Positions 1 to 64,000 of a stretch of DNA of 64,000 nucleotides are shown one piece after another. The DNA lies in assembly GCA_945906935.1 (NCBI GenBank), contig CAMDSO010000004.1:7427-71426 (forward strand), in the 5' to 3' direction. The notes below the pieces were generated by a model. That model made no database searches, was not told the origin of the DNA, and was given only the letters and a program-made list of their open reading frames with translations. Position 1 is the stretch's first letter. Each line of letters opens with the position of its first letter. This stretch comes from Bordetella parapertussis. GTDB taxonomy: Bacteria > Pseudomonadota > Gammaproteobacteria > Burkholderiales > SG8-41. The position numbers were made by a program, and so were the translations under genes.

Positions 1-236
1 CAGAGCGGCGTCTTGAGCTCGCCGGGTTTTGCCACTGTCATGCTGCCAGCCAAAGACGTCAACACGAAGATTCCGTTCGACGGCACGGTGTGCGATCTGG
101 AGTTGCCGACACTGCGTTAATATCCGACATCGCAGGGGGCGGTCGCTCCCTGTCAATGTCCCGGTTTAGGGTAGGCGCCGGTCTGCATCAAGCGACCGGC
201 AAGTGCAAACAGTTTCAAAGGGGGAGGTCGGGCGCC

Positions 237-833
237 ATGGCCAGCAACGCGATGTATCTTGTGTGCGACATGCTCAATGATCTTGTGCATGAGGACGGAC
301 CCAGTAAAAAAACATACGGGCCGGAACTTGCGCGTCGCAACACCGTGGCGAACACGGCCGAGGCAATAAGAAAAGCACGCGAAGCCGGCGTCAAGATCGG
401 TTATGTGCGTATCGGTTTTTCAGCGGACTATCGTGAGTGTCCGCCGAATTCGCGCATTTTTCAGGGCGCAAAAAAGGCCGGCATGTTCAAGCTCGGCGGC
501 TGGGGCACTGAAGTGCATCCGGCGCTGGCGCCGCAACCCGGCGACTTTGATATCATCAAGCATCGCGTCAGCCCGTTCTACGCGACCTCGCTCGAAGCCA
601 TACTGCAGGCGCAGCAGATTAAACGCCTCTATGTATCAGGCGTCTCATCGAGCGGTGCGGTATTGTCCGCCGCCAAGGATGGTCATGACCGTGGTTATGA
701 TTTATTCATACTTGACGACTGCTGCTGCGCACTGAACGAAGCGCAACATCAGGCGGTGATTGACCAGGTCAAGCGCATGACCACGGTGCTGACTTCGGCC
801 GAGGTTACGTTTAACGAAGAAGCCTCGCTCTAG
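237..833 (+). CDS. Isochorismatase-family (cysteine-hydrolase fold) protein
   Basis: ORF 90-833. ATG 237 is preceded by GGGGAGG. Family strands present: YLVCDMLNDLV, IIKHRVSPFY, GVSSSGAVLSAAKDG. The usual nucleophile Cys position appears to be Ala, as in true isochorismatases. Confidence 0.75.
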   Translation: MASNAMYLVCDMLNDLVHEDGPSKKTYGPELARRNTVANTAEAIRKAREAGVKIGYVRIGFSADYRECPPNSRIFQGAKKAGMFKLGGWGTEVHPALAPQPGDFDIIKHRVSPFYATSLEAILQAQQIKRLYVSGVSSSGAVLSAAKDGHDRGYDLFILDDCCCALNEAQHQAVIDQVKRMTTVLTSAEVTFNEEASL

Positions 834-846
834 ATAAGAAAGTTCG

Positions 847-890
847 CTCGCCCCGCTTTACCGGGGTGAGGCTAGGTTTGAGGGGGGGGG
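847..890 (+). repeat. G-rich hairpin repeat (family: CCC-rich arm / GGGG-arm, then GGTGAGG/GGGG tail)
   Basis: CTCGCCCCG-CTTTA-CCGGGGTGAGGCTAGGTTTGAGGGGGGGGG, directly after the stop at 833. Confidence 0.6.
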
Positions 891-972
891 CGTTTTTAAA
901 ACGCGCCGTGCCCTTCACCGCCCGCTTTTGACGGCGGATAGGGAATGCAAGACAGGAGGAGACAGGAGGAAT

Positions 973-1947
973 ATGAAGACCATGCTTAGGCTGCGTATTG
1001 CAGTGGGTTGCGTGTTGGCAGCGCTGCTGGCTGGCGCGCAGGCGCAGAATTATCCATCGCGTCCGATCCGATTTATCGTGCCGATCGCGGCCGGCGGTGG
1101 CGCTGACCTCGTGGCGCGCGTGATTGCGGAGCGCCTTTCCAGAAATCTGGGGCAGCAGGTCGTGGTTGAAAATCGTGCTGGTGGCGGTACTGTGATCGGT
1201 GCCGAACTCGTCGCGAGGTCTCCCGCTGACGGTTACACCTGGCTGCTCGGTACGGCGACCTCGCATGCTATTAACGCGAGTCTGGTCAAAAAGTTGCCAT
1301 ACGATCCGGTGAAAGACTTTGCGCCGATCGCGCTGGTGGCGGTGTTGCCACAGATTATTGTTATCCATCCCGCGCTGCCGGCGGCAAGCCTGACAGACTT
1401 CATCGCGCTGGCGAAGAAACGTCCGGGCGAAATTCTGTTTGGCTCACCCGGTAACGGCAGTAACAATCAGCTGGGTGCCGAGATGCTCAACATCGTCGCT
1501 GGCATTAAGACCCTGCACGTGCCCTACAAGGGGGCCGGCCCCGCGATCACCGATCTGCTCGCCGGTCATCTGCAATTTATGTTCACCACCATTCCACCCG
1601 CGCTGCCGCAGGTGAAAGCGGGGCGCCTGCGCGCGCTCGCAGTGGCGGGGGCAAAGCGCTCGGCGCTGCTGCCGGAACTGCCGACCACCGCCGAACAGGG
1701 CGCGCGTGGTGTGGAGGCCGCCTCGTGGAACGGCATACTGCTGCCGGCCGGTGCGCCGCGCGACATCATTACCCGTTTGCATGCAGAGATCGGCGTTGTG
1801 ATGAAGCAGCCGGAGGTGATCGAACGCCTCGCCGGTGCCGGCGTAGAGGCGGCGATGATGTCTCCTGAGGAATTCGCCGCCTATATCGAATCGGAAACCG
1901 CGCGTTATGCCAAAGTCGTTAAATCGTCCGGCGCGCGTGTGGATTAA
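973..1947 (+). CDS. Bug/TctC-family periplasmic tripartite tricarboxylate transporter substrate-binding protein
   Basis: ATG 973 after AGGAGGA. Signal peptide ends AQAQ, then NYPSRPIRFIVPIAAGGGAD, VENRAGGG, PADGYT, HVPYKGAGPA, GRLRALAV. Confidence 0.9.
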   Translation: MKTMLRLRIAVGCVLAALLAGAQAQNYPSRPIRFIVPIAAGGGADLVARVIAERLSRNLGQQVVVENRAGGGTVIGAELVARSPADGYTWLLGTATSHAINASLVKKLPYDPVKDFAPIALVAVLPQIIVIHPALPAASLTDFIALAKKRPGEILFGSPGNGSNNQLGAEMLNIVAGIKTLHVPYKGAGPAITDLLAGHLQFMFTTIPPALPQVKAGRLRALAVAGAKRSALLPELPTTAEQGARGVEAASWNGILLPAGAPRDIITRLHAEIGVVMKQPEVIERLAGAGVEAAMMSPEEFAAYIESETARYAKVVKSSGARVD

Positions 1948-2902
1948 ACGCAGCGCGTTCGTTTTGCTCGGCACCGGTGGCGCTTGCGCCGCCGCCGAAC
2001 CCGTCGACCTTTATCCGTCGCGGCCGTTGCGGTTTGTCGTCGGCTTCACGCCGGGCGGCGGTTCCGATCTGGTGGCCCGACTGCTCGGTCAGAAACTCAC
2101 TGAGAATTTGGGGCAGCCTGTGGTGGTCGACAACCGACCGGGTGCTGGCGGCAATCTCGCCAATGAAATCGTCGTTAAAGCCGCGCCCGATGCTTACAGC
2201 GTATTGATCGCCTCGTCGAGCTTCACCATACAGCCGGCGATCCACAACAACCTGAGCTACAAGCCGCAAATCGATTTCGCACCTGTCGTGCTCGCTAGTG
2301 CATCGCCTTATCTGCTGGTGGTGCATCCGTCGGTGCCGGCGCAATCGGTGAAGGAACTGATTGTGCTGGCGAAAGCACAGCCGGGCAAACTCAATTACGC
2401 CTCGGCCGGTGCTGGTAGCGCGCTGCATCTGGCCTCTGAGTTGTTCAAAAGTATGGCGGGTGTGGATATCGTGCATGTGCCGTACAAAGGTGCGAACGGC
2501 ATACCAGACCTCATCGCCGGTGCGGTGCAGGTAACGATCGCCGGTCCGCCACAGACCATGGTGCATGTGCGCGCCGGGCGCCTGCGTGCGCTGGCCGTTA
2601 CATCATCGAAGCGTGCGGCCGTCGCGCCGCAACTGCCGACTATCGCCGAAGCCGGTGTGCCGGGCTACGAAGTCGATTCCTGGTACGGCGCACTGTTGCC
2701 TGCTGCATCGCCGCGTGCGCGCATTGAAAAACTTGCCGCCGAAATCAACCGCGCACTTGCCAGCACCGATCTGCGCGAAAAATTGCTGGCGCAGGGGCTG
2801 GAGCCACGCGGCGGTAGTTCGGTGGAGTTTGCGGCGGTGATACGCGGTGATATTGCGAAGTGGACGAAGGTGGTTGCGGACGCCGGGATCAGGGCGGATT
2901 GA
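1907..2902 (+). CDS. Bug/TctC-family substrate-binding protein
   Basis: LYPSRPLRFVVGFTPGGGSD, VDNRPGAGG, HVPYKGANG, GRLRALAV, PTIAEAGVPGY. The start is either ATG 1907 or GTG 1937; both overlap the end of the upstream gene. Confidence 0.88.
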   Translation: MPKSLNRPARVWIKRSAFVLLGTGGACAAAEPVDLYPSRPLRFVVGFTPGGGSDLVARLLGQKLTENLGQPVVVDNRPGAGGNLANEIVVKAAPDAYSVLIASSSFTIQPAIHNNLSYKPQIDFAPVVLASASPYLLVVHPSVPAQSVKELIVLAKAQPGKLNYASAGAGSALHLASELFKSMAGVDIVHVPYKGANGIPDLIAGAVQVTIAGPPQTMVHVRAGRLRALAVTSSKRAAVAPQLPTIAEAGVPGYEVDSWYGALLPAASPRARIEKLAAEINRALASTDLREKLLAQGLEPRGGSSVEFAAVIRGDIAKWTKVVADAGIRAD

Positions 2903-2972
2903 CCTATGCGATTGATCAATCTTTTGTGCGCAGTATTTGTTTTCGATGTGACGAGTGCGCCTGGAGGCGTGA

Positions 2973-3019
2973 CTCCCTTCCTTGCGCGCGTACGCGCGGG
3001 GGAGGGCTGGGGTGAGGGC
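2973..3019 (+). repeat. G-rich hairpin repeat
   Basis: CTCCCTTCCTTGCGCGCGTACGCGCGGGGGAGGGCTGGGGTGAGGG. Confidence 0.6.
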
Positions 3020-3076
3020 GTACGCTCGTGCTATTTGCGTCTTCGTTTCTTGTTGGCCGGGGGCAGCCCGGCGGCT

Positions 3077-3110
3077 GGTTACTTTTCTTGCTTCGCCAAG
3101 AAAAGTAACC
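3077..3110. repeat. Perfect 14-bp inverted repeat GGTTACTTTTCTTG-N6-CAAGAAAAGTAACC within a long non-coding spacer
   Basis: Read directly from the sequence. It lies in the ~300-390 bp spacer between two Bug genes, which ORF 2906-4255 translates spuriously. Confidence 0.8.
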
Positions 3111-3196
3111 AAAAGAAGGCGACCCCCGGTTCGCCGGTCCTGCGGACTCCCCTGCGCTGCTCGCCGCGCCGGGCGGCTGCGGAACTCGCCCTCGCG

Positions 3197-4255
3197 ATGG
3201 AGCTGCGAGGGCTCAGACAGTCCTCGCCGACTGCCCCCGACACGGCTGCGCTGCTCGGCGGCTCTCAGGGGGAGGGAAAGGTTAAACCTCTAGTTTTTTC
3301 GTTGCTGGTGTTTATTGGCGCGCTGCATTGCTTTTGTAGCTCCATCGCGTTTGCAGCTACATATCCCGAACGCCCCCTAAGATTCCTGATCCCGTTTCCG
3401 CCCGGCGGTGGCGCCGATAATCTCGCGCGCATTGTCGCGGTGAATGCAGCTGAGTCGCTGGGCCAGCAGATCATCATCGACAACCGGGCGGGGGCGGGCG
3501 GCAATATCGCCGCCGAGACGGTGGCGAAGGCGGCGCCTGATGGTTATACCTTGCTGCAGTCAAATATTTCGCATGCCATCAGCGCCTCGTTGTATCGAAA
3601 CCTGAACTACGACCTGGCGCGCGATTTTGTCCACGTGACGCAGCTTGCATCGATTCCGTTCGCGCTGGCAACACATCCATCGCTGGGCGTTTCGACGGTG
3701 CGCGAACTGGTTGCAATGGTCAAGGCAAAGCCTGCGCAGTATGTCTATGCGTCGTCGGGCAACGGCGGGCCTAGTCACCTTGCAATGGAAATGTTCAAGA
3801 CGCTGAATGGCGTCGATATTCGCCACGTACCCTACAAGGGGGCTGCGGCGATTTCGACCGATCTCGTCGCCAATCAGGTGCAAATGAGTTTTTTTACCAC
3901 GGCCGGCCTTCTGCCCCTGATCAGTGGCGGGCGTGTCAGGCCGATTGCAATTGCGAGTGCCCGGCGTTCGGCTCTGGTGCCCGACCTGGCGACCTTTGGC
4001 GAACAGGGTATGCCGGGATTTGAAGCGACGACGTGGTTCGGTGTCAGTCTGCCAAAAGGTTCGCCGGCAGAGGCCGTGAAGCGTTTGCATGCGGTGTTTA
4101 CGCAGGCATTGAAAGTGCCGGAGGTGCGCGAGCGGCTGACCGCCCAAGGGTTTGACATCGTCGCTAGTACACCATCGGACTTCGATGCCTTTGTGCGTGC
4201 TGAAATGCATCGCTGGAGCAAAGTCGTGAAGGAATCGCGTGCGACCGTTGATTGA
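3197..4255 (+). CDS. Bug/TctC-family substrate-binding protein
   Basis: Mature part ATYPERPLRFLIPFPPGGGAD, IDNRAGAGG, APDGYT, HVPYKGAAA. ORF 2906-4255 has a spurious N-terminal extension across intergenic repeats. The true start is uncertain: ATG 3197, or TTG/GTG near 3300 after GGAGGGAAAGG. Confidence 0.85.
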   Translation: MELRGLRQSSPTAPDTAALLGGSQGEGKVKPLVFSLLVFIGALHCFCSSIAFAATYPERPLRFLIPFPPGGGADNLARIVAVNAAESLGQQIIIDNRAGAGGNIAAETVAKAAPDGYTLLQSNISHAISASLYRNLNYDLARDFVHVTQLASIPFALATHPSLGVSTVRELVAMVKAKPAQYVYASSGNGGPSHLAMEMFKTLNGVDIRHVPYKGAAAISTDLVANQVQMSFFTTAGLLPLISGGRVRPIAIASARRSALVPDLATFGEQGMPGFEATTWFGVSLPKGSPAEAVKRLHAVFTQALKVPEVRERLTAQGFDIVASTPSDFDAFVRAEMHRWSKVVKESRATVD

Positions 4256-4274
4256 GAGCGCAGATACAAAATCG

Positions 4275-4315
4275 CCCTCGTCCCGCGACAGCGGGGGGAG
4301 GGCAGGGGTGAGGGG
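4275..4315 (+). repeat. G-rich hairpin repeat
   Basis: CCCTCGTCCCGCGACAGCGGGGGGAGGGCAGGGGTGAGGGG. Confidence 0.65.
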
Positions 4316-4352
4316 CGGGCGGTTGCATGGTGCGCAGTGCATCCACATTCTG

Positions 4353-5354
4353 ATGCGTTTCCTTGTGGGAGTGACAGCGGGCGTGTCCGGTTTGATTTCA
4401 AGACCACTGCTCGGCATCGCGTGTGTATCGCTGGCCGTGGCTAGCAGCGCACAAGACTATCCGACGCGCCCCATCCGTTATGTCGTGCCCTTCACCGCTG
4501 GCGGTGGCGGCGACATCATCATCCGCGAAGTGGCGCAGCGCCTGACGGCGCGCCTCGGCCAGACGGTGATTGTTGACAACCGCGCCGGTGCCGGCGGCAG
4601 TCTTGGTACTGAAATCGTCGCGCGTGCCGCGCCCGATGGTTATACCTTGCTGATGGCCAATGTGGCGCCGATGGCGATCAATGTTAGCGTGTATAAAAAA
4701 CTCAACTACGATCCACTGAGGGATTTCGCGCCGGTGACGACGCTGGCGTCCTTCCCCAATATACTGGTTTTGCATCCGTCGGTGCCGGCGCAAACGCTGC
4801 CGCAGTTGATCGCGCTGGCGCGGGCGAAACCGGGGCAGCTGACTTACGCTTCGGCCGGCGCCGGCAGCACGACGCATCTGGCGGCGGAGTTTTTCAAGAG
4901 CCGCGCCGGCGTTGATTTGATCCATGTGCCGTACAAGGGCGGCGGCGCTGCGCTTATTGATTTGGTGGCGGGGCAGGTCACACTTTATTTCAGCAGTCTG
5001 CCGGCGGCCCTGCCGATGGTACGCAGCAACCGCTTGCGCGCGCTGGGTGTGACGGGGCTCGCGCGCGCTATCGCTGCGCCTGATGTGCCGACGATTGCCG
5101 AATCGGGCTTTCCCGGTTTCGAAGCGGTGACCTGGATCGGTGCAGTAGCGCCGGCCGCTACGCCACCGGCGATTATCACGCGACTCAATAAGGAACTCGT
5201 CGAGATCATGCAGGCCGCCGACATGCGCGACAAGATGATTGCGCAGGGCGCCGAACCGATGACCAATACGCCCGAACATTTCGCCGTCTATATCAAAACC
5301 GAAACTGCCAAGTGGGCGGCAGTGGTGAAGCAGGCGGGAATTGCGGCGCAGTGA
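4353..5354 (+). CDS. Bug/TctC-family substrate-binding protein
   Basis: ATG 4353 gives signal peptide MRFLVGVTAGVSGL...ASSAQ, then DYPTRPIRYVVPFTAGGGGD, VDNRAGAGG, HVPYKGGGAA, NRLRALGV. Confidence 0.9.
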   Translation: MRFLVGVTAGVSGLISRPLLGIACVSLAVASSAQDYPTRPIRYVVPFTAGGGGDIIIREVAQRLTARLGQTVIVDNRAGAGGSLGTEIVARAAPDGYTLLMANVAPMAINVSVYKKLNYDPLRDFAPVTTLASFPNILVLHPSVPAQTLPQLIALARAKPGQLTYASAGAGSTTHLAAEFFKSRAGVDLIHVPYKGGGAALIDLVAGQVTLYFSSLPAALPMVRSNRLRALGVTGLARAIAAPDVPTIAESGFPGFEAVTWIGAVAPAATPPAIITRLNKELVEIMQAADMRDKMIAQGAEPMTNTPEHFAVYIKTETAKWAAVVKQAGIAAQ

Positions 5355-6253
5355 TGACCGGTACGCCGCGTGAAATCGAACTGGTGATCGGCTTTTCGCC
5401 GGGTAGCATGTCGGATGACATCGCGAAATGTTTGATTGATGCGATGCGTTCTGAATGCGGCATCGCGCTCACGGTCACCCGCCGGCCCGGGGCCAACGGC
5501 GTCAACGCCGCGCGTCACGTCGCGGCATGTGCTGCTGACGGCGCGACGCTGTTCATGGCAACCCTCGGCACGCATGCCATCGCACCGCTGCTCAATACGC
5601 CCGCACCTTATGACCCGCTGCGTGATTTCGCAGCAGTCTCGCTGCTCACCCAATCGCCGATGCTGCTGGCCTGTCATCCGGCGCTGGGGGTGCGCTCGGT
5701 CGCTGATTTGATTGCGCGCGCGCGCGCTGAACCGCCGTTGACCTATGCGACCTCGGCGACTGGCGGTGCGCCGCATCTGGCCGCCGGGTTGTTCGAGTCC
5801 ATCACCGGTGTGCGTATGCGTCATGTGCGCTATGACGAGACCGAACGACTCTACCGCGATCTCGAAGCCGGCCGGGTGGATCTGAGCTTCAACAATATTG
5901 CCTCCATGTTGCCACGCTGCAAAGACGGCGGCTTGATTGCCCTGGGGGTGTCGACTGCCGCGCGCAGTGCCGCGGCGACTGAGTTACCGACGCTCGCCGA
6001 GGCCGGCGTATCGGGCTATGCGATGAGCAACTGGACCGGCATCGTCGCACCACCCGCTACGTCACCCGCAGTGACAGCGGCATTAAGCGAGGTGTTTGCC
6101 ACCGCATTGCGCGCGCCACCTGTCAGCGCATGGTTGAATGCACAGGGCGTCACCCCGCGCGGTAGCGCGCCAGGCGAACTGACGGACTTTATGCAGGCCG
6201 AAGGTGAACGCTGGCGCGCCGTGGTGGCGCGCATAACAGCGGCGAGGGTATGA
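5354..6253 (+). CDS. Divergent Bug/TctC-like protein without signal peptide
   Basis: ATG 5354 overlaps the upstream TGA (TGATG). It starts MTGTPREIELVIGFSPGSMSDD, directly at the position of the mature-protein motif. HVPYKG is degraded to HVRYDE. Family motifs retained: DPLRDFA, PTLAEAGVSGY. Confidence 0.75.
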   Translation: MTGTPREIELVIGFSPGSMSDDIAKCLIDAMRSECGIALTVTRRPGANGVNAARHVAACAADGATLFMATLGTHAIAPLLNTPAPYDPLRDFAAVSLLTQSPMLLACHPALGVRSVADLIARARAEPPLTYATSATGGAPHLAAGLFESITGVRMRHVRYDETERLYRDLEAGRVDLSFNNIASMLPRCKDGGLIALGVSTAARSAAATELPTLAEAGVSGYAMSNWTGIVAPPATSPAVTAALSEVFATALRAPPVSAWLNAQGVTPRGSAPGELTDFMQAEGERWRAVVARITAARV

Positions 6254-6293
6254 GATTGATCGTGGCAATCAAAGCGGTGAAGCTGGGATGCTG

Positions 6294-6316
6294 TGACGCT
6301 ATGACGCTATGACGCA
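6294..6316 (+). repeat. Tandem octamer TGACGCTA x3 (last copy TGACGCA)
   Basis: Read directly. It sits immediately upstream of, and overlapping, the first ATG of the selenoprotein candidate. Confidence 0.7.
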
Positions 6317-7946
6317 AAGGGAAATGACTATGAGTGACACGCAAATGGTTCTCGATCCGGTGGCGCCCGCCAGCGTGGCCGGTGACAGCGCGACTTTTCG
6401 TCCACTGGCAACACTGGCCGGCAAGGTCGTCGCTTTCATCGATAACTCGAAACCGAATTTCAGCTTGCTTGCCGACGATCTCGGCGAATTGCTGATGGCG
6501 AAATACGGGGTGGTGAAAATCGTCAGGCACCGCAAGCCGACCGCTTCGGTATCGGCCTCGCCGCAGGTGTTCGCCGATATCAAGCAGCAATGTGATCTGG
6601 TTATCACAGGCTCCGGCGACTGAGGGGGCTGCACGTCGTGGAGTGTCCACGACAGTGTAGAGGGCGCGAAGCAGGGTCTGAGTGCGCTGGTGGTGTGTTC
6701 GACTGCCTTTATTACGCTCGGTCGTTCGCAATTGCACGCGCTGGGTGGCGGTAGTTTGCCGATCGCCGTGATGCCGCATCCCTTTGGTGTGCGCACGCGC
6801 GCGCTGGTGCGTGAATTAGCGGAAACGCTGGTCGATGAGATTGTGCGTCTGGCCACCGGCGGCATCGATAAGACCGCGCAGGCGGTCAACGTCGGCAGTG
6901 CAATGATCACTGCTGCTGCGGTACTCGGCATGCCCAATGATTTGATCGCTTTCAATGAAGAATGTGAACGCCGCCGTTGGAGCGATGGCTTGCCGCTGAT
7001 TCCACCAACGGAATCGCGGGTCGAACAGATGCTGACCGGCACACAGCGCGCGCGGCACGCGGTAGTCGCCCGTGTGGCACCGGGTTTCGGCGAGGCGACT
7101 GTGGAACGCATCGCCATTAACGCCGTGATGGCCGGCTGCCGTGCAGAATATCTGCCGGTGTTGATGGCTGCGGTCGAGGCGGTAGCTGATCCGCGGTTCA
7201 ATATTCAGGGCATACAGGCGACCACCAATTCAGCGGCGCCGTGGATCATCGTCAACGGACCGTTGGCGACGCAACTGGGTTTTAACGCAGGACTTAATTG
7301 TCTGGGCCAGGGCACACGCGCCAACGCCACGCTGGGGCGCGCGCTGCGGCTTGTTCTACAAAACATCGGCGGTGCCTTGCCCGGTGAAATGGACAGGGCC
7401 ACGCACGGCCAGCCCGGCAAGTACAGCTTCTGCTGCGCCGAGAATGAAGCGGCCAGTCCGTGGACACCGCTGCATGCCGAGCGCGGTTTTGCGAATGATG
7501 AAAACGTCGTCACCGTGGTGGGTGCTGCGGGTACGTTAAATCTGAATTCGCATTCAAAAGACGCCGCCGATCTGCTGCGTGTGATCGCCGCCAGCATGAG
7601 CTATCCGACCAGCAACGACATGCACTTTGCCGGCGAACCCTGGCTGATTCTGTCGCCTGAGCACGCCGACGTGTTCGCACGTGGCGGCTACGACAAGGTC
7701 ACCCTCAAAGAGTCGATCTGGGCGCAGTCGAAGATGCCCGCTGCTCGTTTCGCGCGCAAGGATTACGATCGCGCCGAACACGCGCGTAGCAGCGAACTTG
7801 GCGGCTTTGCCGTGGATACGCTGGTGCCGATTTCACCGAGTCCGCGTGATATCGGCATCATCGTCGCCGGCGGCCCCGGCACCCACTCGGTCTATGTGCC
7901 AACTTTTGGACAGACGCGCGCGGTATCGCGTCGCATCGGCGCATGA
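6309..7946 (+). CDS. Candidate selenoprotein: U-G-x-C (UGSC/GrdB-like) N-terminal domain fused to an uncharacterised ~420-aa domain. TGA 6621-6623 is read as Sec.
   Basis: ORFs 6309-6623 and 6690-7946 share one frame and are separated only by TGA 6621-6623. Residues on both sides of the TGA (..ITGSGD-U-GGCTSWSVHDSVEGAKQGLSALVVCSTAF..) are homologous to the paralogue at 63684-64000(-). A SECIS-like hairpin begins 11 nt downstream. The likely start is ATG 6330 (after AGGGAA) or ATG 6309. Confidence 0.6.
6624..6660 (+). promoter_or_regulatory. Putative bacterial SECIS element
   Basis: Upper helix GTCGTGGA/TCCACGAC (6635-6642 / 6646-6653) with GUG apical loop. A lower helix spans 6629-6634 / 6555-equivalent 6655-6660 with bulged A6654. 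There is an 11-nt spacer after the UGA. Loop G and U fall at +23/+24 from the U of UGA. Confidence 0.6.
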
Positions 7947-8899
7947 TGACGCGCCTGTTGTGTGCGCTGGCTTTGGTGTTGCCGGTGGTCGCCGCGTCGG
8001 CTGCGGAATATCCCGAGCGTGCAGTACGGGTGATCGTGACCTTTCCGGCCGGGGGCGGCACCGACATCGTTGCGCGCATGGTGTTTCAAAAAGTTGCCGA
8101 GCGCAGCGGCGCGACCTTCGTAATCGATAACCGCGGCGGTGCGGGCGGCACCATCGGTACCGATCTGGCGGCGAAAGCAGCACCCGATGGTTATACGATC
8201 GTGGTGGTCAGCGGTAGCCACACGATTAATCCAGCGCTCTACAAGAAGCTGCCGTTCGACAGTGTGCGCGATTTCGCGCCAGTGGCGATGCTGGTGACCG
8301 GCCCCGGTCTGCTGGTCGTGCATCCGTCGCTGCCGGCGCGCAATGTGCGCGAATTGATTGCGCTGGCGCGTAGTCAGCGTGGTGGCCTGCTCTATGCCTC
8401 GGCGGGCAACGGCACGCCGCCGCATCTGGCTGCTGAACTCTTTAAGCTGATGACTGCCACGCAGATCGCGCATGTTCCCTACAAAGGTAATGCGCAGGCG
8501 ATGACCGATCTGATCGCCGGGCAGATCGCTTTGTCATTTCCGACCATCCCGTCGGCCTTGCCGCATGTGCAAACGGGCAAGCTGCGCGCCATGGGTGTGA
8601 CCAGTGCAAAACGCGTTGGCGCGCTGCCGGAGATTCCGGCGATTGCTGAAACGGTGACGGGTTACGACGGCAGTGCGTGGTATGGCGTGCTCGCCCCCGC
8701 CGGCACGCCGGCCGCCATCGTCACACGCCTGCATACGGAGTTAATGACGGCACTGCGTACACCCGATCTCAAAGACAAACTGGTTTCGCAGGGCCTCGAG
8801 CCGGCGTCGTATATGCCGGAAGAGTTTTCCGCACTGATCGTCAGCGAACTCGCCAAGTGGGCGAAGGTGGTAGCGGCTGCGGGTGTCAAAAACGAATAG
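7943..8899 (+). CDS. Bug/TctC-family substrate-binding protein
   Basis: ATGA start/stop overlap with the upstream gene (7943-7946). AAEYPERAVRVIVTFPAGGGTD, IDNRGGAGG, HVPYKGNAQA, GKLRAMGV. Confidence 0.9.
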   Translation: MMTRLLCALALVLPVVAASAAEYPERAVRVIVTFPAGGGTDIVARMVFQKVAERSGATFVIDNRGGAGGTIGTDLAAKAAPDGYTIVVVSGSHTINPALYKKLPFDSVRDFAPVAMLVTGPGLLVVHPSLPARNVRELIALARSQRGGLLYASAGNGTPPHLAAELFKLMTATQIAHVPYKGNAQAMTDLIAGQIALSFPTIPSALPHVQTGKLRAMGVTSAKRVGALPEIPAIAETVTGYDGSAWYGVLAPAGTPAAIVTRLHTELMTALRTPDLKDKLVSQGLEPASYMPEEFSALIVSELAKWAKVVAAAGVKNE

Positions 8900-8908
8900 G
8901 AATTTATT

Positions 8909-9784
8909 ATGCCGAACGCTATTGTTGCACCGACCATTCCCGGCCCAATCGCCGACACGCGCACGCCTAATTTCGTCATGCCGCGCGGTGCCTGCGACTG
9001 CCACGCACATCTGTTTGGCCCGCAAACGAAATACGCCTACGCGGCTAACCGTCGCTATACGCCGCCCGATGCGACGGCTGATGACTACATCAAAATGTTG
9101 CGTTCGATTGGAGTCGACCGTGCGGTACTGGTGCAGCCCAGCGTTTACATGACAGATAACACGGTGATTCTCGATGCGCTGGCGGAAAACAAGTTTCCCT
9201 TTCGTGCCGTTGCCGTGGTCAATGATGAAGTCAGTGATGCCGAGCTCGCACGCATGCACAAGCTCGGTGTGCGTGGCTTGCGCCTGAATCTGCGTAACAG
9301 CAACGGTGCGCCCGGTGATCTCGCACCACGGCTGGCCGCGCGCATTGCGCCCATGGGTTGGCATTTGCAGTTTCGGATCAACGCCGAGGATTTCACCGCT
9401 ATCGGGCCGATGCTGCGTACGCTGCCGGTTGATTACATCATCGATCATATGGGGCAGGTGCCGATCGCAGAGGGTGTTAACGGCGTAGCCTTTCGCGCCA
9501 TTCTTGACCTTACGCAGAGTGGCCGCTGCTGGGTCAAACTCTCCGCCCCGATGCGTATGAGTGCACTCGACGCGCCGTATCGCGATGTCACCCCCATGGT
9601 GCATGCGCTGGTCGCCGCCGCGCCCGAGCGTATGGTGTGGGCGAGTGACTGGCCGCACACCACGCTGACCTGTGCGATGCCCAATGATGGCGACCTCGTT
9701 GATTTGCTGCCCGAGTGGATACCGGATGCGGTGACGCGCCAGAAAATCCTCGTCGATAATCCGGCCAGGCTCTACGGTTTCTGA
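8909..9784 (+). CDS. Amidohydrolase-2 family metal-dependent hydrolase (LigI/lactonase-like)
   Basis: ACDCHAHLFGP (HxH metal motif), DRAVLVQPS, GVRGLRLN, WHLQF, IIDHMG, WVKLSAP, WASDWPH. This is the typical TIM-barrel amidohydrolase-2 pattern. Confidence 0.85.
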   Translation: MPNAIVAPTIPGPIADTRTPNFVMPRGACDCHAHLFGPQTKYAYAANRRYTPPDATADDYIKMLRSIGVDRAVLVQPSVYMTDNTVILDALAENKFPFRAVAVVNDEVSDAELARMHKLGVRGLRLNLRNSNGAPGDLAPRLAARIAPMGWHLQFRINAEDFTAIGPMLRTLPVDYIIDHMGQVPIAEGVNGVAFRAILDLTQSGRCWVKLSAPMRMSALDAPYRDVTPMVHALVAAAPERMVWASDWPHTTLTCAMPNDGDLVDLLPEWIPDAVTRQKILVDNPARLYGF

Positions 9785-9847
9785 ACACGCCCCCCGCGCG
9801 GGCTGGCGTTCGGGTTATAGTCGGCGCTGCAAACCACGGGAGGGGGC

Positions 9848-10810
9848 ATGCATAAAAAAATTATTTGCGCCGCGCTTTGGACAGTGACGGTGACTTACGG
9901 CCCTGCCATTGCGCAGGAATATCCGACCAAACCGATTCGCTACATCGTGCCCTTTGGTGCCGGCGGACCGACCGACACGCAAGCGCGCTGGGTCGCGCAA
10001 AAACTCAATGCAGCCTTCGGCCAGACGGTGATTGTTGATAACCGGCCGGCGGCCGGCGGCGTGCCGGGCACTGCGGCGGTGGCGAAGGCGGCCCCCGACG
10101 GCTACACGCTGCTGGCCGGTAATCCGGGCCCGTTGACGGTGGCGCCGGCGATTTCGCTGAACGTGCCCTATGACCCGCTGCGTGATTTCACGCCAGTGAC
10201 GCTGGTGGCGAAAAGCCCCAGCGTGCTGATCGTGCATCCGGCGCTACCGGCAAAAAACGTCAGGGAGTTCGTCGCGCTCGCCAAAGCGCGTCCGGGTAAA
10301 CTCAACTACGGCACGCCGGGGGTGGGCACCGTCGGCCATCTTTCGACCGAGGCTTTCGCGCATCTCACCGGCATCAATGTCATGCACGTGCCCTATAAGG
10401 GCGGTGTGAGCCAGTACACGATAGAACTGATTTCCGGTTACATTGATTTCGCTTCGCTGCAACTCTTTAACGTCGCGCCCATGGTTAAGCAGGGCAAGCT
10501 GCGCGCCCTCGGTATCACCTCGCGCGAGCGCTCGCCGGCGATGCCGGAGCTGGCGACCTTCAACGAGCAGGGTGTGAAATTCGAGAACTACAATTGGAAC
10601 GGTGTGCTGCTGCCGGCGAAAACGCCGCCGGCGATCGTGGCGCGGATCTACGGTGTGCTGGCCGCCGCGATCAAGGAAAACCGCGAGCTTTTTACCGGGC
10701 AGGGGCAGGAGCCTGGCGGCGAGAACAGCGAGCAATTCAGCGAGTTTTTGCGTGCGGAAATCGAGCGCTATGAAAAAGTCGCACGGGCTGCGAATATTCC
10801 AAAACAATAA
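9848..10810 (+). CDS. Bug/TctC-family substrate-binding protein
   Basis: Signal peptide, AQEYPTKPIRYIVPFGAGGPTD, VDNRPAAGG, HVPYKGGVSQ, GKLRALGI. Confidence 0.9.
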   Translation: MHKKIICAALWTVTVTYGPAIAQEYPTKPIRYIVPFGAGGPTDTQARWVAQKLNAAFGQTVIVDNRPAAGGVPGTAAVAKAAPDGYTLLAGNPGPLTVAPAISLNVPYDPLRDFTPVTLVAKSPSVLIVHPALPAKNVREFVALAKARPGKLNYGTPGVGTVGHLSTEAFAHLTGINVMHVPYKGGVSQYTIELISGYIDFASLQLFNVAPMVKQGKLRALGITSRERSPAMPELATFNEQGVKFENYNWNGVLLPAKTPPAIVARIYGVLAAAIKENRELFTGQGQEPGGENSEQFSEFLRAEIERYEKVARAANIPKQ

Positions 10811-10878
10811 GCAGTACAGCAGGAACCATAGACGCATCGCGTTATGATGCGAAAAAAAACACCAAGGAGGAGAACATC

Positions 10879-12156
10879 ATGGCAACCGAAGACGAAATCA
10901 TCGCCCGTCGCCGTCAATTACTGAAATGGATGTCGGCGAGCCCGTTGCTCGCCGTGCCTGGCGTCAGTAGCCTGGCTGCGGAGACTGGGGTTTCTGCCCC
11001 CAACCGGCTGCCTGATCCAGTGCTGTGGTCGCCGCGCACGTTTGATCGTGTGATCGGCAATCCGAAAGAGGCAATAAACGTCTTTGATTTTGAGATCGCT
11101 GCGCGCGCCAAGGTGCCACCCGCGCACTTCGGTTACATGGCCGCCGGCATTGACGATGATGCAACGCTGCGCGCTAACCGCGAGGCCTTTCAGAAATACT
11201 ATTTGCGCCCGCGCCGCCTGGTCGATGTGTCAAAGGTCGATACCAGCATTGAAATTTTCGGCATCAAATATAACAGTCCGATTTTTATCTCGCCCACCGG
11301 AGGCAACAAGGCCTATCACCCGGATGGTGAACTTGCAGTGGCGCGTGCCGCCAAGGTCGGCAATCATCTTGAGATGCTCGCTACCGGCTCGACGGTGTCG
11401 ATCGACGACATCGTATCCGCACGTGGCGCACCGGTGTGGTTCCAGCTCTATGCAACTTCGGATCGTGATGTCACCTACGCCCTGACCAAACGCGCTGAGA
11501 ATGCCGGCTCACAGGCGGTGGTGGTGACGGTTGATCGCGTCGGCGGACGCAACCAGGAAGCTCTGTTCCGCTTGCGTCCCACCGACACACGTGACTGCAA
11601 ACAGTGCCACTCATTGGCATCGGGCGGTGGCGGTTCGGGCGGCGATCGTGACCGCCGGCCGAATTACGCCGGCATCGATCTGTCCAAGGTGCGTAGCATG
11701 CAGTCGGATAATCTGACCTGGGATTTCATCCGTCAGTTGCGCGACAAGACCAAGATGAAAATTGTGCTCAAAGGCATCCTCACGCACGAAGATGCCAAAC
11801 TCGCCGTCGAATACGGCGCTGATGGGATAGTCGTTTCCAATCACGGCGGACGCGGTGAAGACAACGGGCGTGGCGCTATCGATTCGTTGCCCGAAGTGAT
11901 TGAGGCAGTGAACGGTCGCATGCCGGTGATCGTTGACAGTGGTTTCCGCCGCGGCACCGATGTTGTCAAGGCGCTGGCGATGGGCGCCACCGCCGCCGGT
12001 ATCGGTCGGCCCTACCTGTGGGGTTTGGGTGCTTTCGGTCAGCCTGGCGTCGAACGCGTGCTGGAGTTGATGCGCATTGAAACGCGCGCCGCGATGATGC
12101 AGTGTGGCGTGCGTTCGGTGCAAGAGTTAACGAAGGCGTTTGTCGGCAAGTTCTAA
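10879..12156 (+). CDS. FMN-dependent alpha-hydroxy-acid dehydrogenase/oxidase family protein with twin-arginine signal
   Basis: RBS AAGGAGGAG. N-terminus IARRRQLLKWMSASPLLAVPGVSSLAAE (Tat consensus RRxxLK plus h-region). Family motifs: PIFISPTG, VWFQLY, VVSNHGGR, VIVDSGFRRGTDVVKALAMGA. It has a Gly-rich insertion containing CKQCH. Confidence 0.85.
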   Translation: MATEDEIIARRRQLLKWMSASPLLAVPGVSSLAAETGVSAPNRLPDPVLWSPRTFDRVIGNPKEAINVFDFEIAARAKVPPAHFGYMAAGIDDDATLRANREAFQKYYLRPRRLVDVSKVDTSIEIFGIKYNSPIFISPTGGNKAYHPDGELAVARAAKVGNHLEMLATGSTVSIDDIVSARGAPVWFQLYATSDRDVTYALTKRAENAGSQAVVVTVDRVGGRNQEALFRLRPTDTRDCKQCHSLASGGGGSGGDRDRRPNYAGIDLSKVRSMQSDNLTWDFIRQLRDKTKMKIVLKGILTHEDAKLAVEYGADGIVVSNHGGRGEDNGRGAIDSLPEVIEAVNGRMPVIVDSGFRRGTDVVKALAMGATAAGIGRPYLWGLGAFGQPGVERVLELMRIETRAAMMQCGVRSVQELTKAFVGKF

Positions 12157-12163
12157 ACCCGCA

Positions 12164-13120
12164 TTAATCTTCGCGAATACCGGCGTCGCGGATGACCTTC
12201 CCCATCCGCGACATTTCCGTTTTCATCGCCGCCGTGAATTGTTCGGGCGTGCTGCCGACCACTTCAACGCCGACGGCGAGAAATTTTTCGCGGGCGTCGC
12301 TGCTGTGCAGATAACGCATGATTTCCTGACTGAGCTTTTGCAGAATCGGCGCCGGTACCCCGGCTGGTGCGAACACGCCTTGTAGCGAGCTTGATTCGTA
12401 ACCGGGCAGGCCCGCAGCCGCGATGGTAGTAAGGCCCGGTAGCAAGATCGATTCACGTGCACTGGAGACGCCGAGTGCGCGCAGGCGGCCGGTTTTCAGA
12501 TGTGGGCTCACCGAGCTCGCGGTGGCGAAACTAAGCTGGATTTGTCCGCCGATGAGATCGGTGAGTGCCGCACCCGCCCCCTTGTAGCTGATGCGCACGA
12601 ATTGCACGCCGGCCATTGCTTGGAACAGTTCGGCAGCGAGATGCGGTGACGAACCGATACCGGTGGTGCCGTAATTCAACGCGCCCGGTTTGGCTTTCGC
12701 CAATGCGACTAATTCCTTCACGTTCTTCACCGGCAGCGAGGGATGTACAACCAGAATATTGGGCGCCGTGGCGGCCAGCGAGATCGGTGCGAAATCGCGC
12801 AGCGGATCGGGCGCGTTGGCGCGTAGATAAGGCCCCAGCCACACGGTGCTGCCATAGAGCATGAGCGTGTAACCGTCGGCCGGTGATTTGACGGTGACCT
12901 CGACCGGGATCGGCCCGCTGGCGCGATTGTCGACGATGACCTGCTGGCCGAGGGCGGGCGCGATGCCCTGCGCGACCAAGCGTGAGGCGACATCCCCCGC
13001 GCCGCCCACCCCCGAGGTGATGATGCGAATCGGTTTGGCCGGAAAGCTTTGTGCCTGCTCGGTAGAGGCGGCCGTTAACACGAGGGCGGAGACGAGCGAC
13101 CATTGGATCGGTTTGTACAT
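12164..13120 (-). CDS. Bug/TctC-family substrate-binding protein
   Basis: ATG 13120 gives MYKPIQWSLVSALVLTAASTEQAQ, then SFPAKPIRIITSGVGGAGD, VDNRASG, PADGYT, SYKGAGAA, GRLRALGV. The rest of ORF 12164-13783 is an antisense extension over the CMD gene. Confidence 0.88.
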   Translation of the reverse strand: MYKPIQWSLVSALVLTAASTEQAQSFPAKPIRIITSGVGGAGDVASRLVAQGIAPALGQQVIVDNRASGPIPVEVTVKSPADGYTLMLYGSTVWLGPYLRANAPDPLRDFAPISLAATAPNILVVHPSLPVKNVKELVALAKAKPGALNYGTTGIGSSPHLAAELFQAMAGVQFVRISYKGAGAALTDLIGGQIQLSFATASSVSPHLKTGRLRALGVSSARESILLPGLTTIAAAGLPGYESSSLQGVFAPAGVPAPILQKLSQEIMRYLHSSDAREKFLAVGVEVVGSTPEQFTAAMKTEMSRMGKVIRDAGIRED

Positions 13121-13234
13121 GTAAAGTTTTGCGCACCAAGCGCCGCGTGAAAAGGCTGCGATTGAAGCATGCGATGGGCATGGCGCGCAACGCGCGATGC
13201 TACACTCGCCGCGTTTGCGATCAGGAGAGCCGCT

Positions 13235-13885
13235 ATGAAGCCGCGCGTTTGGGGGAACGAACCGACACCGGACACGCAGACCACGCGTGGTTATCCGCCT
13301 GACGTCCATCGCGACTCGTCGTCGCGCCTGCCGCCGGTGCGGCGCGAAGATCTTGATGAGACGGGGCAGCGCGCTTACGACGCAATGACCGAGGAAGGCA
13401 GCAAGCTGCGCGCGAGCCTGCGCGGCCCGACCGGTTTCTGGTTGCATATGCCTGAAGTTATCGGCCACGTACGCGAACTCAACTGGAGTCTGCGTAACCG
13501 CGAAAATGGTCTTGCGCGTCCGCTGCGTGAACTGACGATACTCGTCACCGCGCGCGCCCACGATTGTCAGAAGGAATGGACGGCGCATAAAATGCACGCG
13601 CTCGATGCCGGCCTTGATCCGGCGCTCATCGATATCATCCGGTATTGCAAGCCAACGCACGGTGTGGCGGAAACTGAAGCGGCCATCATCAGCTTCGGTC
13701 GCGAATTGTTTCGTGATAAAAAGGTTTGTGCTGCGACCTATGCGCAGGCCTTGAAGGTGCTCGGCCAGCAGCGGCTCGTACACATGGTCGCGCTGATGTC
13801 GAATTACACGATGACGGCGGTGATTTTTGCCGCCCTCGATCAGCAGGTCGCGCCCGATCAGACGCCGTTGTTGCCTTTGTCTTAA
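13235..13885 (+). CDS. Carboxymuconolactone decarboxylase (AhpD-like) family protein
   Basis: ATG 13235 after AGGAGA. RELTILVTARAHDCQKEWTAHKMHA is a CMD-domain pattern. Confidence 0.8.
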   Translation: MKPRVWGNEPTPDTQTTRGYPPDVHRDSSSRLPPVRREDLDETGQRAYDAMTEEGSKLRASLRGPTGFWLHMPEVIGHVRELNWSLRNRENGLARPLRELTILVTARAHDCQKEWTAHKMHALDAGLDPALIDIIRYCKPTHGVAETEAAIISFGRELFRDKKVCAATYAQALKVLGQQRLVHMVALMSNYTMTAVIFAALDQQVAPDQTPLLPLS

Positions 13886-13949
13886 ACCGTAATACGGTCG
13901 GCGGTTATAATTTCACTCTTGCAATGTGGCTTTTTTAACGGAGACATGT

Positions 13950-14933
13950 ATGAAAATGACTAAGCTTGGAATAATGCGCGGCGGCCTGGCTGCCGTGGCG
14001 ATGACAGCAGCTTGCGCCGGATTTGCGCAGGCGCAAACCTATCCGGTCAAATCGATCCGCATGATCTTTCCGTTTCCGCCCGGCGGGCCGACCGATCTGC
14101 TGGGGCGCGCGATTGCGCAGAAGATGTCGGATCAAATCGGGCAGCAGGTAGTGGCTGATAACCGTCCCGGTGCCGGCGGCAACCTCGGTCTTGAGTTGGC
14201 GGCCAAATCGCCGGCCGATGGCTACACCATCGTGCTGACTTCACCGTTGATTGCACTCGGCCCGCTGCTCTACTCCAAACTCAATTACGATTCGTTCAAG
14301 GATTTGCAGCCGCTGTCGTTGGTGGCAACGATTCAAAACGTATTGTTGGTGCATCCGAGTGTGCCGGCGAAGACGCTGAAAGAATTGGTCCAGATTGCCA
14401 GCAAGAGCCCCGGAAAATTGAGTTATGGCTCGGGTGGCGTAGGCACCACGACGCATCTCGCACCGGAACTGATGAAGAGCCTGACCAAAACCAGTATTGT
14501 GCATGTACCTTACAAGGGCTCGGGCCTCGCGCTGATCGGTTTAATGGGTGGCGATGTGGATGTGTTGATCATGGCGGTACCGGCCTCGGCGCCGCAGGTG
14601 CAAAGCGGCAAGGTGAGGGCGCTGGCGGTGCTCTCTGACAAACGCGCCACTGCGCTGCCCACTGTGCCGACGACCAAAGAGGCCGGCTTCGAGGGTCTTG
14701 AGGTGCCGATATGGTATGGGATACTGACGACGACCGGCACACCTAAAGACATCGTCGCGCGTCTGCATTCGGAACTGGTCAAAGCCCTGACATCGGTGGA
14801 ACTCAAAGAGCGCCTGATCTCAGCCGGCATCGAGCCGATGCAAAGCACGCCCGAACAATTCGCCGCCTTTATCCGTAGCGAGAACACACGTTTTGCCAAA
14901 GTGATCAAGGACGCTGGCATCAAGCCGGAGTAG
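13950..14933 (+). CDS. Bug/TctC-family substrate-binding protein
   Basis: ATG 13950 (MKMTKLGIMRGGLAAVAMTAACAGFAQAQ), TYPVKSIRMIFPFPPGGPTD, ADNRPGAGG, HVPYKGSGLA, GKVRALAV. Confidence 0.9.
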   Translation: MKMTKLGIMRGGLAAVAMTAACAGFAQAQTYPVKSIRMIFPFPPGGPTDLLGRAIAQKMSDQIGQQVVADNRPGAGGNLGLELAAKSPADGYTIVLTSPLIALGPLLYSKLNYDSFKDLQPLSLVATIQNVLLVHPSVPAKTLKELVQIASKSPGKLSYGSGGVGTTTHLAPELMKSLTKTSIVHVPYKGSGLALIGLMGGDVDVLIMAVPASAPQVQSGKVRALAVLSDKRATALPTVPTTKEAGFEGLEVPIWYGILTTTGTPKDIVARLHSELVKALTSVELKERLISAGIEPMQSTPEQFAAFIRSENTRFAKVIKDAGIKPE

Positions 14934-15008
14934 TTTGTCTGTGATCCGCCTCTAAAATGCCACTCGCCCCGCGCATGCGTGGTGGGTGGCTCATGGCCGG
15001 ACCATCTC

Positions 15009-15986
15009 ATGTTAAATGTAGCCATCGTTGGCCTCGGTAATTGGGGGCGCAAACTCGTTACTTCGGTGCAGGGTAAAAGCTCGCACCTGCGTTTCGTGCG
15101 TGCCGTGGTGCGAAATATCGATTCTGCTCACGAATTTGCGACGCAAAATGACCTTGCACTGTCGAATGATTTTGCAGCAACGCTGGCTGACCCGGCAATC
15201 CAGGCCATTGTGCTGGCGACACCGCATACGCTGCACGCCGAGCAGATCATCGCGGTGGCCGCCGCCGGCAAGCCCGTCTATTGCGAAAAGCCGCTGACAC
15301 TCAAACGCGCTGACGCCATCAGAGCGGTTGAGGCCTGTTCAAAAGCGGGGGTGTTGTTGGCGGTTGGTCACGACAAACGCTTCTGGCCTTCGATGCAGGC
15401 GTTGACGCGTATTGTGCAAAGCCGTGAGCTGGGTGAAATCCTGCATATCGAGGGGCACAACAGCAACGAAACTTCGCGCACCTCGTTTGCTTCGTGGCGC
15501 GCCTCGCCGGAAGAGTCCCCGGGCGGTGGCATGACCGGCACCGGCATCCACATGGTCGACGCTTTCGTCGGGCTGATCGGTCCGGTGAAACGCGTACAGT
15601 GCCTGTTGATGAGCCGGCGTCCGCCGCCCGATGTGCTCGACACCGTGTCGGTGCTGTTTGAATTCGCCAATGGCGTGTCGGGCACCATGAGCAGCATCCG
15701 CGCCACACCGCTCTATTGGCGTGCACACGTGTTTGGTAATCTCGGTTCAGCCGAGGCGATCGGCGCCACCGAACTCGTGTTGCGCAAGACCGGTGGTGCG
15801 GCGCTTGTGCGCATGAATTTCGACCCTGCCGATGCGTTGCGCGGTGAGCTCGAAGCCTTTGCGATCGCTGCCAGCGGTGGCGTTCCGTATCCGATCACGC
15901 CCGCGCAGATGATCGAAACGGTGGCAGCGTTTGAAGCCATTGTGCAGTCGATGGAGGGTGGGCAGCCGATGGTAGTCGGCCGATAG
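15009..15986 (+). CDS. Gfo/Idh/MocA family oxidoreductase
   Basis: MLNVAIVGLGNWGRK Rossmann start and CEKPL motif. Length of 325 aa is typical. Confidence 0.85.
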   Translation: MLNVAIVGLGNWGRKLVTSVQGKSSHLRFVRAVVRNIDSAHEFATQNDLALSNDFAATLADPAIQAIVLATPHTLHAEQIIAVAAAGKPVYCEKPLTLKRADAIRAVEACSKAGVLLAVGHDKRFWPSMQALTRIVQSRELGEILHIEGHNSNETSRTSFASWRASPEESPGGGMTGTGIHMVDAFVGLIGPVKRVQCLLMSRRPPPDVLDTVSVLFEFANGVSGTMSSIRATPLYWRAHVFGNLGSAEAIGATELVLRKTGGAALVRMNFDPADALRGELEAFAIAASGGVPYPITPAQMIETVAAFEAIVQSMEGGQPMVVGR

Positions 15987-16096
15987 CCCACCCAAGCTTG
16001 CCGCTTACCCCGTTGTCTACGCACTCACGCGCTAGACACGGGCACCGCTGGAGAGAGAGGGGCTTGGCTGTTCGCGAACCCTGAGGGGGCAAGGGA

Positions 16097-16936
16097 TCAT
16101 TGATCCCGCGCCACGCGAAAGCCGGTAAAGCGACTGCGGGTTGCGTTCGTTTGGGGCTGACGGCTCGCAGAACGGAGTTTATGCGCCGGGTCATACCAGC
16201 TGCCACCTCTTACGGTTCGCAGCGAACATAATCCCGTAGTGATAGCACGCCCATCATTTGGTGCGTCTGCATAGTTATCCTTCCAGCAATCGGCAGTCCA
16301 CTCCTGAACATTGCCATGCATGTCATGTAAACTGCAGGCATTGGGCAACTTCTCGCCCACCTTGTGGGTTTTTTCTTCGGCATTGGCGGCATACCAGCCA
16401 TAAGTGGCGAGATTCGCCGCATTGTCGCCAAAACCGTAATTCGTATTGCTGCCGCAACGCGCGGCGAATTCCCACTCGGCTTCGGTCGGCAAACGGTAGT
16501 GGTGCCCGGTCTTGCTACTGAGTTTAGTTAGAAATTCCTGAACATCCTCGAAAGCAACCGATTCGACCGGTAATCCCGGGCCGGCAAATGAGCTGATGTT
16601 CGTTCCGACGATAGCCGCCCACTGTGCCTGGGTAATTTCGAACCGACCGATTGCAAATGATTTGATCTGAACCGTATGCTGGGGATGCTCAGATGTAACC
16701 GTCGGCGCACTTTCGGCTGGCTTTGCCGGCGTTCCCATTTGGAAGCTTGATCCCTCGAGCGTGATCATCTCCGGGCATACATCGCAATCCCTGAAAATAT
16801 TTGCTTTGGCGGCGCCCGCAGCCATCGATTTCGTTTCGGATTCGGCCGCAGTCGATGGGTTGACTAAACAGAGGGATAAAAGCAGACCGACGATTAATCT
16901 GGAATTACAAGGATGGATGATCAAGGTAACTCCCAA
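16097..16936 (-). CDS. Formylglycine-generating enzyme (SUMF1/FGE-sulfatase domain) family protein, secreted
   Basis: Signal peptide. Domain pattern: HTVQIKSFAIGRFEITQAQW, YRLPTEAEWEFAAR, MHGNVQEWTADCW, RGGSW, GFRVAR. GC content is visibly lower than in neighbouring genes. Confidence 0.85.
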   Translation of the reverse strand: MGVTLIIHPCNSRLIVGLLLSLCLVNPSTAAESETKSMAAGAAKANIFRDCDVCPEMITLEGSSFQMGTPAKPAESAPTVTSEHPQHTVQIKSFAIGRFEITQAQWAAIVGTNISSFAGPGLPVESVAFEDVQEFLTKLSSKTGHHYRLPTEAEWEFAARCGSNTNYGFGDNAANLATYGWYAANAEEKTHKVGEKLPNACSLHDMHGNVQEWTADCWKDNYADAPNDGRAITTGLCSLRTVRGGSWYDPAHKLRSASRQPQTNATRSRFTGFRVARDQ

Positions 16937-17608
16937 GGGTAGTTTCCAAATCGAATTCCAGCTATTGGCGAGAGTATGGACGGATTTGGCGCCCGAACCT
17001 GGTGCAAACTGGTTTTACCGGCGGCAAACTTGCTAGCGCATGCTTGATGGATTTGGTGGTCGCGTTAGAAAAAAGTCCACGATGGCTATCGCGTTTTGTT
17101 CGCCATGAGTCTTGGTTCATTTAGCGCTTTAAGAGGCGACTTTCTAAAGCATCCTAAAGCTAAGTAACTATAACCGAGATGAATCTCAAAATTATTACAG
17201 TAGTATTAATTTAATCATGTTAACGACGAGTCGATAGATTCGCTAAAAGCCTTTTATCGCTTCTGGTTTTCGATCCCCCTGGCCCAGCGCCGCATCGGCG
17301 GCTGGTCCTGTCGTCGCTGGTCGAACACCCTATGACGTCATGCTCGGTGTGCGCGTTATTCGCTTTATGCGCCATGGATTCGTGGGGCCAAGCTGGGTGT
17401 ATGTCATCGCGTCAGCCTCCCCCATTCGTTTGAAACTTGATGGATTGATCGCCGACCAGGTGCCGAACCAGCGACGGATTTCGCACACTATGGGGTGCGG
17501 ATGCGCCCATAGCTGTTATGAGCAGACCCGGCAAGGGGGCTTTAACCAAAGCCTGCGTAATCGTAACGCCTTGATGATGCGCTATAGTTGGCGCCCACGG
17601 AGGTCATC

Positions 17609-18580
17609 ATGTTCAGTATTCGAAGCGCCGCTATCGTTTGCGGTACGTTGTTGTTGCCCGCCATCGCGGCCGCCCAGTCCGATCATTATCCGTCGCGGTC
17701 GGTACGACTGGTCACCCCCTTTCCGCCCGGTGGCAGTGTGGATGTGATCGCCCGCCTGATCGCGCCAAAGTTGTCCGAATCGCTGGGTAAGCCGGTGGTG
17801 GTCGACAACCGCACGGGTGCCTCGGGCAATATCGGCACCGAATTGACCGCGCGCGCGCCGGCCGATGGCTATACGCTGCTGATTAACACGCTGCCTCTGG
17901 TGACGAATATTTTCATCATGAGTCGTGTACCCTACGATCTGCAAAACGATTTCGAGCCGGTCTGCCTGCTCTCATCTTCGTCGGCCATACTCGGTGTGCA
18001 CCCGTCGTTACCGGTGCGCAATACCAAAGACCTGCTGGAGTTGGCGCGTTCGAAACGCGGCACGCTGAACTACGGCACGGCGGGTATCGGCACCAATCCG
18101 CATATTGCCGGCGAGTTGTTCAATTATCTCGGCAAGACCAACATCGTTGCCGTGCATTACAAGGGCGGCGGTCCGAGCCTGATTGCGGCGATCAGTGGCG
18201 AGGTGACGGTGACGTTCGCCAATACCCCCGAGACCATGCCTTATGTCGACGCCAAGCGTTTGCGTGGGCTAGCGATCAGCAGTCTGAAGCGGCGCGCCAA
18301 TCTGCCTGATCTGCAGACCGTCAGTGAAAGCGGTGTTCCTGGGTATGAGTTTCTGACCTGGCACGTCATCATGGCGCCCAAGGCTACGCCGCGGCCCGTG
18401 GTCACGCTGTTGAACGAGCGTCTGCGCAAGATCCTCAATACGCCGGAGCAAAGCCAGCAGTTGTTACAGAAGGGTATCGACGTCATCGGCGCCTCGCCCG
18501 AGGAGACGGCTGCGCACCTTAAGCGAGAAATGGAGAAGTGGAGCCGCGTCGTCAAGGAGCGCGGCATCCGCGCTGAGTAA
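17609..18580 (+). CDS. Bug/TctC-family substrate-binding protein
   Basis: ATG 17609 after GGAGG. Signal peptide, then DHYPSRSVRLVTPFPPGGSVD, VDNRTGASG, VHYKGGGPS, KRLRGLAI. Confidence 0.9.
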   Translation: MFSIRSAAIVCGTLLLPAIAAAQSDHYPSRSVRLVTPFPPGGSVDVIARLIAPKLSESLGKPVVVDNRTGASGNIGTELTARAPADGYTLLINTLPLVTNIFIMSRVPYDLQNDFEPVCLLSSSSAILGVHPSLPVRNTKDLLELARSKRGTLNYGTAGIGTNPHIAGELFNYLGKTNIVAVHYKGGGPSLIAAISGEVTVTFANTPETMPYVDAKRLRGLAISSLKRRANLPDLQTVSESGVPGYEFLTWHVIMAPKATPRPVVTLLNERLRKILNTPEQSQQLLQKGIDVIGASPEETAAHLKREMEKWSRVVKERGIRAE

Positions 18581-18630
18581 ACCGCCCGGCGCACCACCGA
18601 AAGCCGCTGGCGTCGCCTGATGCCAGGCGC

Positions 18631-19032
18631 TTAGCGGTGATCGCGGCCGTGTTGCGGCGTGTGACGTGTTTTGTTCTGCGCTTCACGGGGGTTGGGCGGG
18701 CGTCCAACCGTTTGGGTGTGTGCAGTAACGGCGTGAAGCGATGGGACGGTAGTGCGGACAGATGGGTGCGCGACGCGCGGTGTTTCGCGCACGACTATCG
18801 GTTGATGTACGACAATCGGTTCGCGCACTACGATCGGTTGACGCATCACGTGCGGTGCCGACTGGACGATGGTGCTGCGTTCGACATAACGCGGTGGCAG
18901 GGCGTAAAAAATGTGCGCTGGTTGATAGTAGACCGGTGTCGGCTGGTAATACGCGTTTTCATAGACCGGCAATTCAGCGCAACCCGCAACGGTTAGCAAG
19001 GCGGCGGTGGCGGCAAGCAGCGTTCTCATCAT
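18631..19032 (-). CDS. Small lipoprotein with PIVV(R/H)(E/Q) tandem repeats
   Basis: MMRTLLAATAALLTVAGC has a lipobox (L-T-V-A-G-C). Tyr/Pro-rich, with QPIVVREPIVVHQPIVVRE. I recognise no family. Confidence 0.55.
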   Translation of the reverse strand: MMRTLLAATAALLTVAGCAELPVYENAYYQPTPVYYQPAHIFYALPPRYVERSTIVQSAPHVMRQPIVVREPIVVHQPIVVRETPRVAHPSVRTTVPSLHAVTAHTQTVGRPPNPREAQNKTRHTPQHGRDHR

Positions 19033-19256
19033 TGTCTCCCCGGATCTGCCGCCTAGAAAACGGGCGGGCGTGCTTATTTAACGCTGCGGTCGCGTTTTAC
19101 GGTCCGTGCAAGATGTAAACTTTTGTAACAACGCTGCACTTGGCGGCGCCTAAGACGACAAGGGCACCAAGTTGCCCACGCCTTGAGCCCTATCGAAGAG
19201 TAGGGGCGGCATCAATAACTGATGTAAACGAGTGAATTATCAGAGGGGGGGCAGGC

Positions 19257-19640
19257 ATGTTTCAGGACGCAACGGCGCTCGATACCGCCGGCAGGTTATG
19301 CATTGTATTTTTCTTTTTGGCGGCCGCGATAGGCAATATGACGCCACAGAAAATCAAGGATCATATTGACCGTATGGCGGCGGCCCACACGCCGCTGCCG
19401 AAGCTGGCGTTCTGGTTCGGTATTTTTCTACAATTTTCGGGTTGCGCGCTGTTGCTCAGCGGCTGGCATGCCGATATCGGCGCCTGGTTTTTAATTGTAT
19501 TTACGATTGCGGCGACGGCGATCTTTCATCGCTTTTGGCAGGTCAGCGATCCGATGCGACGCAATATTGGCCGCATCATGTTCCTGAATAACACGGCTAT
19601 TCTTGGCGGCTTGTTCTTGCTGTTGCAGAACGTGCGATGA
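19257..19640 (+). CDS. DoxX family membrane protein
   Basis: 127 aa with about 4 hydrophobic helices. FHRFW and FLNNTAILGGLFLL resemble DoxX signatures. Its stop overlaps the next start (ATGA). Confidence 0.65.
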   Translation: MFQDATALDTAGRLCIVFFFLAAAIGNMTPQKIKDHIDRMAAAHTPLPKLAFWFGIFLQFSGCALLLSGWHADIGAWFLIVFTIAATAIFHRFWQVSDPMRRNIGRIMFLNNTAILGGLFLLLQNVR

Positions 19641-20656
19641 ATTGGATGCCTGAGATGCATCTATCCCGCGATCTGCTGCGCGCTTCACGGACTATGGGCT
19701 GGCGCGTCGCGGGCGTAGTGGCTTGCGCGTTTACGGTTGGCAATGCGTTGGCGCAGAATTTTCCAGCGAAGGTGGTGCGTTACGTCGTGCCGTTCACCGC
19801 TGGCAGCGGGGCTGATACGCTGGCCCGCATCGTCGTGCCCGGCATCGGACAGGTACTCGGTCAGCAGGTGATTGTCGACAACCGCGGCGGTGCGGCGGGC
19901 AATATCGGTGCCGAGCAGGCGGCACGTGCCGCGCCCGATGGCTATACGCTGATGCAGGCGGGGATGCCGCTGGCTGCCAATATGAGTCTCTACAAAAATC
20001 TAAGCTACGAACTGTCGCGCGATTTCACCGCGGTTTCCCAGTTGGTGCAATCGCCGAACATGCTGGTGGTGCATCCCTCGTTGCCGGCGAAATCGGTCAA
20101 GGATCTGATTGCGCTGGCGAAGGCGAAGCCCGGTGCGATTAATTATTCCTCCTCTGGCGCAGGTTCGACGATTTACCTGTCATTCGAATTTTTCAAGGGC
20201 ATGGCCGGAGTTGATATCGTGCATGTGCCCTACCGTGGTGGCGCCGAAGCGGTGACCGCCATCGTCTCGGGTGAAACCTCGGTGAGCTTTCTGCCGCTCG
20301 CCACCGCCCTGCCACAGACGCGTCAGGGCCGCTTGCGCGCGCTGGCGGTGTCGACCGCGAAACGGGTGCCGTCATTGCCGGAATATCCGACGCTGGCCGA
20401 GGCGGGCGTACCAGGTTTTGAATTCGCCACCTGGTACGGTGTGATGGCGCCGGCAAAAACGCCGCGCGAAATCATCGCTGTTTTGCAGGCGGCGACGGTG
20501 GCGTCGTTGCGCAATCCCGAGGTGCTGCGCCGCCTCAATGATTTGGGATACATCACGGTGGGCGATACGCCCGATGTTTTTCAGGCTTACGTCAAATCTG
20601 AGGTCGAACGGCTCGGCAAACTGATACGCGCCTATAAGCTGGCGGTTGATGGCTGA
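19637..20656 (+). CDS. Bug/TctC-family substrate-binding protein
   Basis: ATGA overlap with the DoxX gene. AQNFPAKVVRYVVPFTAGSGAD, VDNRGGAAG, HVPYRGGAEA, GRLRALAV. An alternative start is ATG 19694. Confidence 0.88.
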   Translation: MNWMPEMHLSRDLLRASRTMGWRVAGVVACAFTVGNALAQNFPAKVVRYVVPFTAGSGADTLARIVVPGIGQVLGQQVIVDNRGGAAGNIGAEQAARAAPDGYTLMQAGMPLAANMSLYKNLSYELSRDFTAVSQLVQSPNMLVVHPSLPAKSVKDLIALAKAKPGAINYSSSGAGSTIYLSFEFFKGMAGVDIVHVPYRGGAEAVTAIVSGETSVSFLPLATALPQTRQGRLRALAVSTAKRVPSLPEYPTLAEAGVPGFEFATWYGVMAPAKTPREIIAVLQAATVASLRNPEVLRRLNDLGYITVGDTPDVFQAYVKSEVERLGKLIRAYKLAVDG

Positions 20657-21392
20657 TCTCGGTGTTTCCGAAATCGCCTACTGTGTGCTGGTGATGCTGC
20701 TGGCCTATGGGCTACGCGGCAGCACCGGTTTTGGCGGTGCGCTAGGCATGCCCTTGCTTGCACTCGTGTTGCCGATCAAGGTGCTGGTTCCGGTGTGGAC
20801 GCTGCTGGGCTTTGCCTCGTCGGCCGCCATCCTCGGCCGCGACCGCAAACACATTGATTACCGCGCCATGATCGCCTTCATGCCGTGGTGCACGGTGGGC
20901 ATCGTCGTCGGTCTTTATTTTTTCAAGTCGCTTGACGGTCGTATCCTGACGCGCGCGCTCGGCGTGGTGGTACTGCTCTATGCGTTGCAATCACTCGTTG
21001 CGTTGATGCGCCCCGCTGCCATGCCGTCGTGGTTGCGTCGCGCGATTGAACCGTTTGCCGGCATACTTTCGGGCGGCGTGGGTACCATGTTCGGCTCGAT
21101 GGGCAGCATCTTTTTCGCCATGTATCTTGATGCGCGCGCAGTGGCCAAGGATGCGTTTCGTGCGACCACCTCGGCAATGCTGTTATTGCTGTGTATTGCG
21201 CGCGGAGTCGGTTATTACGCCGTTGGTGAATTCACGCTCGAGGCGTGGAGCATGTTCGCAGCGGCGTTTCCTCTGATGCTGGCCGGCATTTATGTCGGCG
21301 ACCGCATACAGGTCAATATCAGCGAGCGCGCGTTTCGCAAGCTGGTTTGCGTGACGCTGTTTGTCTGCGGGATACCGCTGCTATTCAAATAA
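20649..21392 (+). CDS. TauE/SafE (DUF81) family anion permease
   Basis: ATG 20649 overlaps the Bug stop by 8 nt. Polytopic membrane protein with GLRGSTGFGGALGMPLLAL. Length of about 247 aa is typical of the family. Confidence 0.8.
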   Translation: MADLGVSEIAYCVLVMLLAYGLRGSTGFGGALGMPLLALVLPIKVLVPVWTLLGFASSAAILGRDRKHIDYRAMIAFMPWCTVGIVVGLYFFKSLDGRILTRALGVVVLLYALQSLVALMRPAAMPSWLRRAIEPFAGILSGGVGTMFGSMGSIFFAMYLDARAVAKDAFRATTSAMLLLLCIARGVGYYAVGEFTLEAWSMFAAAFPLMLAGIYVGDRIQVNISERAFRKLVCVTLFVCGIPLLFK

Positions 21393-21410
21393 CAGCGTGC
21401 GTTTTCCCTG

Positions 21411-22292
21411 TTAGAGCGACTGTGCGGCGAAGGTGTCGCAGGCTTTAACGCTACCGGTCTCGAAGCCTGTGCTGAACCAGCGCTGGCGCTGCTTCGACGA
21501 GCCGTGGGTGAACGAATCGGGTACTACAGCGCGGCCGGCCGAACGTTGCAACGCATCGTCGCCGATGGCGTTGGCCGCGGTGAGCGCTGCCGCGACGTCG
21601 CCGGCTTGGATGAAAGGACGGCGGCGGTTGGCGTGATGCGCCCATACGCCGGCAAAACAGTCGGCCTGCAATTCGACGCGTACCGAGACACGGTTGTACT
21701 GGGCGGCGCTCAAGCGCGCGCGCAGGTCTTCGGTTTTGCGCGTGACACCGAGCTGCTTTTGCACATGGTGGCCGATTTCATGCGCGATCACGTAGGCGCG
21801 TGCGAAGTCGCCGCCGGCATGAAAGCGCCGTGCCATTTCATCGAAGAATCCGAGATCGAGGTAAACCTTCTGGTCGCCCGGACAATAGAACGGGCCCATC
21901 GCCGATTGCCCGCTGCCGCAGGCGGTGGGTGTCGAGCCGCGAAACAACACCAGCGTCGGCGGCTGGTATTGCGCGTTGTTGCGCGCGAACAATTCGCCCC
22001 AGGTGTCTTCCGTCTTGGCGAGGATTTTTTTCATCTCGCTGACCCTGACGCGCTCGTGATCGGCGGCCGCATCGATGCCCCGCGCACCACTTTGCGTTGC
22101 GTGTTGGCTGGCGCCGTTTTGCACGGTCTCAACCAGCCCCAACAGCGTACCCGGGTCGATGCCGAGAAAATAGCTGGCGATAAGCGCGACGGCGATGCCG
22201 CCGATGCCGACGCCACCGGCGCGGCCGTAACCACCGCCGCCGCCGCGGCGGTCTTCGACATAGCTACTCTCGCGTTCGTCATCGATCTGCAT
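21411..22292 (-). CDS. ypfJ: YpfJ-type putative neutral zinc metallopeptidase
   Basis: Gly-rich N-terminus plus a TM helix (RRGGGGGYGRAGGVGIGGIAVALIASYFLG). HEIGHHVQ zinc motif. ELQADCFAGVW. Confidence 0.85.
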   Translation of the reverse strand: MQIDDERESSYVEDRRGGGGGYGRAGGVGIGGIAVALIASYFLGIDPGTLLGLVETVQNGASQHATQSGARGIDAAADHERVRVSEMKKILAKTEDTWGELFARNNAQYQPPTLVLFRGSTPTACGSGQSAMGPFYCPGDQKVYLDLGFFDEMARRFHAGGDFARAYVIAHEIGHHVQKQLGVTRKTEDLRARLSAAQYNRVSVRVELQADCFAGVWAHHANRRRPFIQAGDVAAALTAANAIGDDALQRSAGRAVVPDSFTHGSSKQRQRWFSTGFETGSVKACDTFAAQSL

Positions 22293-22323
22293 GGTTTTTT
22301 GCGGCGGGTTACGGGGGCGGCAT

Positions 22324-23292
22324 TTACTCGACGCGTATGCCCTGTTGCTTGATCAGTTTGTCCCACAATTCGAAATCTTTTTTAAGAAATGCGGCGAGTG
22401 CCTCGGGGGTGCCGATGGCGCCAGTGTCGATGCCTTGGCTAGCCAGACGGTCCTTGATCTCGGGCATTTCTTGCGTGCGGCCGATGTCATGGGCGAGGCG
22501 GTTGATGATCTCGCGCGGCGTGTTGGCTGGCGCAAAGAAGGCGAACCACGCAAACACATCAAAACCCGGATAACCCGATTCAGCCACACTCGGCAGGTTC
22601 GGCATGCCCGACCAGCGCTTCTCAGTGGTGATTGCAATCGCCCGCAGCTTGCCGGAATCGACATGCGGTTTGGAAACGATGGGCGCGGTAAAGCTCACCA
22701 TCACATGACCGCCGATCTGGTCGACCATCAACGGACCCGCGCCCTTGTAATGCACGGTCAGCACATCGGTGCCGGTGCGCGAGCGGAACAGCTCGCCGGC
22801 CAGATGCGTCGGCGTGCCGGGGCCGGGCGTGGCAAAGGTCATCTGCCCCGGTTTCGCCTTGGCCAGCGCGATCAGCTCCTTCACATTGCGTGCGGGCAGC
22901 GCCGGATGCACGACGATCATGTTCGGTGAGGTCGCCCCCATGGCGATGGGCGCAAAGTCGCGGAACGGATCGTAGGGCAGCTTGGTATAGAGGCTGAGGT
23001 TGGTGGTTAGTGAGTTGTTGGCGATGAACAGCGTGTAACCGTCGGCGGGCGCTTTTGCTGCGAACTCTGCGCCGAGATTGCCGCCGGCGCCGGCGCGGTT
23101 GTCGATGATCAGGTTTTGCCCGAGCAGCGACGGCAGTTTGACGTTGATGGTGCGGGCAACGATGTCATTGCCGCCGCCGGGCGGGAAGGGCACGATCAGC
23201 CGGATCGGTTTGTTCGGGTAGGCCTGCGCGAATGATGGTGTGTTGCCGGTGGCGGCAAGTGTTGCTATTGCAGACATGGCAACGACGAACAA
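22324..23292 (-). CDS. Bug/TctC-family substrate-binding protein
   Basis: AQAYPNKPIRLIVPFPPGGGND, IDNRAGAGG, VHYKGAGPL, GKLRAIAI. Confidence 0.9.
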   Translation of the reverse strand: MFVVAMSAIATLAATGNTPSFAQAYPNKPIRLIVPFPPGGGNDIVARTINVKLPSLLGQNLIIDNRAGAGGNLGAEFAAKAPADGYTLFIANNSLTTNLSLYTKLPYDPFRDFAPIAMGATSPNMIVVHPALPARNVKELIALAKAKPGQMTFATPGPGTPTHLAGELFRSRTGTDVLTVHYKGAGPLMVDQIGGHVMVSFTAPIVSKPHVDSGKLRAIAITTEKRWSGMPNLPSVAESGYPGFDVFAWFAFFAPANTPREIINRLAHDIGRTQEMPEIKDRLASQGIDTGAIGTPEALAAFLKKDFELWDKLIKQQGIRVE

Positions 23293-23345
23293 GATACGGT
23301 TTATGGTGTTTCTCCTCGCGTGTTTTTTTCTGCGTATCTGACGTG

Positions 23346-24032
23346 CTAGGTGCGCTTGATGATGCGCGGCATCTTGTCGGTGCCCTTCGGCGTGCCCTTA
23401 AGTGCAGACCATTCCGGACGCGCGACGTTGATGATTTCACCGAGCTGCGCATAAGCCGAACCGGAAAGGCGGCAGGCCGGGTCAAGCAGACGCGGATCAA
23501 TGCGCCCGTTTTTCCATACCGATTTGCTGACATGGGCATGGACGATACGTCCGAGCACGATGTGCGTGTTGTTATCGTCGACGATTTGCATGACCTTGCA
23601 TTCGAGATGTGCTTTGGCTTCGCCGACGCGCGGCGGGCGCACTTTGGCGGCCGCCACCTTGGTCAGACCCGCCCATTCGAATTCATCCTCTTCCGGCGGA
23701 AAATTGCCCGACGAAAAATTCATCTGCTCGATCAGATCCATCGAGACGATGTTAACGACGAACTCCGGTATCTTGCGCAGGTTGCTGATGTTGTCTTTTT
23801 CACCGGTTGAACCGAAGGCGCAATAGAAAGGATCGCTGCCCATCAGGTTGAAATAGGAATAGGGCGAGACGTTGGCGACGCCATTTTCCGAAATCGTCGA
23901 GATCCAGCCGATCGGGCGCGGGATTACCATGCCGGTCATCAGTTGGTAGAAGTGACGTTCCTGAAAATCCTCGGGACCTACGTCAAGATCGCGATCGAGT
24001 GTTTCGGGCGGAGCAGCATGCGAACCGGCCAT
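23346..24032 (-). CDS. Flavin reductase (FMN-binding split-barrel) family protein
   Basis: FYQLMTGMVIPRPIGWISTISENGVANVSPYSYFN, followed by EFVVNIV..HLECKV. This is a flavin_reduct domain pattern. Confidence 0.85.
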   Translation of the reverse strand: MAGSHAAPPETLDRDLDVGPEDFQERHFYQLMTGMVIPRPIGWISTISENGVANVSPYSYFNLMGSDPFYCAFGSTGEKDNISNLRKIPEFVVNIVSMDLIEQMNFSSGNFPPEEDEFEWAGLTKVAAAKVRPPRVGEAKAHLECKVMQIVDDNNTHIVLGRIVHAHVSKSVWKNGRIDPRLLDPACRLSGSAYAQLGEIINVARPEWSALKGTPKGTDKMPRIIKRT

Positions 24033-24177
24033 GATTGCCTTTCAATAAATTCATTGGGAATAGAAAAATGTTAACACAGGGGCGGGGTGAAGCCGCCCGA
24101 TTGGAGTAATCAGTTTGCTTTAGGAGCTGCACTGTGGACCATTCAACATCGTTACGCCTGCGCGATGCGCGCCCTGC

Positions 24178-24528
24178 TCATTGGGCATCAAGATGAATAC
24201 CGGTCGACTTGATCACACGCGCCCATTTTGTGGTGTCGTTTTGGATTAGCGTGGCGAAGGTCTCAGCGCTGTCTGCCGCCGGTTGATTGCCCTGACGGAT
24301 ATAAGCGTCGCGCAGTTCGGTGTTTTTTAATGCGTCGATGGCCACCGCGTTGAGTTTGCGCACGCTATCAGCGGGGGTTTTGGCCGGCGCGAGCAAACCC
24401 CAGAACGAAGTGGCCTCGTAACCCGGTAGGCCTGCTTCAGCGATGGTGGGAACCGACGGCAGAGCCACCGAGCGCGCAGTGCCGGTGACGCCCAGTGCCT
24501 TGATTTTTTCGCTTTGGATATGTTCCGC
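24178..24528 (-). pseudogene. 5'-truncated Bug/TctC gene remnant (C-terminal ~116 codons only)
   Basis: The frame opens just after stop 24529-24531. It reads ..KIKALGVTGTARSVALPSVPTIAEAGLPGYEATSFWGLLAPAKTP.. to a normal family C-terminus. The N-terminal two thirds are absent, and the upstream gene ends at 24577. Confidence 0.75.
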
Positions 24529-24576
24529 CTACGCCATCCCCGCTGGCGCGCGGCGAGGCGGCGTGTGGCATCCTGG

Positions 24577-24948
24577 CTAGTTGATCTGGCGGTAGAAGCG
24601 CTCGTCGTAGAGGCTGCTGCGCATGGGGGTCAGGGTTTCGCGGAATTCTTTGGTGCGTGCGGCGCCGGCATGTGCGGCTGCCGCAGTCTTGTCTTTCCAT
24701 GCCTCCAGAATTGAAAACTGGTCGGCTTGGCCGATGCGTTGCAAGACTTCAAAGCGCAGGTTGCCGTCTTCCTTGTTGCTCGTATCGCTGAGTTTGCGTG
24801 CCAGTGCGCGCACCTTGTCCTTGTCGGCAAAATTCGTTTCAAAATAACTCACGATATAAGCGGTGTCGCCGTCCGCAGCGCTTGCGCTATGCACGTAGCC
24901 CACAGACAACAAAGCAACTGCGATGAGCAGGCGTGAAAATTTCAGCAT
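24577..24948 (-). CDS. Secreted ABM (antibiotic-biosynthesis-monooxygenase-like) domain protein
   Basis: Signal peptide MLKFSRLLIAVALLSVGYVHSASA. The remaining ~95-aa domain has the pattern YIVSYFE...FEVLQRIGQADQFSILEAWKDK. Confidence 0.5.
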   Translation of the reverse strand: MLKFSRLLIAVALLSVGYVHSASAADGDTAYIVSYFETNFADKDKVRALARKLSDTSNKEDGNLRFEVLQRIGQADQFSILEAWKDKTAAAAHAGAARTKEFRETLTPMRSSLYDERFYRQIN

Positions 24949-25149
24949 GGTTCCCGTGTGTGATGGATCGATTCGATCGACAGCCCCGGATTTTCTGGTG
25001 ACCGGTGGTTATGCTAGGCAGGCGTGATCAGAATGCAAGCGTAATATCAGTGATGATTAAATTGCGCTTGGAATGAAAAGTTGCACTGCGAAGGATTTGC
25101 GGAGCTTTTGTGGCAGGGAGCCCGGCGATACACATCGCCTGTCGTCTCG

Positions 25150-26112
25150 TTACTCCACTTTGACGCCGGCCAGCTTGATCGCCAGTTTCATTTTTTCGAG
25201 CTGTGTTTTGATATGTGCGCCGTATTCCGCAGGCGTGCCGCCGATCGGTTCGGTGCCGACACCGGCGAGGCGTTCCTTGAATTCAGCGCTCTTGATCGCC
25301 TGGTTCTGGCCGGCGTTGAGTTTCTGAATAATTGCGCTATCGGTTTTTGCCGGTGCCACCAGACCGTACCACCCCGACCATTCATAACCGGGCACCGATT
25401 CGGCGACGGTGGGAATGTCGGGTGCGAGTGCGCTGCGGCGGCTAGAGGTGACGCCGATTGCCCGCACCTTGCCGGCTTTTACCGCCGGCAGCACCAGTGG
25501 TGCTACCAATACCGTCATCTGGATTTGTCCCGCCATGGTGTCGGTGAGCGCGGGCGTTGTGCCCTTGTAAGGCACGTGCAACAGATTGATGCCGGTCATG
25601 CTCTTAAATACTTCAGTCGCCAGATGCGGCGCCGAACCCGAACCGGCCGAACCGTAACTCAGGCTGCCCGGTTTGCTTTTCGCCAGCGCCACCAGTTCTT
25701 TTACACTGCTGGCTGCCACTGTGGGATTGACGATCACAAAGTAGGGCGCCGAAGCGAGCAGACTGATCGGCGCGAAATCGTTGACCAGATCGTAGGGTAG
25801 TTTATCGAACAACGCGACTACGTTTGGTTGCTGCGAGGTGATCATCGCCAGCGTATAGCCGTCAGGTGCGGCGCGCGCAGCGATTTCAGAGCCGATGTTG
25901 CCGCTGGCGCCGGCACGGTTGTCGACCACCACCTGCTGACCCAGCGATTCAGACATCTTTGCCGCGATCAGGCGGGTGACGATGTCTGCGCCTGAGCCGG
26001 GCGTGTTCATGACGATGATGCGCAGCGGTTTAGTTGGATATTGCTGGGCAACCACGCTGGTGACAAACGTCAACATTGCGGCGGAGTACACCGCGACCGA
26101 TTTAAATCTCAT
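25150..26112 (-). CDS. Bug/TctC-family substrate-binding protein
   Basis: ATG 26112 after GAGGAGAAG. AQQYPTKPLRIIVMNTPGSGAD, VDNRAGASG, HVPYKGTTPA, GKVRAIGV. Confidence 0.9.
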   Translation of the reverse strand: MRFKSVAVYSAAMLTFVTSVVAQQYPTKPLRIIVMNTPGSGADIVTRLIAAKMSESLGQQVVVDNRAGASGNIGSEIAARAAPDGYTLAMITSQQPNVVALFDKLPYDLVNDFAPISLLASAPYFVIVNPTVAASSVKELVALAKSKPGSLSYGSAGSGSAPHLATEVFKSMTGINLLHVPYKGTTPALTDTMAGQIQMTVLVAPLVLPAVKAGKVRAIGVTSSRRSALAPDIPTVAESVPGYEWSGWYGLVAPAKTDSAIIQKLNAGQNQAIKSAEFKERLAGVGTEPIGGTPAEYGAHIKTQLEKMKLAIKLAGVKVE

Positions 26113-26324
26113 TACTTCTCCTCTGATCATTCTGTAGGTCTTTTTCTAGCTTCCCTGCATGAATTACCGCCAAGGGAAGGCGACCGTCGATCACGGTGTA
26201 CATTGTAACGCGCCATATTAGTCGTCGATGCGTCGGACATGAAGCAGCGCCCGCATCGCAGTAGAATCTGGTTATCCAAGCGGCCACGCCAAGAGCCGCC
26301 AGCCAATAATCCGGAGGGGCAGGC

Positions 26325-27290
26325 ATGCGAACAGGAATTCCGCGCGCGATCGTTGTGCTGCTGTGTACGATGAGCGTTGCAGCAATGGCGCAACAGTTTC
26401 CGTCCAAACCGATCCGTATGGTGGTGCCGTTTCCGCCGGGCGGTAGTGTCGATACGGTCGCCCGTTTGATTGCGCCAAAAATGTCCGAAACGCTGGGTCA
26501 AAGCGTGGTGCTCGACAATCGTGCCGGGGCATCGAGCAACATCGGCATGGAGGCGGTGGCGCGTGCCGCGCCCGATGGCTATACCTTGTTGATCAATACC
26601 GTGCCCATCGTTGCCAATCCGGCGCTGTTTCCGAACATCACGTTCAACCCGCAGCGCGATTTCGCGCCGATATCGATTGCGGTCGACGGAGCAAGTATTC
26701 TGTTTGTGCATCCTTCCGTACCGGTGAAAAATGTAAAGGAACTCATCGCGCTGGCCAAAGCGCGTCCGGGCACGTTGAAGTTCACCTCTTCGGGGGCCGG
26801 CACGCTGCCGCATCTGGCAACCGAACTGCTGCGTTATATGACGAAGATTGATCTGGTGCACGTGCCTTACAAGGGCGGCGGGCCGGCGATGATCGCGCTG
26901 ATTTCCGGCGAATGTGATCTGTCGATGCAGACGCTGGTATCGGCCGGCGGTTACATCAGCTCGGGTCGTTTGCGCGCGCTGGCGGTGACAAGCAAAAAGC
27001 GCCTGGATGCTATTCCTGCCGTGCCGACCATTGCTGAATCCGGTGTTCCCGGCTATGAGTTCAATACCTGGGTTGGTGTGCTGGCCCCTGCGGCCACACC
27101 GCCGGCCATCATCAAGCTGCTCAACGAACATGCCGTCAGGGCAGCACGTTCACCGGAAGTCACGGAACGCGTAACCCGCGAGGGTGCCTCTGTCATCGCA
27201 AGTTCTCCGGAAGCCTTCAGGGCCACGATTACCACCGATACCGCGCTGTGGAGCAAGGTGATCCGCGAGATGAATATCAAGGCGGATTAG
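26325..27290 (+). CDS. Bug/TctC-family substrate-binding protein
   Basis: AQQFPSKPIRMVVPFPPGGSVD, LDNRAGASS, HVPYKGGGPA, GRLRALAV. Confidence 0.9.
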   Translation: MRTGIPRAIVVLLCTMSVAAMAQQFPSKPIRMVVPFPPGGSVDTVARLIAPKMSETLGQSVVLDNRAGASSNIGMEAVARAAPDGYTLLINTVPIVANPALFPNITFNPQRDFAPISIAVDGASILFVHPSVPVKNVKELIALAKARPGTLKFTSSGAGTLPHLATELLRYMTKIDLVHVPYKGGGPAMIALISGECDLSMQTLVSAGGYISSGRLRALAVTSKKRLDAIPAVPTIAESGVPGYEFNTWVGVLAPAATPPAIIKLLNEHAVRAARSPEVTERVTREGASVIASSPEAFRATITTDTALWSKVIREMNIKAD

Positions 27291-27485
27291 CCAAGGCGGG
27301 CCAGGCGCGATAATCGAAGCCCATCGTGACCGCGTTGGATGCTGGCTCGCCGTACTTTCCGTTAACTAATAATTCGCCTCGCCTTTTTATCACCGTCCCG
27401 GCTTTGATTCGAAAGCAGGCTAAGGCAGCCGCTAACGAAGTGGGCCGAAGTTGCCGGGACGCTTGAGATCAAATGGCTTCAGGGT

Positions 27486-28283
27486 TCAACGAACCTTGTG
27501 TCTGGCAAGAAACTTCAGCGTCACCTTCGCGCACTCGTCAGGCGCGACTGCAGCGGTGTGGTAACCATCAACCGGAATGTTGACGAGTTCCGAATTCGGA
27601 ATTTTTTGCTGATAGGACTCGAATTCCTTGATGCTGCGTCGTGGCGTGTCGTTAGCGATCACCAGCGTCGGTGCCTGCACGTCTTTCAATTCCGGATTGA
27701 GATCGACGCCGCCGACCCAGCGCACATAGGCGAGGCCCGTTGAGACGGCGGTCCTGCCCATTAGATCAACCCACCAGTCGACGCCGCGCTGTGGCATTTT
27801 CGAGCCGAGCCGCCCGCCCATGGTCCAGCGCGACCAGCTGCGCATGCCGTGCGTGGTCATGTGATCGACCCAGCCTGGAACGCCGGGGCCGGTCACCGGT
27901 GACGACACCAGCGTCACGCTTTGCACCAGATGGGGTCGCAGCACCGCGAGTTTGATCACCGGCATGCCGCCGCTTTTGCCACCGACCAGATGCACCGGCT
28001 TGTGCGGCGAGACGGCGTGGATCAGACGTGCCAGATCATCGGCGATCAGTTCGGTGCTGAAGTTGAAATTCTCCGCTACTGCACCGCTCTGGCCGAAGCC
28101 GCGCTGGTCGTAACGCACGACGCGATACTTGCGTGAAAAATGCGGCACCCAGGACCGCCAGGCTTCGGTGTTTTCGGTGAAGCCGTGCACGAAGACGACG
28201 GTTTCCGGTTCGCTCCACACATCGGTGTGATCGTCGATGGTGTAGAACATTTTCAAATCGGGGGGCAGGTCGAGTAAAGGCAT
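27486..28283 (-). CDS. Alpha/beta-fold hydrolase
   Basis: VVFVHGFTEN (oxyanion region). YDQRGFGQS. Nucleophile elbow G-K-S-G-G within HLVGGKSGGMP. Confidence 0.8.
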   Translation of the reverse strand: MPLLDLPPDLKMFYTIDDHTDVWSEPETVVFVHGFTENTEAWRSWVPHFSRKYRVVRYDQRGFGQSGAVAENFNFSTELIADDLARLIHAVSPHKPVHLVGGKSGGMPVIKLAVLRPHLVQSVTLVSSPVTGPGVPGWVDHMTTHGMRSWSRWTMGGRLGSKMPQRGVDWWVDLMGRTAVSTGLAYVRWVGGVDLNPELKDVQAPTLVIANDTPRRSIKEFESYQQKIPNSELVNIPVDGYHTAAVAPDECAKVTLKFLARHKVR

Positions 28284-28319
28284 GGCGTTGGTCCTGGGAG
28301 TAAGGTGTTGATGGCGCGG

Positions 28320-29402
28320 TCAGGCCGTGGCGTCCTGGAGGTCGGTCAGGCGATACGCCTCTACCGCTGTATTCATGTAGAGCGCTGCTTTGTCGGCGTC
28401 GGAATAGTTTTTTGTCAGATGCTTGAAGGCGTTCCACAGCACCGCATAACCGCAGGTAAATTTATCCACCGGAAAGTTGCTCTCCAGCATGCAGCGCGCA
28501 GGCCCGAATAATTCGATGGTGGTTTCGAGATAGGGCTGCCACGCTACGGCAAGCTCCTCCGAACTAACATGCGTTTCGCGCAGATGAAAATCCCAGCCGC
28601 AGCGCGGCATGCCGAAACCGCCAACTTTGACTTTCAGATTGGGAAAGGCGGCCAGTTCGCGCATGCGCCCTTTCCAGAGGGCAAAGATTTCATCGCGTTT
28701 GCCCTGATAGGGGCCGACGCCGAGGATGCCGCCAACATGATTAAGGATCACACGGGTTTCTGAATTTTTGCGCAGCAGGTTGATGAGTTCAGGCAGTTGC
28801 GGGAAAAACATCCACGCGTCGAATGACAGGCCGCATTGGGCGAGGCGCGCCACGCCTTTCTGGAAATCGGCGTTCAGACACAGTTCGCGCGAGCGCGGGT
28901 TGTGTTTGTTGACGCTGCTGTGATCGGCGGTGGCCGGGCTTTCGTCCCACGCCATGTTGTGACGGATGCCGCGCAGCCGCCCATTGCCGGCGGCGATCAG
29001 CGCATCGAGCACGGGTTGCAGCTTGTCGCCAAGTGCCAGATCGGCGTAACCGACGATACCGGCACATAACTGCGCTTTACCGAGATGGCCGCTGGCGGCC
29101 ATGGCGGCGATGCCATTGATGAATTCGACTTCGCCGACGGATTTCATTTGTGCAGGGCCGTTGGCGCGGTACATAGTCTCGCCACTTTGCACGAACACTG
29201 TTGCCAGCACATTGTGGCCGCTGTTTACATCAGCGGCGAGATCATCGAAAACATAACGCCCGCGACCGTCGAGCCAGGCGTGATGATGCGGGTCGACGAT
29301 GGGCAGCGCTGGTTCGAGAATATCTTCGCGGTAGGTAGCGTGCCAGGCGGTGAGTTCGGCAAAGGGGCGCGGCGCGGCGCGCAGCAATGGCGTACTGTGC
29401 AT
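28320..29402 (-). CDS. Amidohydrolase-2 family metal-dependent hydrolase
   Basis: IVDPHHHAW metal motif. ILNHVGG. Length of 360 aa and the TIM-barrel amidohydrolase pattern fit the family. Confidence 0.8.
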   Translation of the reverse strand: MHSTPLLRAAPRPFAELTAWHATYREDILEPALPIVDPHHHAWLDGRGRYVFDDLAADVNSGHNVLATVFVQSGETMYRANGPAQMKSVGEVEFINGIAAMAASGHLGKAQLCAGIVGYADLALGDKLQPVLDALIAAGNGRLRGIRHNMAWDESPATADHSSVNKHNPRSRELCLNADFQKGVARLAQCGLSFDAWMFFPQLPELINLLRKNSETRVILNHVGGILGVGPYQGKRDEIFALWKGRMRELAAFPNLKVKVGGFGMPRCGWDFHLRETHVSSEELAVAWQPYLETTIELFGPARCMLESNFPVDKFTCGYAVLWNAFKHLTKNYSDADKAALYMNTAVEAYRLTDLQDATA

Positions 29403-29437
29403 GGAAATTTTCTGTGAAGGAATTAAACGGGGCGCGA

Positions 29438-30418
29438 CTATTCGATCTTGACGCCGACATCCTTGATGAGTTTGGCAAACTTGGCGGTTTCGCTGGTGAT
29501 GAACTGCGCGAACTGCGCCTGGGTGCTCGGCACCGCCTCAACACCGAGTCCGGCGAAACGGTCTTTGACGTCCTGCAGGTTAAGGATGCGGACGAGTTCG
29601 GTGTTAAGTTTTGCGGTGACGTCCTTCGGCGTGCCCGTCGGCACCAATACGCCCCACCAGCTGTCGATGGCATAGCCCGGCACCCCGGCTTCGGCGACAC
29701 TCGGTACACCGGGTACCAGCGGCGTTGATTTCGGGCCCGTCACCGCCAGCGCACGCAGCTTGCCGGCTTTGACGTGCGGCAGCGCGACGGGCATGTCGGA
29801 AAATGAAATCTGGATTTGCCCACCGAGCAGATCATTGATGATCAGCGCCGAGCCCTTGTAGGGGACGTGCAGCATGCTGGTGCCTGTCATGTTCTTGAAC
29901 ATTTCCGCCGCCAGATGCGAAATGGTGCCCGCGCCGCTGGTGCCAAAGTCCATCTTGCCGCCGCCTTTCACGTAGGCGACGAGTTCCTTGATTGATTTAA
30001 CGCTGACCGACTGATTGACCACCACGATGTTCGGACCGGCGGCAACCATGGTCACCGGCGCGAAATCGCGCGCCGCATCGTAATCCAGTGATTTGTAGAG
30101 ACTACCGTTGATCGCCACCGGCGCGACGTTGCCCACCAGCAGCGTATAACCATCGGCCGGTGCGCGCGCCGCCATGGTGGTGCCGACGATGCCGCCGACG
30201 CCGCCGCGGTTGTCCACCACCACGCCCTGGCCCCAGGCTTCGGTCAGCTTCTGGCCTAGCGTGCGTGCAATGGTGTCTGAGGTGCCGCCCGCGGGAAAGG
30301 GGGCAATCAAGCGCACCGGTTTGCTCGGGTAGGGCCCTGTGTCGGCAGCACCTGCGCTGTTGATTGCGAAGAATGCGAGCGCAACGCCCGTACTGATGAT
30401 GGCGGTGGAAAGGTTCAC
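29438..30418 (-). CDS. Bug/TctC-family substrate-binding protein
   Basis: GPYPSKPVRLIAPFPAGGTSD, VDNRGGVGG, HVPYKGSALI, GKLRALAV. Confidence 0.9.
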   Translation of the reverse strand: MNLSTAIISTGVALAFFAINSAGAADTGPYPSKPVRLIAPFPAGGTSDTIARTLGQKLTEAWGQGVVVDNRGGVGGIVGTTMAARAPADGYTLLVGNVAPVAINGSLYKSLDYDAARDFAPVTMVAAGPNIVVVNQSVSVKSIKELVAYVKGGGKMDFGTSGAGTISHLAAEMFKNMTGTSMLHVPYKGSALIINDLLGGQIQISFSDMPVALPHVKAGKLRALAVTGPKSTPLVPGVPSVAEAGVPGYAIDSWWGVLVPTGTPKDVTAKLNTELVRILNLQDVKDRFAGLGVEAVPSTQAQFAQFITSETAKFAKLIKDVGVKIE

Positions 30419-30546
30419 TGGAAGTCTCCTCGATGTGCCGCAGGTGGGGCCGCGGCTTGAATGAAAGATCTAGCGCTAGTCTGCAACAAGGGCTGCGGTG
30501 GCGCAAGCCGCTCGCGCAAGCGGACGTCGATTGACGTGGCTCTATT

Positions 30547-31527
30547 TTATTCTCGCTGTATGCCGGCGTCTTTTACGACCTCGGCCCATTTGCGGATGTC
30601 GGCCTCGATCAGAGCTGTGAACTCTGCCGGCGTGTTGCCGACGGCAGTGGCGCCTTCGCCCTTGAGGTGCTGGCTGAATTCCGGCGAACGGACGATTTTG
30701 GCGATCTCGCGGTGCAATCGTTCAATCACTGGTTTGGGGGTGCCGGCCGGTGCGAGGATGCCGTTCCAGGCGGTGGCTTCATAACCGGGCAGCGCATCGG
30801 CGATCGGTGGCACATGCGGCAGGATCGGCAGACGGTGCCGCGTGCTCACGCCGAGGGCGCGCACACGGCCGGCTTTCTCCTGCGTTACCACGGTACCCGC
30901 CGAGGCGATGAAGTAGAGCTGGATTTCTCCCGCGACGAGTGCAGTCAACACCTGCGGGCTGGCCTTGTAGGGGACATGCGTGATTTGTAGTCGCGCCATT
31001 GAGCGCATGAGTTCGGCGCCGAGGTGACCCAGGCTGCCGCTGCCGACCGAACCATAGTTGAGGGTGCCGGGTTTGGCTTTTGCCAGCGCAATCATTTCCT
31101 GCGTGGTTTTGACCGGCGAGTCGCTGCCAACGATCAACACGGTTGAAACCGTGCTCACCAGCGTGACCGGGGTAAAAGACTTCACGGTGTCATAGGGCAG
31201 CGATTTGAACAGGCTGGGATTCACCGCATGCGACGGAAATACCATCACCAGCGTGTGACCGTCGGCGGGCGCAGCGGCCACCAGTTGTGAGCCGATGACG
31301 CCGCTCGCACCGGGACGGTTATCAATGACCACCGGTTGGCCGAGGCTTTCCGCAAGGCGCGGTGCGATGAAGCGGGCGAGGATATCGGTGACGCCACCGG
31401 CGCCAGTGGGCACCACCAGCCGCAACGGTCGCTGTGGAAAATCCTGTGCCACCGCGAAAGCGGTGACGTGAAGCAGCGCGCCGGCGGCGGCTGTTTGCAA
31501 TACGATTCGGATCATGATGCAGTTCAC
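30547..31527 (-). CDS. Bug/TctC-family substrate-binding protein
   Basis: AQDFPQRPLRLVVPTGAGGVTD, IDNRPGASG, HVPYKASPQV, GRVRALGV. The start is ATG 31527 or 31515. Confidence 0.9.
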   Translation of the reverse strand: MNCIMIRIVLQTAAAGALLHVTAFAVAQDFPQRPLRLVVPTGAGGVTDILARFIAPRLAESLGQPVVIDNRPGASGVIGSQLVAAAPADGHTLVMVFPSHAVNPSLFKSLPYDTVKSFTPVTLVSTVSTVLIVGSDSPVKTTQEMIALAKAKPGTLNYGSVGSGSLGHLGAELMRSMARLQITHVPYKASPQVLTALVAGEIQLYFIASAGTVVTQEKAGRVRALGVSTRHRLPILPHVPPIADALPGYEATAWNGILAPAGTPKPVIERLHREIAKIVRSPEFSQHLKGEGATAVGNTPAEFTALIEADIRKWAEVVKDAGIQRE

Positions 31528-31635
31528 TCCAGCGGACGCACGGGCACCGTGTCGGCACGAATGTAAACACAGGCACTGCGCGCCGTCCAGACGTCTGTGG
31601 CATCATGCGCACCTGAATATTTTGGGACCACAATC

Positions 31636-32601
31636 ATGAATCCAGCTTTGCGTGTTATGACGCTGCTCGTGCTGAGCAGCGCTTACGGCCTCGCCGGCGC
31701 AGCCTGGCCCGAGCGGCCGGTGCGCATCATCGTGGTGTCACAGCCCGGGGCGGCGAGTGACACCCTGTTTCGTCTGCTGGCGCCAAAGTTTACCGAGTAC
31801 CTCGGGCAGCAGTTCGTCGTCGAGAACCGTGCTGGTGCGAGCGGGAACATTGGTGCCGAAGCGGTTGCCCGTGCTGTGCCAGACGGCTATACGCTGGGCA
31901 CGCTGTTTTCGTCGCACACCAGCAATGTTTCGGTGATGAAGAACGTACCCTTTGACCTGACGCGCGATTTTGCACCAATCACCAATGTGGCGACGCTGCC
32001 GAACATTCTGATCTCTCATCCGTCGCTTCCGGCGAAGAATCTGCAGGAGTTGATTGCCTTCTCCAAGACCCGCCCCGGACAGTTGCAGTACGCCACCTCC
32101 GGCGTTGGTGCCAACGCGCATCTGTCGATGGCCTTGCTGCTGAATTTGACAAAGTTGACTATGGTGCATGTGCCCTACCGTTCGACGCCAAGTGCGCTCA
32201 CCGATGTGATTGCCGGTCACGTGCCTTTGATGATGTCGAATATTGTCGTTGCCGTGCAGCACGTGCGTAGCACGCGGCTGCGAGCTTATGGCGTGACCAG
32301 CGCGGTGCGTTCGAGCGCCGCACCGGATTTGCCCACCATCGCAGAGATGGGCCTGCCCGGCTATGAAGCCGTGCAATGGTACAGTCTGGTCGGCCCCGCC
32401 GGATTGCCGCGCGACATCGTAATGAAAATGCATGCTGCCGTCTTGCGCGGGCTGCAGGACGCGGTGGTGAAAAAACGTCTTGCCGAAGATGGCGCCGAAC
32501 CGACGCCGAATGCGACGCCGGAGGAGTTCGGCGCGATGCTCAAGTCGGAGACGGCGAAGTGGGCGAAGGTGGTGAAGGCGGCGGGGATTAAAGAGGAATG
32601 A
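31636..32601 (+). CDS. Bug/TctC-family substrate-binding protein
   Basis: ATG 31636 (MNPALRVMTLLVLSSAYGLAGA), AWPERPVRIIVVSQPGAASD, VENRAGASG, HVPYRSTPSA, TRLRAYGV. Confidence 0.88.
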   Translation: MNPALRVMTLLVLSSAYGLAGAAWPERPVRIIVVSQPGAASDTLFRLLAPKFTEYLGQQFVVENRAGASGNIGAEAVARAVPDGYTLGTLFSSHTSNVSVMKNVPFDLTRDFAPITNVATLPNILISHPSLPAKNLQELIAFSKTRPGQLQYATSGVGANAHLSMALLLNLTKLTMVHVPYRSTPSALTDVIAGHVPLMMSNIVVAVQHVRSTRLRAYGVTSAVRSSAAPDLPTIAEMGLPGYEAVQWYSLVGPAGLPRDIVMKMHAAVLRGLQDAVVKKRLAEDGAEPTPNATPEEFGAMLKSETAKWAKVVKAAGIKEE

Positions 32602-32756
32602 GAGATTCACCCCTATCATTCCCATGGCCTTGGGTGGATGTATGGCATTGGTAGGGGTGCACTGCAGATCAGCGGCGTTTTGGGTTGCTGGTTTTCTGGG
32701 CTTACCCTGTAGGGCCACCGAGCCGCGCCCGATTAATCAGGGCGTATCAAAAAAAC

Positions 32757-34415
32757 TCACACATCCTCGCCATAAAACATCCGCCGGTAGGTGATATTGA
32801 GCACATTGCGCGAGATGCGCATGTCCATCACCATCGGCCCGTCGCCGCTTAGAAAATCATCGACGCCGGCAGCCACTTCATCGAGTGTGCGTGCAGTAAC
32901 GCCGCGCACACGGAAGCCTTTGGCAACGGCGGCGAAGTCGGGTGATTCGACGTTGGCCAGTGCGGGTTCGAGTTTGGCCGCCTTCAATTTGTGATATTCC
33001 GCGCCCAGTGTCTCGTCGTTCATGATGACGAAGAGCAGTTTGGCGCCAGTGCGCCGTAAGGTGTCGAGTTCCTGGATGTTTTGCATGGCGCCGCCGTCGC
33101 CTTCGATGGCGACCAGCGGTTTGCCCTTGAGGGCCACGGCCGCACCGATGGCGGTGGCGAAGGTCTGACCGATCGAACCGAAGCCGTTCGAATAAATCTC
33201 GAAGGGGCGCGGTTTTTTCATCACCATCACCGGAAACGCAAACGAGTGACCGAGGCCGATGGCGACGCCAACGTCCGCCGGCAGGTGTTCGTCCAGCACG
33301 CGGCAGGCTTCCCTCGGGTCGACGGTGCCGGCCTCGATTTCGTATTCAGCCGGATCACGGTCGGCGTTGAGCAGAATCTTTTTGACCGCCGCTGTGCGGT
33401 AACCGTCCTGCGAAAAATTCTCGCCGGCGAGCAGTTCCTCGATCATCTGCGTGGTGACGGCGGCGTCTCCTTGCACATAACAATCGGCGGCGCGGCCGTT
33501 GCCCATCACCACCGCGGGTTCGGCATCGATGTGGATGATTTTGCCGTGCGGAAACAGATAACCGCCTTCGATGGTGTGCGGGTTGAGACTCGCCCCGATT
33601 GCAATCGCGCAGTCGGCCTCTTCAAATAATCCCATCACCGCCTTGGTGGAGAACAGGCCGGCAACACCGGCGTGGTATTCAGGATCGCCAAAAGAGCCCT
33701 TGGCAAGCAGCGAGGTGGCGGTCAATGCGCCGAGGCGTTTAGCCAGCTTGGCGGCCGCTTCCAGCGCGCCAGATTTGATCGCGCCGCGGCCGGCGATGAC
33801 CACGCACTTTTTACTCGCACGTATGATTTCAACGGCGGCCTTCAGACGGTCGACCGCCGGGCGGATTTTCTGCTGGCCGTTGAACAGCGTGGTCGACGGT
33901 TCATAGTCTTCACCATCGGCATCGCATTCCATCTTCTGCACGTCCATCGGCACCGCCAGCACCACCGGCCGCAGTTCGGTGCGTGCCATGTGAAAGGCCT
34001 GTCGCACTGCGCTCTCGGCGAACGCCGGCTTCAACACTTCGACGTAACCGGCGCCGGTGGCACTGACGAGGCGTCGCTGGTCGATCGCCTGGTTGATCAG
34101 ATCGTTGTTGAGTTCGGTGGCGCTGGTGCAGATCACCACCGGAATCTGGCAGCGTGTGACGCTGACGAGCGAGGTCGTCATGCGCGTGATGCCGGGGCCA
34201 TGCGTGACGCTACATACGCCAACCTTACCGGTGGCGCGCGCCCAGCCTTCGGCCATGGTCAGTGCAGCACCCTCGTCGCGCGCATCGACGTTTTCCACGC
34301 CGGGCACTTTTGACATCACTGCGGCCCAGTTCATGTTGCCGTCGCCCAGGAGGCCGAAGATGGTAGTGGTGCCTTCCTTGACGAAAGCGTTGGCGATGGC
34401 TTCGTAGACTTTCAT
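32757..34415 (-). CDS. Thiamine-pyrophosphate-dependent enzyme (acetolactate synthase large subunit / benzoylformate decarboxylase-like)
   Basis: ATG 34415 (MKVYEAIANAFVKEGTTTIFGLLGDGN). TPP motif IEGDGGAMQNIQELDTLRRTGAKLLFVIMND. Three-domain length of 552 aa. Confidence 0.85.
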   Translation of the reverse strand: MKVYEAIANAFVKEGTTTIFGLLGDGNMNWAAVMSKVPGVENVDARDEGAALTMAEGWARATGKVGVCSVTHGPGITRMTTSLVSVTRCQIPVVICTSATELNNDLINQAIDQRRLVSATGAGYVEVLKPAFAESAVRQAFHMARTELRPVVLAVPMDVQKMECDADGEDYEPSTTLFNGQQKIRPAVDRLKAAVEIIRASKKCVVIAGRGAIKSGALEAAAKLAKRLGALTATSLLAKGSFGDPEYHAGVAGLFSTKAVMGLFEEADCAIAIGASLNPHTIEGGYLFPHGKIIHIDAEPAVVMGNGRAADCYVQGDAAVTTQMIEELLAGENFSQDGYRTAAVKKILLNADRDPAEYEIEAGTVDPREACRVLDEHLPADVGVAIGLGHSFAFPVMVMKKPRPFEIYSNGFGSIGQTFATAIGAAVALKGKPLVAIEGDGGAMQNIQELDTLRRTGAKLLFVIMNDETLGAEYHKLKAAKLEPALANVESPDFAAVAKGFRVRGVTARTLDEVAAGVDDFLSGDGPMVMDMRISRNVLNITYRRMFYGEDV

Positions 34416-34501
34416 TGTTAAAGGTGTCCTTGTTGTTTGCGACCTGGTTTTCACCTGTCCCCGCGTGGGGGGAAGGCCGTGGTTAAGGCGAACCGCCGTT
34501 G

Positions 34502-34537
34502 CCCCCACCCTAACCCTCGCCCGTTGGCGGGGGCGGG
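34502..34537 (-). repeat. G-rich hairpin repeat (reverse orientation)
   Basis: CCCCCACCCTAACCCTCGCCCGTTGGCGGGGGCGGG. Confidence 0.65.
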
Positions 34538-34564
34538 TATCGATTTACCGGTGAGGCCGAGTGG

Positions 34565-35539
34565 TTATTCCGTTTTCGCGCCCGACAATTTGATCAACTT
34601 CGAATTTTGCACGATCTCGTTGTGCAGGAAGGTCGCGAATTGTTCCGGCGTGGTGAGTTGGACGTCGAGACCCTGTTTGTTCAAGGCGTTTTTGTATTCA
34701 TTACTGCCAGCGGCTTTCACTGCCGCCGCATAAAGCTTCGCCATGATTTCTTTCGGCGTTGCCGACGGCGCGACGATATTCCACCACGTGGTGCGTTCGT
34801 AACCGGTGAGGCCTGCTTCATGCAGCGTCGGCACCTTCGGTAAAACTGCGGCGCGTTTCATGCCGGTCACCGCCAGCGCTTTCAATTTGCCGGCTTCGAG
34901 TAGCGGCAGCGTGGCGCCGAGCCCGGGATAACTCATTTCCACCTGCCCCGAGGCGGTGGCAATCGCTGAATCTGCAGAACCTTTATACGGCACGTGGGAA
35001 ATTTTGACAGCGGCGAGCTGGTTGAATAATTCTCCCATCAGGTGTGACGAGCTGCCGATGCCCGAAGAACCATAGTTAAGCTGGCCGGGTTTGGCGCGTG
35101 CCAGCGCGACGAGCTCCTGCACGCTGCGTGCCGGTAACGAGGGGTGCACTACCAGCACCGCCATACCCAGCGCGACGATGGTGGTCGAAGCGAAATCGCG
35201 CTCGAGGTCGTAAGGCAGTTTGGAGCGCAGTGCGGGTTGCAGGGTGTCGGCCGCCGCCATCAGGTAAATGGTGTAGCCGTCGGCCGGTGCGCGTGCGGCA
35301 AGTTCCACGGCGATCGCACCACCGGCGCCGCCGCGGTTCTCGACCACCACGGGCTGTCCAAGCTGTTCGGTGAGTAGCGGCGCGAGCAGACGCGCCACCG
35401 AATCGGGCGAACTGCCGGCGCTAAAGCCGACGATGAGACGCAGCGGTTTTTGCGGATAGCTGGTTTGCGCGGTGGCCGCACCGCTGGTAAGCAAGCTCGC
35501 CGCCGCGCCAGCCTGGAGCATTATGTGCATCTTGTTCAT
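34565..35539 (-). CDS. Bug/TctC-family substrate-binding protein
   Basis: ATG 35539 overlaps the upstream stop (ATGA). QTSYPQKPLRLIVGFSAGSSPD, VENRGGAGG, HVPYKGSADS, GKLKALAV. Confidence 0.9.
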   Translation of the reverse strand: MNKMHIMLQAGAAASLLTSGAATAQTSYPQKPLRLIVGFSAGSSPDSVARLLAPLLTEQLGQPVVVENRGGAGGAIAVELAARAPADGYTIYLMAAADTLQPALRSKLPYDLERDFASTTIVALGMAVLVVHPSLPARSVQELVALARAKPGQLNYGSSGIGSSSHLMGELFNQLAAVKISHVPYKGSADSAIATASGQVEMSYPGLGATLPLLEAGKLKALAVTGMKRAAVLPKVPTLHEAGLTGYERTTWWNIVAPSATPKEIMAKLYAAAVKAAGSNEYKNALNKQGLDVQLTTPEQFATFLHNEIVQNSKLIKLSGAKTE

Positions 35540-36549
35540 GCGCGCACAATCCGGTTGCTGAGGATGCCGACGCCTTCGATTTCGCACGACACCACATCGC
35601 CGGGTTTGATCCAGCGGTCGAGTTCGAAGCCGACACTAAACGCAGGCGGGCCGGAACCGAAGAAATCGCCGACGTTGACCATCTCGTCACGCGACACGTG
35701 GGCGATGAACTGTGCGAAGGTGAAGGCCCAGCCGCTGATCTTGCCGTCGAACCAGACTTCACCGTTGACGCGATTGATCATACGCAGGCCCGTCACCTCC
35801 GGCACTTCGTCGGCGGTGACCAGATACGGCCCCATGATTTTCGAGGTGGCGAAATCCTTCGACTTCGCGGGTCCCATGCGCAGACTCATCTCCGGCGGTT
35901 GCACGTCGCGCAAGCCCAAATCGTTGAACACCGTGTAACCGGCGATGTGTTCGTGCGCGCGTTCAACCGGGATATCCTTGCCCGCCTTGCCGATATACAG
36001 GCCGAGCTCGAATTCGTAATCGAGCTTCTCGCTGTATTTAGGCCAGCGGATCGGTTCCATGTGACCAGCGACTGCCGCGCGGCTCGGTTTCCAGAAAATC
36101 GGCATGCTGCGCGCGGCTTCGGGCATGCGGTCTTTTTCGGCGATCTTGAAGAGGCGCTCCATGCCAACGCGATAGTGATCGAGCAACAAAATGCCGTCAC
36201 GGATCATCGGTGGCCTCGGCACCGGCGCGAGCCAGCGGATTTCCGCTTCGCCAAAGGCAAGGCGCTGACCATGCGGGCCGAGTGCCAGTGCATCGTTGCA
36301 CAGCCGTTCGCCGGCATACGCCACCGCCTGTTCCGCGGCAGCGCGAGCGGGCGCACCGCCTTCGAGAAATTCGATCATGTCGGGCGGCACGAGAGCGGCG
36401 GCCTGGCGGCGCGCAGCGTTGCTATCGGCGGACTCGGCAAACAGCCCTGTGCAGGCGGCATTCAAGTCGATGATGGTGCCGTGCGCGAGGGCGCCGATGC
36501 GCTCGAAGCGGCCGAGCTGCGTGTGCACTTCAAAGCTGACGAGTTTCAT
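35536..36549 (-). CDS. Fumarylacetoacetate hydrolase (FAH) family protein
   Basis: DYEFELGLYIGKAGKDI, GYTVFNDLGLRD, KSKDFATSKIMGPYLVT, VNGEVWFDG, GDFFGSGPP. This is a FAA_hydrolase domain pattern. Confidence 0.85.
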   Translation of the reverse strand: MKLVSFEVHTQLGRFERIGALAHGTIIDLNAACTGLFAESADSNAARRQAAALVPPDMIEFLEGGAPARAAAEQAVAYAGERLCNDALALGPHGQRLAFGEAEIRWLAPVPRPPMIRDGILLLDHYRVGMERLFKIAEKDRMPEAARSMPIFWKPSRAAVAGHMEPIRWPKYSEKLDYEFELGLYIGKAGKDIPVERAHEHIAGYTVFNDLGLRDVQPPEMSLRMGPAKSKDFATSKIMGPYLVTADEVPEVTGLRMINRVNGEVWFDGKISGWAFTFAQFIAHVSRDEMVNVGDFFGSGPPAFSVGFELDRWIKPGDVVSCEIEGVGILSNRIVRA

Positions 36550-36691
36550 CCTTGTCCTGCGGTAGAATTGTTTTTTATGGGTCGCGTCGCAGTCGGTGCG
36601 CTGCGGCAGACTCTATCATGCTGAAGGTCGGCGCTGCTACTGCGGCGGCGGTTGTAAAAAATCAAAAGTAGACGGGGAGACGTTTGTAGTC

Positions 36692-37495
36692 ATGGAAAAA
36701 CTCATCATCACCAATTGCGCGACGGATTGCTCGATGTATCCCGAGTGGGTCAACCGCTTTCAGAATTCCGAGGTGCTGGCCAAGTCGGTAGCGGCGGCCT
36801 GTGCGAAGGGCTCGGCGATCGCGCATATCCATGCGCCACCCGCTGATTTCAAGGCGTGGGAATCACATACCAAGGCGATACGCGCGCATTGTGATGTCAT
36901 GATCCAGTATGGCATCTCGATCCAGAGCATCGAGCAACGGCGCGTTGTCATGAAAAACAGGCCGGAGATGATTTCGGTGGCGGTGGGGGCGCATAACCTC
37001 GCCTTTGTCGGCCGTGATCTGATGTTGCTGCATCCGCGCGCCGAGTTGGCCGAGCTGATGCGCATGTGTCGCGACATGGGGGTGAAGCCCGAGTTTGAGG
37101 TGTGTGCGCTGGGCGATCTTTGGCTGATCGACGATCTCTGCCAGAAAGGGCTGGTCGATGATCCGATCATGATGACGATATTCTTCGGCCGCCCGGGTGG
37201 CAGCTGGTCGCCGCCGTCACCCGAGGAATTTTTGCATCGCACGAAGCATCTGCCGAAGGGCTCGTATGCGATGGCCAGTGTCACCGGCGCGACGCATCTG
37301 ATGCTCGAAACCATGGCGGTGATGACCGGCGCGCATGTGCGCGTCGGCACCGAGGACGAGCCTTATCTGAAACCGGGCCTGCTCGGTGATAACGATGATC
37401 ACGTCGCGCGGATTGCGGGCATTGCGGACATGTTCGGGCGTGGTGTGGCGACGATCGCCGAGGCGCGGGCGACGTTGAAGATTCCGCAGTCATGA
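36692..37495 (+). CDS. BKACE family enzyme (3-keto-5-aminohexanoate cleavage enzyme-like, DUF849)
   Basis: ATG 36692 after GGGGAGA. MEKLIITNCATD...AIAHIHAP, HVRVGTEDEPY. The ~267 aa length is typical. Confidence 0.75.
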   Translation: MEKLIITNCATDCSMYPEWVNRFQNSEVLAKSVAAACAKGSAIAHIHAPPADFKAWESHTKAIRAHCDVMIQYGISIQSIEQRRVVMKNRPEMISVAVGAHNLAFVGRDLMLLHPRAELAELMRMCRDMGVKPEFEVCALGDLWLIDDLCQKGLVDDPIMMTIFFGRPGGSWSPPSPEEFLHRTKHLPKGSYAMASVTGATHLMLETMAVMTGAHVRVGTEDEPYLKPGLLGDNDDHVARIAGIADMFGRGVATIAEARATLKIPQS

Positions 37496-37500
37496 AATAA

Positions 37501-37577
37501 CGCCTTCCCCTGCGCGTAACGCGGGCGGGGGAAGGCGGCGGTTTCGCCCCCATCCCACCTGCCCCCGCAGGTGGGGG
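37501..37577. repeat. Pair of G-rich hairpin repeats
   Basis: CGCCTTCCCC-N17-GGGGAAGGCG (37501-37537, perfect 10-bp arms). CCCCCATCCCACCTGC-CCC-GCAGGTGGGGG (37546-37577, perfect 9-bp arms). Confidence 0.7.
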
Positions 37578-37621
37578 AAGAATTAAAACCCTGTAGTGGC
37601 CAAGTCATTGAGGACAAAAAA

Positions 37622-38809
37622 ATGAAAGAAGAAACCTACGGCGCGTGGAACATCTATGACATGACCGAGCTGGCGCGGCGCCGCCTGCCGAAAGGTTTGT
37701 TCGAGTTCATGCATCGCGGCAACGATGACGAAATCGCGGTGCGTGATAACCGTCTCGCGCTCGACGCCATCAAGCTGCGGCCGCGCGTGTTGCGCGATGT
37801 CTCCAAACGTAATCAGGAAATCACGCTGTTCGGCAAGAAGCAGAAAATGCCGGTGATCGTGGCGCCCACCGGGTCGGTCGGGCTGGCCTGGTATGAGGGC
37901 GAGATCGCGCTGGCGCGTGCCGCCGCCGCCGCGGGCGTGCCTTACACCATGGCCTCGTCGTCGATGACCGCGATTGAAAAAGTCGCCGCTTCAGCACCCG
38001 GCGGCACCCTGTGGTTTCAGTTTTATATGTGGCCCGATCGTTCGCTCTCGCATCAACTGGTGGCGCGCGCGCGCGATGCCGGCGCCGAGGCGTTGATCTT
38101 CACCGTCGATACGCCGGTGGCGCCGGGGCGCGAATACAACCTGCGTAACGGTTTCACCATTCCGTTCCGGTTCACGCGTCGCAACGTGCTTGATGTGCTG
38201 GGCCATCCGCGCTGGCTCTTCGGTGTGTTGGTGCGCTATCTGCTGACCACCGGGGCGCCGCGTTACATGAACTTCCCGCCGCATATGCAGACGCGCGTCG
38301 GCGCGCTGCCGATGGGGCGTTCGGTGCAATCAAACGCCTCGATCAACTGGGATGATGTGCGCGAGCTGCGCAAACTGTGGCCGCGCAAGCTGATCGTCAA
38401 GGGCATACAGCATCCGCAGGACGCGGTGATGGCGGCCGACTGCGGCGCCGATGCGGTGGTGATCTCGAATCACGGCGGTCGTGTGCTCGATAGCACTACC
38501 GCACCGATCCTGATACTGCCCGAGGTGCTTGAGGCGGTGAATAAGCGCCTTACGGTGATCGTTGACTCGGGTTTCCGCCGTGGCAGTGATGTGGTCAAGG
38601 CGCTCGCACTTGGTGCCGATGCGGTGATGCTGGGGCGCGGCCCCTTGCATGGCGCGGCGGTAGCCGGTGAGGCGGGCGGTTTGCGTGCACTGAATATTTA
38701 TCGCGAGGAAATCGACCGTGTGATGGCACTGATCGGCACTAGCAGTATTGCCGAGATCACGCGCGAGCATGTAGTGATGCCGGAGATGAACGGGGCGCTA
38801 CCGGCGTGA
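37622..38809 (+). CDS. FMN-dependent alpha-hydroxy-acid dehydrogenase (LldD/mandelate dehydrogenase-like), cytoplasmic
   Basis: ATG 37622. PVIVAPTG, LWFQFY, VISNHGGR, VIVDSGFRRGSDVVKALALGA. No signal peptide. Confidence 0.88.
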   Translation: MKEETYGAWNIYDMTELARRRLPKGLFEFMHRGNDDEIAVRDNRLALDAIKLRPRVLRDVSKRNQEITLFGKKQKMPVIVAPTGSVGLAWYEGEIALARAAAAAGVPYTMASSSMTAIEKVAASAPGGTLWFQFYMWPDRSLSHQLVARARDAGAEALIFTVDTPVAPGREYNLRNGFTIPFRFTRRNVLDVLGHPRWLFGVLVRYLLTTGAPRYMNFPPHMQTRVGALPMGRSVQSNASINWDDVRELRKLWPRKLIVKGIQHPQDAVMAADCGADAVVISNHGGRVLDSTTAPILILPEVLEAVNKRLTVIVDSGFRRGSDVVKALALGADAVMLGRGPLHGAAVAGEAGGLRALNIYREEIDRVMALIGTSSIAEITREHVVMPEMNGALPA

Positions 38810-38879
38810 TGTTTATCCGGGCGGCAGGCTCATTGCTTGCCGCGCCGGGAGTGTTCAGAGCGTTTGAAGGGATGATGCA

Positions 38880-39884
38880 TTGACTGATATTGCTGGCGTA
38901 ACGGGTCTAACGGACGTGACGGGCAGTAAGGCGTGGCAGGGCGGCCTTCGCTTTATCGGGCTGTTTTTTTTCTGCCATTGTGCCCTTGCACAAAATTATC
39001 CGGTAAAGCCGGTGCGTTATATCATGCCTTCGACCGGCGCCTCTGAGCTCGTCGGCCGCCTGATTGCGCAGGCGATGAGCGAAGTGCTCGGTCAGCAGGT
39101 TTACGTTGATGTGCGGTCGGGGGCCGGCGGCAATCTCGGCGCGGACATTGCCGCGAAAGCGGCACCCGACGGCTACACGTTGTTGCAGATAGCGCAGGCG
39201 CACACCGTCAACGCAAGTTTGTTCAAGAACCTTGGCTATGATCTGCTGCGCGATTTTATTCCGGTCAGCAAAGCGGATATTTCGCCGCTGATGCTGGTGG
39301 TGCATCCCTCGCTGCCAGCGAAGACTGTCGGTGAGTTGGTGAAAATCGCCAAGACCAAACCGGGTGCGATCAACTACGGCTCGGCGGGTGTTGGCACCTC
39401 GACTTATCTTGCCGCCGAGCTGTTCAAGATCATGGCCGGGGTGAATCTGCTTGAAGTTCCTTATCGTGGCGGCGCGCCGGCACAGACGGCGGTTATTGCA
39501 GGCGAGGTCTCAGTATATTTTGCGCCGATTGCCACGGTGCTGCCGTTTGTCAAAGAGCGGCGGCTGCGCGGTCTTGCCGTGGGAACTACAAAGCGCCTGC
39601 CATTGCTGCCAGAACTTCCAACGGTGGCTGAATCGGGGTATCCCGATTACGAAGCGAGCAACTGGCACGGCATCGCTGTGCCGGCGAAAACGCCCAAGGA
39701 AATCATCAATGCACTGCACGCCGCGGTGATCGCTGCGTTGAAGAAACCCGAGATTGCCAGTCGTTTGCTTGAACTCGGACTGACGCCGGTTGGCGACCGC
39801 CCGGAAGAGTTCGCAGCCTTTGTACGCACCGACATCGAGAAGTGGCGCAAGATCGTGCAGCAGAAGGGACTCACCGCCGACTAG
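38880..39884 (+). CDS. Bug/TctC-family substrate-binding protein
   Basis: TTG 38880 follows AAGGGA. AQNYPVKPVRYIMPSTGASE, VDVRSGAGG, APDGYT, VPYRGGAPA, RRLRGLAV. The start is uncertain. Confidence 0.85.
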   Translation: MTDIAGVTGLTDVTGSKAWQGGLRFIGLFFFCHCALAQNYPVKPVRYIMPSTGASELVGRLIAQAMSEVLGQQVYVDVRSGAGGNLGADIAAKAAPDGYTLLQIAQAHTVNASLFKNLGYDLLRDFIPVSKADISPLMLVVHPSLPAKTVGELVKIAKTKPGAINYGSAGVGTSTYLAAELFKIMAGVNLLEVPYRGGAPAQTAVIAGEVSVYFAPIATVLPFVKERRLRGLAVGTTKRLPLLPELPTVAESGYPDYEASNWHGIAVPAKTPKEIINALHAAVIAALKKPEIASRLLELGLTPVGDRPEEFAAFVRTDIEKWRKIVQQKGLTAD

Positions 39885-39903
39885 CGGCGGCGTCCACAAC
39901 ACC

Positions 39904-39998
39904 GTTGGGTGGGTGAGGCGCACAGCGCCGCAACCCACCGTCGGGCGTGTGATTGAGGTTGCATGCGGCGCAATGCGCTGCGCTTATTGCGCCCTACG
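39904..39998. repeat. REP doublet (two GT(A/T)GGG-headed palindromic units in inverted orientation)
   Basis: Unit 1, 39904-39940: GTTGGGTGGGTGAGGCGCACAGCGCCGCAACCCACCG. Unit 2, 39967-39998, is the reverse complement of CGTAGGGCGCAATAAGCGCAGCGCATTGCGCC. Confidence 0.75.
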
Positions 39999-39999
39999 A

Positions 40000-40104
40000 C
40001 TGACGCCGGTGGGCGACCGCCCCGAAGAGTTCGCAGCCTTTCTACGCACCGACATCGAGAAGTGGCGCAAGATCGTGCAGCAGAAAGGCTTGATTGTGGA
40101 GTAA
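40000..40104 (+). pseudogene. Orphan duplicated Bug gene 3' end (35 codons plus its own stop)
   Basis: 40000-40085 matches 39780-39865 at 83/86 nt. It encodes LTPVGDRPEEFAAFLRTDIEKWRKIVQQKGLIVE*. There is no upstream Bug coding sequence, only the REP doublet. Confidence 0.8.
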
Positions 40105-40221
40105 GCACAGAACTTGATCTTCGCATTCCGCAAGTAGCGCAGCGAATCGACGGGTCAACGTCGTCAGCCGGGCGCCGGCATAAGCGGTGCTACTTGCGGA
40201 GCGATAATCAGCTGCTATGCG

Positions 40222-41154
40222 TTACAACGTCAGGGGTAGTTGCGTCTCGTAGGCTTCTTTTGCCTGGCCCACTTCGTTGAGGATGCGGTCGAACTGGCGC
40301 ACCGCCCGCAAGCTGCGCGGCATGCCGGCGTAGATCGTCGAGTGCCACAACACTTCGAGCACCTCGCGCGGCGTCGCACCCAGCATCAGGGCGGCGCGCT
40401 GGTGGTTGTCGCCCTGAATTTGTTCGTCGAGCACCGCACAGGTGCCGACCATGCACAATAGACGCGTCTTGTCGTCGAGGATGCCGCGCACATACATGCC
40501 AGCGTAGATGAAGTCGAGCCACAGCTTGAGATAGTTCTGATCAAGGCGGTCGAACTGGATCACCGTTTCGGCGTGGTGCGTCGGCTGCAGGCGGATGCCG
40601 GTGCTGATGCCTTCCCAGCCGTATTTCTGCATCATCGCTTCGCGCTCGGGGAATTTTGAATCGGGCACGCGCCAGGTCGGGCGTTCCTTCTCCAGCGAGC
40701 GACTCTTGCTGACGCCGTCGAGTGGCAATTGGGTGCTCTTGATTTCCTTCAGGCGACCGGCCTTGGTCAGAATCTTTTTAAAGCCACGCACCGCGCGCGT
40801 GATCTTCGGCGTGCCGAGATACACCGTCATCTGCAACAGCACTTCGAGAATTTCGCGCGGCTTGACCTTGTGCACCAGCGCGCTCTTGATGTGGCTCTCC
40901 ACCACTTCCATTTCGTCCATCGCCACCGCCTGCGAAATCGCCACCAGCAGGCGCACGCGTTCGGTTAGAACGCCGCGGTTGTAGAGGCCGCCGTAGGTGT
41001 ATTCGAGCCACAGTTTGGCGTAATGCGGATCGAGTTCGTCACGCCATTTGAGCATGTCGAGAAAATCGGCCGGATTGAGTTTGAGACCGTTGTTGATCGC
41101 CTTGGCGCCGTATTTCTTTTTCATCTTTGCGACGAGTGGATTGCTTTTTTCCAT
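40222..41154 (-). CDS. Tandem carboxymuconolactone decarboxylase (CMD) domain protein
   Basis: Two CMD-like halves: ERVRLLVAISQAVAMDEMEVVESHIKSAL and KTRLLCMVGTCAVLDEQIQGDNHQRAAL. Confidence 0.75.
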   Translation of the reverse strand: MEKSNPLVAKMKKKYGAKAINNGLKLNPADFLDMLKWRDELDPHYAKLWLEYTYGGLYNRGVLTERVRLLVAISQAVAMDEMEVVESHIKSALVHKVKPREILEVLLQMTVYLGTPKITRAVRGFKKILTKAGRLKEIKSTQLPLDGVSKSRSLEKERPTWRVPDSKFPEREAMMQKYGWEGISTGIRLQPTHHAETVIQFDRLDQNYLKLWLDFIYAGMYVRGILDDKTRLLCMVGTCAVLDEQIQGDNHQRAALMLGATPREVLEVLWHSTIYAGMPRSLRAVRQFDRILNEVGQAKEAYETQLPLTL

Positions 41155-41177
41155 TACTGCCTCCTTAAAAAATTGTT

Positions 41178-42134
41178 TCAGTCTTTGTTCGAAATCTCGT
41201 TGACTTCGGCCACTTCCGCCGCAGTCAGTTCCCAGTCGACTGCGCGGACATTGGCTTCGAGTTGTTCAGGTTTGGTCGCACCCGCAATCACGGTGGCGAT
41301 CACCGGTTGCGCCAGCAACCAGCAGAAGGCCAGATCAAGCAGCGTGCGGTTGCGCGCCACGCAGAAGGCTTCGAGTTTTTCGAGGATGCTCCAGTTGGTG
41401 TCGCTGATGAACATGCCCTGATAGCGCTCGCCCTTGGTGATGCGCGCACCCTCCGGCAACGGTGCGCTGCGTTTGTATTTGCCAGTGAGAAAGCCGCCGG
41501 CCAGAGGGTAATAGGGCAGCAGCTGGGCGCCGTGTTTGAGCATCGCCGGAATCAGATCGAGTTCGGCACCGCGCTTGAGGATGCTGTATTCCGATTCACA
41601 AAAAGTCAGTGGCGTGGTGCCGAGTTGGCGCGCGGTCCATTGCATATCGACGAACGGCCAGCCGACCAGCGTGGAGAAACCGATAAAGCGCACCTTGCCC
41701 TGTTTGACGAGATCATCGAGCGCGCGCATGGTTTCATCAAGCGGCGTCTGGTGGTCGAAGCGATGCATCTGGTAGAGATCGATCCAGTCGGTCTGCAGGC
41801 GCTTCAGGCTCGCCTCCACCGCCTGCATGAGGTAGTGGCGCGAACAGCCCTTCATGTTGCCGTTCTTGTCTTCGGGCGCGTGCATTGGCCCACCGAACTT
41901 GCTGGCGAGAAAAATATCCTTGCGTCGCGGCCCGAGATTTTCACCGAGACAGCTCTCGGAGCCACCACGCTTGCCGTAGACATCGGCGGTGTCCCAGAAG
42001 GTAATGCCCAGATCGAGTGCCTTGTGGATGACCGCACGCGAGGCTTCCGGATCGATGCGCAGGCCGAAGTTATTGCAGCCGAGGCCGAGCGCGGAGACGG
42101 TGACGCCAGTGTTGCCGATGGTGCGTTGTTTCAT
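41178..42134 (-). CDS. Aldo/keto reductase
   Basis: MKQRTIGNTGVTVSALGLGCNNFG, DTADVYG, IDLYQMHRFD, GKVRFIGFS. Classic AKR pattern. Confidence 0.9.
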   Translation of the reverse strand: MKQRTIGNTGVTVSALGLGCNNFGLRIDPEASRAVIHKALDLGITFWDTADVYGKRGGSESCLGENLGPRRKDIFLASKFGGPMHAPEDKNGNMKGCSRHYLMQAVEASLKRLQTDWIDLYQMHRFDHQTPLDETMRALDDLVKQGKVRFIGFSTLVGWPFVDMQWTARQLGTTPLTFCESEYSILKRGAELDLIPAMLKHGAQLLPYYPLAGGFLTGKYKRSAPLPEGARITKGERYQGMFISDTNWSILEKLEAFCVARNRTLLDLAFCWLLAQPVIATVIAGATKPEQLEANVRAVDWELTAAEVAEVNEISNKD

Positions 42135-42340
42135 GGTGTGCTGCCTTTACATGCGTGCTGACAAAACTTCCGCGATTAAACAATAGCCCTTGATGCGAAA
42201 ACAAATTTGTCGCGGCGGACGGGTGGTTGGTGCGGCGTATTATCAGGAGTGTATTGCGCGGTGGACGGTTTTTTCTTCAAGTTTACTGCATTCATCGGTG
42301 CTTCATGGCGTCGTTGTTCCTTTTCCTGTCTGTGCCGTTT

Positions 42341-42400
42341 CGTAGGGTGCGCATTGCGCACCATCCAACGGCGTCACGCGTGCGCGGTGCGCACCCTACG
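42341..42400. repeat. REP doublet forming a 60-bp palindrome (CGTAGGGTGCGCA ... TGCGCACCCTACG)
   Basis: Read directly. The outer 13-nt arms are perfect. Each half carries the GTAGGG head. Confidence 0.75.
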
Positions 42401-42425
42401 TTGCTGGCATGCGAAATGGTTTGTT

Positions 42426-42538
42426 CCCTACCCTCTGCGGCGGGGGAGGGCTAAGTTGGGGGCGCTGGTTGTTAGTGGCGGTCGCGTAAAAAACTGCGCG
42501 CCCCCATCCTGTCCTGCCCCCGCCAGCGGGGGCAGGGA
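42426..42538. repeat. Pair of G-rich hairpin repeats in opposite orientation
   Basis: CCCTACCCTCTGCGGCGGGGGAGGGCTAAGTTGGGGG (42426-42462) and CCCCCATCCTGTCCTGCCCCCGCCAGCGGGGGCAGGGA (42500-42538). Confidence 0.65.
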
Positions 42539-42666
42539 CCTGCTGATCAAGGTCGTCGTCTGCACCGGGCACGATCGAACACCGCCATGGGTGCGCGATG
42601 CGTACACTACGCAGCGGTGCTCTGTTGCGCAGCAGGTGCACGCAACGCAGCAGTTAAAATACCCGC

Positions 42667-44358
42667 ATGACTCCCATTTTCGACACCATCATCGTTGGCG
42701 GTGGCACCGCCGGTTGCGTGATTGCCAGCCGCTTGACCGAACGCTCGGCGCATTCTGTTTTGCTGCTTGAAGCAGGACGTGATGTGCAACCGGGCGCTGA
42801 GCCTGCCGATATCGCCAGCGTGTATCCAGCGTCTTATTTCAATAAAGCGTATTTCTGGAACGGTCTCAAAGGTCATTGGCGCACGCATGCAGACTCCGCG
42901 GCAACCGGGTTCTCGCAGGCGCGTGTGTTCGGCGGCGGTGGTTCGGTGATGGGCATGGTGGCGCTGCGTGGCACGCCCGCCGATTACGATGACTGGGCGC
43001 GCGCCGGTGCCGAAGGCTGGGACTGGAACGGCGTGCTGCCGTATTTTCGCAAGCTCGAAACTGATATCGATTTCGGCGGCGATAGAAACCCTATGCACGG
43101 CGAGCACGGCCCGCTGCCGATCCGTCGCGTCGCGCGTGATCGCTGGCCGCCGCAGGCGCGTGCGGTGGCGGCGTGGGCCGAAGCACGTGGCCTGCCGTTT
43201 ATCGAAGACATGAATGGCGATTTTCGCGATGGCCTCGGTGCGGCGCCGATGTGTCGTCAGGAAAACGGCCGCGCCTCGGCGGCGTTTGTGTATCTCGATG
43301 CGGCTGCACGCCGTCGCACCAATCTGACTGTCGCTGCGGATGCGCAAGTGACGAAGATTCTGTTTGAAGGCAGCCGTGCGGTGGGGGTGAGTGCTGTTGT
43401 TGATGGCGCGGTCAAAGAATTTCGCGCGCGCGAAGTGATCGTCACCTGTGGCGCGATCTTTTCACCGGCGCTGCTATTGCGCTCGGGCATCGGCGATGCG
43501 GCACAGTTGCAGGCGCACGGCATTGCAGTGGTCGCGTCGCGCCGTGGTGTCGGCGCCAATTTGCAGAACCATCCGGTGTTGTTCATCGGCATGCATTTGA
43601 AACGCGCGGCGCGCCAGCCGGCGGTCTTGCGTACGGTGCCGGTGGTAAGTCTGCGTTTCTCGAGTAGGCTGGCCGGTTGTGCGCCCGCTGATTTGTTCGT
43701 CAACGTGCAAAGCAAAACATCCTGGAACGCGCTGGGCCAGCAGATCGGCAACATCGCGCCGACGCTGTTGCGGCCCGCAGCGACCGGTCGTGTCTGGCTG
43801 GCGTCGAATGCGGCGACCGCACTGCCGAAGGTTGAATTTAATTTCCTCGGTGAAGACATCGACATGCAGCGCATGATGATGGCCTTCGACCGCGCGGTTG
43901 AGATGGTCTGCAGCGAACCACTGCGTGCGCTCGGCGGCAAACCCTTCCCGGTACGCTTCACCGACCAGCTGCGGCGCATGAATGAAGTGGGGCGTGGCAA
44001 TGCGGTGAAGGCGAAGCTCATTGCAACCCTGCTCGACGCGGTGCCCGGTCTCAGCGATTTTGCGCTCGGTACACTAACCGGCGAGCGCATCGATTTGCCG
44101 TTGTTGATCAAGGATCGCGAGGCACTCGCCGCACACCTGCGCGAAAACGTCGCCGGCGTGTTTCATCCGGTCGGCACTTGCCGCATGGGGCGGGCCGATG
44201 ACGCCGAGGCGGTATGCGATCACGCCGGGCGGGTTTACGGTGTGGAAGGTTTGCGCGTTGCCGATGCCTCCATCATGCCCAACGTGATGGCGGGCAACAC
44301 CAACCTGCCGGTAATCATGGCCGCAGAAAAAATCGCTGACGCGATTGCGCGGCAATAG
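42667..44358 (+). CDS. GMC family FAD-dependent oxidoreductase (choline dehydrogenase-like)
   Basis: FDTIIVGGGTAGCVIASRLTE (GxGxxG). GGGSVMGMV. C-terminal HPVGTCRMG and VADASIMP. Confidence 0.9.
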   Translation: MTPIFDTIIVGGGTAGCVIASRLTERSAHSVLLLEAGRDVQPGAEPADIASVYPASYFNKAYFWNGLKGHWRTHADSAATGFSQARVFGGGGSVMGMVALRGTPADYDDWARAGAEGWDWNGVLPYFRKLETDIDFGGDRNPMHGEHGPLPIRRVARDRWPPQARAVAAWAEARGLPFIEDMNGDFRDGLGAAPMCRQENGRASAAFVYLDAAARRRTNLTVAADAQVTKILFEGSRAVGVSAVVDGAVKEFRAREVIVTCGAIFSPALLLRSGIGDAAQLQAHGIAVVASRRGVGANLQNHPVLFIGMHLKRAARQPAVLRTVPVVSLRFSSRLAGCAPADLFVNVQSKTSWNALGQQIGNIAPTLLRPAATGRVWLASNAATALPKVEFNFLGEDIDMQRMMMAFDRAVEMVCSEPLRALGGKPFPVRFTDQLRRMNEVGRGNAVKAKLIATLLDAVPGLSDFALGTLTGERIDLPLLIKDREALAAHLRENVAGVFHPVGTCRMGRADDAEAVCDHAGRVYGVEGLRVADASIMPNVMAGNTNLPVIMAAEKIADAIARQ

Positions 44359-44426
44359 CCGGCACGGAAGTTGGCTAGCATCTTCCTTCTCACTTCAACG
44401 GGGAGCGTGGTGGATTTCAGGCGGCT

Positions 44427-44448
44427 GTAGGGGGTGCAGCGCGCACGC
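44427..44448 (+). repeat. Degenerate GTAGGG-headed REP-like unit
   Basis: GTAGGGGGTGCAGCGCGCACGC, followed by palindrome ACGGCGTT-G-AACGCCGT (44452-44468). Confidence 0.45.
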
Positions 44449-44677
44449 ATGACGGCGTTGAACGCCGTACCGAGCTCACCCCGCACGATTGGCCGCAACC
44501 TAATCACCGGTTGGCGCGAGCACAGCGAAACCCGTCTACTTTTCGGTTCGATGGCGCCGCCCCGCAATGTGCGGTAAAAAGCCATTTCCCGGCGTGCAAA
44601 AAAACGGAGCCAACGGTGATTTCCCGCCGACTCCACCCACAAAAAGCCAACGCCATTTTCAGGAGAGGAAGAAGACC

Positions 44678-46153
44678 ATGAACGCAAATATTCTTATCGT
44701 TGCCGCCCGCGCGCTGGCGCTCGCCGGCATCACCTTGATACTGGCAACTCCGGCGCAGGCGCAAAGCACCGCCGTCGAAGCGCTGCAAAAGGCGCGCACG
44801 GTTGAACGCCTTGCCGAGGGCATGGCGGTCGAGAAAAAAGGTGAAGCGCCGGGCTTCGTGCTCGATCCCGCGTGGCCGCAGCCGCTGCCGAACAATTGGG
44901 TGATCGGTGACGTTGGCGGCATTGCCGTCGATAAGCATGACCAGGTCTGGGTGTATCACCGCCCGCGTTCGGTCGGCTCGCAAGATAGCGGCATGCAGGG
45001 CGCGGCCGGCAAAGACGCGAAAGGCAATCCGATTAGCGCGCTCGGTCATCCGCGGCCCAACGGTCAGATCAACGGCTGCTGCGATGCCGCGCCGTCGATC
45101 CTGGTGTTCAACACCGCCGGAAAATTATTGAATGCTTGGGGCGGCCCTGCGGACAAGGATTTTCTGAAAACCAAATGCCGCGAGGCCGACGGCTGCTTCT
45201 GGCCGGCGCGCGAGCACGGCATCTACGTCGATCACAATGATTTTGTTTATATCGCCGGCAATGGTCAGGCGCGCGCGTTCTACGGTCAGTATCCCTGGGC
45301 GCCGAAATTCGGCAACGATTCGCATATTTTGAAATTCAAGGCCGATGGCACCTTCGTCTTTCAGATCGGCACCGCCGGCGCCAAAGGCCCCAACAGCAAC
45401 GATACCAACGGCGGTGTGAACGGCACGCCCGAGCCCTACTGGCCGGCCGACATGGTGGTCGATGCGAAGACCAACCTGATGTACATCGCCGACGGTTACG
45501 GCAACCGCCGCGTGCTGATCGTTGACGCGGGCACCGGCAAATACGTCGGCCACTTCGGCGCTTACGGGCAGAACCCGGTGGTCGGTGAAAACGCCACCGG
45601 TCAGGCCTACGGCGCCTCCTGGCACGATGACTTCAAGGCCGGCAATATGAAACCGAAGTTCTTCCGCAGTCCGCTGCACTGCGCGCGGCTCGCCAACGAC
45701 GGCCTGCTCTACGCCTGCGATCGCGGCAACAACCGCGTGCAGGTTTTCAAGGCGGCTGAAGCGGGTAAGCCCTGTTCTAATGCCGACGGTGAAGTCGGTA
45801 AATGCGGCTTCGTCGGCGAGCTCGCCGTCGCGCCGCAATCGATCGGCGGCACCTCGGGCACGGTCAATTTCTCAACCGATGCCAAACAAAGCTGCATGTA
45901 CGTCGCCGACCTTGTCAACGACGTCATCTACGTCGTCAACCGCCAGAACATGACTGAACTCACGCGCGTCGGCAGCGGTGGCCGTCAGGCTGGCCAGTTC
46001 CATTGGCCGCACGTGGTTGCCAACGATACCAACGGCAATATGTATGTCGGCGAAGTCGATGGCGCAGCGCGTATCCAGCGCTTCCTGCGCTATGGCGCGA
46101 CCGGGTGCAGCGGGACCGGTAGCGCGGAGGTGGGGCGGTATTTGGTGAAGTAA
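44678..46153 (+). CDS. Secreted NHL-repeat / six-bladed beta-propeller protein
   Basis: ATG 44678 after AGGAGAGG, with a signal peptide. Repeated blades: IAVDKHDQVWVYHR, YIADGYGNRRVLIVD, YACDRGNNRVQVFK, YVADLVNDVIYVVN, YVGEVDGAARIQRF. Confidence 0.65.
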   Translation: MNANILIVAARALALAGITLILATPAQAQSTAVEALQKARTVERLAEGMAVEKKGEAPGFVLDPAWPQPLPNNWVIGDVGGIAVDKHDQVWVYHRPRSVGSQDSGMQGAAGKDAKGNPISALGHPRPNGQINGCCDAAPSILVFNTAGKLLNAWGGPADKDFLKTKCREADGCFWPAREHGIYVDHNDFVYIAGNGQARAFYGQYPWAPKFGNDSHILKFKADGTFVFQIGTAGAKGPNSNDTNGGVNGTPEPYWPADMVVDAKTNLMYIADGYGNRRVLIVDAGTGKYVGHFGAYGQNPVVGENATGQAYGASWHDDFKAGNMKPKFFRSPLHCARLANDGLLYACDRGNNRVQVFKAAEAGKPCSNADGEVGKCGFVGELAVAPQSIGGTSGTVNFSTDAKQSCMYVADLVNDVIYVVNRQNMTELTRVGSGGRQAGQFHWPHVVANDTNGNMYVGEVDGAARIQRFLRYGATGCSGTGSAEVGRYLVK

Positions 46154-46183
46154 TCGGTAAGCTCTTCCGTTGTTACCAAATCG

Positions 46184-46219
46184 GGCCAAGCTCAATCATT
46201 CGGCTTGGCCTTTGTATTT
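46184..46219 (+). terminator. Rho-independent terminator candidate
   Basis: GGCCAAGC (46184-46191) pairs with GCTTGGCC (46203-46210). It is followed by TTTGTATTT and lies 30 nt after the NHL gene stop. Confidence 0.55.
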
Positions 46220-46313
46220 CAGGCTGTAGGGCAGGTCGCTGGTTGCACGGTTGTTCGATCAACGCACCTAAATGCCGTGGGCAAAACGGTGCGGTATCTA
46301 CAAAGATAACTTG

Positions 46314-46345
46314 GTAGGGCGTCAATAAGCGAAGCGCATTGCGCC
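46314..46345 (+). repeat. Single REP unit GTAGGGCGTCAATAAGCGAAGCGCATTGCGCC
   Basis: Same architecture as the units at 39967-39998 and 50114-50143. Confidence 0.7.
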
Positions 46346-46431
46346 GAATACTCCGTTTCAACGCGTGTCCTGCAACTTCTCCAAGAAACTCAGGCATCCA
46401 GCGATTGGTCTCGCAATGAGACAATCCCTGT

Positions 46432-47088
46432 ATGCCCTCCACGCCGTACCGCCCGCCCGCGAACCTTGGGCTGGACATCCTCCATCTCTCGCCTCAACTG
46501 ATCGTCGTCAACAAACCGAGCGGCTTGTTGAGCGTGCCCGGCCGGGGTGCTGACAAGGAAGACAGTCTGTCGCGCCGCGTGCAAGCCGAATATCCCGACG
46601 CCTTGATCGTACATCGGCTCGACATGGGCACCTCGGGCATCGTCGTCATGGCGCGCAGCGCCGACGCGCATCGAGAACTGGGCGCCATGTTTGAAGAGCG
46701 CCGCGTCAGCAAGCGTTATCAAGCACTGGTCGATGGATGCTGGTTGGCCGCAGCAGCGGGAGAGATCGCGCTACCCATGACCGTCAAAGGGCCGAAGCAG
46801 AAGGTCGATTACGCCACCGGTCGGCCGAGCCTGACGCGCTATCGCGTCATCGACATCGACACGGCGTGTGCGGTGTCACGCCTCGAGCTTGAACCTGTCA
46901 CCGGACGTTCGCATCAGTTGCGCGTGCACATGGAGGCGATGGGGCATCCCATCATTGGCGACGATTTCTACGGCACACCGGAATCTTGTGCGAAGGCGGA
47001 GCGGTTGATGCTGCATGCCTGCCGGATTGAATTGTGCGAACCCGGTAGCAGAATACCGCTGTGTGTGGAGTGTTCGGCGCCGTTTTGA
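46432..47088 (+). CDS. rluA: RluA-family pseudouridine synthase
   Basis: VVNKPSGLLSVPGR, HRLDMGTSGIVVMA (catalytic Asp motif), TGRSHQLRVHM. The 218 aa length and the overall order match my recollection of E. coli RluA. Confidence 0.85.
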   Translation: MPSTPYRPPANLGLDILHLSPQLIVVNKPSGLLSVPGRGADKEDSLSRRVQAEYPDALIVHRLDMGTSGIVVMARSADAHRELGAMFEERRVSKRYQALVDGCWLAAAAGEIALPMTVKGPKQKVDYATGRPSLTRYRVIDIDTACAVSRLELEPVTGRSHQLRVHMEAMGHPIIGDDFYGTPESCAKAERLMLHACRIELCEPGSRIPLCVECSAPF

Positions 47089-47104
47089 AGGCGGCGCGCT
47101 CCCA

Positions 47105-48505
47105 TCACCCATCCCCGGGCTTGTTTAGTTCCGCAAACTTACCCGCCATCGTCGGGTTACCCCGCGTCAGTTTCTTGATCGTCACCTCCTGCGCCTTGTC
47201 GTTCGCCAGGCGCAGGTTGCGGTCGGTGCCCATGAGCGCTTCCTTGGTTTTTTGCAGGTGGTCGATCGACTTGTCGATTTCCGTGATTGCTTTTTGGAAG
47301 TGGTTGGCAGCGAGGTCGTAGTTTCTGGCGAAAGCGTTTTTGAAGGTTTCAAGTTCGCTTTCGAATTTCGTGATGTCGATGTTCTGCGCTTTGACGAGTG
47401 CGAGCTCCGACTTGTATTTGAGTGAGTTCATGGCTGCGTTGCGCAATAGCGTGATGATCGGGATAAAGAACTGCGGGCGCACGACGTACATTTTCGGATA
47501 GCGGTGAAAGACGTCAACGATGCCGGTGTTGTAGAGCTCGCTGTCGGGTTCGAGCAGGGAGACCAGCACCGCGTATTCGCAGCCTTTCTCGTTGCGGTCC
47601 TTGTCGAGCTCCTTGAGGAAGTCTTCGTTTTTGGTTTTCGACGCGGTGCGGTCGCTTTCGTTTTTCATTTCGAACATGATGGAGACGATTTCCGTGTCCG
47701 CCTCATCCTTGTCGCGAAAGATGTAGTCGCCCTTGCTGCCGCTGCGCGCGTCGTTGTCCTTCTCGAAGTAGGCGCGCGGAAACGCCGTTGCCCGGATACG
47801 GTTGAACTCGGTTTCGCAGTGCTGCTCCAGGGTTTCGCCCACCATCTTGGTCGACAGGCGCGCCTTCATGTCACGCAGGCGCTCGATCGCGTCATCGCGG
47901 TCCTTGAGCTGGGTTTCGTATTTGTCCTTGAGTGAGTTTTCAGCGAGTTCTTTTTCGAGCGCTGCGCGCTGCAGGCCGCTTTTGTATTCGTCACGTTCTT
48001 TCTCGACCACACCGACGGCCTCGTTGATGGCGAGCTTTTGCGCCACCGCGATAGCGTCGAGCTGCGCCTTCAGCTTCTGGATTTCTGCTTCCTTGGTGGC
48101 GGTGGCGCTTTGCAGTTCGTTCAGGCGTTTTGCATCAGCGAGCGTGGCCGCGGTTTCAGTGTCGCGTTTTGCTTGTGCCAGTTCATTGGCGAGCGCATCA
48201 CGCTCTTTTTCCACGGCGCTGAGGGCCTCGGTGACGGCGAGCTTGCGCGCGACTTCGCCGGCATCGATTTTGGCCTTGAGAGATTGAATCTCGGTGTCTT
48301 TGTCGGTTGCAGCCTTTTGCAAGGCGCTGGCGGCCTGGGCTTCAGCCAGCGCGAGAGCGTTTTTCTTGTCGCGTTCGGCCAGTTCAAGGCGGTCGTGTAA
48401 TTGCTGCTCGAATTCACCGTCGCGAACCTGCTTGAGGATGTCCGCGTAGCCGGCTTCGTCAACCTTGAATGCTTTGCTGCAGTGTGGGCAGATGATGTCG
48501 TGCAT
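47105..48505 (-). CDS. DUF2130-like coiled-coil protein with N-terminal zinc ribbon
   Basis: [13 protein letters not shown], then a long Glu/Lys/Ala coiled coil and a C-terminal globular part (GDYIFRD...CEYAVLVS). The family assignment is from memory. Confidence 0.65.
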
Positions 48506-48640
48506 GTCTGGGCTCTTTCGACTTTGTGTGTTTGCTTTGGAACTATTGACTCAAGTAGATACTGTTATCAGTGCCCTGCGCATCGCAGCAAGGTTGGGCC
48601 CACGCAGGAGTCCAATGTTACTGCAAAACGTTACGCCGCC

Positions 48641-48678
48641 TCCCCCTCACCCCTGCCCTTTCCCACGAGGGGAGAGGG
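48641..48678 (-). repeat. G-rich hairpin repeat (reverse orientation)
   Basis: TCCCCCTCACCCCTGCCCTTTCCCACGAGGGGAGAGGG. Confidence 0.65.
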
Positions 48679-48894
48679 TGAAAAACCTGAACCTGTCGTT
48701 GGGTGTATTGCGCGCGCGGCTTGCTGCACTGGTTGAGCGCTTGGGCGGCAAGACCTCTACCCGACGAAATTTGATCACTACAAACCTGAGAAGCCTGGCT
48801 AAATCCGTGTTCTTGCAATCAGAGCATAGTCCAGGGCTGGCTCACTGGATGAGCCCATACGAGAATATCTTCCTTGGGTGTGCGGCGTCTGGTA

Positions 48895-50091
48895 TCAGAC
48901 GCCGTAACACCCGACGACACCTGCAGCGCCCAGCTTTTCAATCTCGGTACTGGCGTAACCCAGTTCACCCAAAATGGCGCGTGTGTGTTCGCCGACATGC
49001 GGGGCGTGGGTGAGGGGCTTGCCGCTCGCCGCTGCTTGTTGGCCGCAGATGTTGCTCATCGGCACGCGACCCAGCGTGTCGTTCTCTACCCAGCGCACGG
49101 CGTTCATCGCCCGCACCTGAGGATCAGTGAAGAGATCTTCGTAGGTGTTGACCTTGGCTTTGAGGATGTCGATACCGGTGAGCAGGTCCACCCATTCATG
49201 CGACGTTTTCTGCTCGAAGAAGGGCCGCAGTTCGGCCATCAGTTGATGGCGATTGTTGACGCGGCCGCGCGCGTCGGCGTAACGCGGATCGGTGATCCAT
49301 TCTTCTTTGCCGAGCAGTTTCGAGAGCCGTTTGAAATGTTCGTCGCGCCGCGCATTGACACTCATATAGCCGTCTTTGGTTTTGAACATACCCACCGGCA
49401 TGCCGATCGGTTCGGCGACGCCCCCCTGCAGATGCTGTTCCATCATCGCACCTTCCTGCAGCGCGAGCGCGCATTCAAGCAGGCTGGTTTCGATGTGTGC
49501 ACCGCGGCCTTTCATCGCCTTGCGATAGAGTGCGGCGGCCACCGCCTGAAAGGCATAGAGGCCGGTCGAGAAATCGATCGCCAGCATTTCGATGCGCTGC
49601 GGGGCGCCGTTAACGTCGCGGTTGATCGACATCAGCCCGGTGAACGCCTGCATCACCGAGTCGGTGGCGGGTTGATCGGCGAGCGGGCCGATGGCGCCGA
49701 AGCCGGTGATGCTGAGGTAGATGATGTTCGGATTGGTTTTCTGCACACTCGCGTAATCAAGCTTGAATTTGTCGATCTTGCCGACACGGTAGTTCTGTAC
49801 CAACACATCGCACCCGGCGGCGAGTTTCTGCACGATGGCCATACCCTCAGCGGTCTTCAGATCGACCGCCAGCGAACGCTTCGCACGATTGACGATGACC
49901 GAATGCGCGGTCTGGTCGCCGGTGTGTTTGCCGAGCAGGCGGCTCCAGCAGCCCGCACCTGGCGGCTCGACCTTGATCACATCGGCGCCGTTACGCGCGA
50001 GATGCATGCCGCAATAGGGGCCGGCAATGCCCTGTGAGAGGTCGAGAACTTTGAGGCCCTCGAAGGGGAGGTCGTTGTGGGTGGCGGACAT
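48895..50091 (-). CDS. CaiB/BaiF (class III) CoA-transferase
   Basis: LKVLDLSQGIAGPYCGMHLARNGADVIKVEPPG N-terminal signature. Length 398 aa. Confidence 0.9.
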   Translation of the reverse strand: MSATHNDLPFEGLKVLDLSQGIAGPYCGMHLARNGADVIKVEPPGAGCWSRLLGKHTGDQTAHSVIVNRAKRSLAVDLKTAEGMAIVQKLAAGCDVLVQNYRVGKIDKFKLDYASVQKTNPNIIYLSITGFGAIGPLADQPATDSVMQAFTGLMSINRDVNGAPQRIEMLAIDFSTGLYAFQAVAAALYRKAMKGRGAHIETSLLECALALQEGAMMEQHLQGGVAEPIGMPVGMFKTKDGYMSVNARRDEHFKRLSKLLGKEEWITDPRYADARGRVNNRHQLMAELRPFFEQKTSHEWVDLLTGIDILKAKVNTYEDLFTDPQVRAMNAVRWVENDTLGRVPMSNICGQQAAASGKPLTHAPHVGEHTRAILGELGYASTEIEKLGAAGVVGCYGV

Positions 50092-50113
50092 AGATGTTCG
50101 ATCGATGGGTTGT

Positions 50114-50197
50114 GTGGGCGCAATAAGGGAAGCGCATTGTGCCGTATGTGGTATTCATGCGGCGGATTACGGCGCTGTGCGCCTAATCCGCCCTACG
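50114..50197. repeat. REP doublet in inverted orientation
   Basis: Unit 1, 50114-50143: GTGGGCGCAATAAGGGAAGCGCATTGTGCC. Unit 2, 50161-50197, is the reverse complement of CGTAGGGCGGATTAGGCGCACAGCGCCGTAATCCGCC. Confidence 0.75.
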
Positions 50198-50246
50198 TGT
50201 GCTGGCGCTTGTGTGCTGTCGGCTAGGTCATTGCCGAGGGTTTGTT

Positions 50247-50283
50247 CCCTCCCCTGCGCAGCGGGGGAGGGTCAGGGTGGGGG
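50247..50283 (+). repeat. G-rich hairpin repeat
   Basis: CCCTCCCCTGCGCAGCGGGGGAGGGTCAGGGTGGGGG. Confidence 0.7.
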
Positions 50284-50357
50284 CGCGCTGGCGCGTTGTA
50301 ATGCGACGTCACTATCTGAGCGTGCGATCGGCCCCCTAAGCTGCACCCGGATATTCG

Positions 50358-51329
50358 CTATTGCGGCTGCGGCAAATCCCGTGCAATCGGCCGAATCGCT
50401 TCAATTTGCGCCTTAATGTGCGCGCCGAAGACTTCGGGTTTGTCGCCGACCGAGATGTAACCCAGGTCGGTGAGTTTTTTCTGCACCGCCGGTGTGGCCA
50501 GGACTTTCAAGAGCGAAGCGTGGATGGTTTCAACCACCGCAGGCGGCGTTTTCGCCGGCACCATCAAACCGTACCAGCATGAAAACTGATAACCGTTGAC
50601 GCCGGCTTCATTGAGAGTCGGTTGATCCGGCAGGAAGGACAAACGCTGCGGCGTGGTCACGCCGAGCGAGCGCAGACGACCCTGACCGATCTGCTGCATG
50701 ACGGCCGACAGCGGCGCGAAGTAGGCTGAGACTTCACCGGACATCACCGCGGTGACTGCGGGCGGCCCGCCCTTGTAGGGGACATGCGTCATGGCGAGGC
50801 CCATCTGACGGCGAAACAGTTCGCCGGCGAGAAAGCTGCAGGTGCCCGAACCGGCTGAGGCGTAGGTGAGTTCGCCCGGTTTTGATTTGGCGTATTTCAC
50901 GAATTCGCCCACGGTTTTCGCCGGTGAACTGGCCGGTACCACCATGATTGACGGCCCGGAGGCGATTTGCGCGATCGGTATGAAGTCGCGTACCAGATCG
51001 TAGCCCAGCGATTTGTAGAGCGTGGCATTGACCGCATGCGTGGTGGCAATCTGCAGCATGGTGTAGCCATCGGCCGGCGCATGCGCGGCGATGTCGGCCC
51101 CCAGGTTGCCGCCCGCACCCGGTTTGTTTTCAACGATCACCTGCTGGCCGTAGAGGTTGGTAAGGCCTTCGGCGATGATGCGGCCGAGCACATCGGTGCC
51201 CGCGCCGGCAGCGTCAGTGATGATGTAGCGCACCACTTTGTTGGGGTAGGTCTGTGCCTGTGCCGTGGTTGCGGCCAATAGCGTTGCCGCGGTAAGTAGT
51301 GCCAGCGTGTAGTGGGTAAGTCGGTGCAT
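50358..51329 (-). CDS. Bug/TctC-family substrate-binding protein
   Basis: ATG 51329 (MHRLTHYTLALLTAATLLAATTAQAQ), TYPNKVVRYIITDAAGAGTD, VENKPGAGG, HVPYKGGPPA, GRLRSLGV. Confidence 0.88.
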   Translation of the reverse strand: MHRLTHYTLALLTAATLLAATTAQAQTYPNKVVRYIITDAAGAGTDVLGRIIAEGLTNLYGQQVIVENKPGAGGNLGADIAAHAPADGYTMLQIATTHAVNATLYKSLGYDLVRDFIPIAQIASGPSIMVVPASSPAKTVGEFVKYAKSKPGELTYASAGSGTCSFLAGELFRRQMGLAMTHVPYKGGPPAVTAVMSGEVSAYFAPLSAVMQQIGQGRLRSLGVTTPQRLSFLPDQPTLNEAGVNGYQFSCWYGLMVPAKTPPAVVETIHASLLKVLATPAVQKKLTDLGYISVGDKPEVFGAHIKAQIEAIRPIARDLPQPQ

Positions 51330-51500
51330 GACGATGTCCTTTGCGGAGTTGAGATGCGCGCCTGATGGTGCGTCTGCGCTAAATTTTACCGCAGACGTGT
51401 TTTGCTGAAACACAAGCAGGCGCGTATGGAGTAGAGTAGGGAGCTAAAAGTAATACAGGCTGGCCTGCAACGGGCCGGTTAAAAAAACAGGGGGAGAACC

Positions 51501-53165
51501 GTGAAATCAATACTGGCGGCACTGCTATGCGCTGCGTGTGGCGTGGCGTTCGCGCAAAGCGCCGACGATTTGCTGAACAATAAGGGCAACACGGATAACG
51601 TGACGACCTTCGGCATGGGCTACGACCTGAAGATGTACAGCCCCTTGAAGCAGATCAATAAAACGAACGTGAAAAAGCTGGTGCCGGCGTGGACCTTCAG
51701 CACCTCCAACGACATGGGCGATTTGTCGCAGCCGACCGTTTACAACGGCGTGATGTATGTGGTGAACGGCAACTGGACCTTTGCCATCGACATCGACACC
51801 GGCCGCCAGATCTGGCGCCAGCCGGTGAGTTACGACCGCGGCGCCCTGCGCGTGGCCGGTGGCGGTGCGCTGATGCGTGGTGCGGCGACCATCTACAACG
51901 GCAAGCTCTTCCGCCAGTCGCTCGACGCGCATGTGCTGGCGCTCGACATGAAAACCGGCAAAGAAGTGTGGAAGCAGAAATACGCTGAATTCAAGGAAGG
52001 CTATAAGGGCGTGATTGCGCCGATGATCGCCAACGGCGTGCTGATCAACGGCACCGGCGGTGGCGAGAGCACCACACGCGGTTTTGTCGAAGGTTATGAC
52101 CCGGAGACCGGCAAACGGCTGTGGCGCACCTGGACCATCCCTGCGCCGGGCGAGCCGGGTTCGGAGACCTGGCCCAATCAGTCGAAGCCCGACGCCTGGA
52201 AATACGGCGGCGGTTCGACCTGGCAGTCGGCGTCCTACGACCCCGAGCTTGATCTCGTCTACATCGGCACTGGCAATGCGGAGCCCTATAACCCGATCTA
52301 TCGGGATGGTGCCGACAGCCTCTACACGGCGAGCGTGCTGGCGATCCGGCCGAAGACCGGCGAAATCGCCTGGTTTTATCAATATGTACCGAACGATACC
52401 TACGACTTTGATTCGACCGCCGAGTGCGTGATCGCCGACCTAATGGTCGACGGCCAAAAGCGTAAGGTGCTGATCAACGCGCACAAGAACGGCTTTATGT
52501 ATGTAATCGACCGCACCAACGGCAAGCTGATCGCCGCGAATGCGTTCGTTAACGTCAACTGGGCGACGCACATCGATCTGAAAACCGGCCGGCCGGTGCC
52601 GACCGACCTGCTGCAGCGCGCGATGAAGGGTGAGACGGTGTTGCTGACGCCGTCGCGCGGCACCAATGCCACGCTGATTGCGTTTAACCCGAACAACAAC
52701 CTGGTCTATGCCAACACCTGGAACTTTCCGCGCACCTTCAAGTTTACTGAGGCGAAGTTCGTGCTGGGCGGGAACTATACGGCGATGCAGTCGTCGATGG
52801 CGGTACCCAAAGGCGAGCCGGCCGGTTATCACGAGGCGATCGATCCGTTGACCGGCAAGGTGGTCTGGAAAACGCCGATGATGGAAATGCCGAGTTCGGC
52901 TGGCATGCTGGCCACCGCCGGCGGTCTCTTGTTCACCGGTGAGCTGACCGGAGAAGTCATCGCGCTCGATCAGGATACTGGCAAGAAGATCTGGCAGTTC
53001 AAGACGGGCTCCAGCGTCAATGCCCCGCCAATCACCTTTACGCACAAGGGCAAGCAATATGTCGCAGTGCTGTCAGGTCGTGGCGGTAGTAATGCCGGAC
53101 GTTTCGTCAATAACAGCGTGCCCGCAGGCGGCTCGGTGTGGGTCTTTGCACTGAAAGAAGATTAG
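51501..53165 (+). CDS. PQQ-dependent alcohol dehydrogenase (ExaA/PedH-like), paralogue 1, no vicinal Cys-Cys
   Basis: GTG start after GGGGGAGAA, with a signal peptide. GMGYDLKMYSPLKQIN, eight-blade propeller W-motifs, YDFDS (D-x-D). RVAGGGALMRG sits where the family normally has VCC. Confidence 0.88.
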   Translation: MKSILAALLCAACGVAFAQSADDLLNNKGNTDNVTTFGMGYDLKMYSPLKQINKTNVKKLVPAWTFSTSNDMGDLSQPTVYNGVMYVVNGNWTFAIDIDTGRQIWRQPVSYDRGALRVAGGGALMRGAATIYNGKLFRQSLDAHVLALDMKTGKEVWKQKYAEFKEGYKGVIAPMIANGVLINGTGGGESTTRGFVEGYDPETGKRLWRTWTIPAPGEPGSETWPNQSKPDAWKYGGGSTWQSASYDPELDLVYIGTGNAEPYNPIYRDGADSLYTASVLAIRPKTGEIAWFYQYVPNDTYDFDSTAECVIADLMVDGQKRKVLINAHKNGFMYVIDRTNGKLIAANAFVNVNWATHIDLKTGRPVPTDLLQRAMKGETVLLTPSRGTNATLIAFNPNNNLVYANTWNFPRTFKFTEAKFVLGGNYTAMQSSMAVPKGEPAGYHEAIDPLTGKVVWKTPMMEMPSSAGMLATAGGLLFTGELTGEVIALDQDTGKKIWQFKTGSSVNAPPITFTHKGKQYVAVLSGRGGSNAGRFVNNSVPAGGSVWVFALKED

Positions 53166-53195
53166 AAAGCTGCCCAAAGAAGGCAGCGCTAAACA

Positions 53196-53229
53196 CCCCC
53201 TCGCCCCGCGATAGCGGGGAGAGGGGGTT
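53196..53229 (+). repeat. G-rich hairpin repeat
   Basis: CCCCCTCGCCCCGCGATAGCGGGGAGAGGGGGTT, between PQQ-ADH paralogues 1 and 2. Confidence 0.65.
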
Positions 53230-53292
53230 GGATCGGTAGACCGCGACAAAGCTCTGGTTTCCGAACATTTTATTTTTCCGGGGAGGAAAGTC

Positions 53293-54954
53293 ATGAAACA
53301 CCTGATCGCCGCACTCTTGTGCGGTTGTTTTACGCTCGCCCACGCGCAAACCGCGCAGGATTTGCTGACCGACGGTAAAAACACCGAGAACATCACGACC
53401 TACGGCATGGGCTATGACATGAAGCGTTACAGCCCGCTCAAGCAGATCAACACGTCCAACGTGAAGCGATTGGTTCCGGTGTGGAGCATGAGCATGGCCA
53501 ATGATCTGGGCGAGCAGGCGCAGCCGATGATTTATAACGGCGTTATGTATGTGACCAACGTCAAATGGACCTTCGCCATCGATGTCGCCACCGGCAAGCA
53601 GATCTGGCGCACGCCGGTTGATTACGATCCGGGCACGCCGCGTGTGGTGTGCTGCGGCGTCTCTAACAAGGGACCGGCGATCTTTAACGGCAAGCTCTAT
53701 CGCGTGACGCTCGACGCGCATGTGCTGGCCCTCGACATGAAAACCGGCAAGCAGTTATGGAAAAACAAATTTGCCGAGTGGAAAGAAGGCTACTCCTCGA
53801 TCGCCGCGCCACTGGTTGCCAACGGCGTGTTGATCACTGGCATGTCGGGCGCCGAGTTCGGTGTGCGCGGTTTTCTCGACGGCTGGGATCTCGAAACCGG
53901 CAAAGCGTTGTGGCGGCGTTACACCATCCCGGGGCCGGGCGAGCCGGGTTCCGAAACCTGGCCGACTGAAGTCGATGCCTATAAACGTGGCGGCGGTTCG
54001 ACCTGGATTACTGGTTCCTACGACCCGGAACTGGATTTGACTTACTGGGGTACCGGCAACGCAGCGCCGTGGAATACGCGTTATCGCGGCAAGGACAGTC
54101 TCTATTCAGCGAGTGTTGTCGCCATCCGCCCGAAGACCGGTGAAATTGTCTGGCACTATCAGTTCACGCCTGACGATTCATTCGACTACGACGGCGTGAA
54201 CGAAAACGTGATCGCCGATATCAACATCGACGGCGCCTTGCGCAAGGTGATCCTGCACGCCGACCGCAACGGCTTCTTCTACGTCATAGACCGCGCCAAT
54301 GGCAAACTGCTGCGCGCCTTTCCGTTCGGCAAGGTCAACTGGGCGACGCATGTCGACCTGAAGACCGGGCGTCCGGTGGAGACCGATGTGCGGGCGCGTT
54401 TGATCGCTGGCGAAGAAGTTGAGTTGTGGCCGGCCTTTGGTGTGAAGAATTGGGCGCAGATGTCGTTCAATCCGAAGAGCGGCATTGTCTATATGAATAC
54501 CATCAACTTCCCGCAATTCTTCAAATTGGTGCCCACCGAATACAAGGCCGGCACGCGTTATACCGGTGCCGTGAGCCGTCCTTCTCCGCGTGCGCCTGGT
54601 GATGATGCCGAGGGCTTTCAGGTGGCGCTCGATCCGCTGACCGGCAAGGTCAAGTGGCAGAACAAGCTCACCGACTATGTTTCGCAGGCCGGGATGTTGT
54701 CGACCGAGGGCGGATTGGTATTCACCGGTCGTATGACCGGCGAGTTTGAAGCACTCGACGAAGCGACCGGCAAGTTGTTATGGAAATTCCAAACTGGATC
54801 TGGTGTCAATGCGCCGCCGGTTACCTATACCCACAAGGGCCGTCAGTACATCACTGTGTTGTCGGGGCTGGCCGGCGATTCACGCGGCCGCAAGGCGGCG
54901 CCGACTGTGCCGGCTGGCGGTGCGGTGTGGACGTTCGCGTTGTTGCCTGAATAA
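53293..54954 (+). CDS. PQQ-dependent alcohol dehydrogenase (ExaA/PedH-like), paralogue 2, canonical Cys-Cys
   Basis: Signal peptide. GMGYDMKRYSPLKQIN. RVVCCGVSNKG (Cys120-Cys121, nt 53650-53655). FDYDG (D-x-D, nt 54184-54192). Confidence 0.9.
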   Translation: MKHLIAALLCGCFTLAHAQTAQDLLTDGKNTENITTYGMGYDMKRYSPLKQINTSNVKRLVPVWSMSMANDLGEQAQPMIYNGVMYVTNVKWTFAIDVATGKQIWRTPVDYDPGTPRVVCCGVSNKGPAIFNGKLYRVTLDAHVLALDMKTGKQLWKNKFAEWKEGYSSIAAPLVANGVLITGMSGAEFGVRGFLDGWDLETGKALWRRYTIPGPGEPGSETWPTEVDAYKRGGGSTWITGSYDPELDLTYWGTGNAAPWNTRYRGKDSLYSASVVAIRPKTGEIVWHYQFTPDDSFDYDGVNENVIADINIDGALRKVILHADRNGFFYVIDRANGKLLRAFPFGKVNWATHVDLKTGRPVETDVRARLIAGEEVELWPAFGVKNWAQMSFNPKSGIVYMNTINFPQFFKLVPTEYKAGTRYTGAVSRPSPRAPGDDAEGFQVALDPLTGKVKWQNKLTDYVSQAGMLSTEGGLVFTGRMTGEFEALDEATGKLLWKFQTGSGVNAPPVTYTHKGRQYITVLSGLAGDSRGRKAAPTVPAGGAVWTFALLPE

Positions 54955-54979
54955 TCAGATTGTTTACGAGGGGAGAGAC

Positions 54980-56644
54980 ATGAAAAAAATACTCGCATTA
55001 TTGTTGATGGGTTGCTGCGCGGTGGTGCAGGCGCAGACGGCGGATGAATTGCTCAATGAGGGCAAGAACACGGAAAACGTAACCTTGCTTGGCACCGGTT
55101 ACGACATGAAGATGTTCAGTCCGCTCAAGCAGATCAATAAGTCGAACATCAAGCGTCTGGTACCGGTCTGGACTTTCAGTCTCTCTAACGAGATGGGCGA
55201 GTTGTCGCAGCCCACCATCTATAACGGCGTGATGTATGTGGTGAATGGCAACTGGACCTTCGCCATCGACGTCGGTACCGGTCGTCAGATTTGGCGCACG
55301 CCCGTTAGCTACGATCGTGGCGCCCTGCGCATGACCACCGGTGGTGCTTATATGCGCGGTGCGGCCACCATCTACAACGGCAAACTGTTCCGCCAGACTA
55401 TTGACGGTCATGTGCTCGCGCTCGACATGAAGACTGGCAAGGAACTCTGGAAAACGAAATTCGGCGAGTGGAAGGAAAGTTACGCCGGCATCGTCGCGCC
55501 GGCCATCGTCAACGGCGTGCTGATCTCCGGCATGGCTGGTGGCGACCGCACCGCACGTGGTTTTGTCGACGGCTATGACCCGGAAACCGGTATGCGCCTG
55601 TGGCGCACCTGGACCGTGCCGGAACCCGGCCAGAAAGGTTCCGAGACCTGGCCGAACAAGGACATGCCCGATGCGTGGAAATACGGCGGTGCGGCGACCT
55701 GGCAGCCGGGTTCGTATGATCCGCAGCTCGATCTCTTTTACATCGGCACCGGCAATCCGGAACCGTACAACCCGAAATATCGCGCTAATCTGGACAGCCT
55801 CTACGCCTCATCGATACTGGCGATCCGGCCGAAGACCGGTGAATTGGTCTGGTATTACCAGTATGTGCCAAACGATACCTTCGACTTTGACGGTACCGCG
55901 GAGAGCATCCTTGCCGACGTGCAGATCGACGGTAATCCGCGCAAGGTGCTATTTAACGTCAACAAGAATGGTTTTCTCTATGTGCTTGACCGCACTAACG
56001 GTCAGCTGATCTCGGCGACGCCGTTCATGGCGCAAAACTGGGCGAAATATATCGACCTTAAGACCGGCCGTCCGGTGCTGACCGATTTGCTTGATCTCGC
56101 CCTTAAAGGCGAGACTATCGACCTGTCGCCGGCGCGTGCCACCAACGCCACGCTTTCCGCCTACAACCCGAAGACCGGGCTGCTGTTTCTCAATTCATGG
56201 GAGGCCATACGCGTGATGAAGTTTGTCGACGTCAAGCTTGTGGTTGGTAGCGGTTACACCGGTATCGCGGGCGGCTACAAGAATCCGCCCAATCTCGCGC
56301 CCGGTTATCACATCGCGATCAATCCGATCACCGGCAAAACTGCGTGGAAGATTCCGCTCGACGAGTTCGCTGTTTCGGCCGGCACGCTGGCCACCGACGG
56401 CGGCCTGTTGTTCACCGGCAAACTTACTGGCGAATTCATCGCGCTTGATCAGGACAGCGGCAAACAGCTGTGGCAGTTCAAGACCGGCTCCAGCGTCAAT
56501 TCGCCGCCTATTACATACACGCACAAAGGCGTGCAATACGTGACGGTGTTGAGCGGACGCGGCGGCAGCAATCCGACGCGCTCGGCCGGTACCGTCGTGC
56601 CTGCCGGCGGCGCGGTTTATACCTTTGCCTTGATGCCGGAGTAA
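54980..56644 (+). CDS. PQQ-dependent alcohol dehydrogenase (ExaA/PedH-like), paralogue 3, no vicinal Cys-Cys
   Basis: ATG 54980 after GAGGGGAGAG, with a signal peptide. GTGYDMKMFSPLKQIN. RMTTGGAYMRG in place of VCC. FDFDG (D-x-D). Confidence 0.88.
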   Translation: MKKILALLLMGCCAVVQAQTADELLNEGKNTENVTLLGTGYDMKMFSPLKQINKSNIKRLVPVWTFSLSNEMGELSQPTIYNGVMYVVNGNWTFAIDVGTGRQIWRTPVSYDRGALRMTTGGAYMRGAATIYNGKLFRQTIDGHVLALDMKTGKELWKTKFGEWKESYAGIVAPAIVNGVLISGMAGGDRTARGFVDGYDPETGMRLWRTWTVPEPGQKGSETWPNKDMPDAWKYGGAATWQPGSYDPQLDLFYIGTGNPEPYNPKYRANLDSLYASSILAIRPKTGELVWYYQYVPNDTFDFDGTAESILADVQIDGNPRKVLFNVNKNGFLYVLDRTNGQLISATPFMAQNWAKYIDLKTGRPVLTDLLDLALKGETIDLSPARATNATLSAYNPKTGLLFLNSWEAIRVMKFVDVKLVVGSGYTGIAGGYKNPPNLAPGYHIAINPITGKTAWKIPLDEFAVSAGTLATDGGLLFTGKLTGEFIALDQDSGKQLWQFKTGSSVNSPPITYTHKGVQYVTVLSGRGGSNPTRSAGTVVPAGGAVYTFALMPE

Positions 56645-56652
56645 GAGCGCGT

Positions 56653-56979
56653 ATGAAAAAAACAGTTGCGTGGGGTGTCTTGCTCCTACCGTTGGCAGGC
56701 CTCCTCATACAGGAGGCTGCCGCCCAATCGTTTCCTGCGGCGCAAATCAAACGAGGCGGCGAAGTCTATGCTGTCAATTGCGTGACCTGCCATGGTGAGC
56801 GGATGAAAAATCCGCCGTGGGCAATTGATCTGGCGACCTTCCCGCGTGACGAGCCGGCGCGGTTTGTCGACGCGGTGACCAACGGTGTGCGCAATATGCC
56901 GCCGTGGAGCGACGTCCTAAAGCCCGAGGATATTCAGGCCCTGTGGGCTTATGTGGTGGCCGGAGAAAAGGGCAATTGA
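56653..56979 (+). CDS. Small periplasmic c-type cytochrome
   Basis: ATG 56653, signal peptide, a single CVTCHG haem-binding motif, NMPPW (likely Met ligand region), 108 aa. It lies directly after the PQQ-ADH genes. Confidence 0.85.
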   Translation: MKKTVAWGVLLLPLAGLLIQEAAAQSFPAAQIKRGGEVYAVNCVTCHGERMKNPPWAIDLATFPRDEPARFVDAVTNGVRNMPPWSDVLKPEDIQALWAYVVAGEKGN

Positions 56980-57026
56980 GCCGGCATGTATTACACGCTG
57001 AATATCAAGATTAAAGGGAGATAAAA

Positions 57027-57803
57027 ATGGTTTTTAGAAAACTCTGGATTAGTGCGTTGGCGGCAGTTTTCTGTGGCCTGATATCGGCGGCTGCGCTTGC
57101 GCAAACCGTACTGGAACAGGCGGCCGAACATCGTCTGCAGCTTGATTTTCGCGTGAATGATGCGGCGCTCTCGAAGATGCTGCCGGCAGGCTGGGAAGTG
57201 GTGATCGCCACGGCGGGACCGGCCAAGGATTGCAATCTGCGCATGATCTTCATCGACCGTATGGGCATCATTGGCCGTGATGGAAAACCTGCTGTGCGGC
57301 CGACCGGGCGTTTGGTCTATCTTGCTATTCCGGTGAAGAGGACCGGCACTGATGTCGCCGGCCAGATCATCATTCATGGTCTGGTTGATCAGGCCGCCGA
57401 TGCGCCCGGTGACTTCGGTGTTTACCAGCATGCAACGACGGCGAAAATGTCGCGCACTTCGTCTGCTGCGGGTGCCGCGATGATGGGAGCCGAGATCTGG
57501 GAGTTTGCCGCCGCCAGCGGTGAGCGCATCGAAGTGCAGATCGAATACGAGCGCGGCCCCTTGGTCAAGGGAACCCCCGAGGTCAAGTTTTTCTATGCCA
57601 ACGATCCGTCGAAATACCTGACCTTCAAGGTGGATCAGGGGATCGACATCATGCGTAACGTGACGACCAATCCGCTGGATCGTGTGAAGAAATTTTCCTA
57701 CAAGGCGGGTGGCGGAAAAATCGCCGCATTGTTTGATGGCAGTGAACGCTTGGTCAGCTGGGACAGCTTCCCGTGGTATGTGCGTTCAGTGATTGCACCC
57801 TGA
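57027..57803 (+). CDS. Secreted hypothetical protein
   Basis: RBS GGGAGA. Signal peptide MVFRKLWISALAAVFCGLISAAALAQ. I recognise no family. Confidence 0.6.
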   Translation: MVFRKLWISALAAVFCGLISAAALAQTVLEQAAEHRLQLDFRVNDAALSKMLPAGWEVVIATAGPAKDCNLRMIFIDRMGIIGRDGKPAVRPTGRLVYLAIPVKRTGTDVAGQIIIHGLVDQAADAPGDFGVYQHATTAKMSRTSSAAGAAMMGAEIWEFAAASGERIEVQIEYERGPLVKGTPEVKFFYANDPSKYLTFKVDQGIDIMRNVTTNPLDRVKKFSYKAGGGKIAALFDGSERLVSWDSFPWYVRSVIAP

Positions 57804-57846
57804 GCGGTTTTTAGAACCGCCGCAGAGCGGGTATCATTTGTGGTTT

Positions 57847-59508
57847 ATGCAGGGACAGGCGGCGGCAACGCCGCCTTCTTTATTGATGGCGTCCAAACGC
57901 ACGATTGCTGATTTTATTAAACCCGCTGCGGTGCTGGCGGGATTTCCCGAGCACGATTACACGCTGAGCGGTCTTTTACAGTCACGTCTGCAACCGGCTG
58001 CGACGCGGCCCTGCATCCTGTTCAATGACAAGACCTGGACGTGGTCGGAGTTCGTCGACGCCGTTGGTAAAACCGCTGGCATGCTCGCCGCGCGTGGCAT
58101 CCGTCACGGCGACCGCGTTGCCGTTATGGCGGGCAACAGCGATGCCCATGTGCGGATGTTGTTTGCGCTCGCACGTCTTGGCGCCATCATGGTACCGGTT
58201 AATCCTGATTACGGCGTCGAAGAAGCGCGTTATGTGTTGCATCACGCCGGGGTGTCGGCGGTGGCCTGCTCCGATGCGACCCTTGATGTGGCGCGTGCCG
58301 CAACCGCGGAGATGACGCCAGCGCCGTGGTTCATGGGTGTGCTTGGCGAGGATGCCTCGGTGACCTCGCTTGACGCGCTGGTGACGGCATCGAATGCGGT
58401 GGTCCCCGCTTCAGCGGCGCAGGCCGACGATACGGTGGTCATTATTTATACCTCGGGCACCACCGGCTTTCCGAAGGGTGTGATGCACAGCCAGCGCAGT
58501 TTCTGTTTATCGGGCGAGCGCGAGATCGAGCGCTCTTATCTGCAAGCGCGTAACCGCGCGCTGATCGTGTTGCCGATGTTTCATATCAACGCGCTGTTTT
58601 ATTCGGTGGCGGGCACGTTTGTGGTGGGTGGTTGCATAGTGATCGCGCCGCGTTTTTCTGCTTCGCAATTCTGGAAACTGGCCGCTGACACGCAGGTGAC
58701 GCGCGCCAATGTGATGTTGGCCGGCATGACCATCCTGACACGGCGGCCGCGCAGCGAATACGACGACCAGCATTGCCTCGAAATCATCGTCTGCGGCGGC
58801 CTCACCGATGAAATCGTTGATACCTGCACACAAGAGTTCGGGATCAAGAAACTGGTCGAAGGTTTCGGCATGACCGAAGTGCCAGGGACTTTTGGTGTGC
58901 CGGTCGAGGCGCAGCAAACGCGCGGTAGCATGGGTGCGCCGGGCATTTATCCCGGCAACAAAATGCTGTGGGCGCAGGTGCGTATCGTCGATGATGAAGG
59001 GCGCGATGTGGCCGATGGCGTCACTGGCGAAATGCTGGTGCGCATGCCGACGATGCTGCAGGGCTATTACAAAGACGCCGAGCAGACGGCGGCGGCGATT
59101 CGTGATGGCTGGTTTTATACCGGTGACCTGGTCTGCCGCAACGAAGATGGCTGGTACAGCTTCATCGCGCGCAAGAAAGATATCATCCGTCGGCGCGGTG
59201 AAAATATCTCCGGCGCTGAACTCGACCGCGTGATCGGCACGCATCCCGCGGTGTCGGCGGTGGCTGTGATTGCGGTGAGCGACGATATCAGCGGTGAAGA
59301 GGCGCTGGCGGTGGTGGTACGCAAGCCGCAGCAGGACGTCAGTGCGCAGGACATCGCCGCGTGGTGCGGCGAGCGGCTGGCGGTTTTCAAGGTGCCGCGT
59401 TACGTGGTGTTTGCCGATGAGCTGCCGCGCACGCCAACTGGCAAGGTGGCAAAACACATTCTGAAAAAAGATATGATGCTGGTAGTGCGGGCCGTCGCGG
59501 TGCGTTGA
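57847..59508 (+). CDS. AMP-dependent synthetase/ligase (acyl-CoA synthetase family)
   Basis: IIYTSGTTGFPKGVMHSQ, GWFYTGD, RKKDIIRRRGENIS, PRTPTGKVAK. The start is ambiguous: 57793, 57847 or 57886. Confidence 0.88.
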   Translation: MQGQAAATPPSLLMASKRTIADFIKPAAVLAGFPEHDYTLSGLLQSRLQPAATRPCILFNDKTWTWSEFVDAVGKTAGMLAARGIRHGDRVAVMAGNSDAHVRMLFALARLGAIMVPVNPDYGVEEARYVLHHAGVSAVACSDATLDVARAATAEMTPAPWFMGVLGEDASVTSLDALVTASNAVVPASAAQADDTVVIIYTSGTTGFPKGVMHSQRSFCLSGEREIERSYLQARNRALIVLPMFHINALFYSVAGTFVVGGCIVIAPRFSASQFWKLAADTQVTRANVMLAGMTILTRRPRSEYDDQHCLEIIVCGGLTDEIVDTCTQEFGIKKLVEGFGMTEVPGTFGVPVEAQQTRGSMGAPGIYPGNKMLWAQVRIVDDEGRDVADGVTGEMLVRMPTMLQGYYKDAEQTAAAIRDGWFYTGDLVCRNEDGWYSFIARKKDIIRRRGENISGAELDRVIGTHPAVSAVAVIAVSDDISGEEALAVVVRKPQQDVSAQDIAAWCGERLAVFKVPRYVVFADELPRTPTGKVAKHILKKDMMLVVRAVAVR

Positions 59509-59521
59509 TACGTTCATTCTT

Positions 59522-60535
59522 ATGCGAGTACCTATGAATCAAAATTCTGGAGTTGTAGCGGTAGTTTTATGCGCAGTATTGCTGTTGGCCGGGCAAGCGG
59601 GACAGGCGGTGCTGGCGGCTGAAAAATCCGCAACCGGTGATTATCCAAACCGGCCGATCCGTTTGATTACGCCGGCGCCGCCCGGCGGCTCGACGGATTT
59701 TCTCTCGCGCATCATTGCGCCGCGTCTGGCCGATGCGTTGAAGGGCAGCATCGTTATTGATAATCGCGGTGGTGCCGGTGGTGTGGTCGCCGCCGAGATC
59801 ACTGCGAAGGCGCCGGCCGATGGCTACACCTTGCTGATGGCTTATTCATCGCACACGACGAATCCGAGCCTCAATCCGAAAGCCGGTTATCGTGCCGTCG
59901 ACGATTACGCGCCGGTCACGCAGGTGACGATGGCAGCGCTGGTGCTGGTGGTTAATCCACAGCTGCCGATTAATTCGGCCAGAGAGATGATCGCCTACGG
60001 CAAGGCCAATCCGAACAAACTCAATTTCGGTTCGGCCGGCAACGGCAGTGGTGCCCATATGTCGCTGGAGTTATTCAAATACATGACGGGGCTACCGGCG
60101 CAGCATATTCCGTACAAGGGCATGGGGCCGGCGGTGATTGATCTGCTTGGCGGGCAGATCCAGGCGATGTTCGCCGGCATGCTGCCGATCCAGTCGGTGT
60201 TGCGTGCCGGGCGCGTGCGTGCTTTGGCAGTGACTTCCTTGCGGCGGGTGTCGTCGCTGCCCGATATCCCCACTATTGCGGAGACCGGCGTGCCTGGTTA
60301 CGACGTTGCGACGTGGTACGGCGTGTTGGCACCCGCCGGCACGCCCAGGCCCATCGTCGACCGGCTCAATCGTGAAATCGTCACCATTCTGAAAACGCCC
60401 GAGGTGCGGCAGAAACTGCAGGACGATGGGGCTGAAGTGGTGGCCGGCACACCGGAGGCGTTTGAGAAGATGATGCGTGCCGAGCTCGAGAAATGGGCGC
60501 GCGTGGTGAAGGCCACCGGCGCGCGGCTGGATTGA
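59522..60535 (+). CDS. Bug/TctC-family substrate-binding protein
   Basis: Signal peptide, GDYPNRPIRLITPAPPGGSTD, IDNRGGAGG, HIPYKGMGPA, GRVRALAV. The start is 59522 or 59534. Confidence 0.9.
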   Translation: MRVPMNQNSGVVAVVLCAVLLLAGQAGQAVLAAEKSATGDYPNRPIRLITPAPPGGSTDFLSRIIAPRLADALKGSIVIDNRGGAGGVVAAEITAKAPADGYTLLMAYSSHTTNPSLNPKAGYRAVDDYAPVTQVTMAALVLVVNPQLPINSAREMIAYGKANPNKLNFGSAGNGSGAHMSLELFKYMTGLPAQHIPYKGMGPAVIDLLGGQIQAMFAGMLPIQSVLRAGRVRALAVTSLRRVSSLPDIPTIAETGVPGYDVATWYGVLAPAGTPRPIVDRLNREIVTILKTPEVRQKLQDDGAEVVAGTPEAFEKMMRAELEKWARVVKATGARLD

Positions 60536-60640
60536 CGCGCGGTTAGAAGCAAGCAGAGGCGATTGTAAAAATACCCGTTCGTCGGGCGAGCGCCGGGTGA
60601 GTGTGGCGCGGGGCTGCGTTGGCAGGAAATCTTTTTCGCA

Positions 60641-60675
60641 CCCAAACCCCATCCCCCTTTGCCGGAGGACGGGGA
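60641..60675 (-). repeat. G-rich hairpin repeat (reverse orientation, degenerate)
   Basis: CCCAAACCCCATCCCCCTTTGCCGGAGGACGGGGA. Confidence 0.45.
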
Positions 60676-60694
60676 ATGTTGCACTCGATCCTTT

Positions 60695-61894
60695 TTAGTC
60701 GCCGCCGATCGTGCCGGATTGTTTCAGCGCGGCGATCTCTGCGTCATTCATCTGCAAAACCTCACGCAGGATTTCCGAGCTGTGCTGACCGTGCAGCGGC
60801 GCCGGTGTATCCGGCATTGGCGGCATTGCCGGCAGACGCAGCGGTGAGCGCACCTGTTTGACCTTGCCGGCGTTCGGATGATCCGTTTCGATCATGACGC
60901 CGCGCGCCTTGACCTGCGGATGCTGCATCACCTGTTCGATGTTATTGATCGCACCGACCGGCACGTTGTTATCGAGCAGCAACTTTTCCCACTCATCGTA
61001 GGATTTGGTGATGAAGATAGCCTGCAGCTTGGGTACCAGCGATTCGCGGTTTTTCATGCGCAGCGGGCCCGTCGCGTAGAGCGGATCGTCGGTGAGTTCG
61101 GGGGCGCCGATCACCGGGCAGAAAATCTTCCATAGTTTCTGTCCGGCAATAGCCAGCGCGAGATCGCGTGTTTTGGTTTGAAAGGTTTGATAGGGCACGA
61201 CGACCGGGTAAGCGTTGCCCTGGGGTTTGGGCATTTCGCCGTTCGCATAGTAGTTGCCGATGGTGGTGCACAGCAGCGCCAGCTGGCCTTCCATCATCGA
61301 CACATCAACGTGCTGGCCCTCGCCGGTTTTCTCACGCATGCGGATGGCCAGCATCACGCCATAAGCGGCATTCATGCCGGCGGCGAGGTCGGCGATCGAC
61401 ACGCCGCAGCGCACGCCGCGGCCGCCGGCTTCGCCGGTGCAGCTGATCATGCCTGACTCGGCTTGCAGGATCAGGTCGAGCGCGGCGCGATCGCGATAGG
61501 GGCCGTCCTGACCAAAACCGGAGACGGAACAGTAGACGATGCCGGGGTTGCGCTTCTTCGCTTCTTCGTAACCGAGGCCGAGGCGGTTCAAGGCGCCGAC
61601 GCGGAAGTTCTCCAGCACGACATCGGCTTTTTCAATCAGCTTGAAGAAGAGCGCCTTGCCCTCGGGCTTTTTCAGATCGACGACGATGCTACGTTTGTTG
61701 CGGTGGATGGTCACGAAGTACGCATAATCCGGCCCCGGCACCGGCGAGCCCCAGGCGCGTGCAAGGTCGCCCGCACCCGGTGGTTCGAGCTTGATCACGT
61801 TGGCGCCGTAGTCGGCGAGCATGGTCGAGCAGTAGGGCCCGGCAAGGGCGTGGGTAAGGTCGATAACGGTGATGTCGTCTAACGGACGTGGCAT
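60695..61894 (-). CDS. CaiB/BaiF (class III) CoA-transferase
   Basis: ITVIDLTHALAGPYCSTMLADYGANVIKLEPPGAGD signature. Length 399 aa. Confidence 0.9.
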   Translation of the reverse strand: MPRPLDDITVIDLTHALAGPYCSTMLADYGANVIKLEPPGAGDLARAWGSPVPGPDYAYFVTIHRNKRSIVVDLKKPEGKALFFKLIEKADVVLENFRVGALNRLGLGYEEAKKRNPGIVYCSVSGFGQDGPYRDRAALDLILQAESGMISCTGEAGGRGVRCGVSIADLAAGMNAAYGVMLAIRMREKTGEGQHVDVSMMEGQLALLCTTIGNYYANGEMPKPQGNAYPVVVPYQTFQTKTRDLALAIAGQKLWKIFCPVIGAPELTDDPLYATGPLRMKNRESLVPKLQAIFITKSYDEWEKLLLDNNVPVGAINNIEQVMQHPQVKARGVMIETDHPNAGKVKQVRSPLRLPAMPPMPDTPAPLHGQHSSEILREVLQMNDAEIAALKQSGTIGGD

Positions 61895-61948
61895 GGCAAC
61901 CTGCGGCTGAAAATAAAAAAAGGGCGGTTCACACCGCCCGCGTTGAGG

Positions 61949-62371
61949 CTAGTGCGCGGCGCCGCCCTTGGGCAGTTCGGCGAGTTCGATCAGGCAGTTC
62001 TCGGTGGCCGACGGATCGATGAAGGCGATGCGGCAGCCGGCATGACCGTAGCGCGGCACCTGGTCGAGCAGCGGTATGCCCTTGGCTTTGAGTTCGGCCA
62101 GCGCCTCGTCGATGTTCTCGACTTCGAAGCACATATGATTAAGTCCGCCCTTGCCCTCGGCGACCATTTTCTGGTGGCGGCTGTCGGGGGTGGTGCCGGC
62201 AATCAGTTCCACCATCGAATCACCGACCGGGTAGAGCGCCAGTTTCACTGGCTTTTCCGGATTGATTTCGGTGGCTTCGAGCTTGATGCCGAAACAGCCT
62301 TCCCACAATGCGCGGCTTTTCTCGACATCCTTGACGACGATACCCACGTGTTCGATGCGTTTGATCTTCAT
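61949..62371 (-). CDS. VOC-family protein, methylmalonyl-CoA epimerase-like
   Basis: MKIKRIEHVGIVVKDVEKS and GLNHMCFEVENIDEA are paired beta-alpha-beta-beta-beta modules with metal-ligand His/Glu. Length 140 aa. Confidence 0.75.
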   Translation of the reverse strand: MKIKRIEHVGIVVKDVEKSRALWEGCFGIKLEATEINPEKPVKLALYPVGDSMVELIAGTTPDSRHQKMVAEGKGGLNHMCFEVENIDEALAELKAKGIPLLDQVPRYGHAGCRIAFIDPSATENCLIELAELPKGGAAH

Positions 62372-62493
62372 GCTATGGCCTCCGGTGGCGTTGCGTTGAT
62401 CCGCAATAATGTGATGCTTTGCGGAAAGTTTTTTTTCCTGCCCTTGTGTGCGCCGGGTAGAAGGGTCTGGGTGGAGGCACGTTGGTGCGCCTC

Positions 62494-62526
62494 CATCCCG
62501 TCCTTCCCCCGCACGCAGGGAAAGGA
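62494..62526 (-). repeat. G-rich hairpin repeat (reverse orientation, degenerate)
   Basis: CATCCCGTCCTTCCCCCGCACGCAGGGAAAGGA, preceded by hairpin GGAGGCAC-GTTG-GTGCGCCTCC. Confidence 0.5.
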
Positions 62527-62571
62527 ACCTGCTGCAGATGCTTAATGATTCAGCTTGGTGCCGATTTTACT

Positions 62572-63687
62572 TCAGCCTTGCCTGAAATCCTGTACCGATT
62601 TTGCGAGCGCGCCGTCGCGTGTTTTAAGGGCACGTGTCACCGCCTGCGTGGCGCCAAAGGTGTGTATATAGGCGGAGTGTTTGCCGGCGCCGCCGATGAC
62701 AACGACGATCAAATCCTGCGCGCGCTGTATCATCGGCACCAGGGCGTCGAGTGGCGCGGTGGCAAAGCGGTCGGCGATCTTGACGCGCAAACGGCGCTCG
62801 ATGTTTTCTTTGGAAAATTTTCCTAGCGGCAGCTGGCCGTGCGCCTGCAGAAATTTTTTTACATCCATCTTCGACAGACCGTCCTGGGCCACGGTCTTCG
62901 CGTGTTCGGGCCCGAATACGGCGACCGGCTGCGCTTCGTAGCAGGGATCGTTCGATCCGGCATCCATCATGGTGCCGGCAATGGTGGTGAGGATACCCTC
63001 GGCGTTAAGGCTTTCATGATCATTGACGTTGTGCGGACACTCCGCACCGACCACCGTGACGGTGCTCGCTTCGCGCGGAAAGCCGCGCTCGACGTGCAGC
63101 GGTTCCCACGGGCTTTCATCTTCATTTTCGGCGACGAAGTAGCAGTATTTGGCCGGCGAACCGAAAGTCGACATATCCCCGGTTTTTGGGATGGCGCCGC
63201 CAATGTTGACCAGTGCGAGACGAATGGCGCGGCCGATCGTCGCATTGCTCTGCGTGCCGGGGCCGAAGGCGTTGTGCCCGCCATTGATACCGAGTTCTTT
63301 GATTACCGGGCCGTTGACGATCACCAGCGGCGCGCACATATGCGTGGTCGCCTGGATGCCATAGAGATTGAAGGGCTCCTCGCACATCGCCTCGATGGCG
63401 AGCATGAAGAGCGGAAAATATTCGGGCCGGCAGCCGGCCATCACCGCATTGGCGGCGAGACGCAGCGGCGTGGCCTCGCCCCAGCGCGGTGGAATCTTCG
63501 CGATGGGTTCATCCCAAGGCCGGTCGCAATAGGCCAGCATTTTTTCAACGCGCGCCTCGGTTGGTGGCACGATCGGCAGACCGTCGGTCCAGCCACGCTC
63601 GAGATAGAGCGCGTTGATTGCTTCGAAATCATCCTCGGCGTCGATGCTGGCGCCGTCGTTCTTCAGCAGGTCGTTGAGATGGCTCAC
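62572..63687 (-). CDS. Uncharacterised partner protein, homologous to the C-terminal domain of the 6309-7946 fusion
   Basis: GTG 63687 overlaps the upstream TGA (GTGA). It shares GWTDGLPIVPPTEARVEKML, AANAVMAGCRPEY, YGIQATT, SNATIGRAIRLALVNIGGA, SPWEPLHVERGF and VVIGGAGKHS with residues ~190-545 of the fusion. Confidence 0.8.
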   Translation of the reverse strand: MSHLNDLLKNDGASIDAEDDFEAINALYLERGWTDGLPIVPPTEARVEKMLAYCDRPWDEPIAKIPPRWGEATPLRLAANAVMAGCRPEYFPLFMLAIEAMCEEPFNLYGIQATTHMCAPLVIVNGPVIKELGINGGHNAFGPGTQSNATIGRAIRLALVNIGGAIPKTGDMSTFGSPAKYCYFVAENEDESPWEPLHVERGFPREASTVTVVGAECPHNVNDHESLNAEGILTTIAGTMMDAGSNDPCYEAQPVAVFGPEHAKTVAQDGLSKMDVKKFLQAHGQLPLGKFSKENIERRLRVKIADRFATAPLDALVPMIQRAQDLIVVVIGGAGKHSAYIHTFGATQAVTRALKTRDGALAKSVQDFRQG

Positions 63688-64000
63688 GACAGATGGTCCT
63701 TGATAAGTTTGATCACCTGCGGAATGGCGACGAGCGCGCGGCCCTGCACTTGTTCGAGCGACAAACCGCCGAGCGGATGCGCGATCATCACCAACGGCAG
63801 CGTTGGTACACCAAGCACGCGCGCCTGCGTCGAGCCGAGTGTGCGGAAAGGATCGGAGCAGATCACCGCGGCGAGCACGCCACGTTTATGCATCTGGGTC
63901 ATGTCGTGGACACTCCACGACGTGCAGGCCCCTCAATCGGCCATCGCGCAGATGACCACGTCGGCTTCCGTCGACAATTGGTCCAGCACCTCCTGCGTCG
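63684..64000 (-). CDS. Candidate U-G-x-C selenoprotein (partial; the 5' end lies beyond the window). TGA 63933-63935 is read as Sec.
   Basis: The minus frame reads ..TQEVLDQLSTEADVVICAMAD-U-GACTSWSVHDMTQMHKRGVLAAVICSDPFRTLG..VMIAHPLGG.. This is collinear with the 6309 locus across the TGA. ORF 63684-63902 is only the post-UGA part. Confidence 0.6.
63903..63932 (-). promoter_or_regulatory. Putative bacterial SECIS element (second copy)
   Basis: On the minus strand, GTCGTGGAGTGTCCACGAC (63921-63903) begins exactly 11 nt after the UGA. It is identical to the hairpin at 6635-6653. Confidence 0.6.

Follow-up and report, generated by a model that had tools for sequence, protein, structure and literature searches.

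A probable selenoprotein joining a UGSC domain to an uncatalogued partner domain in Bordetella parapertussis

The 64-kb stretch of Bordetella parapertussis DNA analyzed here (the window) contains two open reading frames, 6309–6623 (104 aa) and 6690–7946 (418 aa), that share one frame and are separated by a single stop, the TGA at 6621–6623. This arrangement had been described in an earlier note on the same DNA, and a re-check of the sequence bears it out. The 22 codons from the TGA to the GTG at 6690 read GGCTSWSVHDSVEGAKQGLSAL, and the terminal stop of the whole frame is a second TGA at 7944–7946. Homologs align over residues ~3–543 of the fusion protein, straight through the internal stop, and the 418-aa frame on its own corresponds to the C-terminal third of a UGSC domain, a linker, and a further domain that we call the partner domain (table 1). 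We consider it highly probable that 6309/6330–7946 on the forward strand is a single gene for a selenoprotein of roughly 540 residues, in which UGA 6621 is read as selenocysteine (Sec) by way of an fdhF-type SECIS; the residues around Sec105 are then predicted to be ...VITGSGD-U-GGCTSWSVHDSVEGAK. Of the two possible starts, ATG 6330 seems likelier than ATG 6309 because it is preceded by a Shine-Dalgarno sequence (AAGGGA, 8 nt upstream) and fits the N-termini of homologs. The earlier note had also anticipated that gene callers would emit two hypothetical proteins, and exactly such a pair of ORFs is found in every public assembly.

Table 1. Features of the fusion gene, its downstream neighbor, and the paralogous locus of the window
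Feature	Position	Strand	Basis or remark
Selenoprotein gene (probable), UGSC domain + partner domain	6309..7946	+	545 codons counting from ATG 6309
UGSC domain, residues 14–183, predicted flavodoxin-like alpha/beta	6348..6857	+	Pfam PF24696, E = 5e-40
In-frame UGA, probable Sec codon, U of the U-G-G-C motif	6621..6623	+	TGA in 74/75 aligned loci
SECIS-like hairpin, 8-bp stem GTCGTGGA/TCCACGAC, loop G-U-G	6635..6653	+	11 nt past the UGA
Partner domain, ~345 aa, uncatalogued	6903..7943	+	No Pfam, NCBIfam, or PDB relative
TctC/Bug-type carboxylate-binding protein gene	7943..8899	+	Pfam PF03401, E = 7.5e-75
Stand-alone partner-domain gene, 371 aa	62572..63687	-	45% identical to the fused domain, BLASTP E = 4e-103
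Stand-alone UGSC gene (probable selenoprotein), N-terminus cut by the window end	63684..64000	-	UGA 63935–63933, stop TGA 63686–63684

The N-terminal part of the protein belongs to the UGSC family. With the Pfam model PF24696 it reaches 137.9 bits, where the gathering score is 25; the match covers positions 2–171 of the model's 172 and runs across the internal stop. When U is written as C, the sole NCBIfam match is the equivalog NF041046, which gives 103.8 bits with the whole protein and 107 bits with the isolated domain; its cutoff of 125 is not reached. The family that the earlier note had named is therefore the right one on the Pfam score, and NF041046 is the best NCBIfam match, though below cutoff. 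The protein shares with UGSC members the domain itself (E = 5e-40), a U-G-x-C motif, and the alternation of Sec with Cys. It departs from typical members in having U-G-G-C rather than U-G-S-C and in falling below the NF041046 cutoff. Close relatives, including some such fusions, carry the NCBI name 'UGSC family (seleno)protein'. The family was published in 2007–2008 (Zhang & Gladyshev), with ABI76733.1 of Hyphomonas neptunium as the reference, and its function is unassigned in the literature up to a 2026 review. In the GOS data its Sec forms outnumber its Cys forms, 255 to 21 (PMC2398784). The 2008 GOS selenoproteome report describes 'UGSC/Unknown_1', a UGSC domain joined to a conserved domain of unassigned function that has at least one conserved Cys and also occurs as a separate protein (PMC2398784). 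Because both the family and this fusion type are already in print, the gene is a further case of each, and the novelty attached to it in the earlier note was overrated; NCBI, moreover, already names some fusions.

Several lines of evidence suggest that the internal UGA is a Sec codon. The column was compared in 75 related genomic loci from Betaproteobacteria, Rokubacteria, Chloroflexota, Dormibacterota, Methylomirabilota, Binatia, and Acidimicrobiales, and the codon is TGA in 74 of them and TGC in one (L080). Cys-type homologs are uninterrupted at this column and reach 530 aa, and in a large non-Sec clade all 58 members have Cys there. Protein-level conservation runs on past the TGA in 74/75 loci, with Cys instead of a stop elsewhere, which supports the read-through that had been deduced from conservation across the stop. 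The rest of the motif is less uniform: the window has U-G-G-C in the fusion gene and U-G-A-C in its paralog, and the non-Sec clade has C-G-T-S, without the second Cys of U-x-x-C, so a plain U-x-x-C dithiol-type cycle is not universal. That clade has an additional Cys at -4 (C-F-G-D-C).

A hairpin, GTCGTGGA-GTG-TCCACGAC, occupies 6635–6653 within the codons for T-S-W-S-V-H-D. Because the UGA ends at 6623, the gap is exactly 11 nt, and the loop G and U fall at +23/+24 when the U of UGA is counted as 1. The fdhF geometry claimed for this element is thus confirmed, since the fdhF SECIS of Escherichia coli is a stem-loop 11 nt 3' of the UGA with G23/U24 in its apical loop (PMC8659212). Across 77 aligned sequences the 11-nt spacing is identical (77/77), the loop G and T (alignment columns 29 and 30) are invariant, and about 99% of stem cells are paired. 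Two stem pairs, 21/39 and 24/36, show compensatory GC->AU changes, and double synonymous compensatory changes are found in L036, L077, L081, and L085. Codon entropy is 0–0.35 bits within the hairpin versus 0.9–1.9 bits outside it; in particular, Ser+7 is AGT in 74/74 sequences and Val+8 is GTC in 46/46, with neighboring codons free to vary. The hairpin is missing from Cys-type relatives, and the mean MFE is -12.6 kcal/mol in Sec forms (n = 81) versus -3.1, -7.5, and -1.9 in Cys forms. In the window, 6615–6680 folds at -27 kcal/mol (z = -2.0). The TGA-N11-hairpin pattern occurs there twice, against 0.00 expected from 100 shuffles, and nowhere besides these two copies; the gene's own terminator at 7944–7946 has no such companion. 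These sequence patterns indicate that the hairpin is under RNA-level selection and is tied to the UGA.

The element is not a textbook SECIS in every respect. Unlike the fdhF element, it has no bulge at U17, a feature required by E. coli SelB (PMC8659212). The stem, of 8 bp around a 3-nt loop (alternatively, 7 bp around 5 nt), is perfect, and its position 17 is taken by a C that pairs with G. Unlike curated bacterial SECIS elements, it matches no Rfam model; the full 64-kb window gave no SECIS and no other RNA family at gathering score, and covariance-model searching of 6560–6720 gave no SECIS match even at E <= 10. A lower-stem extension to 6629–6660, which the earlier note had included, does form in the window sequence but is lineage-specific. 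Its segments (6629–6634/6655–6660) pair in just about 50–70% of relatives, and we therefore leave the extension out of the conserved element.

Three other readings of the UGA were weighed. If it were a genuine stop, the locus would hold two genes or a decaying pseudogene, that is, a 104-aa fragment and a 418-aa protein restarting at GTG 6690. The annotation of every public assembly agrees with this, and other TGAs in the window, among them the one that ends the selenoprotein gene, act as ordinary stops. A stop at 6621–6623 is nevertheless very improbable, given that the 22 codons after it show protein-level conservation in 74 loci of several phyla, that uninterrupted 530-aa homologs have Cys at the column, that the Pfam UGSC model crosses it, that the AlphaFold2 (AF2) model discussed below puts the column midway in one compact domain, and that stand-alone UGSC genes bear the identical stop. 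An error of sequencing or assembly at a TGC or TGT Cys codon would require one base change and would yield a form that does exist (L080), but it is hardly credible when the TGA is repeated in two window paralogs and 74 independent assemblies, invariably together with a hairpin that Cys forms are without.

It is also possible to imagine read-through that does not insert Sec, whether Trp or Cys is delivered by a near-cognate tRNA or a SelB-independent process is stimulated by the hairpin. The missing U17 bulge would agree with this, as would the gene content of the window, where no Sec machinery (selA, selB, selC, selD) was observed among the scanned ORFs and ARAGORN found no tRNA, hence no tRNA-Sec; the window is a fraction of the genome, too short to show genome-wide absence. 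We regard this reading as quite unlikely because UGSC is already well recognized as a family of selenoproteins (the GOS data contain 255 Sec and 21 Cys forms), because all non-UGA relatives have Cys at the column, which is the classic Sec/Cys signature, and because a SECIS that binds SelB has this same spacing and G23/U24.

The C-terminal portion had been reported as an unrecognized domain of ~420 aa. It is indeed unrecognized, but its size is ~345 aa (residues ~200–545). HMM searches gave UGSC for the N-terminal half and no match for the C-terminal one; across 33 family members neither Pfam nor NCBIfam matched the partner domain at E <= 5, and no PDB relative was found by sequence. The family nevertheless comprises at least 7,300 representatives (7,312 representative relatives), and it is distributed over many phyla. 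Invariant positions include D226-G-L-P, N271, C277, T306, N326, N330, D362, K371, E378, E451-H452, and H526, among which C277 is the sole invariant Cys. The window's own partner domain was modeled by AF2 at pLDDT 92.8, and its best Foldseek match is 6uqn_A (E = 4e-4, TM 0.24, rmsd 17.6 Å). An identity as a class-I fumarate hydratase or Fe-S hydro-lyase was rejected on this TM of 0.24, the lack of a Pfam match, and the presence of one invariant Cys versus three [4Fe-4S] ligands; a Toblerone fold was rejected as well, structural matches reaching TM ~0.2 only. As far as its description allows a comparison, the domain resembles that of 'UGSC/Unknown_1' in having one invariant Cys (C277) and in also occurring alone.

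The partner domain is always found as an obligate companion of UGSC, whether the two are fused, fused in reverse order (as in L088), or translationally coupled neighbors. Reverse-order fusions terminate at the Sec column. The far end of the window shows the adjacent arrangement. There, the residues around the TGA (DVVICAMAD, the stop, and GACTSWSVHDMTQMHKRGVLAA) do align with those of the fusion gene, as the earlier note had said of this paralog; the gene lies on the minus strand, however, is unfused, is followed by a separate partner gene, and is cut by the window end. Its hairpin at 63921–63903 (minus strand) is identical to that at 6635–6653, and the GTG start of the partner gene overlaps the UGSC stop (GTGA). 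A split UGSC gene immediately precedes a stand-alone partner in 3/3 cases, and the stand-alone UGSC genes of relatives have the same in-frame stop.

Immediately downstream of the fusion gene is the TctC gene, whose ATG overlaps the selenoprotein gene's stop. The window holds at least 14 TctC genes, and around related loci, too, no neighbor is commoner than TctC, which accounts for 28 of the 87 flanking ORFs. Genes for CitMHS recur near related loci, and Pyr_redox_2 genes are among their neighbors. No conserved enzymatic neighbor could be accepted: apart from TctC the neighborhoods are heterogeneous, and MmgE/PrpD, a recurrent neighbor in three lineages, is absent from the window. Redox links are also seen in two relatives. 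In P0347, a type represented by one cluster from two assemblies, the partner domain is joined to a complete thioredoxin reductase (TrxR) with a CAVCD motif, and a Sec-type UGSC gene lies directly upstream. In L095, Fer4 and CCG genes come after the UGSC-partner pair. No TrxR gene stands beside either window locus, and no PrdA/GrdE pyruvoyl subunit, GrdA/C/D, or Prd operon was found among the neighbors, whether of the window loci or of related ones.

Structure prediction was carried out on the window's own C-terminal domain, as described above, and, for the UGSC half, on P0146, a natural Cys-type homolog (41% identical; pLDDT 91.8) that serves as proxy for the window protein. The P0146 model is a compact single domain with a five-stranded, doubly wound sheet (beta-alpha x5), and the UGA column falls mid-domain. 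The predicted UGSC fold is thus flavodoxin-like, with Sec placed after strand 3, ahead of a helix N-terminus. A PDB profile search by sequence found nothing, and among the 50 Foldseek matches listed for the UGSC half all are flavodoxin-like or nucleophile-elbow domains at TM about 0.2. The literature had guessed a thioredoxin-like fold for UGSC; we reject it, as no thioredoxin-fold protein is among those 50 matches and the modeled sheet is flavodoxin-like. The strand-nucleophile-helix geometry of such a domain fits covalent, non-redox catalysis equally well.

The earlier note had likened the Sec site to that of GrdB/PrdB-type reductases. The resemblance consists of a hydrophobic strand, U-x-x-C at a helix start, and a following G-[IV]-P-T-V strand, and hhalign against seven PrdB sequences places U and C in register, though weakly (probability 20.6%, E = 1.1e-3, 49 columns). 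Both systems would also pair with a separate substrate-binding polypeptide, which for UGSC is a proposed role. Unlike PrdB/GrdB (PF07355), however, UGSC has no pyruvoyl-type PrdA/GrdE partner, and any homology falls short of significance, with no PF07355 match even at E <= 5. Furthermore, PrdB/GrdB belong to amino-acid-fermenting anaerobes, whereas the hosts here, judged by their taxonomy and gene context, are apparently for the most part aerobic Betaproteobacteria rich in TctC. P0347, joining partner and TrxR with a Sec-UGSC gene upstream, recalls fused or clustered reductase-carrier-enzyme systems. Thioredoxin-type relays differ, in that UGSC is not predicted to have a thioredoxin fold and the window loci are without an adjacent TrxR.

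The pair is most likely a two-part seleno-oxidoreductase with an unassigned substrate. We propose that UGA 6621 would be decoded as Sec under the direction of a minimal fdhF-type bacterial SECIS and that the UGSC domain would present a U-x-x-C selenol/thiol pair at a helix start. Substrate binding would fall to the partner domain, with an organic acid taken up via TctC or CitMHS systems as the probable ligand. As the redox-active center of UGSC, the Sec/Cys pair would cycle via a selenenylsulfide, which may be re-reduced by a thioredoxin-reductase-type or Hdr-type system. The observations that point to a redox relay are the single P0347-type fusion cluster (two assemblies) and a few neighborhoods.

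Alternatively, Sec decoding could be retained while Sec acts as a covalent-catalysis nucleophile on a nucleophile elbow rather than in a redox relay, for example in Michael addition or in an isomerase- or lyase-type reaction, the substrates being unsaturated di- or tricarboxylates that the partner binds. The Foldseek neighbors of the UGSC half, MccF/LD-carboxypeptidase and DJ-1-like nucleophile-elbow domains, would agree with this, as would the missing second Cys in the non-Sec clade, the class-I fumarate hydratase that is the lone weak structural echo of the partner domain, and the recurrence of MmgE/PrpD, TctC, and CitMHS genes nearby. Against these stand the TM of about 0.2 for every structural match, the TrxR fusion and Hdr-like neighbors, which point to redox turnover, and the Cys at -4 in the non-Sec clade, which could act as a resolving Cys. 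We regard covalent catalysis as an unlikely role for Sec, if one to be kept in mind, and favor the two-part seleno-oxidoreductase. In its broadest form, our tentative proposal, for which the odds are still against, is that UGSC and partner make up a widespread two-component selenoenzyme with a new catalytic fold in the partner, recycled by TrxR or Hdr and acting on organic acids imported through TctC/CitMHS, a functional analog of GrdB/PrdB in mostly aerobic bacteria that would work without a pyruvoyl subunit.

This gene, its paralog, and hundreds of relatives are routinely annotated as two split "hypothetical" ORFs, and the invariant TGA-N11-GTCGTGGAGTNTCCACGAC signature would permit such ORFs to be re-joined automatically. 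The constant UGSC-partner pairing, the occasional partner-TrxR fusion, and the predicted flavodoxin-like fold of UGSC together give a testable three-component redox hypothesis for an orphan family. The two-component selenoenzyme proposed above, if real, would provide a function for an orphan selenoprotein family that is among the most abundant in aquatic metagenomes.

Translation of the selenoprotein gene gives one frame of 545 codons in which the sole internal stop is a TGA, with 22 codons between it and the first possible restart, a GTG (table). These features and the peptides flanking the TGA are exactly as the earlier note stated on re-checking of the sequence. A reassigned genetic code is ruled out as an explanation, because TGA is also the normal terminator of this gene. 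Read-through, as had been proposed, is borne out by homologues. When one genome per species was scanned, at least 594 loci proved to encode relatives, and 80 were kept, from Betaproteobacteria/Burkholderiales, Rhodospirillaceae, Rokubacteria, Methylomirabilota, Chloroflexota, Dormibacterota, Binatia, Acidimicrobiales and others. Most align over residues ~3-543, straight across the stop. Of the 75 loci that could be aligned at the Sec column, 74 have the codon TGA and one has TGC; in another, separate large clade, made up of ~530-aa fusions without interruption, the residue there is Cys (58/58; motif C-F-G-D-C-G-T-S). The prediction that gene callers would split the gene was also right: public calls cut Sec forms into ORFs of 95-109 aa and 418-430 aa everywhere. 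A short direct repeat, GACGCTAT GACGCTAT GACGC, abuts ATG 6309 on its 5' side and extends over it, making extra in-frame ATGs, so that the start codon is ambiguous. Two antisense ORFs of 300 and 196 aa that overlap the gene are presumed to be GC-rich artefacts.

Features of the window and of related loci (L handles)
Feature	Position	Strand
Selenoprotein gene	6309-7946	+
In-frame TGA	6621-6623	+
First possible restart, GTG	6690	+
Own terminator, TGA	7944-7946	+
Hairpin	6635-6653	+
TGA-N11-hairpin pattern, first copy	6621-6653	+
TGA-N11-hairpin pattern, second copy	63935-63903	-
Direct repeat	6296-6316	+
Antisense ORF, 300 aa	6299-7201	-
Antisense ORF, 196 aa	6189-6779	-
Second-locus stand-alone Sec-type UGSC	UGA 63935-63933, stop 63686-63684	-
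TctC/Bug regions	928-6253, 7943-8899, 9848-10810, 12164-13783(-), 13926-14933, 17588-18580, 19637-20656, 22324-23292(-), 50358-51413(-), 59522-60535	
PQQ-dependent dehydrogenases	51501-53165, 53293-54954, 54746-56644	+
CMD/AhpD-like protein	13169-13885	+
CMD/AhpD-like protein	40222-41154	-
Cys-type stand-alone UGSC, weaker hairpin	L088 3838-3874	
Partner-thioredoxin reductase fusion region	L093 5226-7313	
Fer4 + CCG (HdrB-like) genes downstream of pair	L095 5247-6517	
MmgE/PrpD	L001 4498-5880	
MmgE/PrpD	L005 8087-9505	-
MmgE/PrpD	L089 11217-12593	

The suspected UGSC family resemblance holds: when Sec is entered as Cys, residues 14-183 score 137.9 bits against Pfam PF24696 "UGSC family" (gathering score 25). 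The only NCBIfam match is NF041046 "UGSC family (seleno)protein", at 103.8 bits, below its equivalog cutoff of 125. Some metagenome-assembled genomes (MAGs) carry at least two paralogous Sec-type fusion genes (L022/L032, L024/L033 and L014/L038, each pair in the same MAG), and L008 and L054 are such paralogues ~17 kb apart on one 648-kb contig, CAWHFX010000015.1. Multiplication of the module within one genome thus seems common, as with the two UGSC loci of the window.

The hairpin GTCGTGGA-GTG-TCCACGAC begins 11 nt 3' of the UGA, with the sequence, position and distance already described. The TGA-N11-hairpin pattern occurs twice in the window, where none is expected (100 dinucleotide-preserving shuffles). 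The local fold of 6615-6680 (-27 kcal/mol, z = -2.0) is modest by itself, and the weight of the argument therefore rests on comparative data. Among 77 sequences, aligned without gaps, ~99% of cells in the 8-bp stem are paired, and in the loop G and U are invariant while the third base is free to vary. The basal pair changes from G-C to A-U in L036 through two synonymous changes (ACG->ACA with GAC->GAT), the fourth pair does so in L077, L081 and L085 through synonymous TCG->TCA with CAC->CAT, and this fourth pair is G-U in two sequences. Codon comparison shows selection on the hairpin codons beyond the protein level: entropy is 0-0.35 bits at codons +4 to +10 versus 0.9-1.9 bits in equally conserved flanking residues, with Ser+7 AGT in 74/74 and Val+8 GTC in 46/46. 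Folding of nt 12-36 averages -12.6 kcal/mol in 81 Sec-type sequences and gives -3.1, -7.5 and -1.9 in three Cys-type genes. Cys-type stand-alone UGSC proteins retain C-G-G-C-T-S-W-S, whereas V-H-D, which encodes the 3' arm, becomes A-L-D. One of them, in L088 (CGGCTSWSALD), has a weaker, different hairpin at the SECIS position (-7.5 kcal/mol), perhaps left over from a recent change of Sec to Cys.

The fdhF-type spacing given in the earlier note agrees with the minimal E. coli fdhF SECIS, in which 11 nt separate the UGA from the upper stem-loop and the loop carries G23/U24 (PMC8659212); the geometry is the same, but the bulged U17 is absent from the window hairpin. A covariance-model check with the Rfam SECIS models gave no match to the hairpin. 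Its suggested extension is present in the window sequence but is lineage-specific among relatives.

The C-terminal domain was rightly called unrecognised, although it spans ~345 residues rather than ~420: it has no Pfam or NCBIfam match even at E <= 5 (33 family members) and none in the PDB by sequence profile. Several gene arrangements show that this domain is an obligate partner of UGSC. At the second locus the UGSC stop and the start of a 371-aa gene share the overlap GTGA, the product of that gene is 45% identical to the fused domain (E = 4e-103), and all three stand-alone partner genes examined lie directly 3' of a stop-split UGSC gene with a 4-nt overlap. The order is reversed in L088, where UGSC is the Cys form, and in the reverse-order fusions P0277, P0285 and P0293 the ORF ends exactly at the Sec column. 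An exhaustive HMMER search gave 7,312 representatives (50% clustering) at E <= 1e-3 and 2,235 at E <= 1e-30, comprising stand-alone genes, UGA-truncated fusions, full Cys-type fusions, tandem doubles and reverse-order fusions. The only invariant Cys is C277, in A-V-M-A-G-C, and it belongs with a set of invariant polar residues, D226, N271, T306, N326, N330, D362, K371, E378, E451, H452 and H526. Four proteins of ~700-740 aa (P0271, P0336, P0339 and P0413), without a Pfam match or UGSC domain, each contain two or three matched partner-domain stretches and look like tandem duplications.

AlphaFold2 models of P0146, a natural Cys-type fusion (pLDDT 91.8, pTM 0.91), and of the window's own C-terminal domain (pLDDT 92.8, pTM 0.92) are confident. 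The modelled UGSC half is a doubly wound sheet of five beta-alpha units, with the Sec/Cys site between strand 3 and the N-terminus of the next helix, and a flavodoxin-like fold is predicted. The PDB matches to this half are weak (TM ~0.2) and consist of flavodoxin-like or nucleophile-elbow domains; no thioredoxin fold is among those listed. Structure search with the partner-domain model found no credible PDB relative; the best match, class-I fumarate hydratase (E = 4e-4), was rejected at TM 0.24 and rmsd 17.6 Å. As for the suggested GrdB/PrdB resemblance, hhalign places the U-x-x-C of UGSC and PrdB selenoproteins in register, but with a probability of only 21% (E = 1e-3) homology is unproven.

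We tentatively suggest, at somewhat less than an even chance, that the Sec/Cys centre has a redox role, because P0347 (two assemblies; L093, L094) is a fusion of the partner domain and an entire low-Mr thioredoxin reductase (TIGR01292, 331 bits, C-A-V-C-D motif), Fer4 and CCG (HdrB-like) genes lie 3' of one pair, and Pyr_redox_2 genes are among the neighbours. A UGSC gene of the Sec type that carries the hairpin described above directly precedes the P0347 gene. That Sec acts instead as a non-redox covalent-catalysis residue is a serious rival to the redox role. Gene context points to organic-acid metabolism as the substrate area, since TctC binding proteins are the most frequent neighbours (28/87) and MmgE/PrpD, CitMHS, hydantoinase A/B, Amidohydro_2, CoA-transferase III and FMN-dependent dehydrogenase recur. 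MmgE/PrpD genes are close to the fusion gene in three lineages distant from one another, and hydantoinase A/B genes recur in two of these (L005 and L089); the window ORFs that were scanned include neither family.

The 64-kb window itself has at least 14 genes for TctC/Bug-family periplasmic carboxylate-binding proteins; a tandem array of five immediately precedes the selenoprotein gene, and several further ORFs of ~320-340 aa are probably extra copies. Many TctC/Bug genes are typical of Burkholderiales-type genomes. Also present are a row of three paralogous genes for PQQ-dependent dehydrogenases (beta-propeller) and two CMD/AhpD-like (PF02627) proteins; AhpD-like proteins are a known selenoprotein family (CxxU).

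The observation in the earlier note is thus confirmed and its interpretation supported, with less novelty than it assumed, as the gene belongs to the known UGSC family and its architecture was noted before. UGSC-containing proteins were reported in 2007 as selenoproteins of unknown function, which is still given as unknown in reviews up to 2026. PMC2398784 describes a fusion, "UGSC/Unknown_1", in which UGSC is joined to a conserved domain that contains Cys; Unknown_1 is the obvious candidate for the partner domain. What is added here to the family is a quantified SECIS consensus, evidence from several gene arrangements for an obligate partner together with the size of the partner family, a predicted flavodoxin-like fold of UGSC, and a thioredoxin-reductase fusion.

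Follow-up and report, generated by a model that had tools for sequence, protein, structure and literature searches.

Two paralogous genes in the window, the whole 64,000-nt stretch of DNA analyzed here, share a block of 25 nt (CTGCACGTCGTGGAGTGTCCACGAC) that is identical down to every synonymous site. The question raised by this locus is what holds the block constant when the codons on either side of it differ freely. The original prediction ascribed the pattern to selection on RNA structure superimposed on coding, as expected for a SECIS. This answer is supported by synonymous constraint across the whole family, by compensatory changes and by a control set of Cys-type relatives, and each block is very probably a bacterial SECIS embedded in the coding sequence of a UGSC-family selenoprotein gene. 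The two genes are termed copy 1 and copy 2.

The 25-mer occurs at two sites only in the window, 6629-6653 (+) and 63903-63927 (-), both as originally located; no further site is found in the window at up to three mismatches, and 100 shuffles give 0 matches. In both copies, the 25-mer starts 5 nt 3' of an in-frame TGA. The exact identity run between the copies extends to 26 nt (6629-6654), and 36 of 37 nt are identical when counted from the TGA (TGAGGGG[G/C]CTGCACGTCGTGGAGTGTCCACGACA). The block encodes C-T-S-W-S-V-H-D and, as first noted, all seven of its degenerate codons are the same in both copies. Beyond the block, the copies use the same codon for a shared amino acid at 10 of 27 positions in the UGSC part and at 76 of 146 in the partner part, and the nucleotide identity of the flanks is about 52-56%. 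Synonymous and non-synonymous differences run right up to the block edges, in line with the free divergence claimed for the flanking codons. The identity of the paralogues had been put at about 45-50%, a value that stands for the partner domain (45% amino-acid identity between the copy 2 partner and the homologous C-terminal domain of copy 1) but is too high for the UGSC parts (38-40%). The block had also been placed exactly over a hairpin; its last 19 nt (6635-6653) are the hairpin proper, whereas the first six (C-TGC-AC) belong to the UxxC-T motif, for which they encode Cys and Thr. These six nucleotides are conserved on account of the protein: the TGC:TGT ratio of the Cys codon is 107:16 in the Sec forms and 48:12 in the Cys forms.

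Both genes match the UGSC family model of Pfam (PF24696, gathering threshold 25 bits), copy 1 with 137.9 bits and copy 2 with 103.9 bits for the partial gene in the window and 145 bits at full length; the full-length copy 2 gene is present at L187 9459-10007. Against NCBIfam NF041046, with U entered as C, full-length copy 2 scores over the curated equivalog cut-off of 125 bits (127.5 bits) and copy 1 under it (103.8 bits). Copy 1 comprises a UGSC selenoprotein domain (~residues 1-185, Sec being codon 105) that continues in frame into a partner domain of ~360 aa, and its ORFs 6309-6623 and 6690-7946 lie in one frame with the TGA as the sole separation. The same type of fusion is found in the close relatives P0004, P0006, P0007, P0010 and P0021. 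In annotation, the genes are split at the UGA by gene callers and should instead be given as selenoproteins of 545 (copy 1) and ~181 (copy 2) residues. The positions of all features are collected in the table.

Table. Coordinates of the two UGSC genes, their in-frame UGA codons and their hairpins in the window
Feature	Position	Strand	Description
Copy 1 gene	6309-7946	+	Read-through ORF, 545 codons and stop
Copy 1 in-frame UGA, predicted to be read as Sec	6621-6623	+	Motif G-S-G-D-U-G-G-C; TGY in Cys-type homologues
Copy 1 spacer between UGA and hairpin	6624-6634	+	11 nt; G, G and C codons plus first 2 nt of T codon
Copy 1 core hairpin of the probable SECIS	6635-6653	+	19 nt, GUCGUGG-AGUGU-CCACGAC
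Copy 1 5' arm	6635-6641	+	GUCGUGG, core hairpin
Copy 1 loop	6642-6646	+	AGUGU (G6643, U6644), core hairpin
Copy 1 3' arm	6647-6653	+	CCACGAC, core hairpin
Predicted lower stem, copy 1 only	6629-6660	+	CUGCAC 6629-6634 with GUGUAG 6655-6660, bulged A 6654
Copy 2 UGSC selenoprotein gene	63684-64000	-	5' end lost at window edge; stop codon 63686-63684
Copy 2 in-frame UGA, predicted to be read as Sec	63935-63933	-	Motif A-M-A-D-U-G-A-C
Copy 2 core hairpin of the probable SECIS	63903-63921	-	Begins 11 nt 3' of UGA
Copy 2 5' arm	63921-63915	-
Copy 2 loop	63914-63910	-	AGUGU
Copy 2 3' arm	63909-63903	-
Copy 2 partner gene	62572-63687	-	371 aa; start codon overlaps UGSC stop (GTGA)

The partner protein adjoins UGSC or is fused to it in nearly all related loci. 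TctC/Bug transporters encoded close by hint at a carboxylate as the substrate. The sequence of the partner has no match in Pfam, NCBIfam or PDB, and PDB sequence searches with the partner and with full-length copy 2, relaxed to E values of 1 and 10, give no match either. An AlphaFold2 model of the partner has a pLDDT of 79.8 and a pTM of 0.82. The best Foldseek matches in PDB, class I fumarate hydratase and Toblerone-fold amide hydrolases, were rejected as its fold (TM ≤0.26). Elsewhere in the window, a look-up of the protein at 44567-46150 returned no record.

In the mRNA, the 19 nt starting 11 nt past the in-frame UGA are predicted to fold into a 7-bp stem (GUCGUGG/CCACGAC) closed by the loop A-G-U-G-U. 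This 19-mer has a fold energy of -11.1 kcal/mol (z = -3.7), a value attained by none of 200 shuffles, and the MFE of 45-nt segments is -20.9 kcal/mol in copy 1 and -16.2 kcal/mol in copy 2. RNAalifold yields a consensus of 7 bp around a loop of 5 nt, and the MFE fold is an 8-bp stem with a 3-nt loop; the loop A and last U may form the eighth pair. A covariance model (R1) scores the hairpins at 63.6 bits (copy 1) and 66.6 bits (copy 2). The lower stem predicted for copy 1 encloses the core hairpin. It is missing from copy 2 and from the RNAalifold consensus, and its position is not conserved; a conserved lower helix is not claimed. Most relatives are nonetheless predicted to have a few pairs outside the core.

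The bacterial SECIS consensus model (bSECIS, Zhang and Gladyshev) calls for a loop of 3-9 nt, a stem of 4-16 bp, a UGA-to-loop distance of 16-37 nt and an MFE of at most -7.5 kcal/mol (PMC13188914). The loop has at least one G in its first two positions, usually followed by G or U, in the form N1-G-[G|U]-N-N2 with N1 and N2 pairable (PMC13188914). Both copies conform: the TGA codon is in frame, the loop is 5 nt (or 3) on a stem of 7 bp (or 8), the loop reads A-G-U-G-U with its flanking A and U pairable, the 11-nt spacer and the 7-nt 5' arm place the loop 18 nt from the UGA, and the energies of the 19-mer and of both 45-nt segments lie below the limit. The pairing is also maintained in evolution, as seen from its conservation and from compensatory changes among sequences that are related and share four invariant pairs. 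No family of Rfam (release 15) is matched by the whole window at gathering score or by 6560-6720 at E up to 10.

The behavior of the block across the family was followed with a codon-degenerate scan, in which all synonymous codons were allowed and codons +8 and +9 were left free. The scan yields 123 Sec-type genes, the hosts of which include Beta-, Gamma-, Delta- and Alphaproteobacteria, Actinomycetota, Chloroflexota, Bacillota, Rokubacteria, Nitrospinota, Acidobacteriota and others; codon counts are based on all 123 and hairpin counts on 120 distinct relatives. Of the 120 relatives, 44 belonging to many phyla have exactly this 19-mer; the 24-mer is shared by 41 of the 123. Judged from these sequences, the block identity is not peculiar to the two paralogues, which coincide in the block because each has the SECIS sequence that is modal for the family. 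Helix-breaking synonymous variation was looked for among the orthologues and is not seen, with at least six of seven stem pairs and the loop GU kept in 119 of 120 Sec-type relatives. The pairwise identity, averaged over 7140 pairs, is 91% in the hairpin, part of whose 5' arm (TCN-TGG) is fixed by the search pattern and the protein motif, and 49.5% in the flanks. Entropy at the third codon position falls to 0 bits for +7 and +8 (as for +6, the non-degenerate Trp), amounts to 0.29 bits for +5, lies in the range 0.57-0.83 bits for +4, +9 and +10, and reaches about 1.6-1.9 bits for +1, +2, +11 and +12 (1.65 at +1 and 1.56 at +2). Synonymous constraint begins and ends at the hairpin edges, and sites just outside are randomized. 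The frame is open through the TGA with no further stop in both copies and in the 123 relatives, and the downstream residues are conserved. The UxxC motif reads U-G-S-C in 91% of the Sec-type relatives, with Gly and Ala at the Ser position in the minority; the window copies, with U-G-G-C (copy 1) and U-G-A-C (copy 2), depart from the eponymous motif and retain UxxC.

Covariation within the stem follows the predicted pairing. In the Sec-type alignment, 97.3% of stem cells are paired. Four of the seven stem pairs are invariant and uninformative for or against pairing; both of the variable stem pairs show compensatory changes and go from G-C to A-U, G-U or C-G. Pair 24-36 is GC in 99 sequences, GU in 16, AU in 6 and CG in 1, and is never broken, and pair 21-39 is GC in 101, AU in 7 and GU in 2. 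Fourteen cells are altered on both sides compared to 2.3 ± 1.4 after shuffling (14 is reached in none of 500 shuffles), a statistic that, like the Fisher tests, overstates independence as the sequences are related. In one relative (L119), TCC is compensated by CAG at the price of a His-to-Gln change. A divergent paralogue (L118, U-G-S-C-S-S-G-S-V-L-D) forms the hairpin in the same register via G-C to C-G and U-A to G-U replacements.

The Cys-type control consists of 57-60 genes with the same peptide motif. TGY occupies the aligned Sec position in P0003, P0009, P0013 and P0014 (GSGDCGGCTSWS) and in 60 metagenome loci. The third position of codon +7 is T in 123 of 123 Sec forms compared to 4 of 60 Cys forms, and that of codon +8 is C in 123 of 123 compared to 27 of 60. 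Where the Sec forms have AGT/TGT, the Cys-type genes have AGC/TGC, and AGT is never used for that Ser. GTG is about as frequent as GTC in the Cys-type genes, and ACC as ACG; ACG is down to 27 of 60 and TCG to 31 of 60, with TCC, TCA, TCT and AGC also used beside TCG. The loop is affected likewise, with GU at positions 2-3 in 120 of 120 Sec-type but only 3 of 57 Cys-type relatives. Stem and GU are kept together in 1 of 57 Cys-type genes as opposed to 119 of 120 Sec-type, and the mean MFE is -4.5 compared to -10.4 kcal/mol. All seven stem pairs are still kept in 7 of 57 Cys forms, and the S-W...H-D peptide is by nature partly self-complementary at the nucleotide level. The same sites vary freely in the Cys-type relatives; as this control shows, the synonymous constraint is tied to the UGA and is gone where TGY stands in place of TGA.

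These comparisons bear on three other accounts of the block. Protein conservation and codon bias alone might suffice if the motif were essential, if high G+C narrowed the choice of codons and if the RNA had no role. Selection at the protein level is evident, as CTSWS[V/L]HD is kept in many Cys-type relatives, and TGC, CAC and GAC are preferred in the Sec-type and Cys-type sets alike. The Cys-type genes, however, encode the same amino acids with other codons, whereas AGT/TGT and a C-ending codon +8 are universal among the 123 Sec-type genes; AGT goes against the G+C-rich codon preference, the limits of the constraint coincide with the hairpin edges and the compensatory change in L119 costs an amino acid. 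This account is effectively refuted by the Cys-type control and is considered highly improbable. Even less probable is a recent gene conversion or patch repair that copied a short tract between the paralogues. The exact 26-nt run amid genes otherwise ~52% identical in nucleotides would fit such an event, but the tract is limited to these 26 nt, the run next in length has 17 nt and, up to the very edges of the block, the codons on either side show synonymous as well as non-synonymous differences; gene conversion beyond the hairpin, the outcome that would have spoken against the SECIS, is not seen. The 19-mer and 24-mer are, moreover, common among Sec-type genes of unrelated phyla, and identity of the copies is therefore expected without exchange; the 123 loci already point to independent presence of the block in orthologues.

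It is just as improbable as gene conversion that the TGA is a true stop of a split gene or pseudogene and the hairpin a terminator, attenuator, pause site or palindromic DNA site for a binding protein. A frame that is open through the TGA in both copies and the 123 relatives, with conserved residues downstream, argues against this account, as do the TGY at precisely this codon in the Cys-type homologues, the fixed 11-nt offset of the hairpin from the TGA and the loss of constraint when TGA becomes TGY. No T-run follows the hairpin in either copy, and UGSC is a curated selenoprotein family. In favor of a true stop are the automatic gene callers, which break the gene at the TGA (98 + 72 aa in L187; N- and C-terminal fragments among P0001-P0025), and the lack of Sec machinery in the window: a tRNA/tmRNA scan of the window finds nothing, hence no tRNA-Sec (selC), and selA, selB and selD are absent from the genes listed for parts of the window.

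For the SECIS reading, a mechanism may be proposed by analogy with the E. coli and Moorella systems, from which SelB binding and Sec insertion are extrapolated. The loop G-U and the upper stem would be bound by SelB carrying GTP and Sec-tRNA(Sec); with the UGA in the ribosomal A site, SelB would bring in selenocysteine and termination would not occur. A redox protein of the U-x-x-C type is the predicted product. The hairpin bases also specify the conserved peptide T-S-W-S-[V/I/L]-H-D, and this double constraint probably freezes the synonymous sites. A broader proposal is tentative and rather doubtful as a whole: that hairpin and peptide form a dual-coding lock holding the 19-nt sequence near-invariant over at least 10 phyla, that the Cys-type relatives carry relic hairpins and that UGSC is the selenium-bearing subunit of a widespread two-component or fused enzyme with an obligate 371-aa partner.

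UGSC is a documented selenoprotein family for which strong predicted SECIS elements are reported (PMC1976440, PMC2398784), and its fusion to an unknown conserved domain, 'Unknown_1', was reported earlier (PMC2398784). The family and its SECIS elements were, thus, already described (2007-2008), and the biology is ordinary; the current understanding of selenocysteine decoding is unchanged by these findings. Similarly to other members of the family (NF041046, PF24696), both genes match the models, show U-x-x-C where the family has it and are related to Cys-type homologues. They differ in their U-G-G-C and U-G-A-C motifs and, for copy 1, in being a fusion that scores under the NF041046 cut-off. 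A likeness also exists to glycine reductase selenoprotein B (GrdB, TIGR01917) and proline reductase PrdB, selenoproteins of the UxxC type that function together with a partner subunit. Copy 2 weakly matches the Sec-containing region of TIGR01917 (E = 0.0079, model positions 333-408), with 15 bits against a cut-off of 602 bits. No Pfam GRDB match is obtained even at E up to 10, and the partner protein has no similarity to the GrdE or PrdA families; GrdB homology is not confirmed by Pfam and is a lead only.

The closest comparison is with bacterial SECIS elements such as those of E. coli fdhF/fdnG and Moorella thermoacetica fdhA, which likewise form a stem-loop in the ORF directly 3' of the Sec UGA. 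The shared features include a stable fold, an upper stem of 7-8 bp, a UGA-to-loop distance of 18 nt and a small loop at the apex with G and U at its positions 2 and 3. The UGA and the upper hairpin are 11 nt apart, as in the minimal element of E. coli fdhF. Unlike in fdhF, the upper stem of the UGSC hairpin has no bulged U. By contrast to bacterial SECIS elements, the UGSC hairpin has no Rfam model, and its sequence is near-invariant from phylum to phylum because it doubles as the code for a conserved peptide. The family comparison is a clear illustration of overlapping RNA and protein constraints, and the UGSC SECIS signature (UGA, 11 nt, GUCGUGG-NGUNU-CCAYGAC) could become an Rfam-style model.

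The two UGSC genes of the window (copies 1 and 2) share the 25-nt block CTGCACGTCGTGGAGTGTCCACGAC, which occurs exactly twice in the window as claimed in the original prediction, with no further copies at ≤3 mismatches and none in 100 shuffles. The identity is slightly longer than first noted: 36 of 37 nt agree from the TGA on (TGAGGGG[G/C]CTGCACGTCGTGGAGTGTCCACGACA), and the two gene regions agree without interruption over at most 26 nt, the next-best such stretch being 17 nt. Each block follows an in-frame TGA, predicted to be read as selenocysteine (Sec), and encodes the peptide C-T-S-W-S-V-H-D. Folding reveals a 19-nt hairpin (GUCGUGG-AGUGU-CCACGAC) that is separated from the UGA by an 11-nt spacer and has a minimum free energy (MFE) of -11.1 kcal/mol (z = -3.7; matched by 0 of 200 shuffles). 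The hairpin falls within every limit of the bacterial SECIS model quoted in a 2026 review (PMC13188914), including apical loop (5 nt; model 3-9 nt), upper stem (7-8 bp; model 4-16 bp), UGA-to-loop distance (18 nt; model 16-37 nt) and MFE (model ≤ -7.5 kcal/mol). In copy 1 alone, the core hairpin is predicted to sit on a 6-bp lower stem (CUGCAC/GUGUAG) from which an A bulges; this stem is absent from copy 2 and from the family consensus, and the MFE of the 45-nt segment is -20.9 kcal/mol in copy 1 vs -16.2 kcal/mol in copy 2. Some outer pairs are predicted in most relatives, at positions that are not conserved. A family-derived covariance model scores the two window sites, both members of its training set, at 66.6 and 63.6 bits, with the third-best match at 10.4 bits. 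No Rfam model covers the UGSC hairpin.

Coordinates of the UGSC modules and neighbouring features in the window
Feature	Position	Strand	Remarks
Copy 1, read through TGA	6309-7946	+	single ORF, 545 codons
In-frame TGA, copy 1	6621-6623	+	
25-nt block, copy 1	6629-6653	+	
Hairpin, copy 1	6635-6653	+	19 nt, by folding
Predicted lower stem and core, copy 1	6629-6660	+	
Partner domain in copy 1	about 6951-7946	+	in-frame fusion to UGSC domain
Copy 2	passes window end	-	complete 181-codon gene taken from identical metagenome contig L187
In-frame TGA, copy 2	63935-63933	-	
25-nt block, copy 2	63903-63927	-	
Hairpin, copy 2	63921-63903	-	19 nt, by folding
TIGR01917 query, partial copy 2	63684-63998	-	match at residues 8-89
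Partner gene after copy 2	62572-63687	-	371 aa; 45% identical to C-terminal domain fused in copy 1
Stop/start overlap GTGA	63687-63684	-	copy 2 UGSC and partner as separate genes
TctC/Bug-family genes (examples)	4239-5354, 5312-6253, 7943-8899, 9848-10810		periplasmic binding proteins

Both copies match the Pfam UGSC family PF24696 (137.9 bits for copy 1 and 145 bits for copy 2; threshold 25). Against NCBIfam NF041046, 'UGSC family (seleno)protein' (cut-off 125), full-length copy 2 scores above the cut-off at 127.5 bits and the fused copy 1 under it at 103.8 bits. The Sec motifs are U-G-G-C (copy 1) and U-G-A-C (copy 2), and the UGSC parts share 38-40% amino acid and 52% nucleotide identity. 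Public gene calls break UGSC genes at the TGA into two ORFs or retain one half (e.g., 9459-10004 of L187 and the database matches P0001-P0025); the matches are N-terminal pieces ending ...GSGD and C-terminal pieces beginning past the TGA, while full-length database relatives have Cys at the Sec position, as GSGDCGGCTSWS. This splitting at UGA is a systematic mis-annotation of the UGSC family in metagenome catalogues. Against glycine reductase selenoprotein B (TIGR01917), partial copy 2 also gives a weak match (E = 0.0079, 15 bits) over the part that contains the Sec, a resemblance that finds no support in a Pfam search at E up to 10 and that may reflect a remote relationship or chance.

Relatives with the in-frame TGA (Sec type) were sought across 185,579 species, each represented by a single genome, with the codon-degenerate pattern D-U-G-x-C-T-S-W-S-x-x-D, which accepts all synonymous codons and leaves codons +8 and +9 (counted from the UGA) wholly free. 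The scan yields at least 119 loci with at least 123 matches, and the hosts among the matches listed include Beta-, Gamma-, Delta- and Alphaproteobacteria, Actinomycetota, Chloroflexota, Bacillota (Neobacillus, Robertmurraya), Rokubacteria/Methylomirabilota, Nitrospinota, Acidobacteriota and Binatia. Among these listed matches, the window nucleotides are present in almost all relatives, the exact 19-mer occurs in 44 of 120 distinct sequences, the 24-mer TGCACGTCGTGGAGTGTCCACGAC occurs in 41 of 123 matches, and mean identity over 7140 pairs is 91% in the hairpin vs 49.5% in 102 flanking nt. Thus, the identity of the paralogues is, by this comparison, not specific to the window pair; both copies carry the modal sequence of the UGSC family. 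The sliding synonymous-site profile drops clearly over the hairpin, with free sites on either side: for the matches listed, codons +1 and +2 have third-position entropies of 1.65 and 1.56 bits, codons +4 to +10 have 0.83, 0.29, 0, 0, 0, 0.70 and 0.57 bits, and past the hairpin codons +11 and +12 are back at 1.62 and 1.94 bits. One Chloroflexi MAG locus (L057, 3713-7511) has three Sec-type UGSC genes in ~4 kb, with one SECIS apiece. Another locus (L005, in a record titled Candidatus Nitrosocosmicus sp.) is an archaeon-binned contig with a bacterial-style in-ORF SECIS and a sequence type (VVFAGSAD-U-GSCTSWSLHD) common to Rokubacteria, Methylomirabilota and Dormiibacterota loci; its archaeal label is likely due to mis-binning.

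The stem undergoes compensatory change. In an alignment of 122 sequences from the matches listed, the RNAalifold consensus is a 7-bp stem with a 5-nt loop, and the imposed structure has 97.3% of cells paired vs 18-51% when the 3' partner is shifted by 1-3 columns. Four of the stem pairs are invariant and, hence, uninformative on pairing. Pair 24-36 varies with none broken (GC 99, GU 16, AU 6 and CG 1), and pair 21-39 varies with 12 broken (GC 101, AU 7 and GU 2). Both sides are changed in 14 cells vs 2.3 +/- 1.4 in shuffles, 0 of 500 of which reach 14. The A-U variants are seen in several unrelated lineages, among them Bacillota, Actinomycetota, Acidobacteriota, Chloroflexota and Betaproteobacteria. 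In locus L119, a CAC to CAG change offsets TCG to TCC at the price of a His-to-Gln replacement. A divergent Sec-type paralogue, U-G-S-C-S-S-G-S-V-L-D, lies outside the search pattern on the reverse strand of L118 (near reverse-strand position 7128); its hairpin keeps the register and the A-GUG-U loop, with G-C replaced by C-G and U-A by G-U. The same type is also noted at a contig end in L055 (-), which suggests a second UGSC subgroup that the search pattern missed.

The conserved codons could be ascribed to codon bias plus protein conservation, a very unlikely reading that is excluded by relatives with TGY in place of TGA (Cys type). The same pattern with this substitution recovers 67 loci from metagenome contigs (60 distinct family members, 57 with complete flanks), and in these, with the same peptide motif, the synonymous sites of the hairpin region vary freely. 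Codon +7 is T-ending (AGT/TGT) in 123/123 listed Sec-type matches vs 4/60 Cys-type members, which use AGC/TGC instead; likewise, codon +8 is C-ending in 123/123 vs 27/60 (GTG 18, GTC 17), codon +5 is TCG in 115/123 vs 31/60 and codon +4 is ACG in 104/123 vs 27/60, the two sets being drawn from different collections. At least six of seven stem pairs together with the loop GU are found in 119/120 listed Sec-type sequences vs 1/57 of Cys type, and the mean MFE of the 19-mer is -10.4 vs -4.5 kcal/mol. Relatedness among the sequences means that the nominal p-values of the Fisher tests (1e-20 to 1e-43) exaggerate their independence. The loop U comes from AGT, a codon contrary to the G+C-rich preference. 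As the synonymous sites are freed where UGA gives way to UGY, the constraint is, judged from the sequences, tied to UGA and not to the protein or codon bias. Seven of the 57 Cys-type genes (L122, L139, L143, L156, L158, L176 and similar) keep 7/7 stem pairs with AGC replacing the loop AGU, and their hairpins look like relics of recent Sec-to-Cys replacement.

Gene conversion between the paralogues would also account for the shared block but is extremely improbable: the exact tract is just 26 nt, synonymous and non-synonymous differences reach its very edges, the share of same-residue positions with the same codon drops from 7/7 in the block to 10/27 and 76/146 outside, and the same sequence occurs across phyla. 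That the TGA is a true stop, or that the palindrome has another role, is exceedingly doubtful, as the conserved frame runs past the TGA in 123 genes listed, homologues have Cys codons at this position, no T-run follows the hairpin and the hairpin keeps a constant distance from the TGA. Selection on RNA structure superimposed on coding, as originally proposed for a SECIS, is instead supported by the hairpin, the synonymous-site profile, the Cys-type control and the covariation.

The 371-aa protein beside or fused to UGSC is probably the functional partner of the selenoprotein. The fusion is also found in relatives P0004, P0006, P0007, P0010 and P0021, and partner homologues adjoin UGSC in almost all loci (L001-L186). 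In 93 of the 123 Sec-type matches listed, the partner lies 3' of UGSC in the same orientation, no more than 1.5 kb away and usually 250-450 nt past the UGA; in many remaining loci with one found, it is directly upstream. The partner family is large: clustering at 50% identity (E up to 1e-3) gives 5379 clusters, a good number of them with lengths compatible with fusions, and a word-indexed search finds more than 7900 sequences. The partner has no match in Pfam (even at E up to 10), NCBIfam or PDB sequences. Its AF2 model is reasonably confident (pLDDT 79.8, pTM 0.82), and Foldseek with this model finds no convincing structural neighbour (best TM-score 0.26). TctC/Bug-family genes abound in the window, as in L187, L190 and L191, with one directly adjoining each UGSC module; amidohydrolases, CoA-transferases and PQQ dehydrogenases are interspersed among them in a region typical of Burkholderiales. 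Apart from the UGSC modules, the window is thus metabolic in content and belongs to an uncultured bacterium resembling Burkholderiales.

From what is established for E. coli and Moorella, SelB with GTP and Sec-tRNA(Sec) would bind the loop G-U and upper stem, the spacer would set the hairpin at the mRNA entrance, and SelB would deliver Sec once the UGA enters the A site. No tRNA-Sec is found in the 64,000-nt window. The element is a canonical bacterial SECIS of a known family, the biology of which is already known. The UGSC-containing protein appears among the selenoproteins of a 2007 listing, credited with 'strong predicted SECIS elements' (PMC1976440). In 2008 it was described as ranking with the most abundant selenoprotein families of Global Ocean Sampling, which provided 255 Sec forms and 21 Cys homologues; the same paper describes a UxxC motif, a fold that is likely thioredoxin-like, and the fusion of UGSC with 'Unknown_1', a conserved domain (PMC2398784) that may be the same as the copy 1 partner. 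The family is entered under NF041046 in the 2026 review (PMC13188914). To this record, the present analysis adds the quantified sharpness of the limits of RNA constraint and the contrast with the Cys forms.

Follow-up and report, generated by a model that had tools for sequence, protein, structure and literature searches.

The window, by which we mean the whole 64,000-nt stretch of DNA analyzed, carries two loci that encode the same pair of protein modules (Table 1). The module with an in-frame UGA belongs at both loci to the known UGSC selenoprotein family (PF24696, NF041046) and is not new; the other module is a partner protein of about 350 aa. Near the left end the two are fused, and at the right end they are separate genes on the minus strand. 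That one locus is a fusion and the other a translationally coupled pair, as originally predicted, is confirmed by the reading frames and by the GTGA overlap between the two split genes.

Table 1. Positions of the two UGSC-partner loci, their recoding signals and their neighbors in the window
Feature	Position	Strand	Remarks
Fused UGSC-partner selenoprotein gene, 545 codons including U	6309..7946	+	One frame, one TGA
In-frame UGA of fused copy, read as Sec; motif D-U-G-G-C-T-S-W	6621..6623	+	Translation ..VITGSGD*GGCTSWSVHD..
SECIS-like hairpin of fused copy	6635..6653	+	11 nt after UGA; sequence identical to that of the split copy
TctC genes around fused copy	4239-5354, 5312-6253, 7943-8899, 9848-10810		
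Amidohydro_2 gene near fused copy	8909-9784		
Acyl-CoA synthetase	57793-59508	+	
TctC (split-copy side)	59522-60535	+	
Class III CoA-transferase	60695-61894	-	
VOC/methylmalonyl-CoA-epimerase-like	61949-62371	-	
Partner gene, 371 aa	62572..63687	-	No Pfam or NCBIfam model; AlphaFold pLDDT 95, pTM 0.93
GTGA stop/start overlap, UGSC gene to partner gene (translational coupling)	63684..63687	-	
Split UGSC-family selenoprotein gene, 3' 105 codons	63684..64000	-	Start beyond window; translation, PF24696, NF041046
Bacterial SECIS-like hairpin of split copy, GUCGUGGA-GUG-UCCACGAC	63903..63921	-	11 nt after UGA; fold
In-frame UGA of split copy, read as Sec; motif D-U-G-A-C-T-S-W	63933..63935	-	TGA column common to homologues

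The split UGSC gene enters the window from beyond position 64000. On the minus strand it reads ..CAMAD-U-GACTSWSVHD.. with the in-frame TGA at 63935-63933, and the translation of 63684-63998 is TQEVLDQLSTEADVVICAMAD*GACTSWSVHDMTQ...KDHLS*, the terminal TGA being 63686-63684. The claimed UGA-containing gene ending at 63684 is thus borne out by translation, as is its overlap with the 371-aa gene, which starts with the GTG at 63687-63685. We recovered the missing N-terminus from an identical public contig (k141_1737259, ENA ERZ27280264), where the gene lies at positions 9459-10004 and has 181 codons in all (98 aa, U and 82 aa). A separate partner gene directly 3' of UGSC is the rule among close orthologous loci, and a 4-nt overlap of the domain coordinates recurs in several of them (for example at locus L173).

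The fused gene matches the UGSC HMM over 6309-6887 and the partner HMM over 6921-7943. Its description as a single UGA-containing frame stands, with one probable correction to the start given for it: ATG 6330, with AAAGGGAAA 7 nt upstream, is more likely than 6309 to be the true start. Homology between the 371-aa gene and the C-terminal part of the fused protein had been proposed from the sequence alone, and the pairwise alignment is highly significant (BLASTP against 6690-7946; 45% identity over 336 aa, E 4e-102).

Both UGA codons are followed by the same hairpin, which folds with a perfect 8-bp stem and a GUG loop. Stem pairing is at 96.5-100% in 144 unique homologous sites, with compensatory double changes from GC to AU (twice) and from GC to CG (three times), and a 97-99% conservation of third codon positions is confined to the hairpin. 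Support for the hairpin comes from our own covariation counts over these sites; Rfam gave no SECIS or other family for the whole window at the gathering threshold or for the UGA region at E<=10. At the motif column, 151 homologous sites spread over many phyla have TGA, and Cys is confined to three Methanobacteriaceae loci, a Sec:Cys ratio of about 50:1 in the sampled sites. The conserved hairpin and its compensatory changes support decoding of the UGA as Sec at both loci.

Public gene calls break all these genes at the UGA, into ORFs of 98 aa and 72 aa, and no tRNA, tRNA-Sec or sel genes lie within the 64-kb window. Both observations would suit a reading in which the in-frame TGAs are real stops or pseudogene lesions and the loci are chance neighbors, three or four small unrelated ORFs. 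This reading is effectively refuted. The homology to the family is in frame before and after the TGA at both loci, the TGA keeps to one column that aligns with the archaeal Cys, the hairpin is retained with covariation, and both NCBI and Pfam curate the family as a selenoprotein.

The fused N-terminal module matches the Pfam UGSC family (PF24696) with 141.2 bits against a gathering score of 25 (E 4.6e-41). The full-length split protein, with U replaced by C, scores 127.5 bits against NCBIfam NF041046 and passes its cut-off of 125, whereas the fused copy with 107 bits falls below this equivalog cut-off and passes Pfam only. Both window copies share with the family the D-U-G-x-C-T-S-W motif, the UGA-encoded Sec and the hairpin downstream. 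Nothing essential sets the split copy apart from the family, while the fused copy has G-G-C where the family has G-S/A-C.

The "UGSC-containing protein" was reportedly described by Zhang, Gladyshev and colleagues in 2005-2008. UGSC is listed among the most abundant selenoprotein families of aquatic metagenomes with its function unassigned (PMC2398784, PMC13188914), and reviews up to 2026 still give it no function (PMC13188914). For the GOS metagenome PMC2398784 counts 255 Sec to 21 Cys forms. It also presents, in Figure S1A, a "UGSC/Unknown_1" fusion selenoprotein from 2008, which follows the same Rosetta-stone logic as the pair in the window; the partner family is probably Unknown_1. Unlike that fusion, as it appears there, the partner found here is mostly a separate overlapping gene that is nearly always linked to UGSC. 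The original prediction had missed the family identity of the U-containing module, and with a fusion to an unknown domain already published the novelty it implied is lower.

A thioredoxin-like fold had been predicted for UGSC in PMC2398784. In the AlphaFold model of a fusion (described below), the UGSC half of about 180 aa gave only weak Foldseek matches to flavodoxin-like or Rossmann-like alpha/beta proteins (E >= 1.7e-3), including MdaB (2amj), NQO1 and the FMN domain of flavorubredoxin, with no thioredoxins among the matches. The model therefore resembles flavodoxin-like folds, weakly, rather than the thioredoxin fold of that prediction. A sequence search of UGSC against PDB found nothing.

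The partner family comprises at least 5379 clusters at 50% identity (E<=1e-3). The 371-aa partner has no match in Pfam or NCBIfam at E<=1, and searches of PDB sequences with the single sequence or a 62-sequence profile gave nothing meaningful. Its conserved residues are D35-G-L-P, T43, N80-AVMAG-C86, T115, N148, G152-R153, D171, K180, C182 (C184 in most relatives), E187, E189 and H262, and the signature DGLPxxPPT ... NAVMAGC ... GRA is present in the window copies. No more than two Cys columns reach a conservation of about 85% or higher. Cys86 is fixed in 92% of partners; the second Cys is positionally mobile and found at 184, 182 or 80. Some partners that have neither Cys (L86/V184, M86/V184) nonetheless pair with a Sec-UGSC, and some fused UGSC domains no longer have either U or C while their partner retains its Cys. 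With such degenerate UGSC domains and Cys-less partners, no single relay scheme fits all members.

The original conclusion that the modules work together, one locus being a fusion and the other a coupled pair, holds, and surveys of their linkage make it firmer than first proposed. In surveys seeded with motifs of this clade, UGSC was adjacent on the same strand or fused in 76 of 79 partner-seeded genome loci, and the partner likewise in 70 of 72 UGSC-seeded metagenome loci. The partner seldom stands without UGSC, and linkage is close to obligate both ways. Among more distant relatives of the partner, 7 of the 10 sampled had UGSC. Betaproteobacteria, Chloroflexi, Deltaproteobacteria, Actinophytocola and Methanobacteriaceae are among the taxa with the linked pair. 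Of cultivable carriers, Hyphomonas neptunium is cited in PMC1976440, and Actinophytocola oryzae DSM 45499 has both genes, at a distance of 2.8 kb. In fusions either module may come first, UGSC-partner or partner-UGSC, the latter ending exactly before the UGA. Other domains joined to the partner in some fusions are Pyr_redox_2 (TrxR-like), the FTR catalytic beta chain and AhpC-TSA/Redoxin. A Sec-UGSC gene stands immediately upstream of the TrxR-like and FTR-like fusions; two fusions to the Trx-fold AhpC/Redoxin domain have no UGSC within their flanks, which are short. We also examined the AlphaFold model of a related Cys-type fusion, 38% identical to the fused protein of the window. All 560 aa form one compact body (pLDDT 94, pTM 0.93).

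The neighboring genes named in the original prediction for both loci are present as described (ORFs called with a GC3 filter), with a terminator-like hairpin 3' of the VOC gene. The CoA-ester/carboxylate context read from them is not a conserved one: of the 57 close orthologous loci examined, three have the VOC gene, six the CoA-transferase and none the acyl-CoA synthetase. The amidohydrolase neighbor also showed no conservation among the close orthologous loci. Bug receptors do flank the fused copy, but they are genomic background, with 21 TctC-like ORFs in the 64-kb window. In a Pfam tally of the two genes on either side only TctC recurs, plus one clade in which the pair lies between nadK-recN and fur-bamE. 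Neither the 57 orthologous loci nor this tally gave a clue to the substrate.

We consider it fairly probable that both loci encode the same two-module selenoenzyme, a selenol/thiol reductase fed by thioredoxin-type systems. UGSC, the first module, would adopt a flavodoxin-like alpha/beta fold in which a redox-active Sec-x-x-Cys occupies a strand-to-helix turn, its UGA being decoded as Sec through the hairpin 11 nt downstream. The partner of about 350 aa would be the second module, bearing most of the conserved polar residues (D35, T43, N80, T115, N148, R153, D171, K180, E187, E189, H262) and usually adding the fixed C86 and the second, mobile Cys (184, 182 or 80). Together they would form one complex; they are covalently joined in the fused copy and would be produced stoichiometrically through the GTGA overlap in the split copy. 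Electrons may come from NAD(P)H via a TrxR-like flavoprotein or from ferredoxin via an FTR-like domain, and the thioredoxin-type system would reduce the Sec-Cys selenenylsulfide of UGSC. UGSC may then act at the putative active site of the partner on a small polar substrate. Within this scheme we infer which way electrons flow, that Sec is the catalytic nucleophile, and the class of substrate.

The roles could also be distributed differently. UGSC might be a dedicated redoxin only, with the partner a self-sufficient thiol enzyme like Msr, Prx or ArsC: each turnover would link catalytic Cys86 to a resolving Cys (184, 182 or 80) in a disulfide, which the Sec-x-x-Cys would just recycle without ever meeting the substrate. 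A fixed Cys86 with a mobile second Cys is typical for resolving cysteines, an AhpC/Redoxin domain seems to stand in for UGSC in the fusions without UGSC in their flanks, and partners retaining both Cys occur in fusion with degenerate UGSC domains that have no U/C. Those Trx-fold fusions have short flanks, however, Cys-less partners pair with Sec-UGSC, and the predominance of Sec over Cys, both here and in the GOS counts reported in PMC2398784, is unusual for a relay and resembles catalytic selenoproteins. We regard this distribution of roles as unlikely.

Foldseek matches of the partner-only model in PDB were limited to class I [4Fe-4S] fumarate hydratases (6uqn, 5l2r, 7xky) and are marginal. 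The best E is 1.9e-4 (6uqn), TM is 0.2-0.31 (0.31 for 7xky), rmsd is 12-18 A, probability 0.5-0.8 and identity 9-12%, and we do not accept them as homology. Taken at face value, these sole fold matches would suit a complex that is not a thiol/selenol reductase at all, in which the U/C-x-x-C of UGSC and the two partner Cys, four potential ligands over two modules, bind a metal or Fe-S cluster at the interface, and the partner is of hydro-lyase type and related to class I fumarate hydratase. The invariant Arg and several acidic residues would fit binding of a dicarboxylate. Cluster ligands are normally invariant, though, whereas here the second Cys moves and both Cys or U/C are missing in some members; it is disulfide reductase modules that recur in the fusions, and the fold matches themselves are marginal. 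Such a metal-binding complex is improbable. An Asp/Glu-racemase-like two-Cys mechanism was also considered and set aside, as Foldseek gave no such match although PDB has many such structures.

UGSC ranks with the most abundant selenoprotein families of aquatic and soil metagenomes and has been without an assigned function for about 20 years. Our results show that it almost always occurs with one un-curated protein of about 350 aa, with fusions in either order and a single AlphaFold body. At times the pair is hard-wired to TrxR-like or FTR-like domains. A database model for the partner family would be worthwhile, and joint annotation of the pair would be possible.

The closest known systems are compared here, starting with the selenoprotein B subunits of glycine, betaine, sarcosine and D-proline reductases. 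UGSC may share with GrdB and PrdB the register of a Sec-x-x-Cys that ends a beta-strand, ahead of a helix and a G-[IV]-P-T strand. Like them it strongly prefers Sec over Cys and has a second, larger subunit. Against five PrdB-like GOS reads, a very thin template alignment, hhalign gave a probability of 56% (E 1.2e-4) with the UxxC in register. Weak matches to TIGR01917/TIGR01918 at 0.003-0.02 were found in 4 of 15 UGSC members, with 13.6-15.1 bits against a cut-off of 602, and the Pfam search of UGSC gave no GRDB (PF07355) match. These scores are far below the family thresholds, and we do not assign UGSC to selenoprotein B. UGSC has only about 180 aa, the partner is without similarity to the pyruvoyl proproteins GrdE/PrdA (no Pfam or NCBIfam match at E<=1), and the hosts are mostly aerobic Betaproteobacteria, while those of GrdB/PrdB are amino-acid-fermenting anaerobes. 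In grd operons the selenoprotein B system draws electrons from thioredoxin and thioredoxin reductase. We tentatively raise the possibility that UGSC and its partner are an unrecognized, very widespread Sec-dependent two-subunit reductase, an aerobic cousin of glycine/proline reductase protein B. A catalytic subunit of new fold would then hold a small substrate for attack by Sec, and thioredoxin-type reductases would recycle the Sec through its neighboring Cys. If so, the multiple paralogous pairs per genome would represent different substrate specificities.

The likeness to class I fumarate hydratase is marginal. The partner has neither the three-Cys cluster motif nor a sequence-profile match to PDB, and with no three invariant Cys and no clear fold identity it is not classed as such an enzyme or as an Fe-S hydro-lyase. 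Thiol reductases fused to redoxins, such as MsrA/MsrB-thioredoxin and peroxiredoxin-glutaredoxin, likewise have a catalytic module fused to or beside a CxxC/UxxC module. Trx-fold, TrxR-like and FTR-like modules swapped between lineages and a mobile resolving Cys are further shared traits. UGSC differs in that its model is without a thioredoxin fold, its partner stands outside the described families, and Cys-less partners remain paired with Sec-UGSC. The window holds two paralogous copies of a system of known type, not a new kind of system.

Two new members of a known but so far uncharacterised system lie in the window, one of them split and the other fused. The system pairs a UGSC (Sec-x-x-Cys) selenoprotein module with a second module of about 350 aa, here called the partner. 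Translation of the split locus gave the predicted minus-strand frame, TQEVLDQLSTEADVVICAMAD-U-GACTSWSVHDMTQ...KDHLS, with the GTG start of the partner gene lying on the terminal TGA of the UGSC gene (GTGA). The fused locus is one frame with a sole in-frame TGA in the context VITGSGD-U-GGCTSWSVHD. Its start is probably the ATG preceded by AAAGGGAAA 7 nt upstream. The N-terminus of the split UGSC protein, beyond position 64000, was recovered from L001, an identical public contig (ENA ERZ27280264, 38.6 kb) that reaches past this point. The gene starts at MNRQIKLVTPDAPPP with an AGAGGA Shine-Dalgarno sequence upstream, and a TctC gene precedes it. As the original prediction held, the split partner is homologous to the C-terminal part of the fused protein (BLASTP, 45% identity over 336 residues, E 4e-102). 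An HMM scan of the entire window for both modules, with TGA read through, found these two loci only.

Coordinates of the two loci, their surroundings, and variant arrangements at related loci
Feature	Position	Strand	Detail
Split UGSC gene, Sec TGA	63935-63933	-	in-frame
Split UGSC gene, terminal TGA	63686-63684	-	overlaps partner start
Split UGSC gene, complete	L001:9459-10004		181 codons (98 aa + U + 82 aa)
Split partner gene	62572-63687	-	371 aa; GTG start 63687-63685
Partner-VOC spacer	62372-62571	-	200 nt
Terminator-like hairpin and T-run	61939-61922	-	GGGCGGTGTGAACCGCCC then TTTTTTTATT
Fused gene	6309-7946	+	TGA 6621-6623; ATG 6330 favoured over 6309
TctC-like ORF segments (examples)	2906-4255, 4239-5354, 5312-6253, 7943-8899, 9848-10810, 59522-60535		
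Three PQQ-dependent dehydrogenase genes and cytochrome c (Cytochrome_CBB3) gene	51501-56644; L001:16709-21116	+ (window)	few kb from split locus
Adjacent genes, partner then UGSC	L164:4001-5628		fusions in this order: P0122, P0135, P0188, P0226
Four-gene variant	L082:283-3443		also L078, L079, L083

The U-containing module belongs to the known UGSC family. It matched Pfam PF24696 'UGSC family' (E 4.6e-41), and NCBIfam NF041046 'UGSC family (seleno)protein' (cut-off 125 bits) scored 127.5 bits on the full-length split protein and 107 bits on the fused one. 'UGSC-containing protein' is the name used in the Sargasso Sea, Olavius, and GOS selenoproteome papers, which assigned no function; the family is among the most abundant selenoprotein families in GOS (255 Sec versus 21 Cys forms) and commoner in non-marine samples (PMC2398784, PMC1976440). 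A 2026 review still places it among selenoproteins with functions that 'remain largely uncharacterized' (PMC13188914).

Among the 160 related loci fetched, the motif codon was TGA at 151 sites (144 unique 78-mers) and genuine Cys at only three, all Methanobacteriaceae without the hairpin described here. In folds of both window copies a perfect hairpin, GUCGUGGA-GUG-UCCACGAC, starts 11 nt 3' of the UGA. Its eight stem pairs are 96.5-100% paired across homologous sites, with compensatory changes at two of them (GC to AU in two sequences, GC to CG in three). Third codon positions are 97-99% conserved over the seven codons C-T-S-W-S-V-H-D versus 27-88% in adjoining codons. Pairing, covariation, and frozen third positions together indicate RNA-level selection on the hairpin, as expected of a bacterial SECIS. 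No Rfam model matches the hairpin region and the 64-kb window has no tRNA; set beside this conservation, the reading in which the TGAs are true stops is barely credible. In public gene calls all Sec-type UGSC genes are broken at the UGA (e.g., 98 aa + 72 aa; L001, the related contigs L002 and L003, and all database hits) and Sec-type fusions are cut to about 405-460 aa. Metagenome protein catalogues mis-annotate the family systematically.

UGSC and the partner belong together, close to obligately, and the proposal that the two modules work together is borne out in both directions. In a partner-seeded survey with one genome per species, 79 of 80 loci were testable, and in 76 of these UGSC was either directly upstream in the same orientation or fused. 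It lay 2.8-3.6 kb away in two and was absent in one. The loci came from Betaproteobacteria/Burkholderiales MAGs, Chloroflexi, Deltaproteobacteria, Rhodospirillaceae, Actinophytocola oryzae, and Methanobacteriaceae. Metagenome contigs searched with the UGSC motif DxG[SA]C[TS]SWS yielded 592 relatives, of which 80 were kept; the partner is downstream on the same strand in 70 of the 72 with enough downstream sequence, within 100 nt in 58. The pair was split in 132 cases and fused in 17. The fused form predominates in relatives of the window's fused copy, so the window copies stand for two established clades and not for a recent fission. Twelve loci lie in MAG records that bear the names 'Chitinophaga pinensis', 'uncultured Streptomyces sp.' or 'Streptomycetaceae bacterium'; they are 70-94% identical to the betaproteobacterial genes and share their synteny, and these labels look wrong.

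We also examined the architecture of 150 diverse partner representatives. The partner occurs free-standing, in Sec-type fusions truncated at the UGA by gene callers, in full-length Cys-type fusions (DCGSCTSW), in partner-UGSC reverse order ending exactly at ...GD ahead of the presumed UGA, and as tandem double partners. Contig look-up of ten representatives found an adjoining Sec-type UGSC gene, upstream or downstream, for seven; the other three were a double partner and two fusions with a Trx fold. Reverse order occurs among fusions and among adjacent genes alike, so the pairing does not depend on gene order. In the AlphaFold model of a Cys-type fusion the two modules form a single compact body (pLDDT 94.1, pTM 0.93 over 560 aa), and confidence drops at the linker only. 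Some genomes carry several pairs. Four loci have a four-gene variant comprising a UGSC-partner fusion with the motif D-U-G-T-S (Sec retained, resolving Cys changed to Ser), a Cys-less partner paralogue, and a second UGSC (G-U-G-S-C-T-L-C), in that order, which may form a heteromeric complex. This variant shares MAGs with split-locus orthologues, as with loci L082 and L004, both from KTt_bin-1913.

The neighbour genes at the split locus are as described in the original prediction, but the CoA-ester/carboxylate context read from them is not kept at related loci. Of the 57 close orthologous loci compared, three have the VOC homologue, six the class III CoA-transferase, and none the acyl-CoA synthetase. 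A terminator-like hairpin followed by a T-run directly after the VOC gene suggests that it and the CoA-transferase gene are separate transcription units, making an operon into the latter doubtful. The partner-VOC spacer folds at -75 kcal/mol (z = -3.3, 0/200 shuffles as good) and contains a strong GGAGGCGCAC...GUGCCUCC hairpin with no U-tail and no Rfam match. Bug receptors did not hold up as functional context. TctC/Bug genes are background in this organism, with 21 TctC-like ORFs in the 64-kb window (about one per 3 kb), so such adjacency is little informative for any gene. TctC was the sole recurrent family in a Pfam tally of two genes each side at about 100 loci (18/150 and 22/150). In one orthologue clade (ten loci and others) the pair lies between nadK-recN and fur-bamE, a housekeeping neighbourhood that argues against a purely catabolic-island role. 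The PQQ-dehydrogenase cluster shows, as far as seen, no relation to the pair.

The partner matched no Pfam or NCBIfam model and no PDB sequence, by single sequence or by profile, and every database name for it is 'hypothetical protein'. The family is large all the same: clustering at 50% identity leaves at least 5379 representatives with E<=1e-3, and 1371 with E<=1e-30. Conserved columns, in split-copy numbering, are D35-G-L-P, P42-T43, N80-A-V-M-A-G-C86, T115, G126-P, G142, G144, N148, G152-R153-A, D171, K180, Cys at 184 (86%), E187, E189, P193-W194, H262, and G332-G333. The second Cys shifts its position between members: in the window, the split partner has F184 but C182, several V184 partners have Cys at position 80 instead, and a few partners lack both C86 and C184. 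The AlphaFold model is confident (pLDDT 95, pTM 0.93). Its Foldseek matches in the PDB are marginal and all class I [4Fe-4S] fumarate hydratases (best E 1.9e-4, TM 0.2-0.31, rmsd 12-18 A); homology is not established by this resemblance, and the modelled fold has in practice no solved relative. A shared metal or Fe-S site in a fumarase-like hydro-lyase has these matches to recommend it and is improbable.

Partners are also fused to a thioredoxin-reductase-like flavoprotein domain (Pyr_redox_2, E 6e-41), to a ferredoxin-thioredoxin reductase catalytic beta chain (E 2e-21), and to AhpC-TSA/Redoxin thioredoxin-fold domains. With the first two a Sec-UGSC gene is still immediately upstream, implying a three-part chain of reductase, UGSC, and partner. 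UGSC was not found in the short flanks of the Trx-fold fusions, which suggests that a conventional redoxin can replace it. We rather favour a two-module selenol/thiol reductase. The coding, the homology, the linkage, the fusions, the SECIS, and the confident models are shown; how the electrons flow, that Sec is catalytic, and what type of substrate is used are inferred. UGSC would supply a redox-active Sec-x-x-Cys reduced by thioredoxin-type systems, and the partner a substrate pocket with usually one fixed and one mobile Cys. UGSC could instead be purely the dedicated redoxin of a self-sufficient Cys86/Cys184 enzyme. In some fusions the UGSC domain retains neither U nor C and the partner keeps its cysteines; however, Sec outnumbers Cys at the motif by about 50:1 in this sample and Sec-UGSC persists beside partners that have lost both cysteines. 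These last two patterns speak for a role of the selenol beyond the recycling of a disulfide in the partner, and we consider the dedicated redoxin unlikely. No one relay scheme accommodates all members.

The UGSC family was already known, and a 2008 paper reports its fusion with an uncharacterised domain (PMC2398784), very likely the present partner because no other fusion partner recurred in our analysis. Several findings appear to go beyond published work, so far as the literature could be searched: UGSC and the partner are linked almost obligately in both directions, fusions occur in reverse order and with TrxR-like, FTR-like, and AhpC-like domains, the second Cys is mobile, the UGSC fold is not that of thioredoxin, and the un-curated partner family is large. 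The linkage, fusions, mobile Cys, fold, and family size put UGSC function within experimental reach.

A thioredoxin fold was predicted for UGSC in 2008 (PMC2398784). Our model does not support it, as the UGSC half of the fusion matched flavodoxin-like alpha/beta folds only in Foldseek. The UGSC pattern runs from a beta-strand through U-x-x-C, a helix, and a G-[IV]-P-T strand to HP-x-G. GOS PrdB-like selenoproteins appear to match this pattern in register (hhalign E 1.2e-4, probability 56%), and four of 15 diverse UGSC sequences gave weak matches, far below membership level, to GrdB/selenoprotein-B models. These likenesses are suggestive of a distant kinship between UGSC and the Sec-bearing part of selenoprotein B from the glycine and proline reductases.
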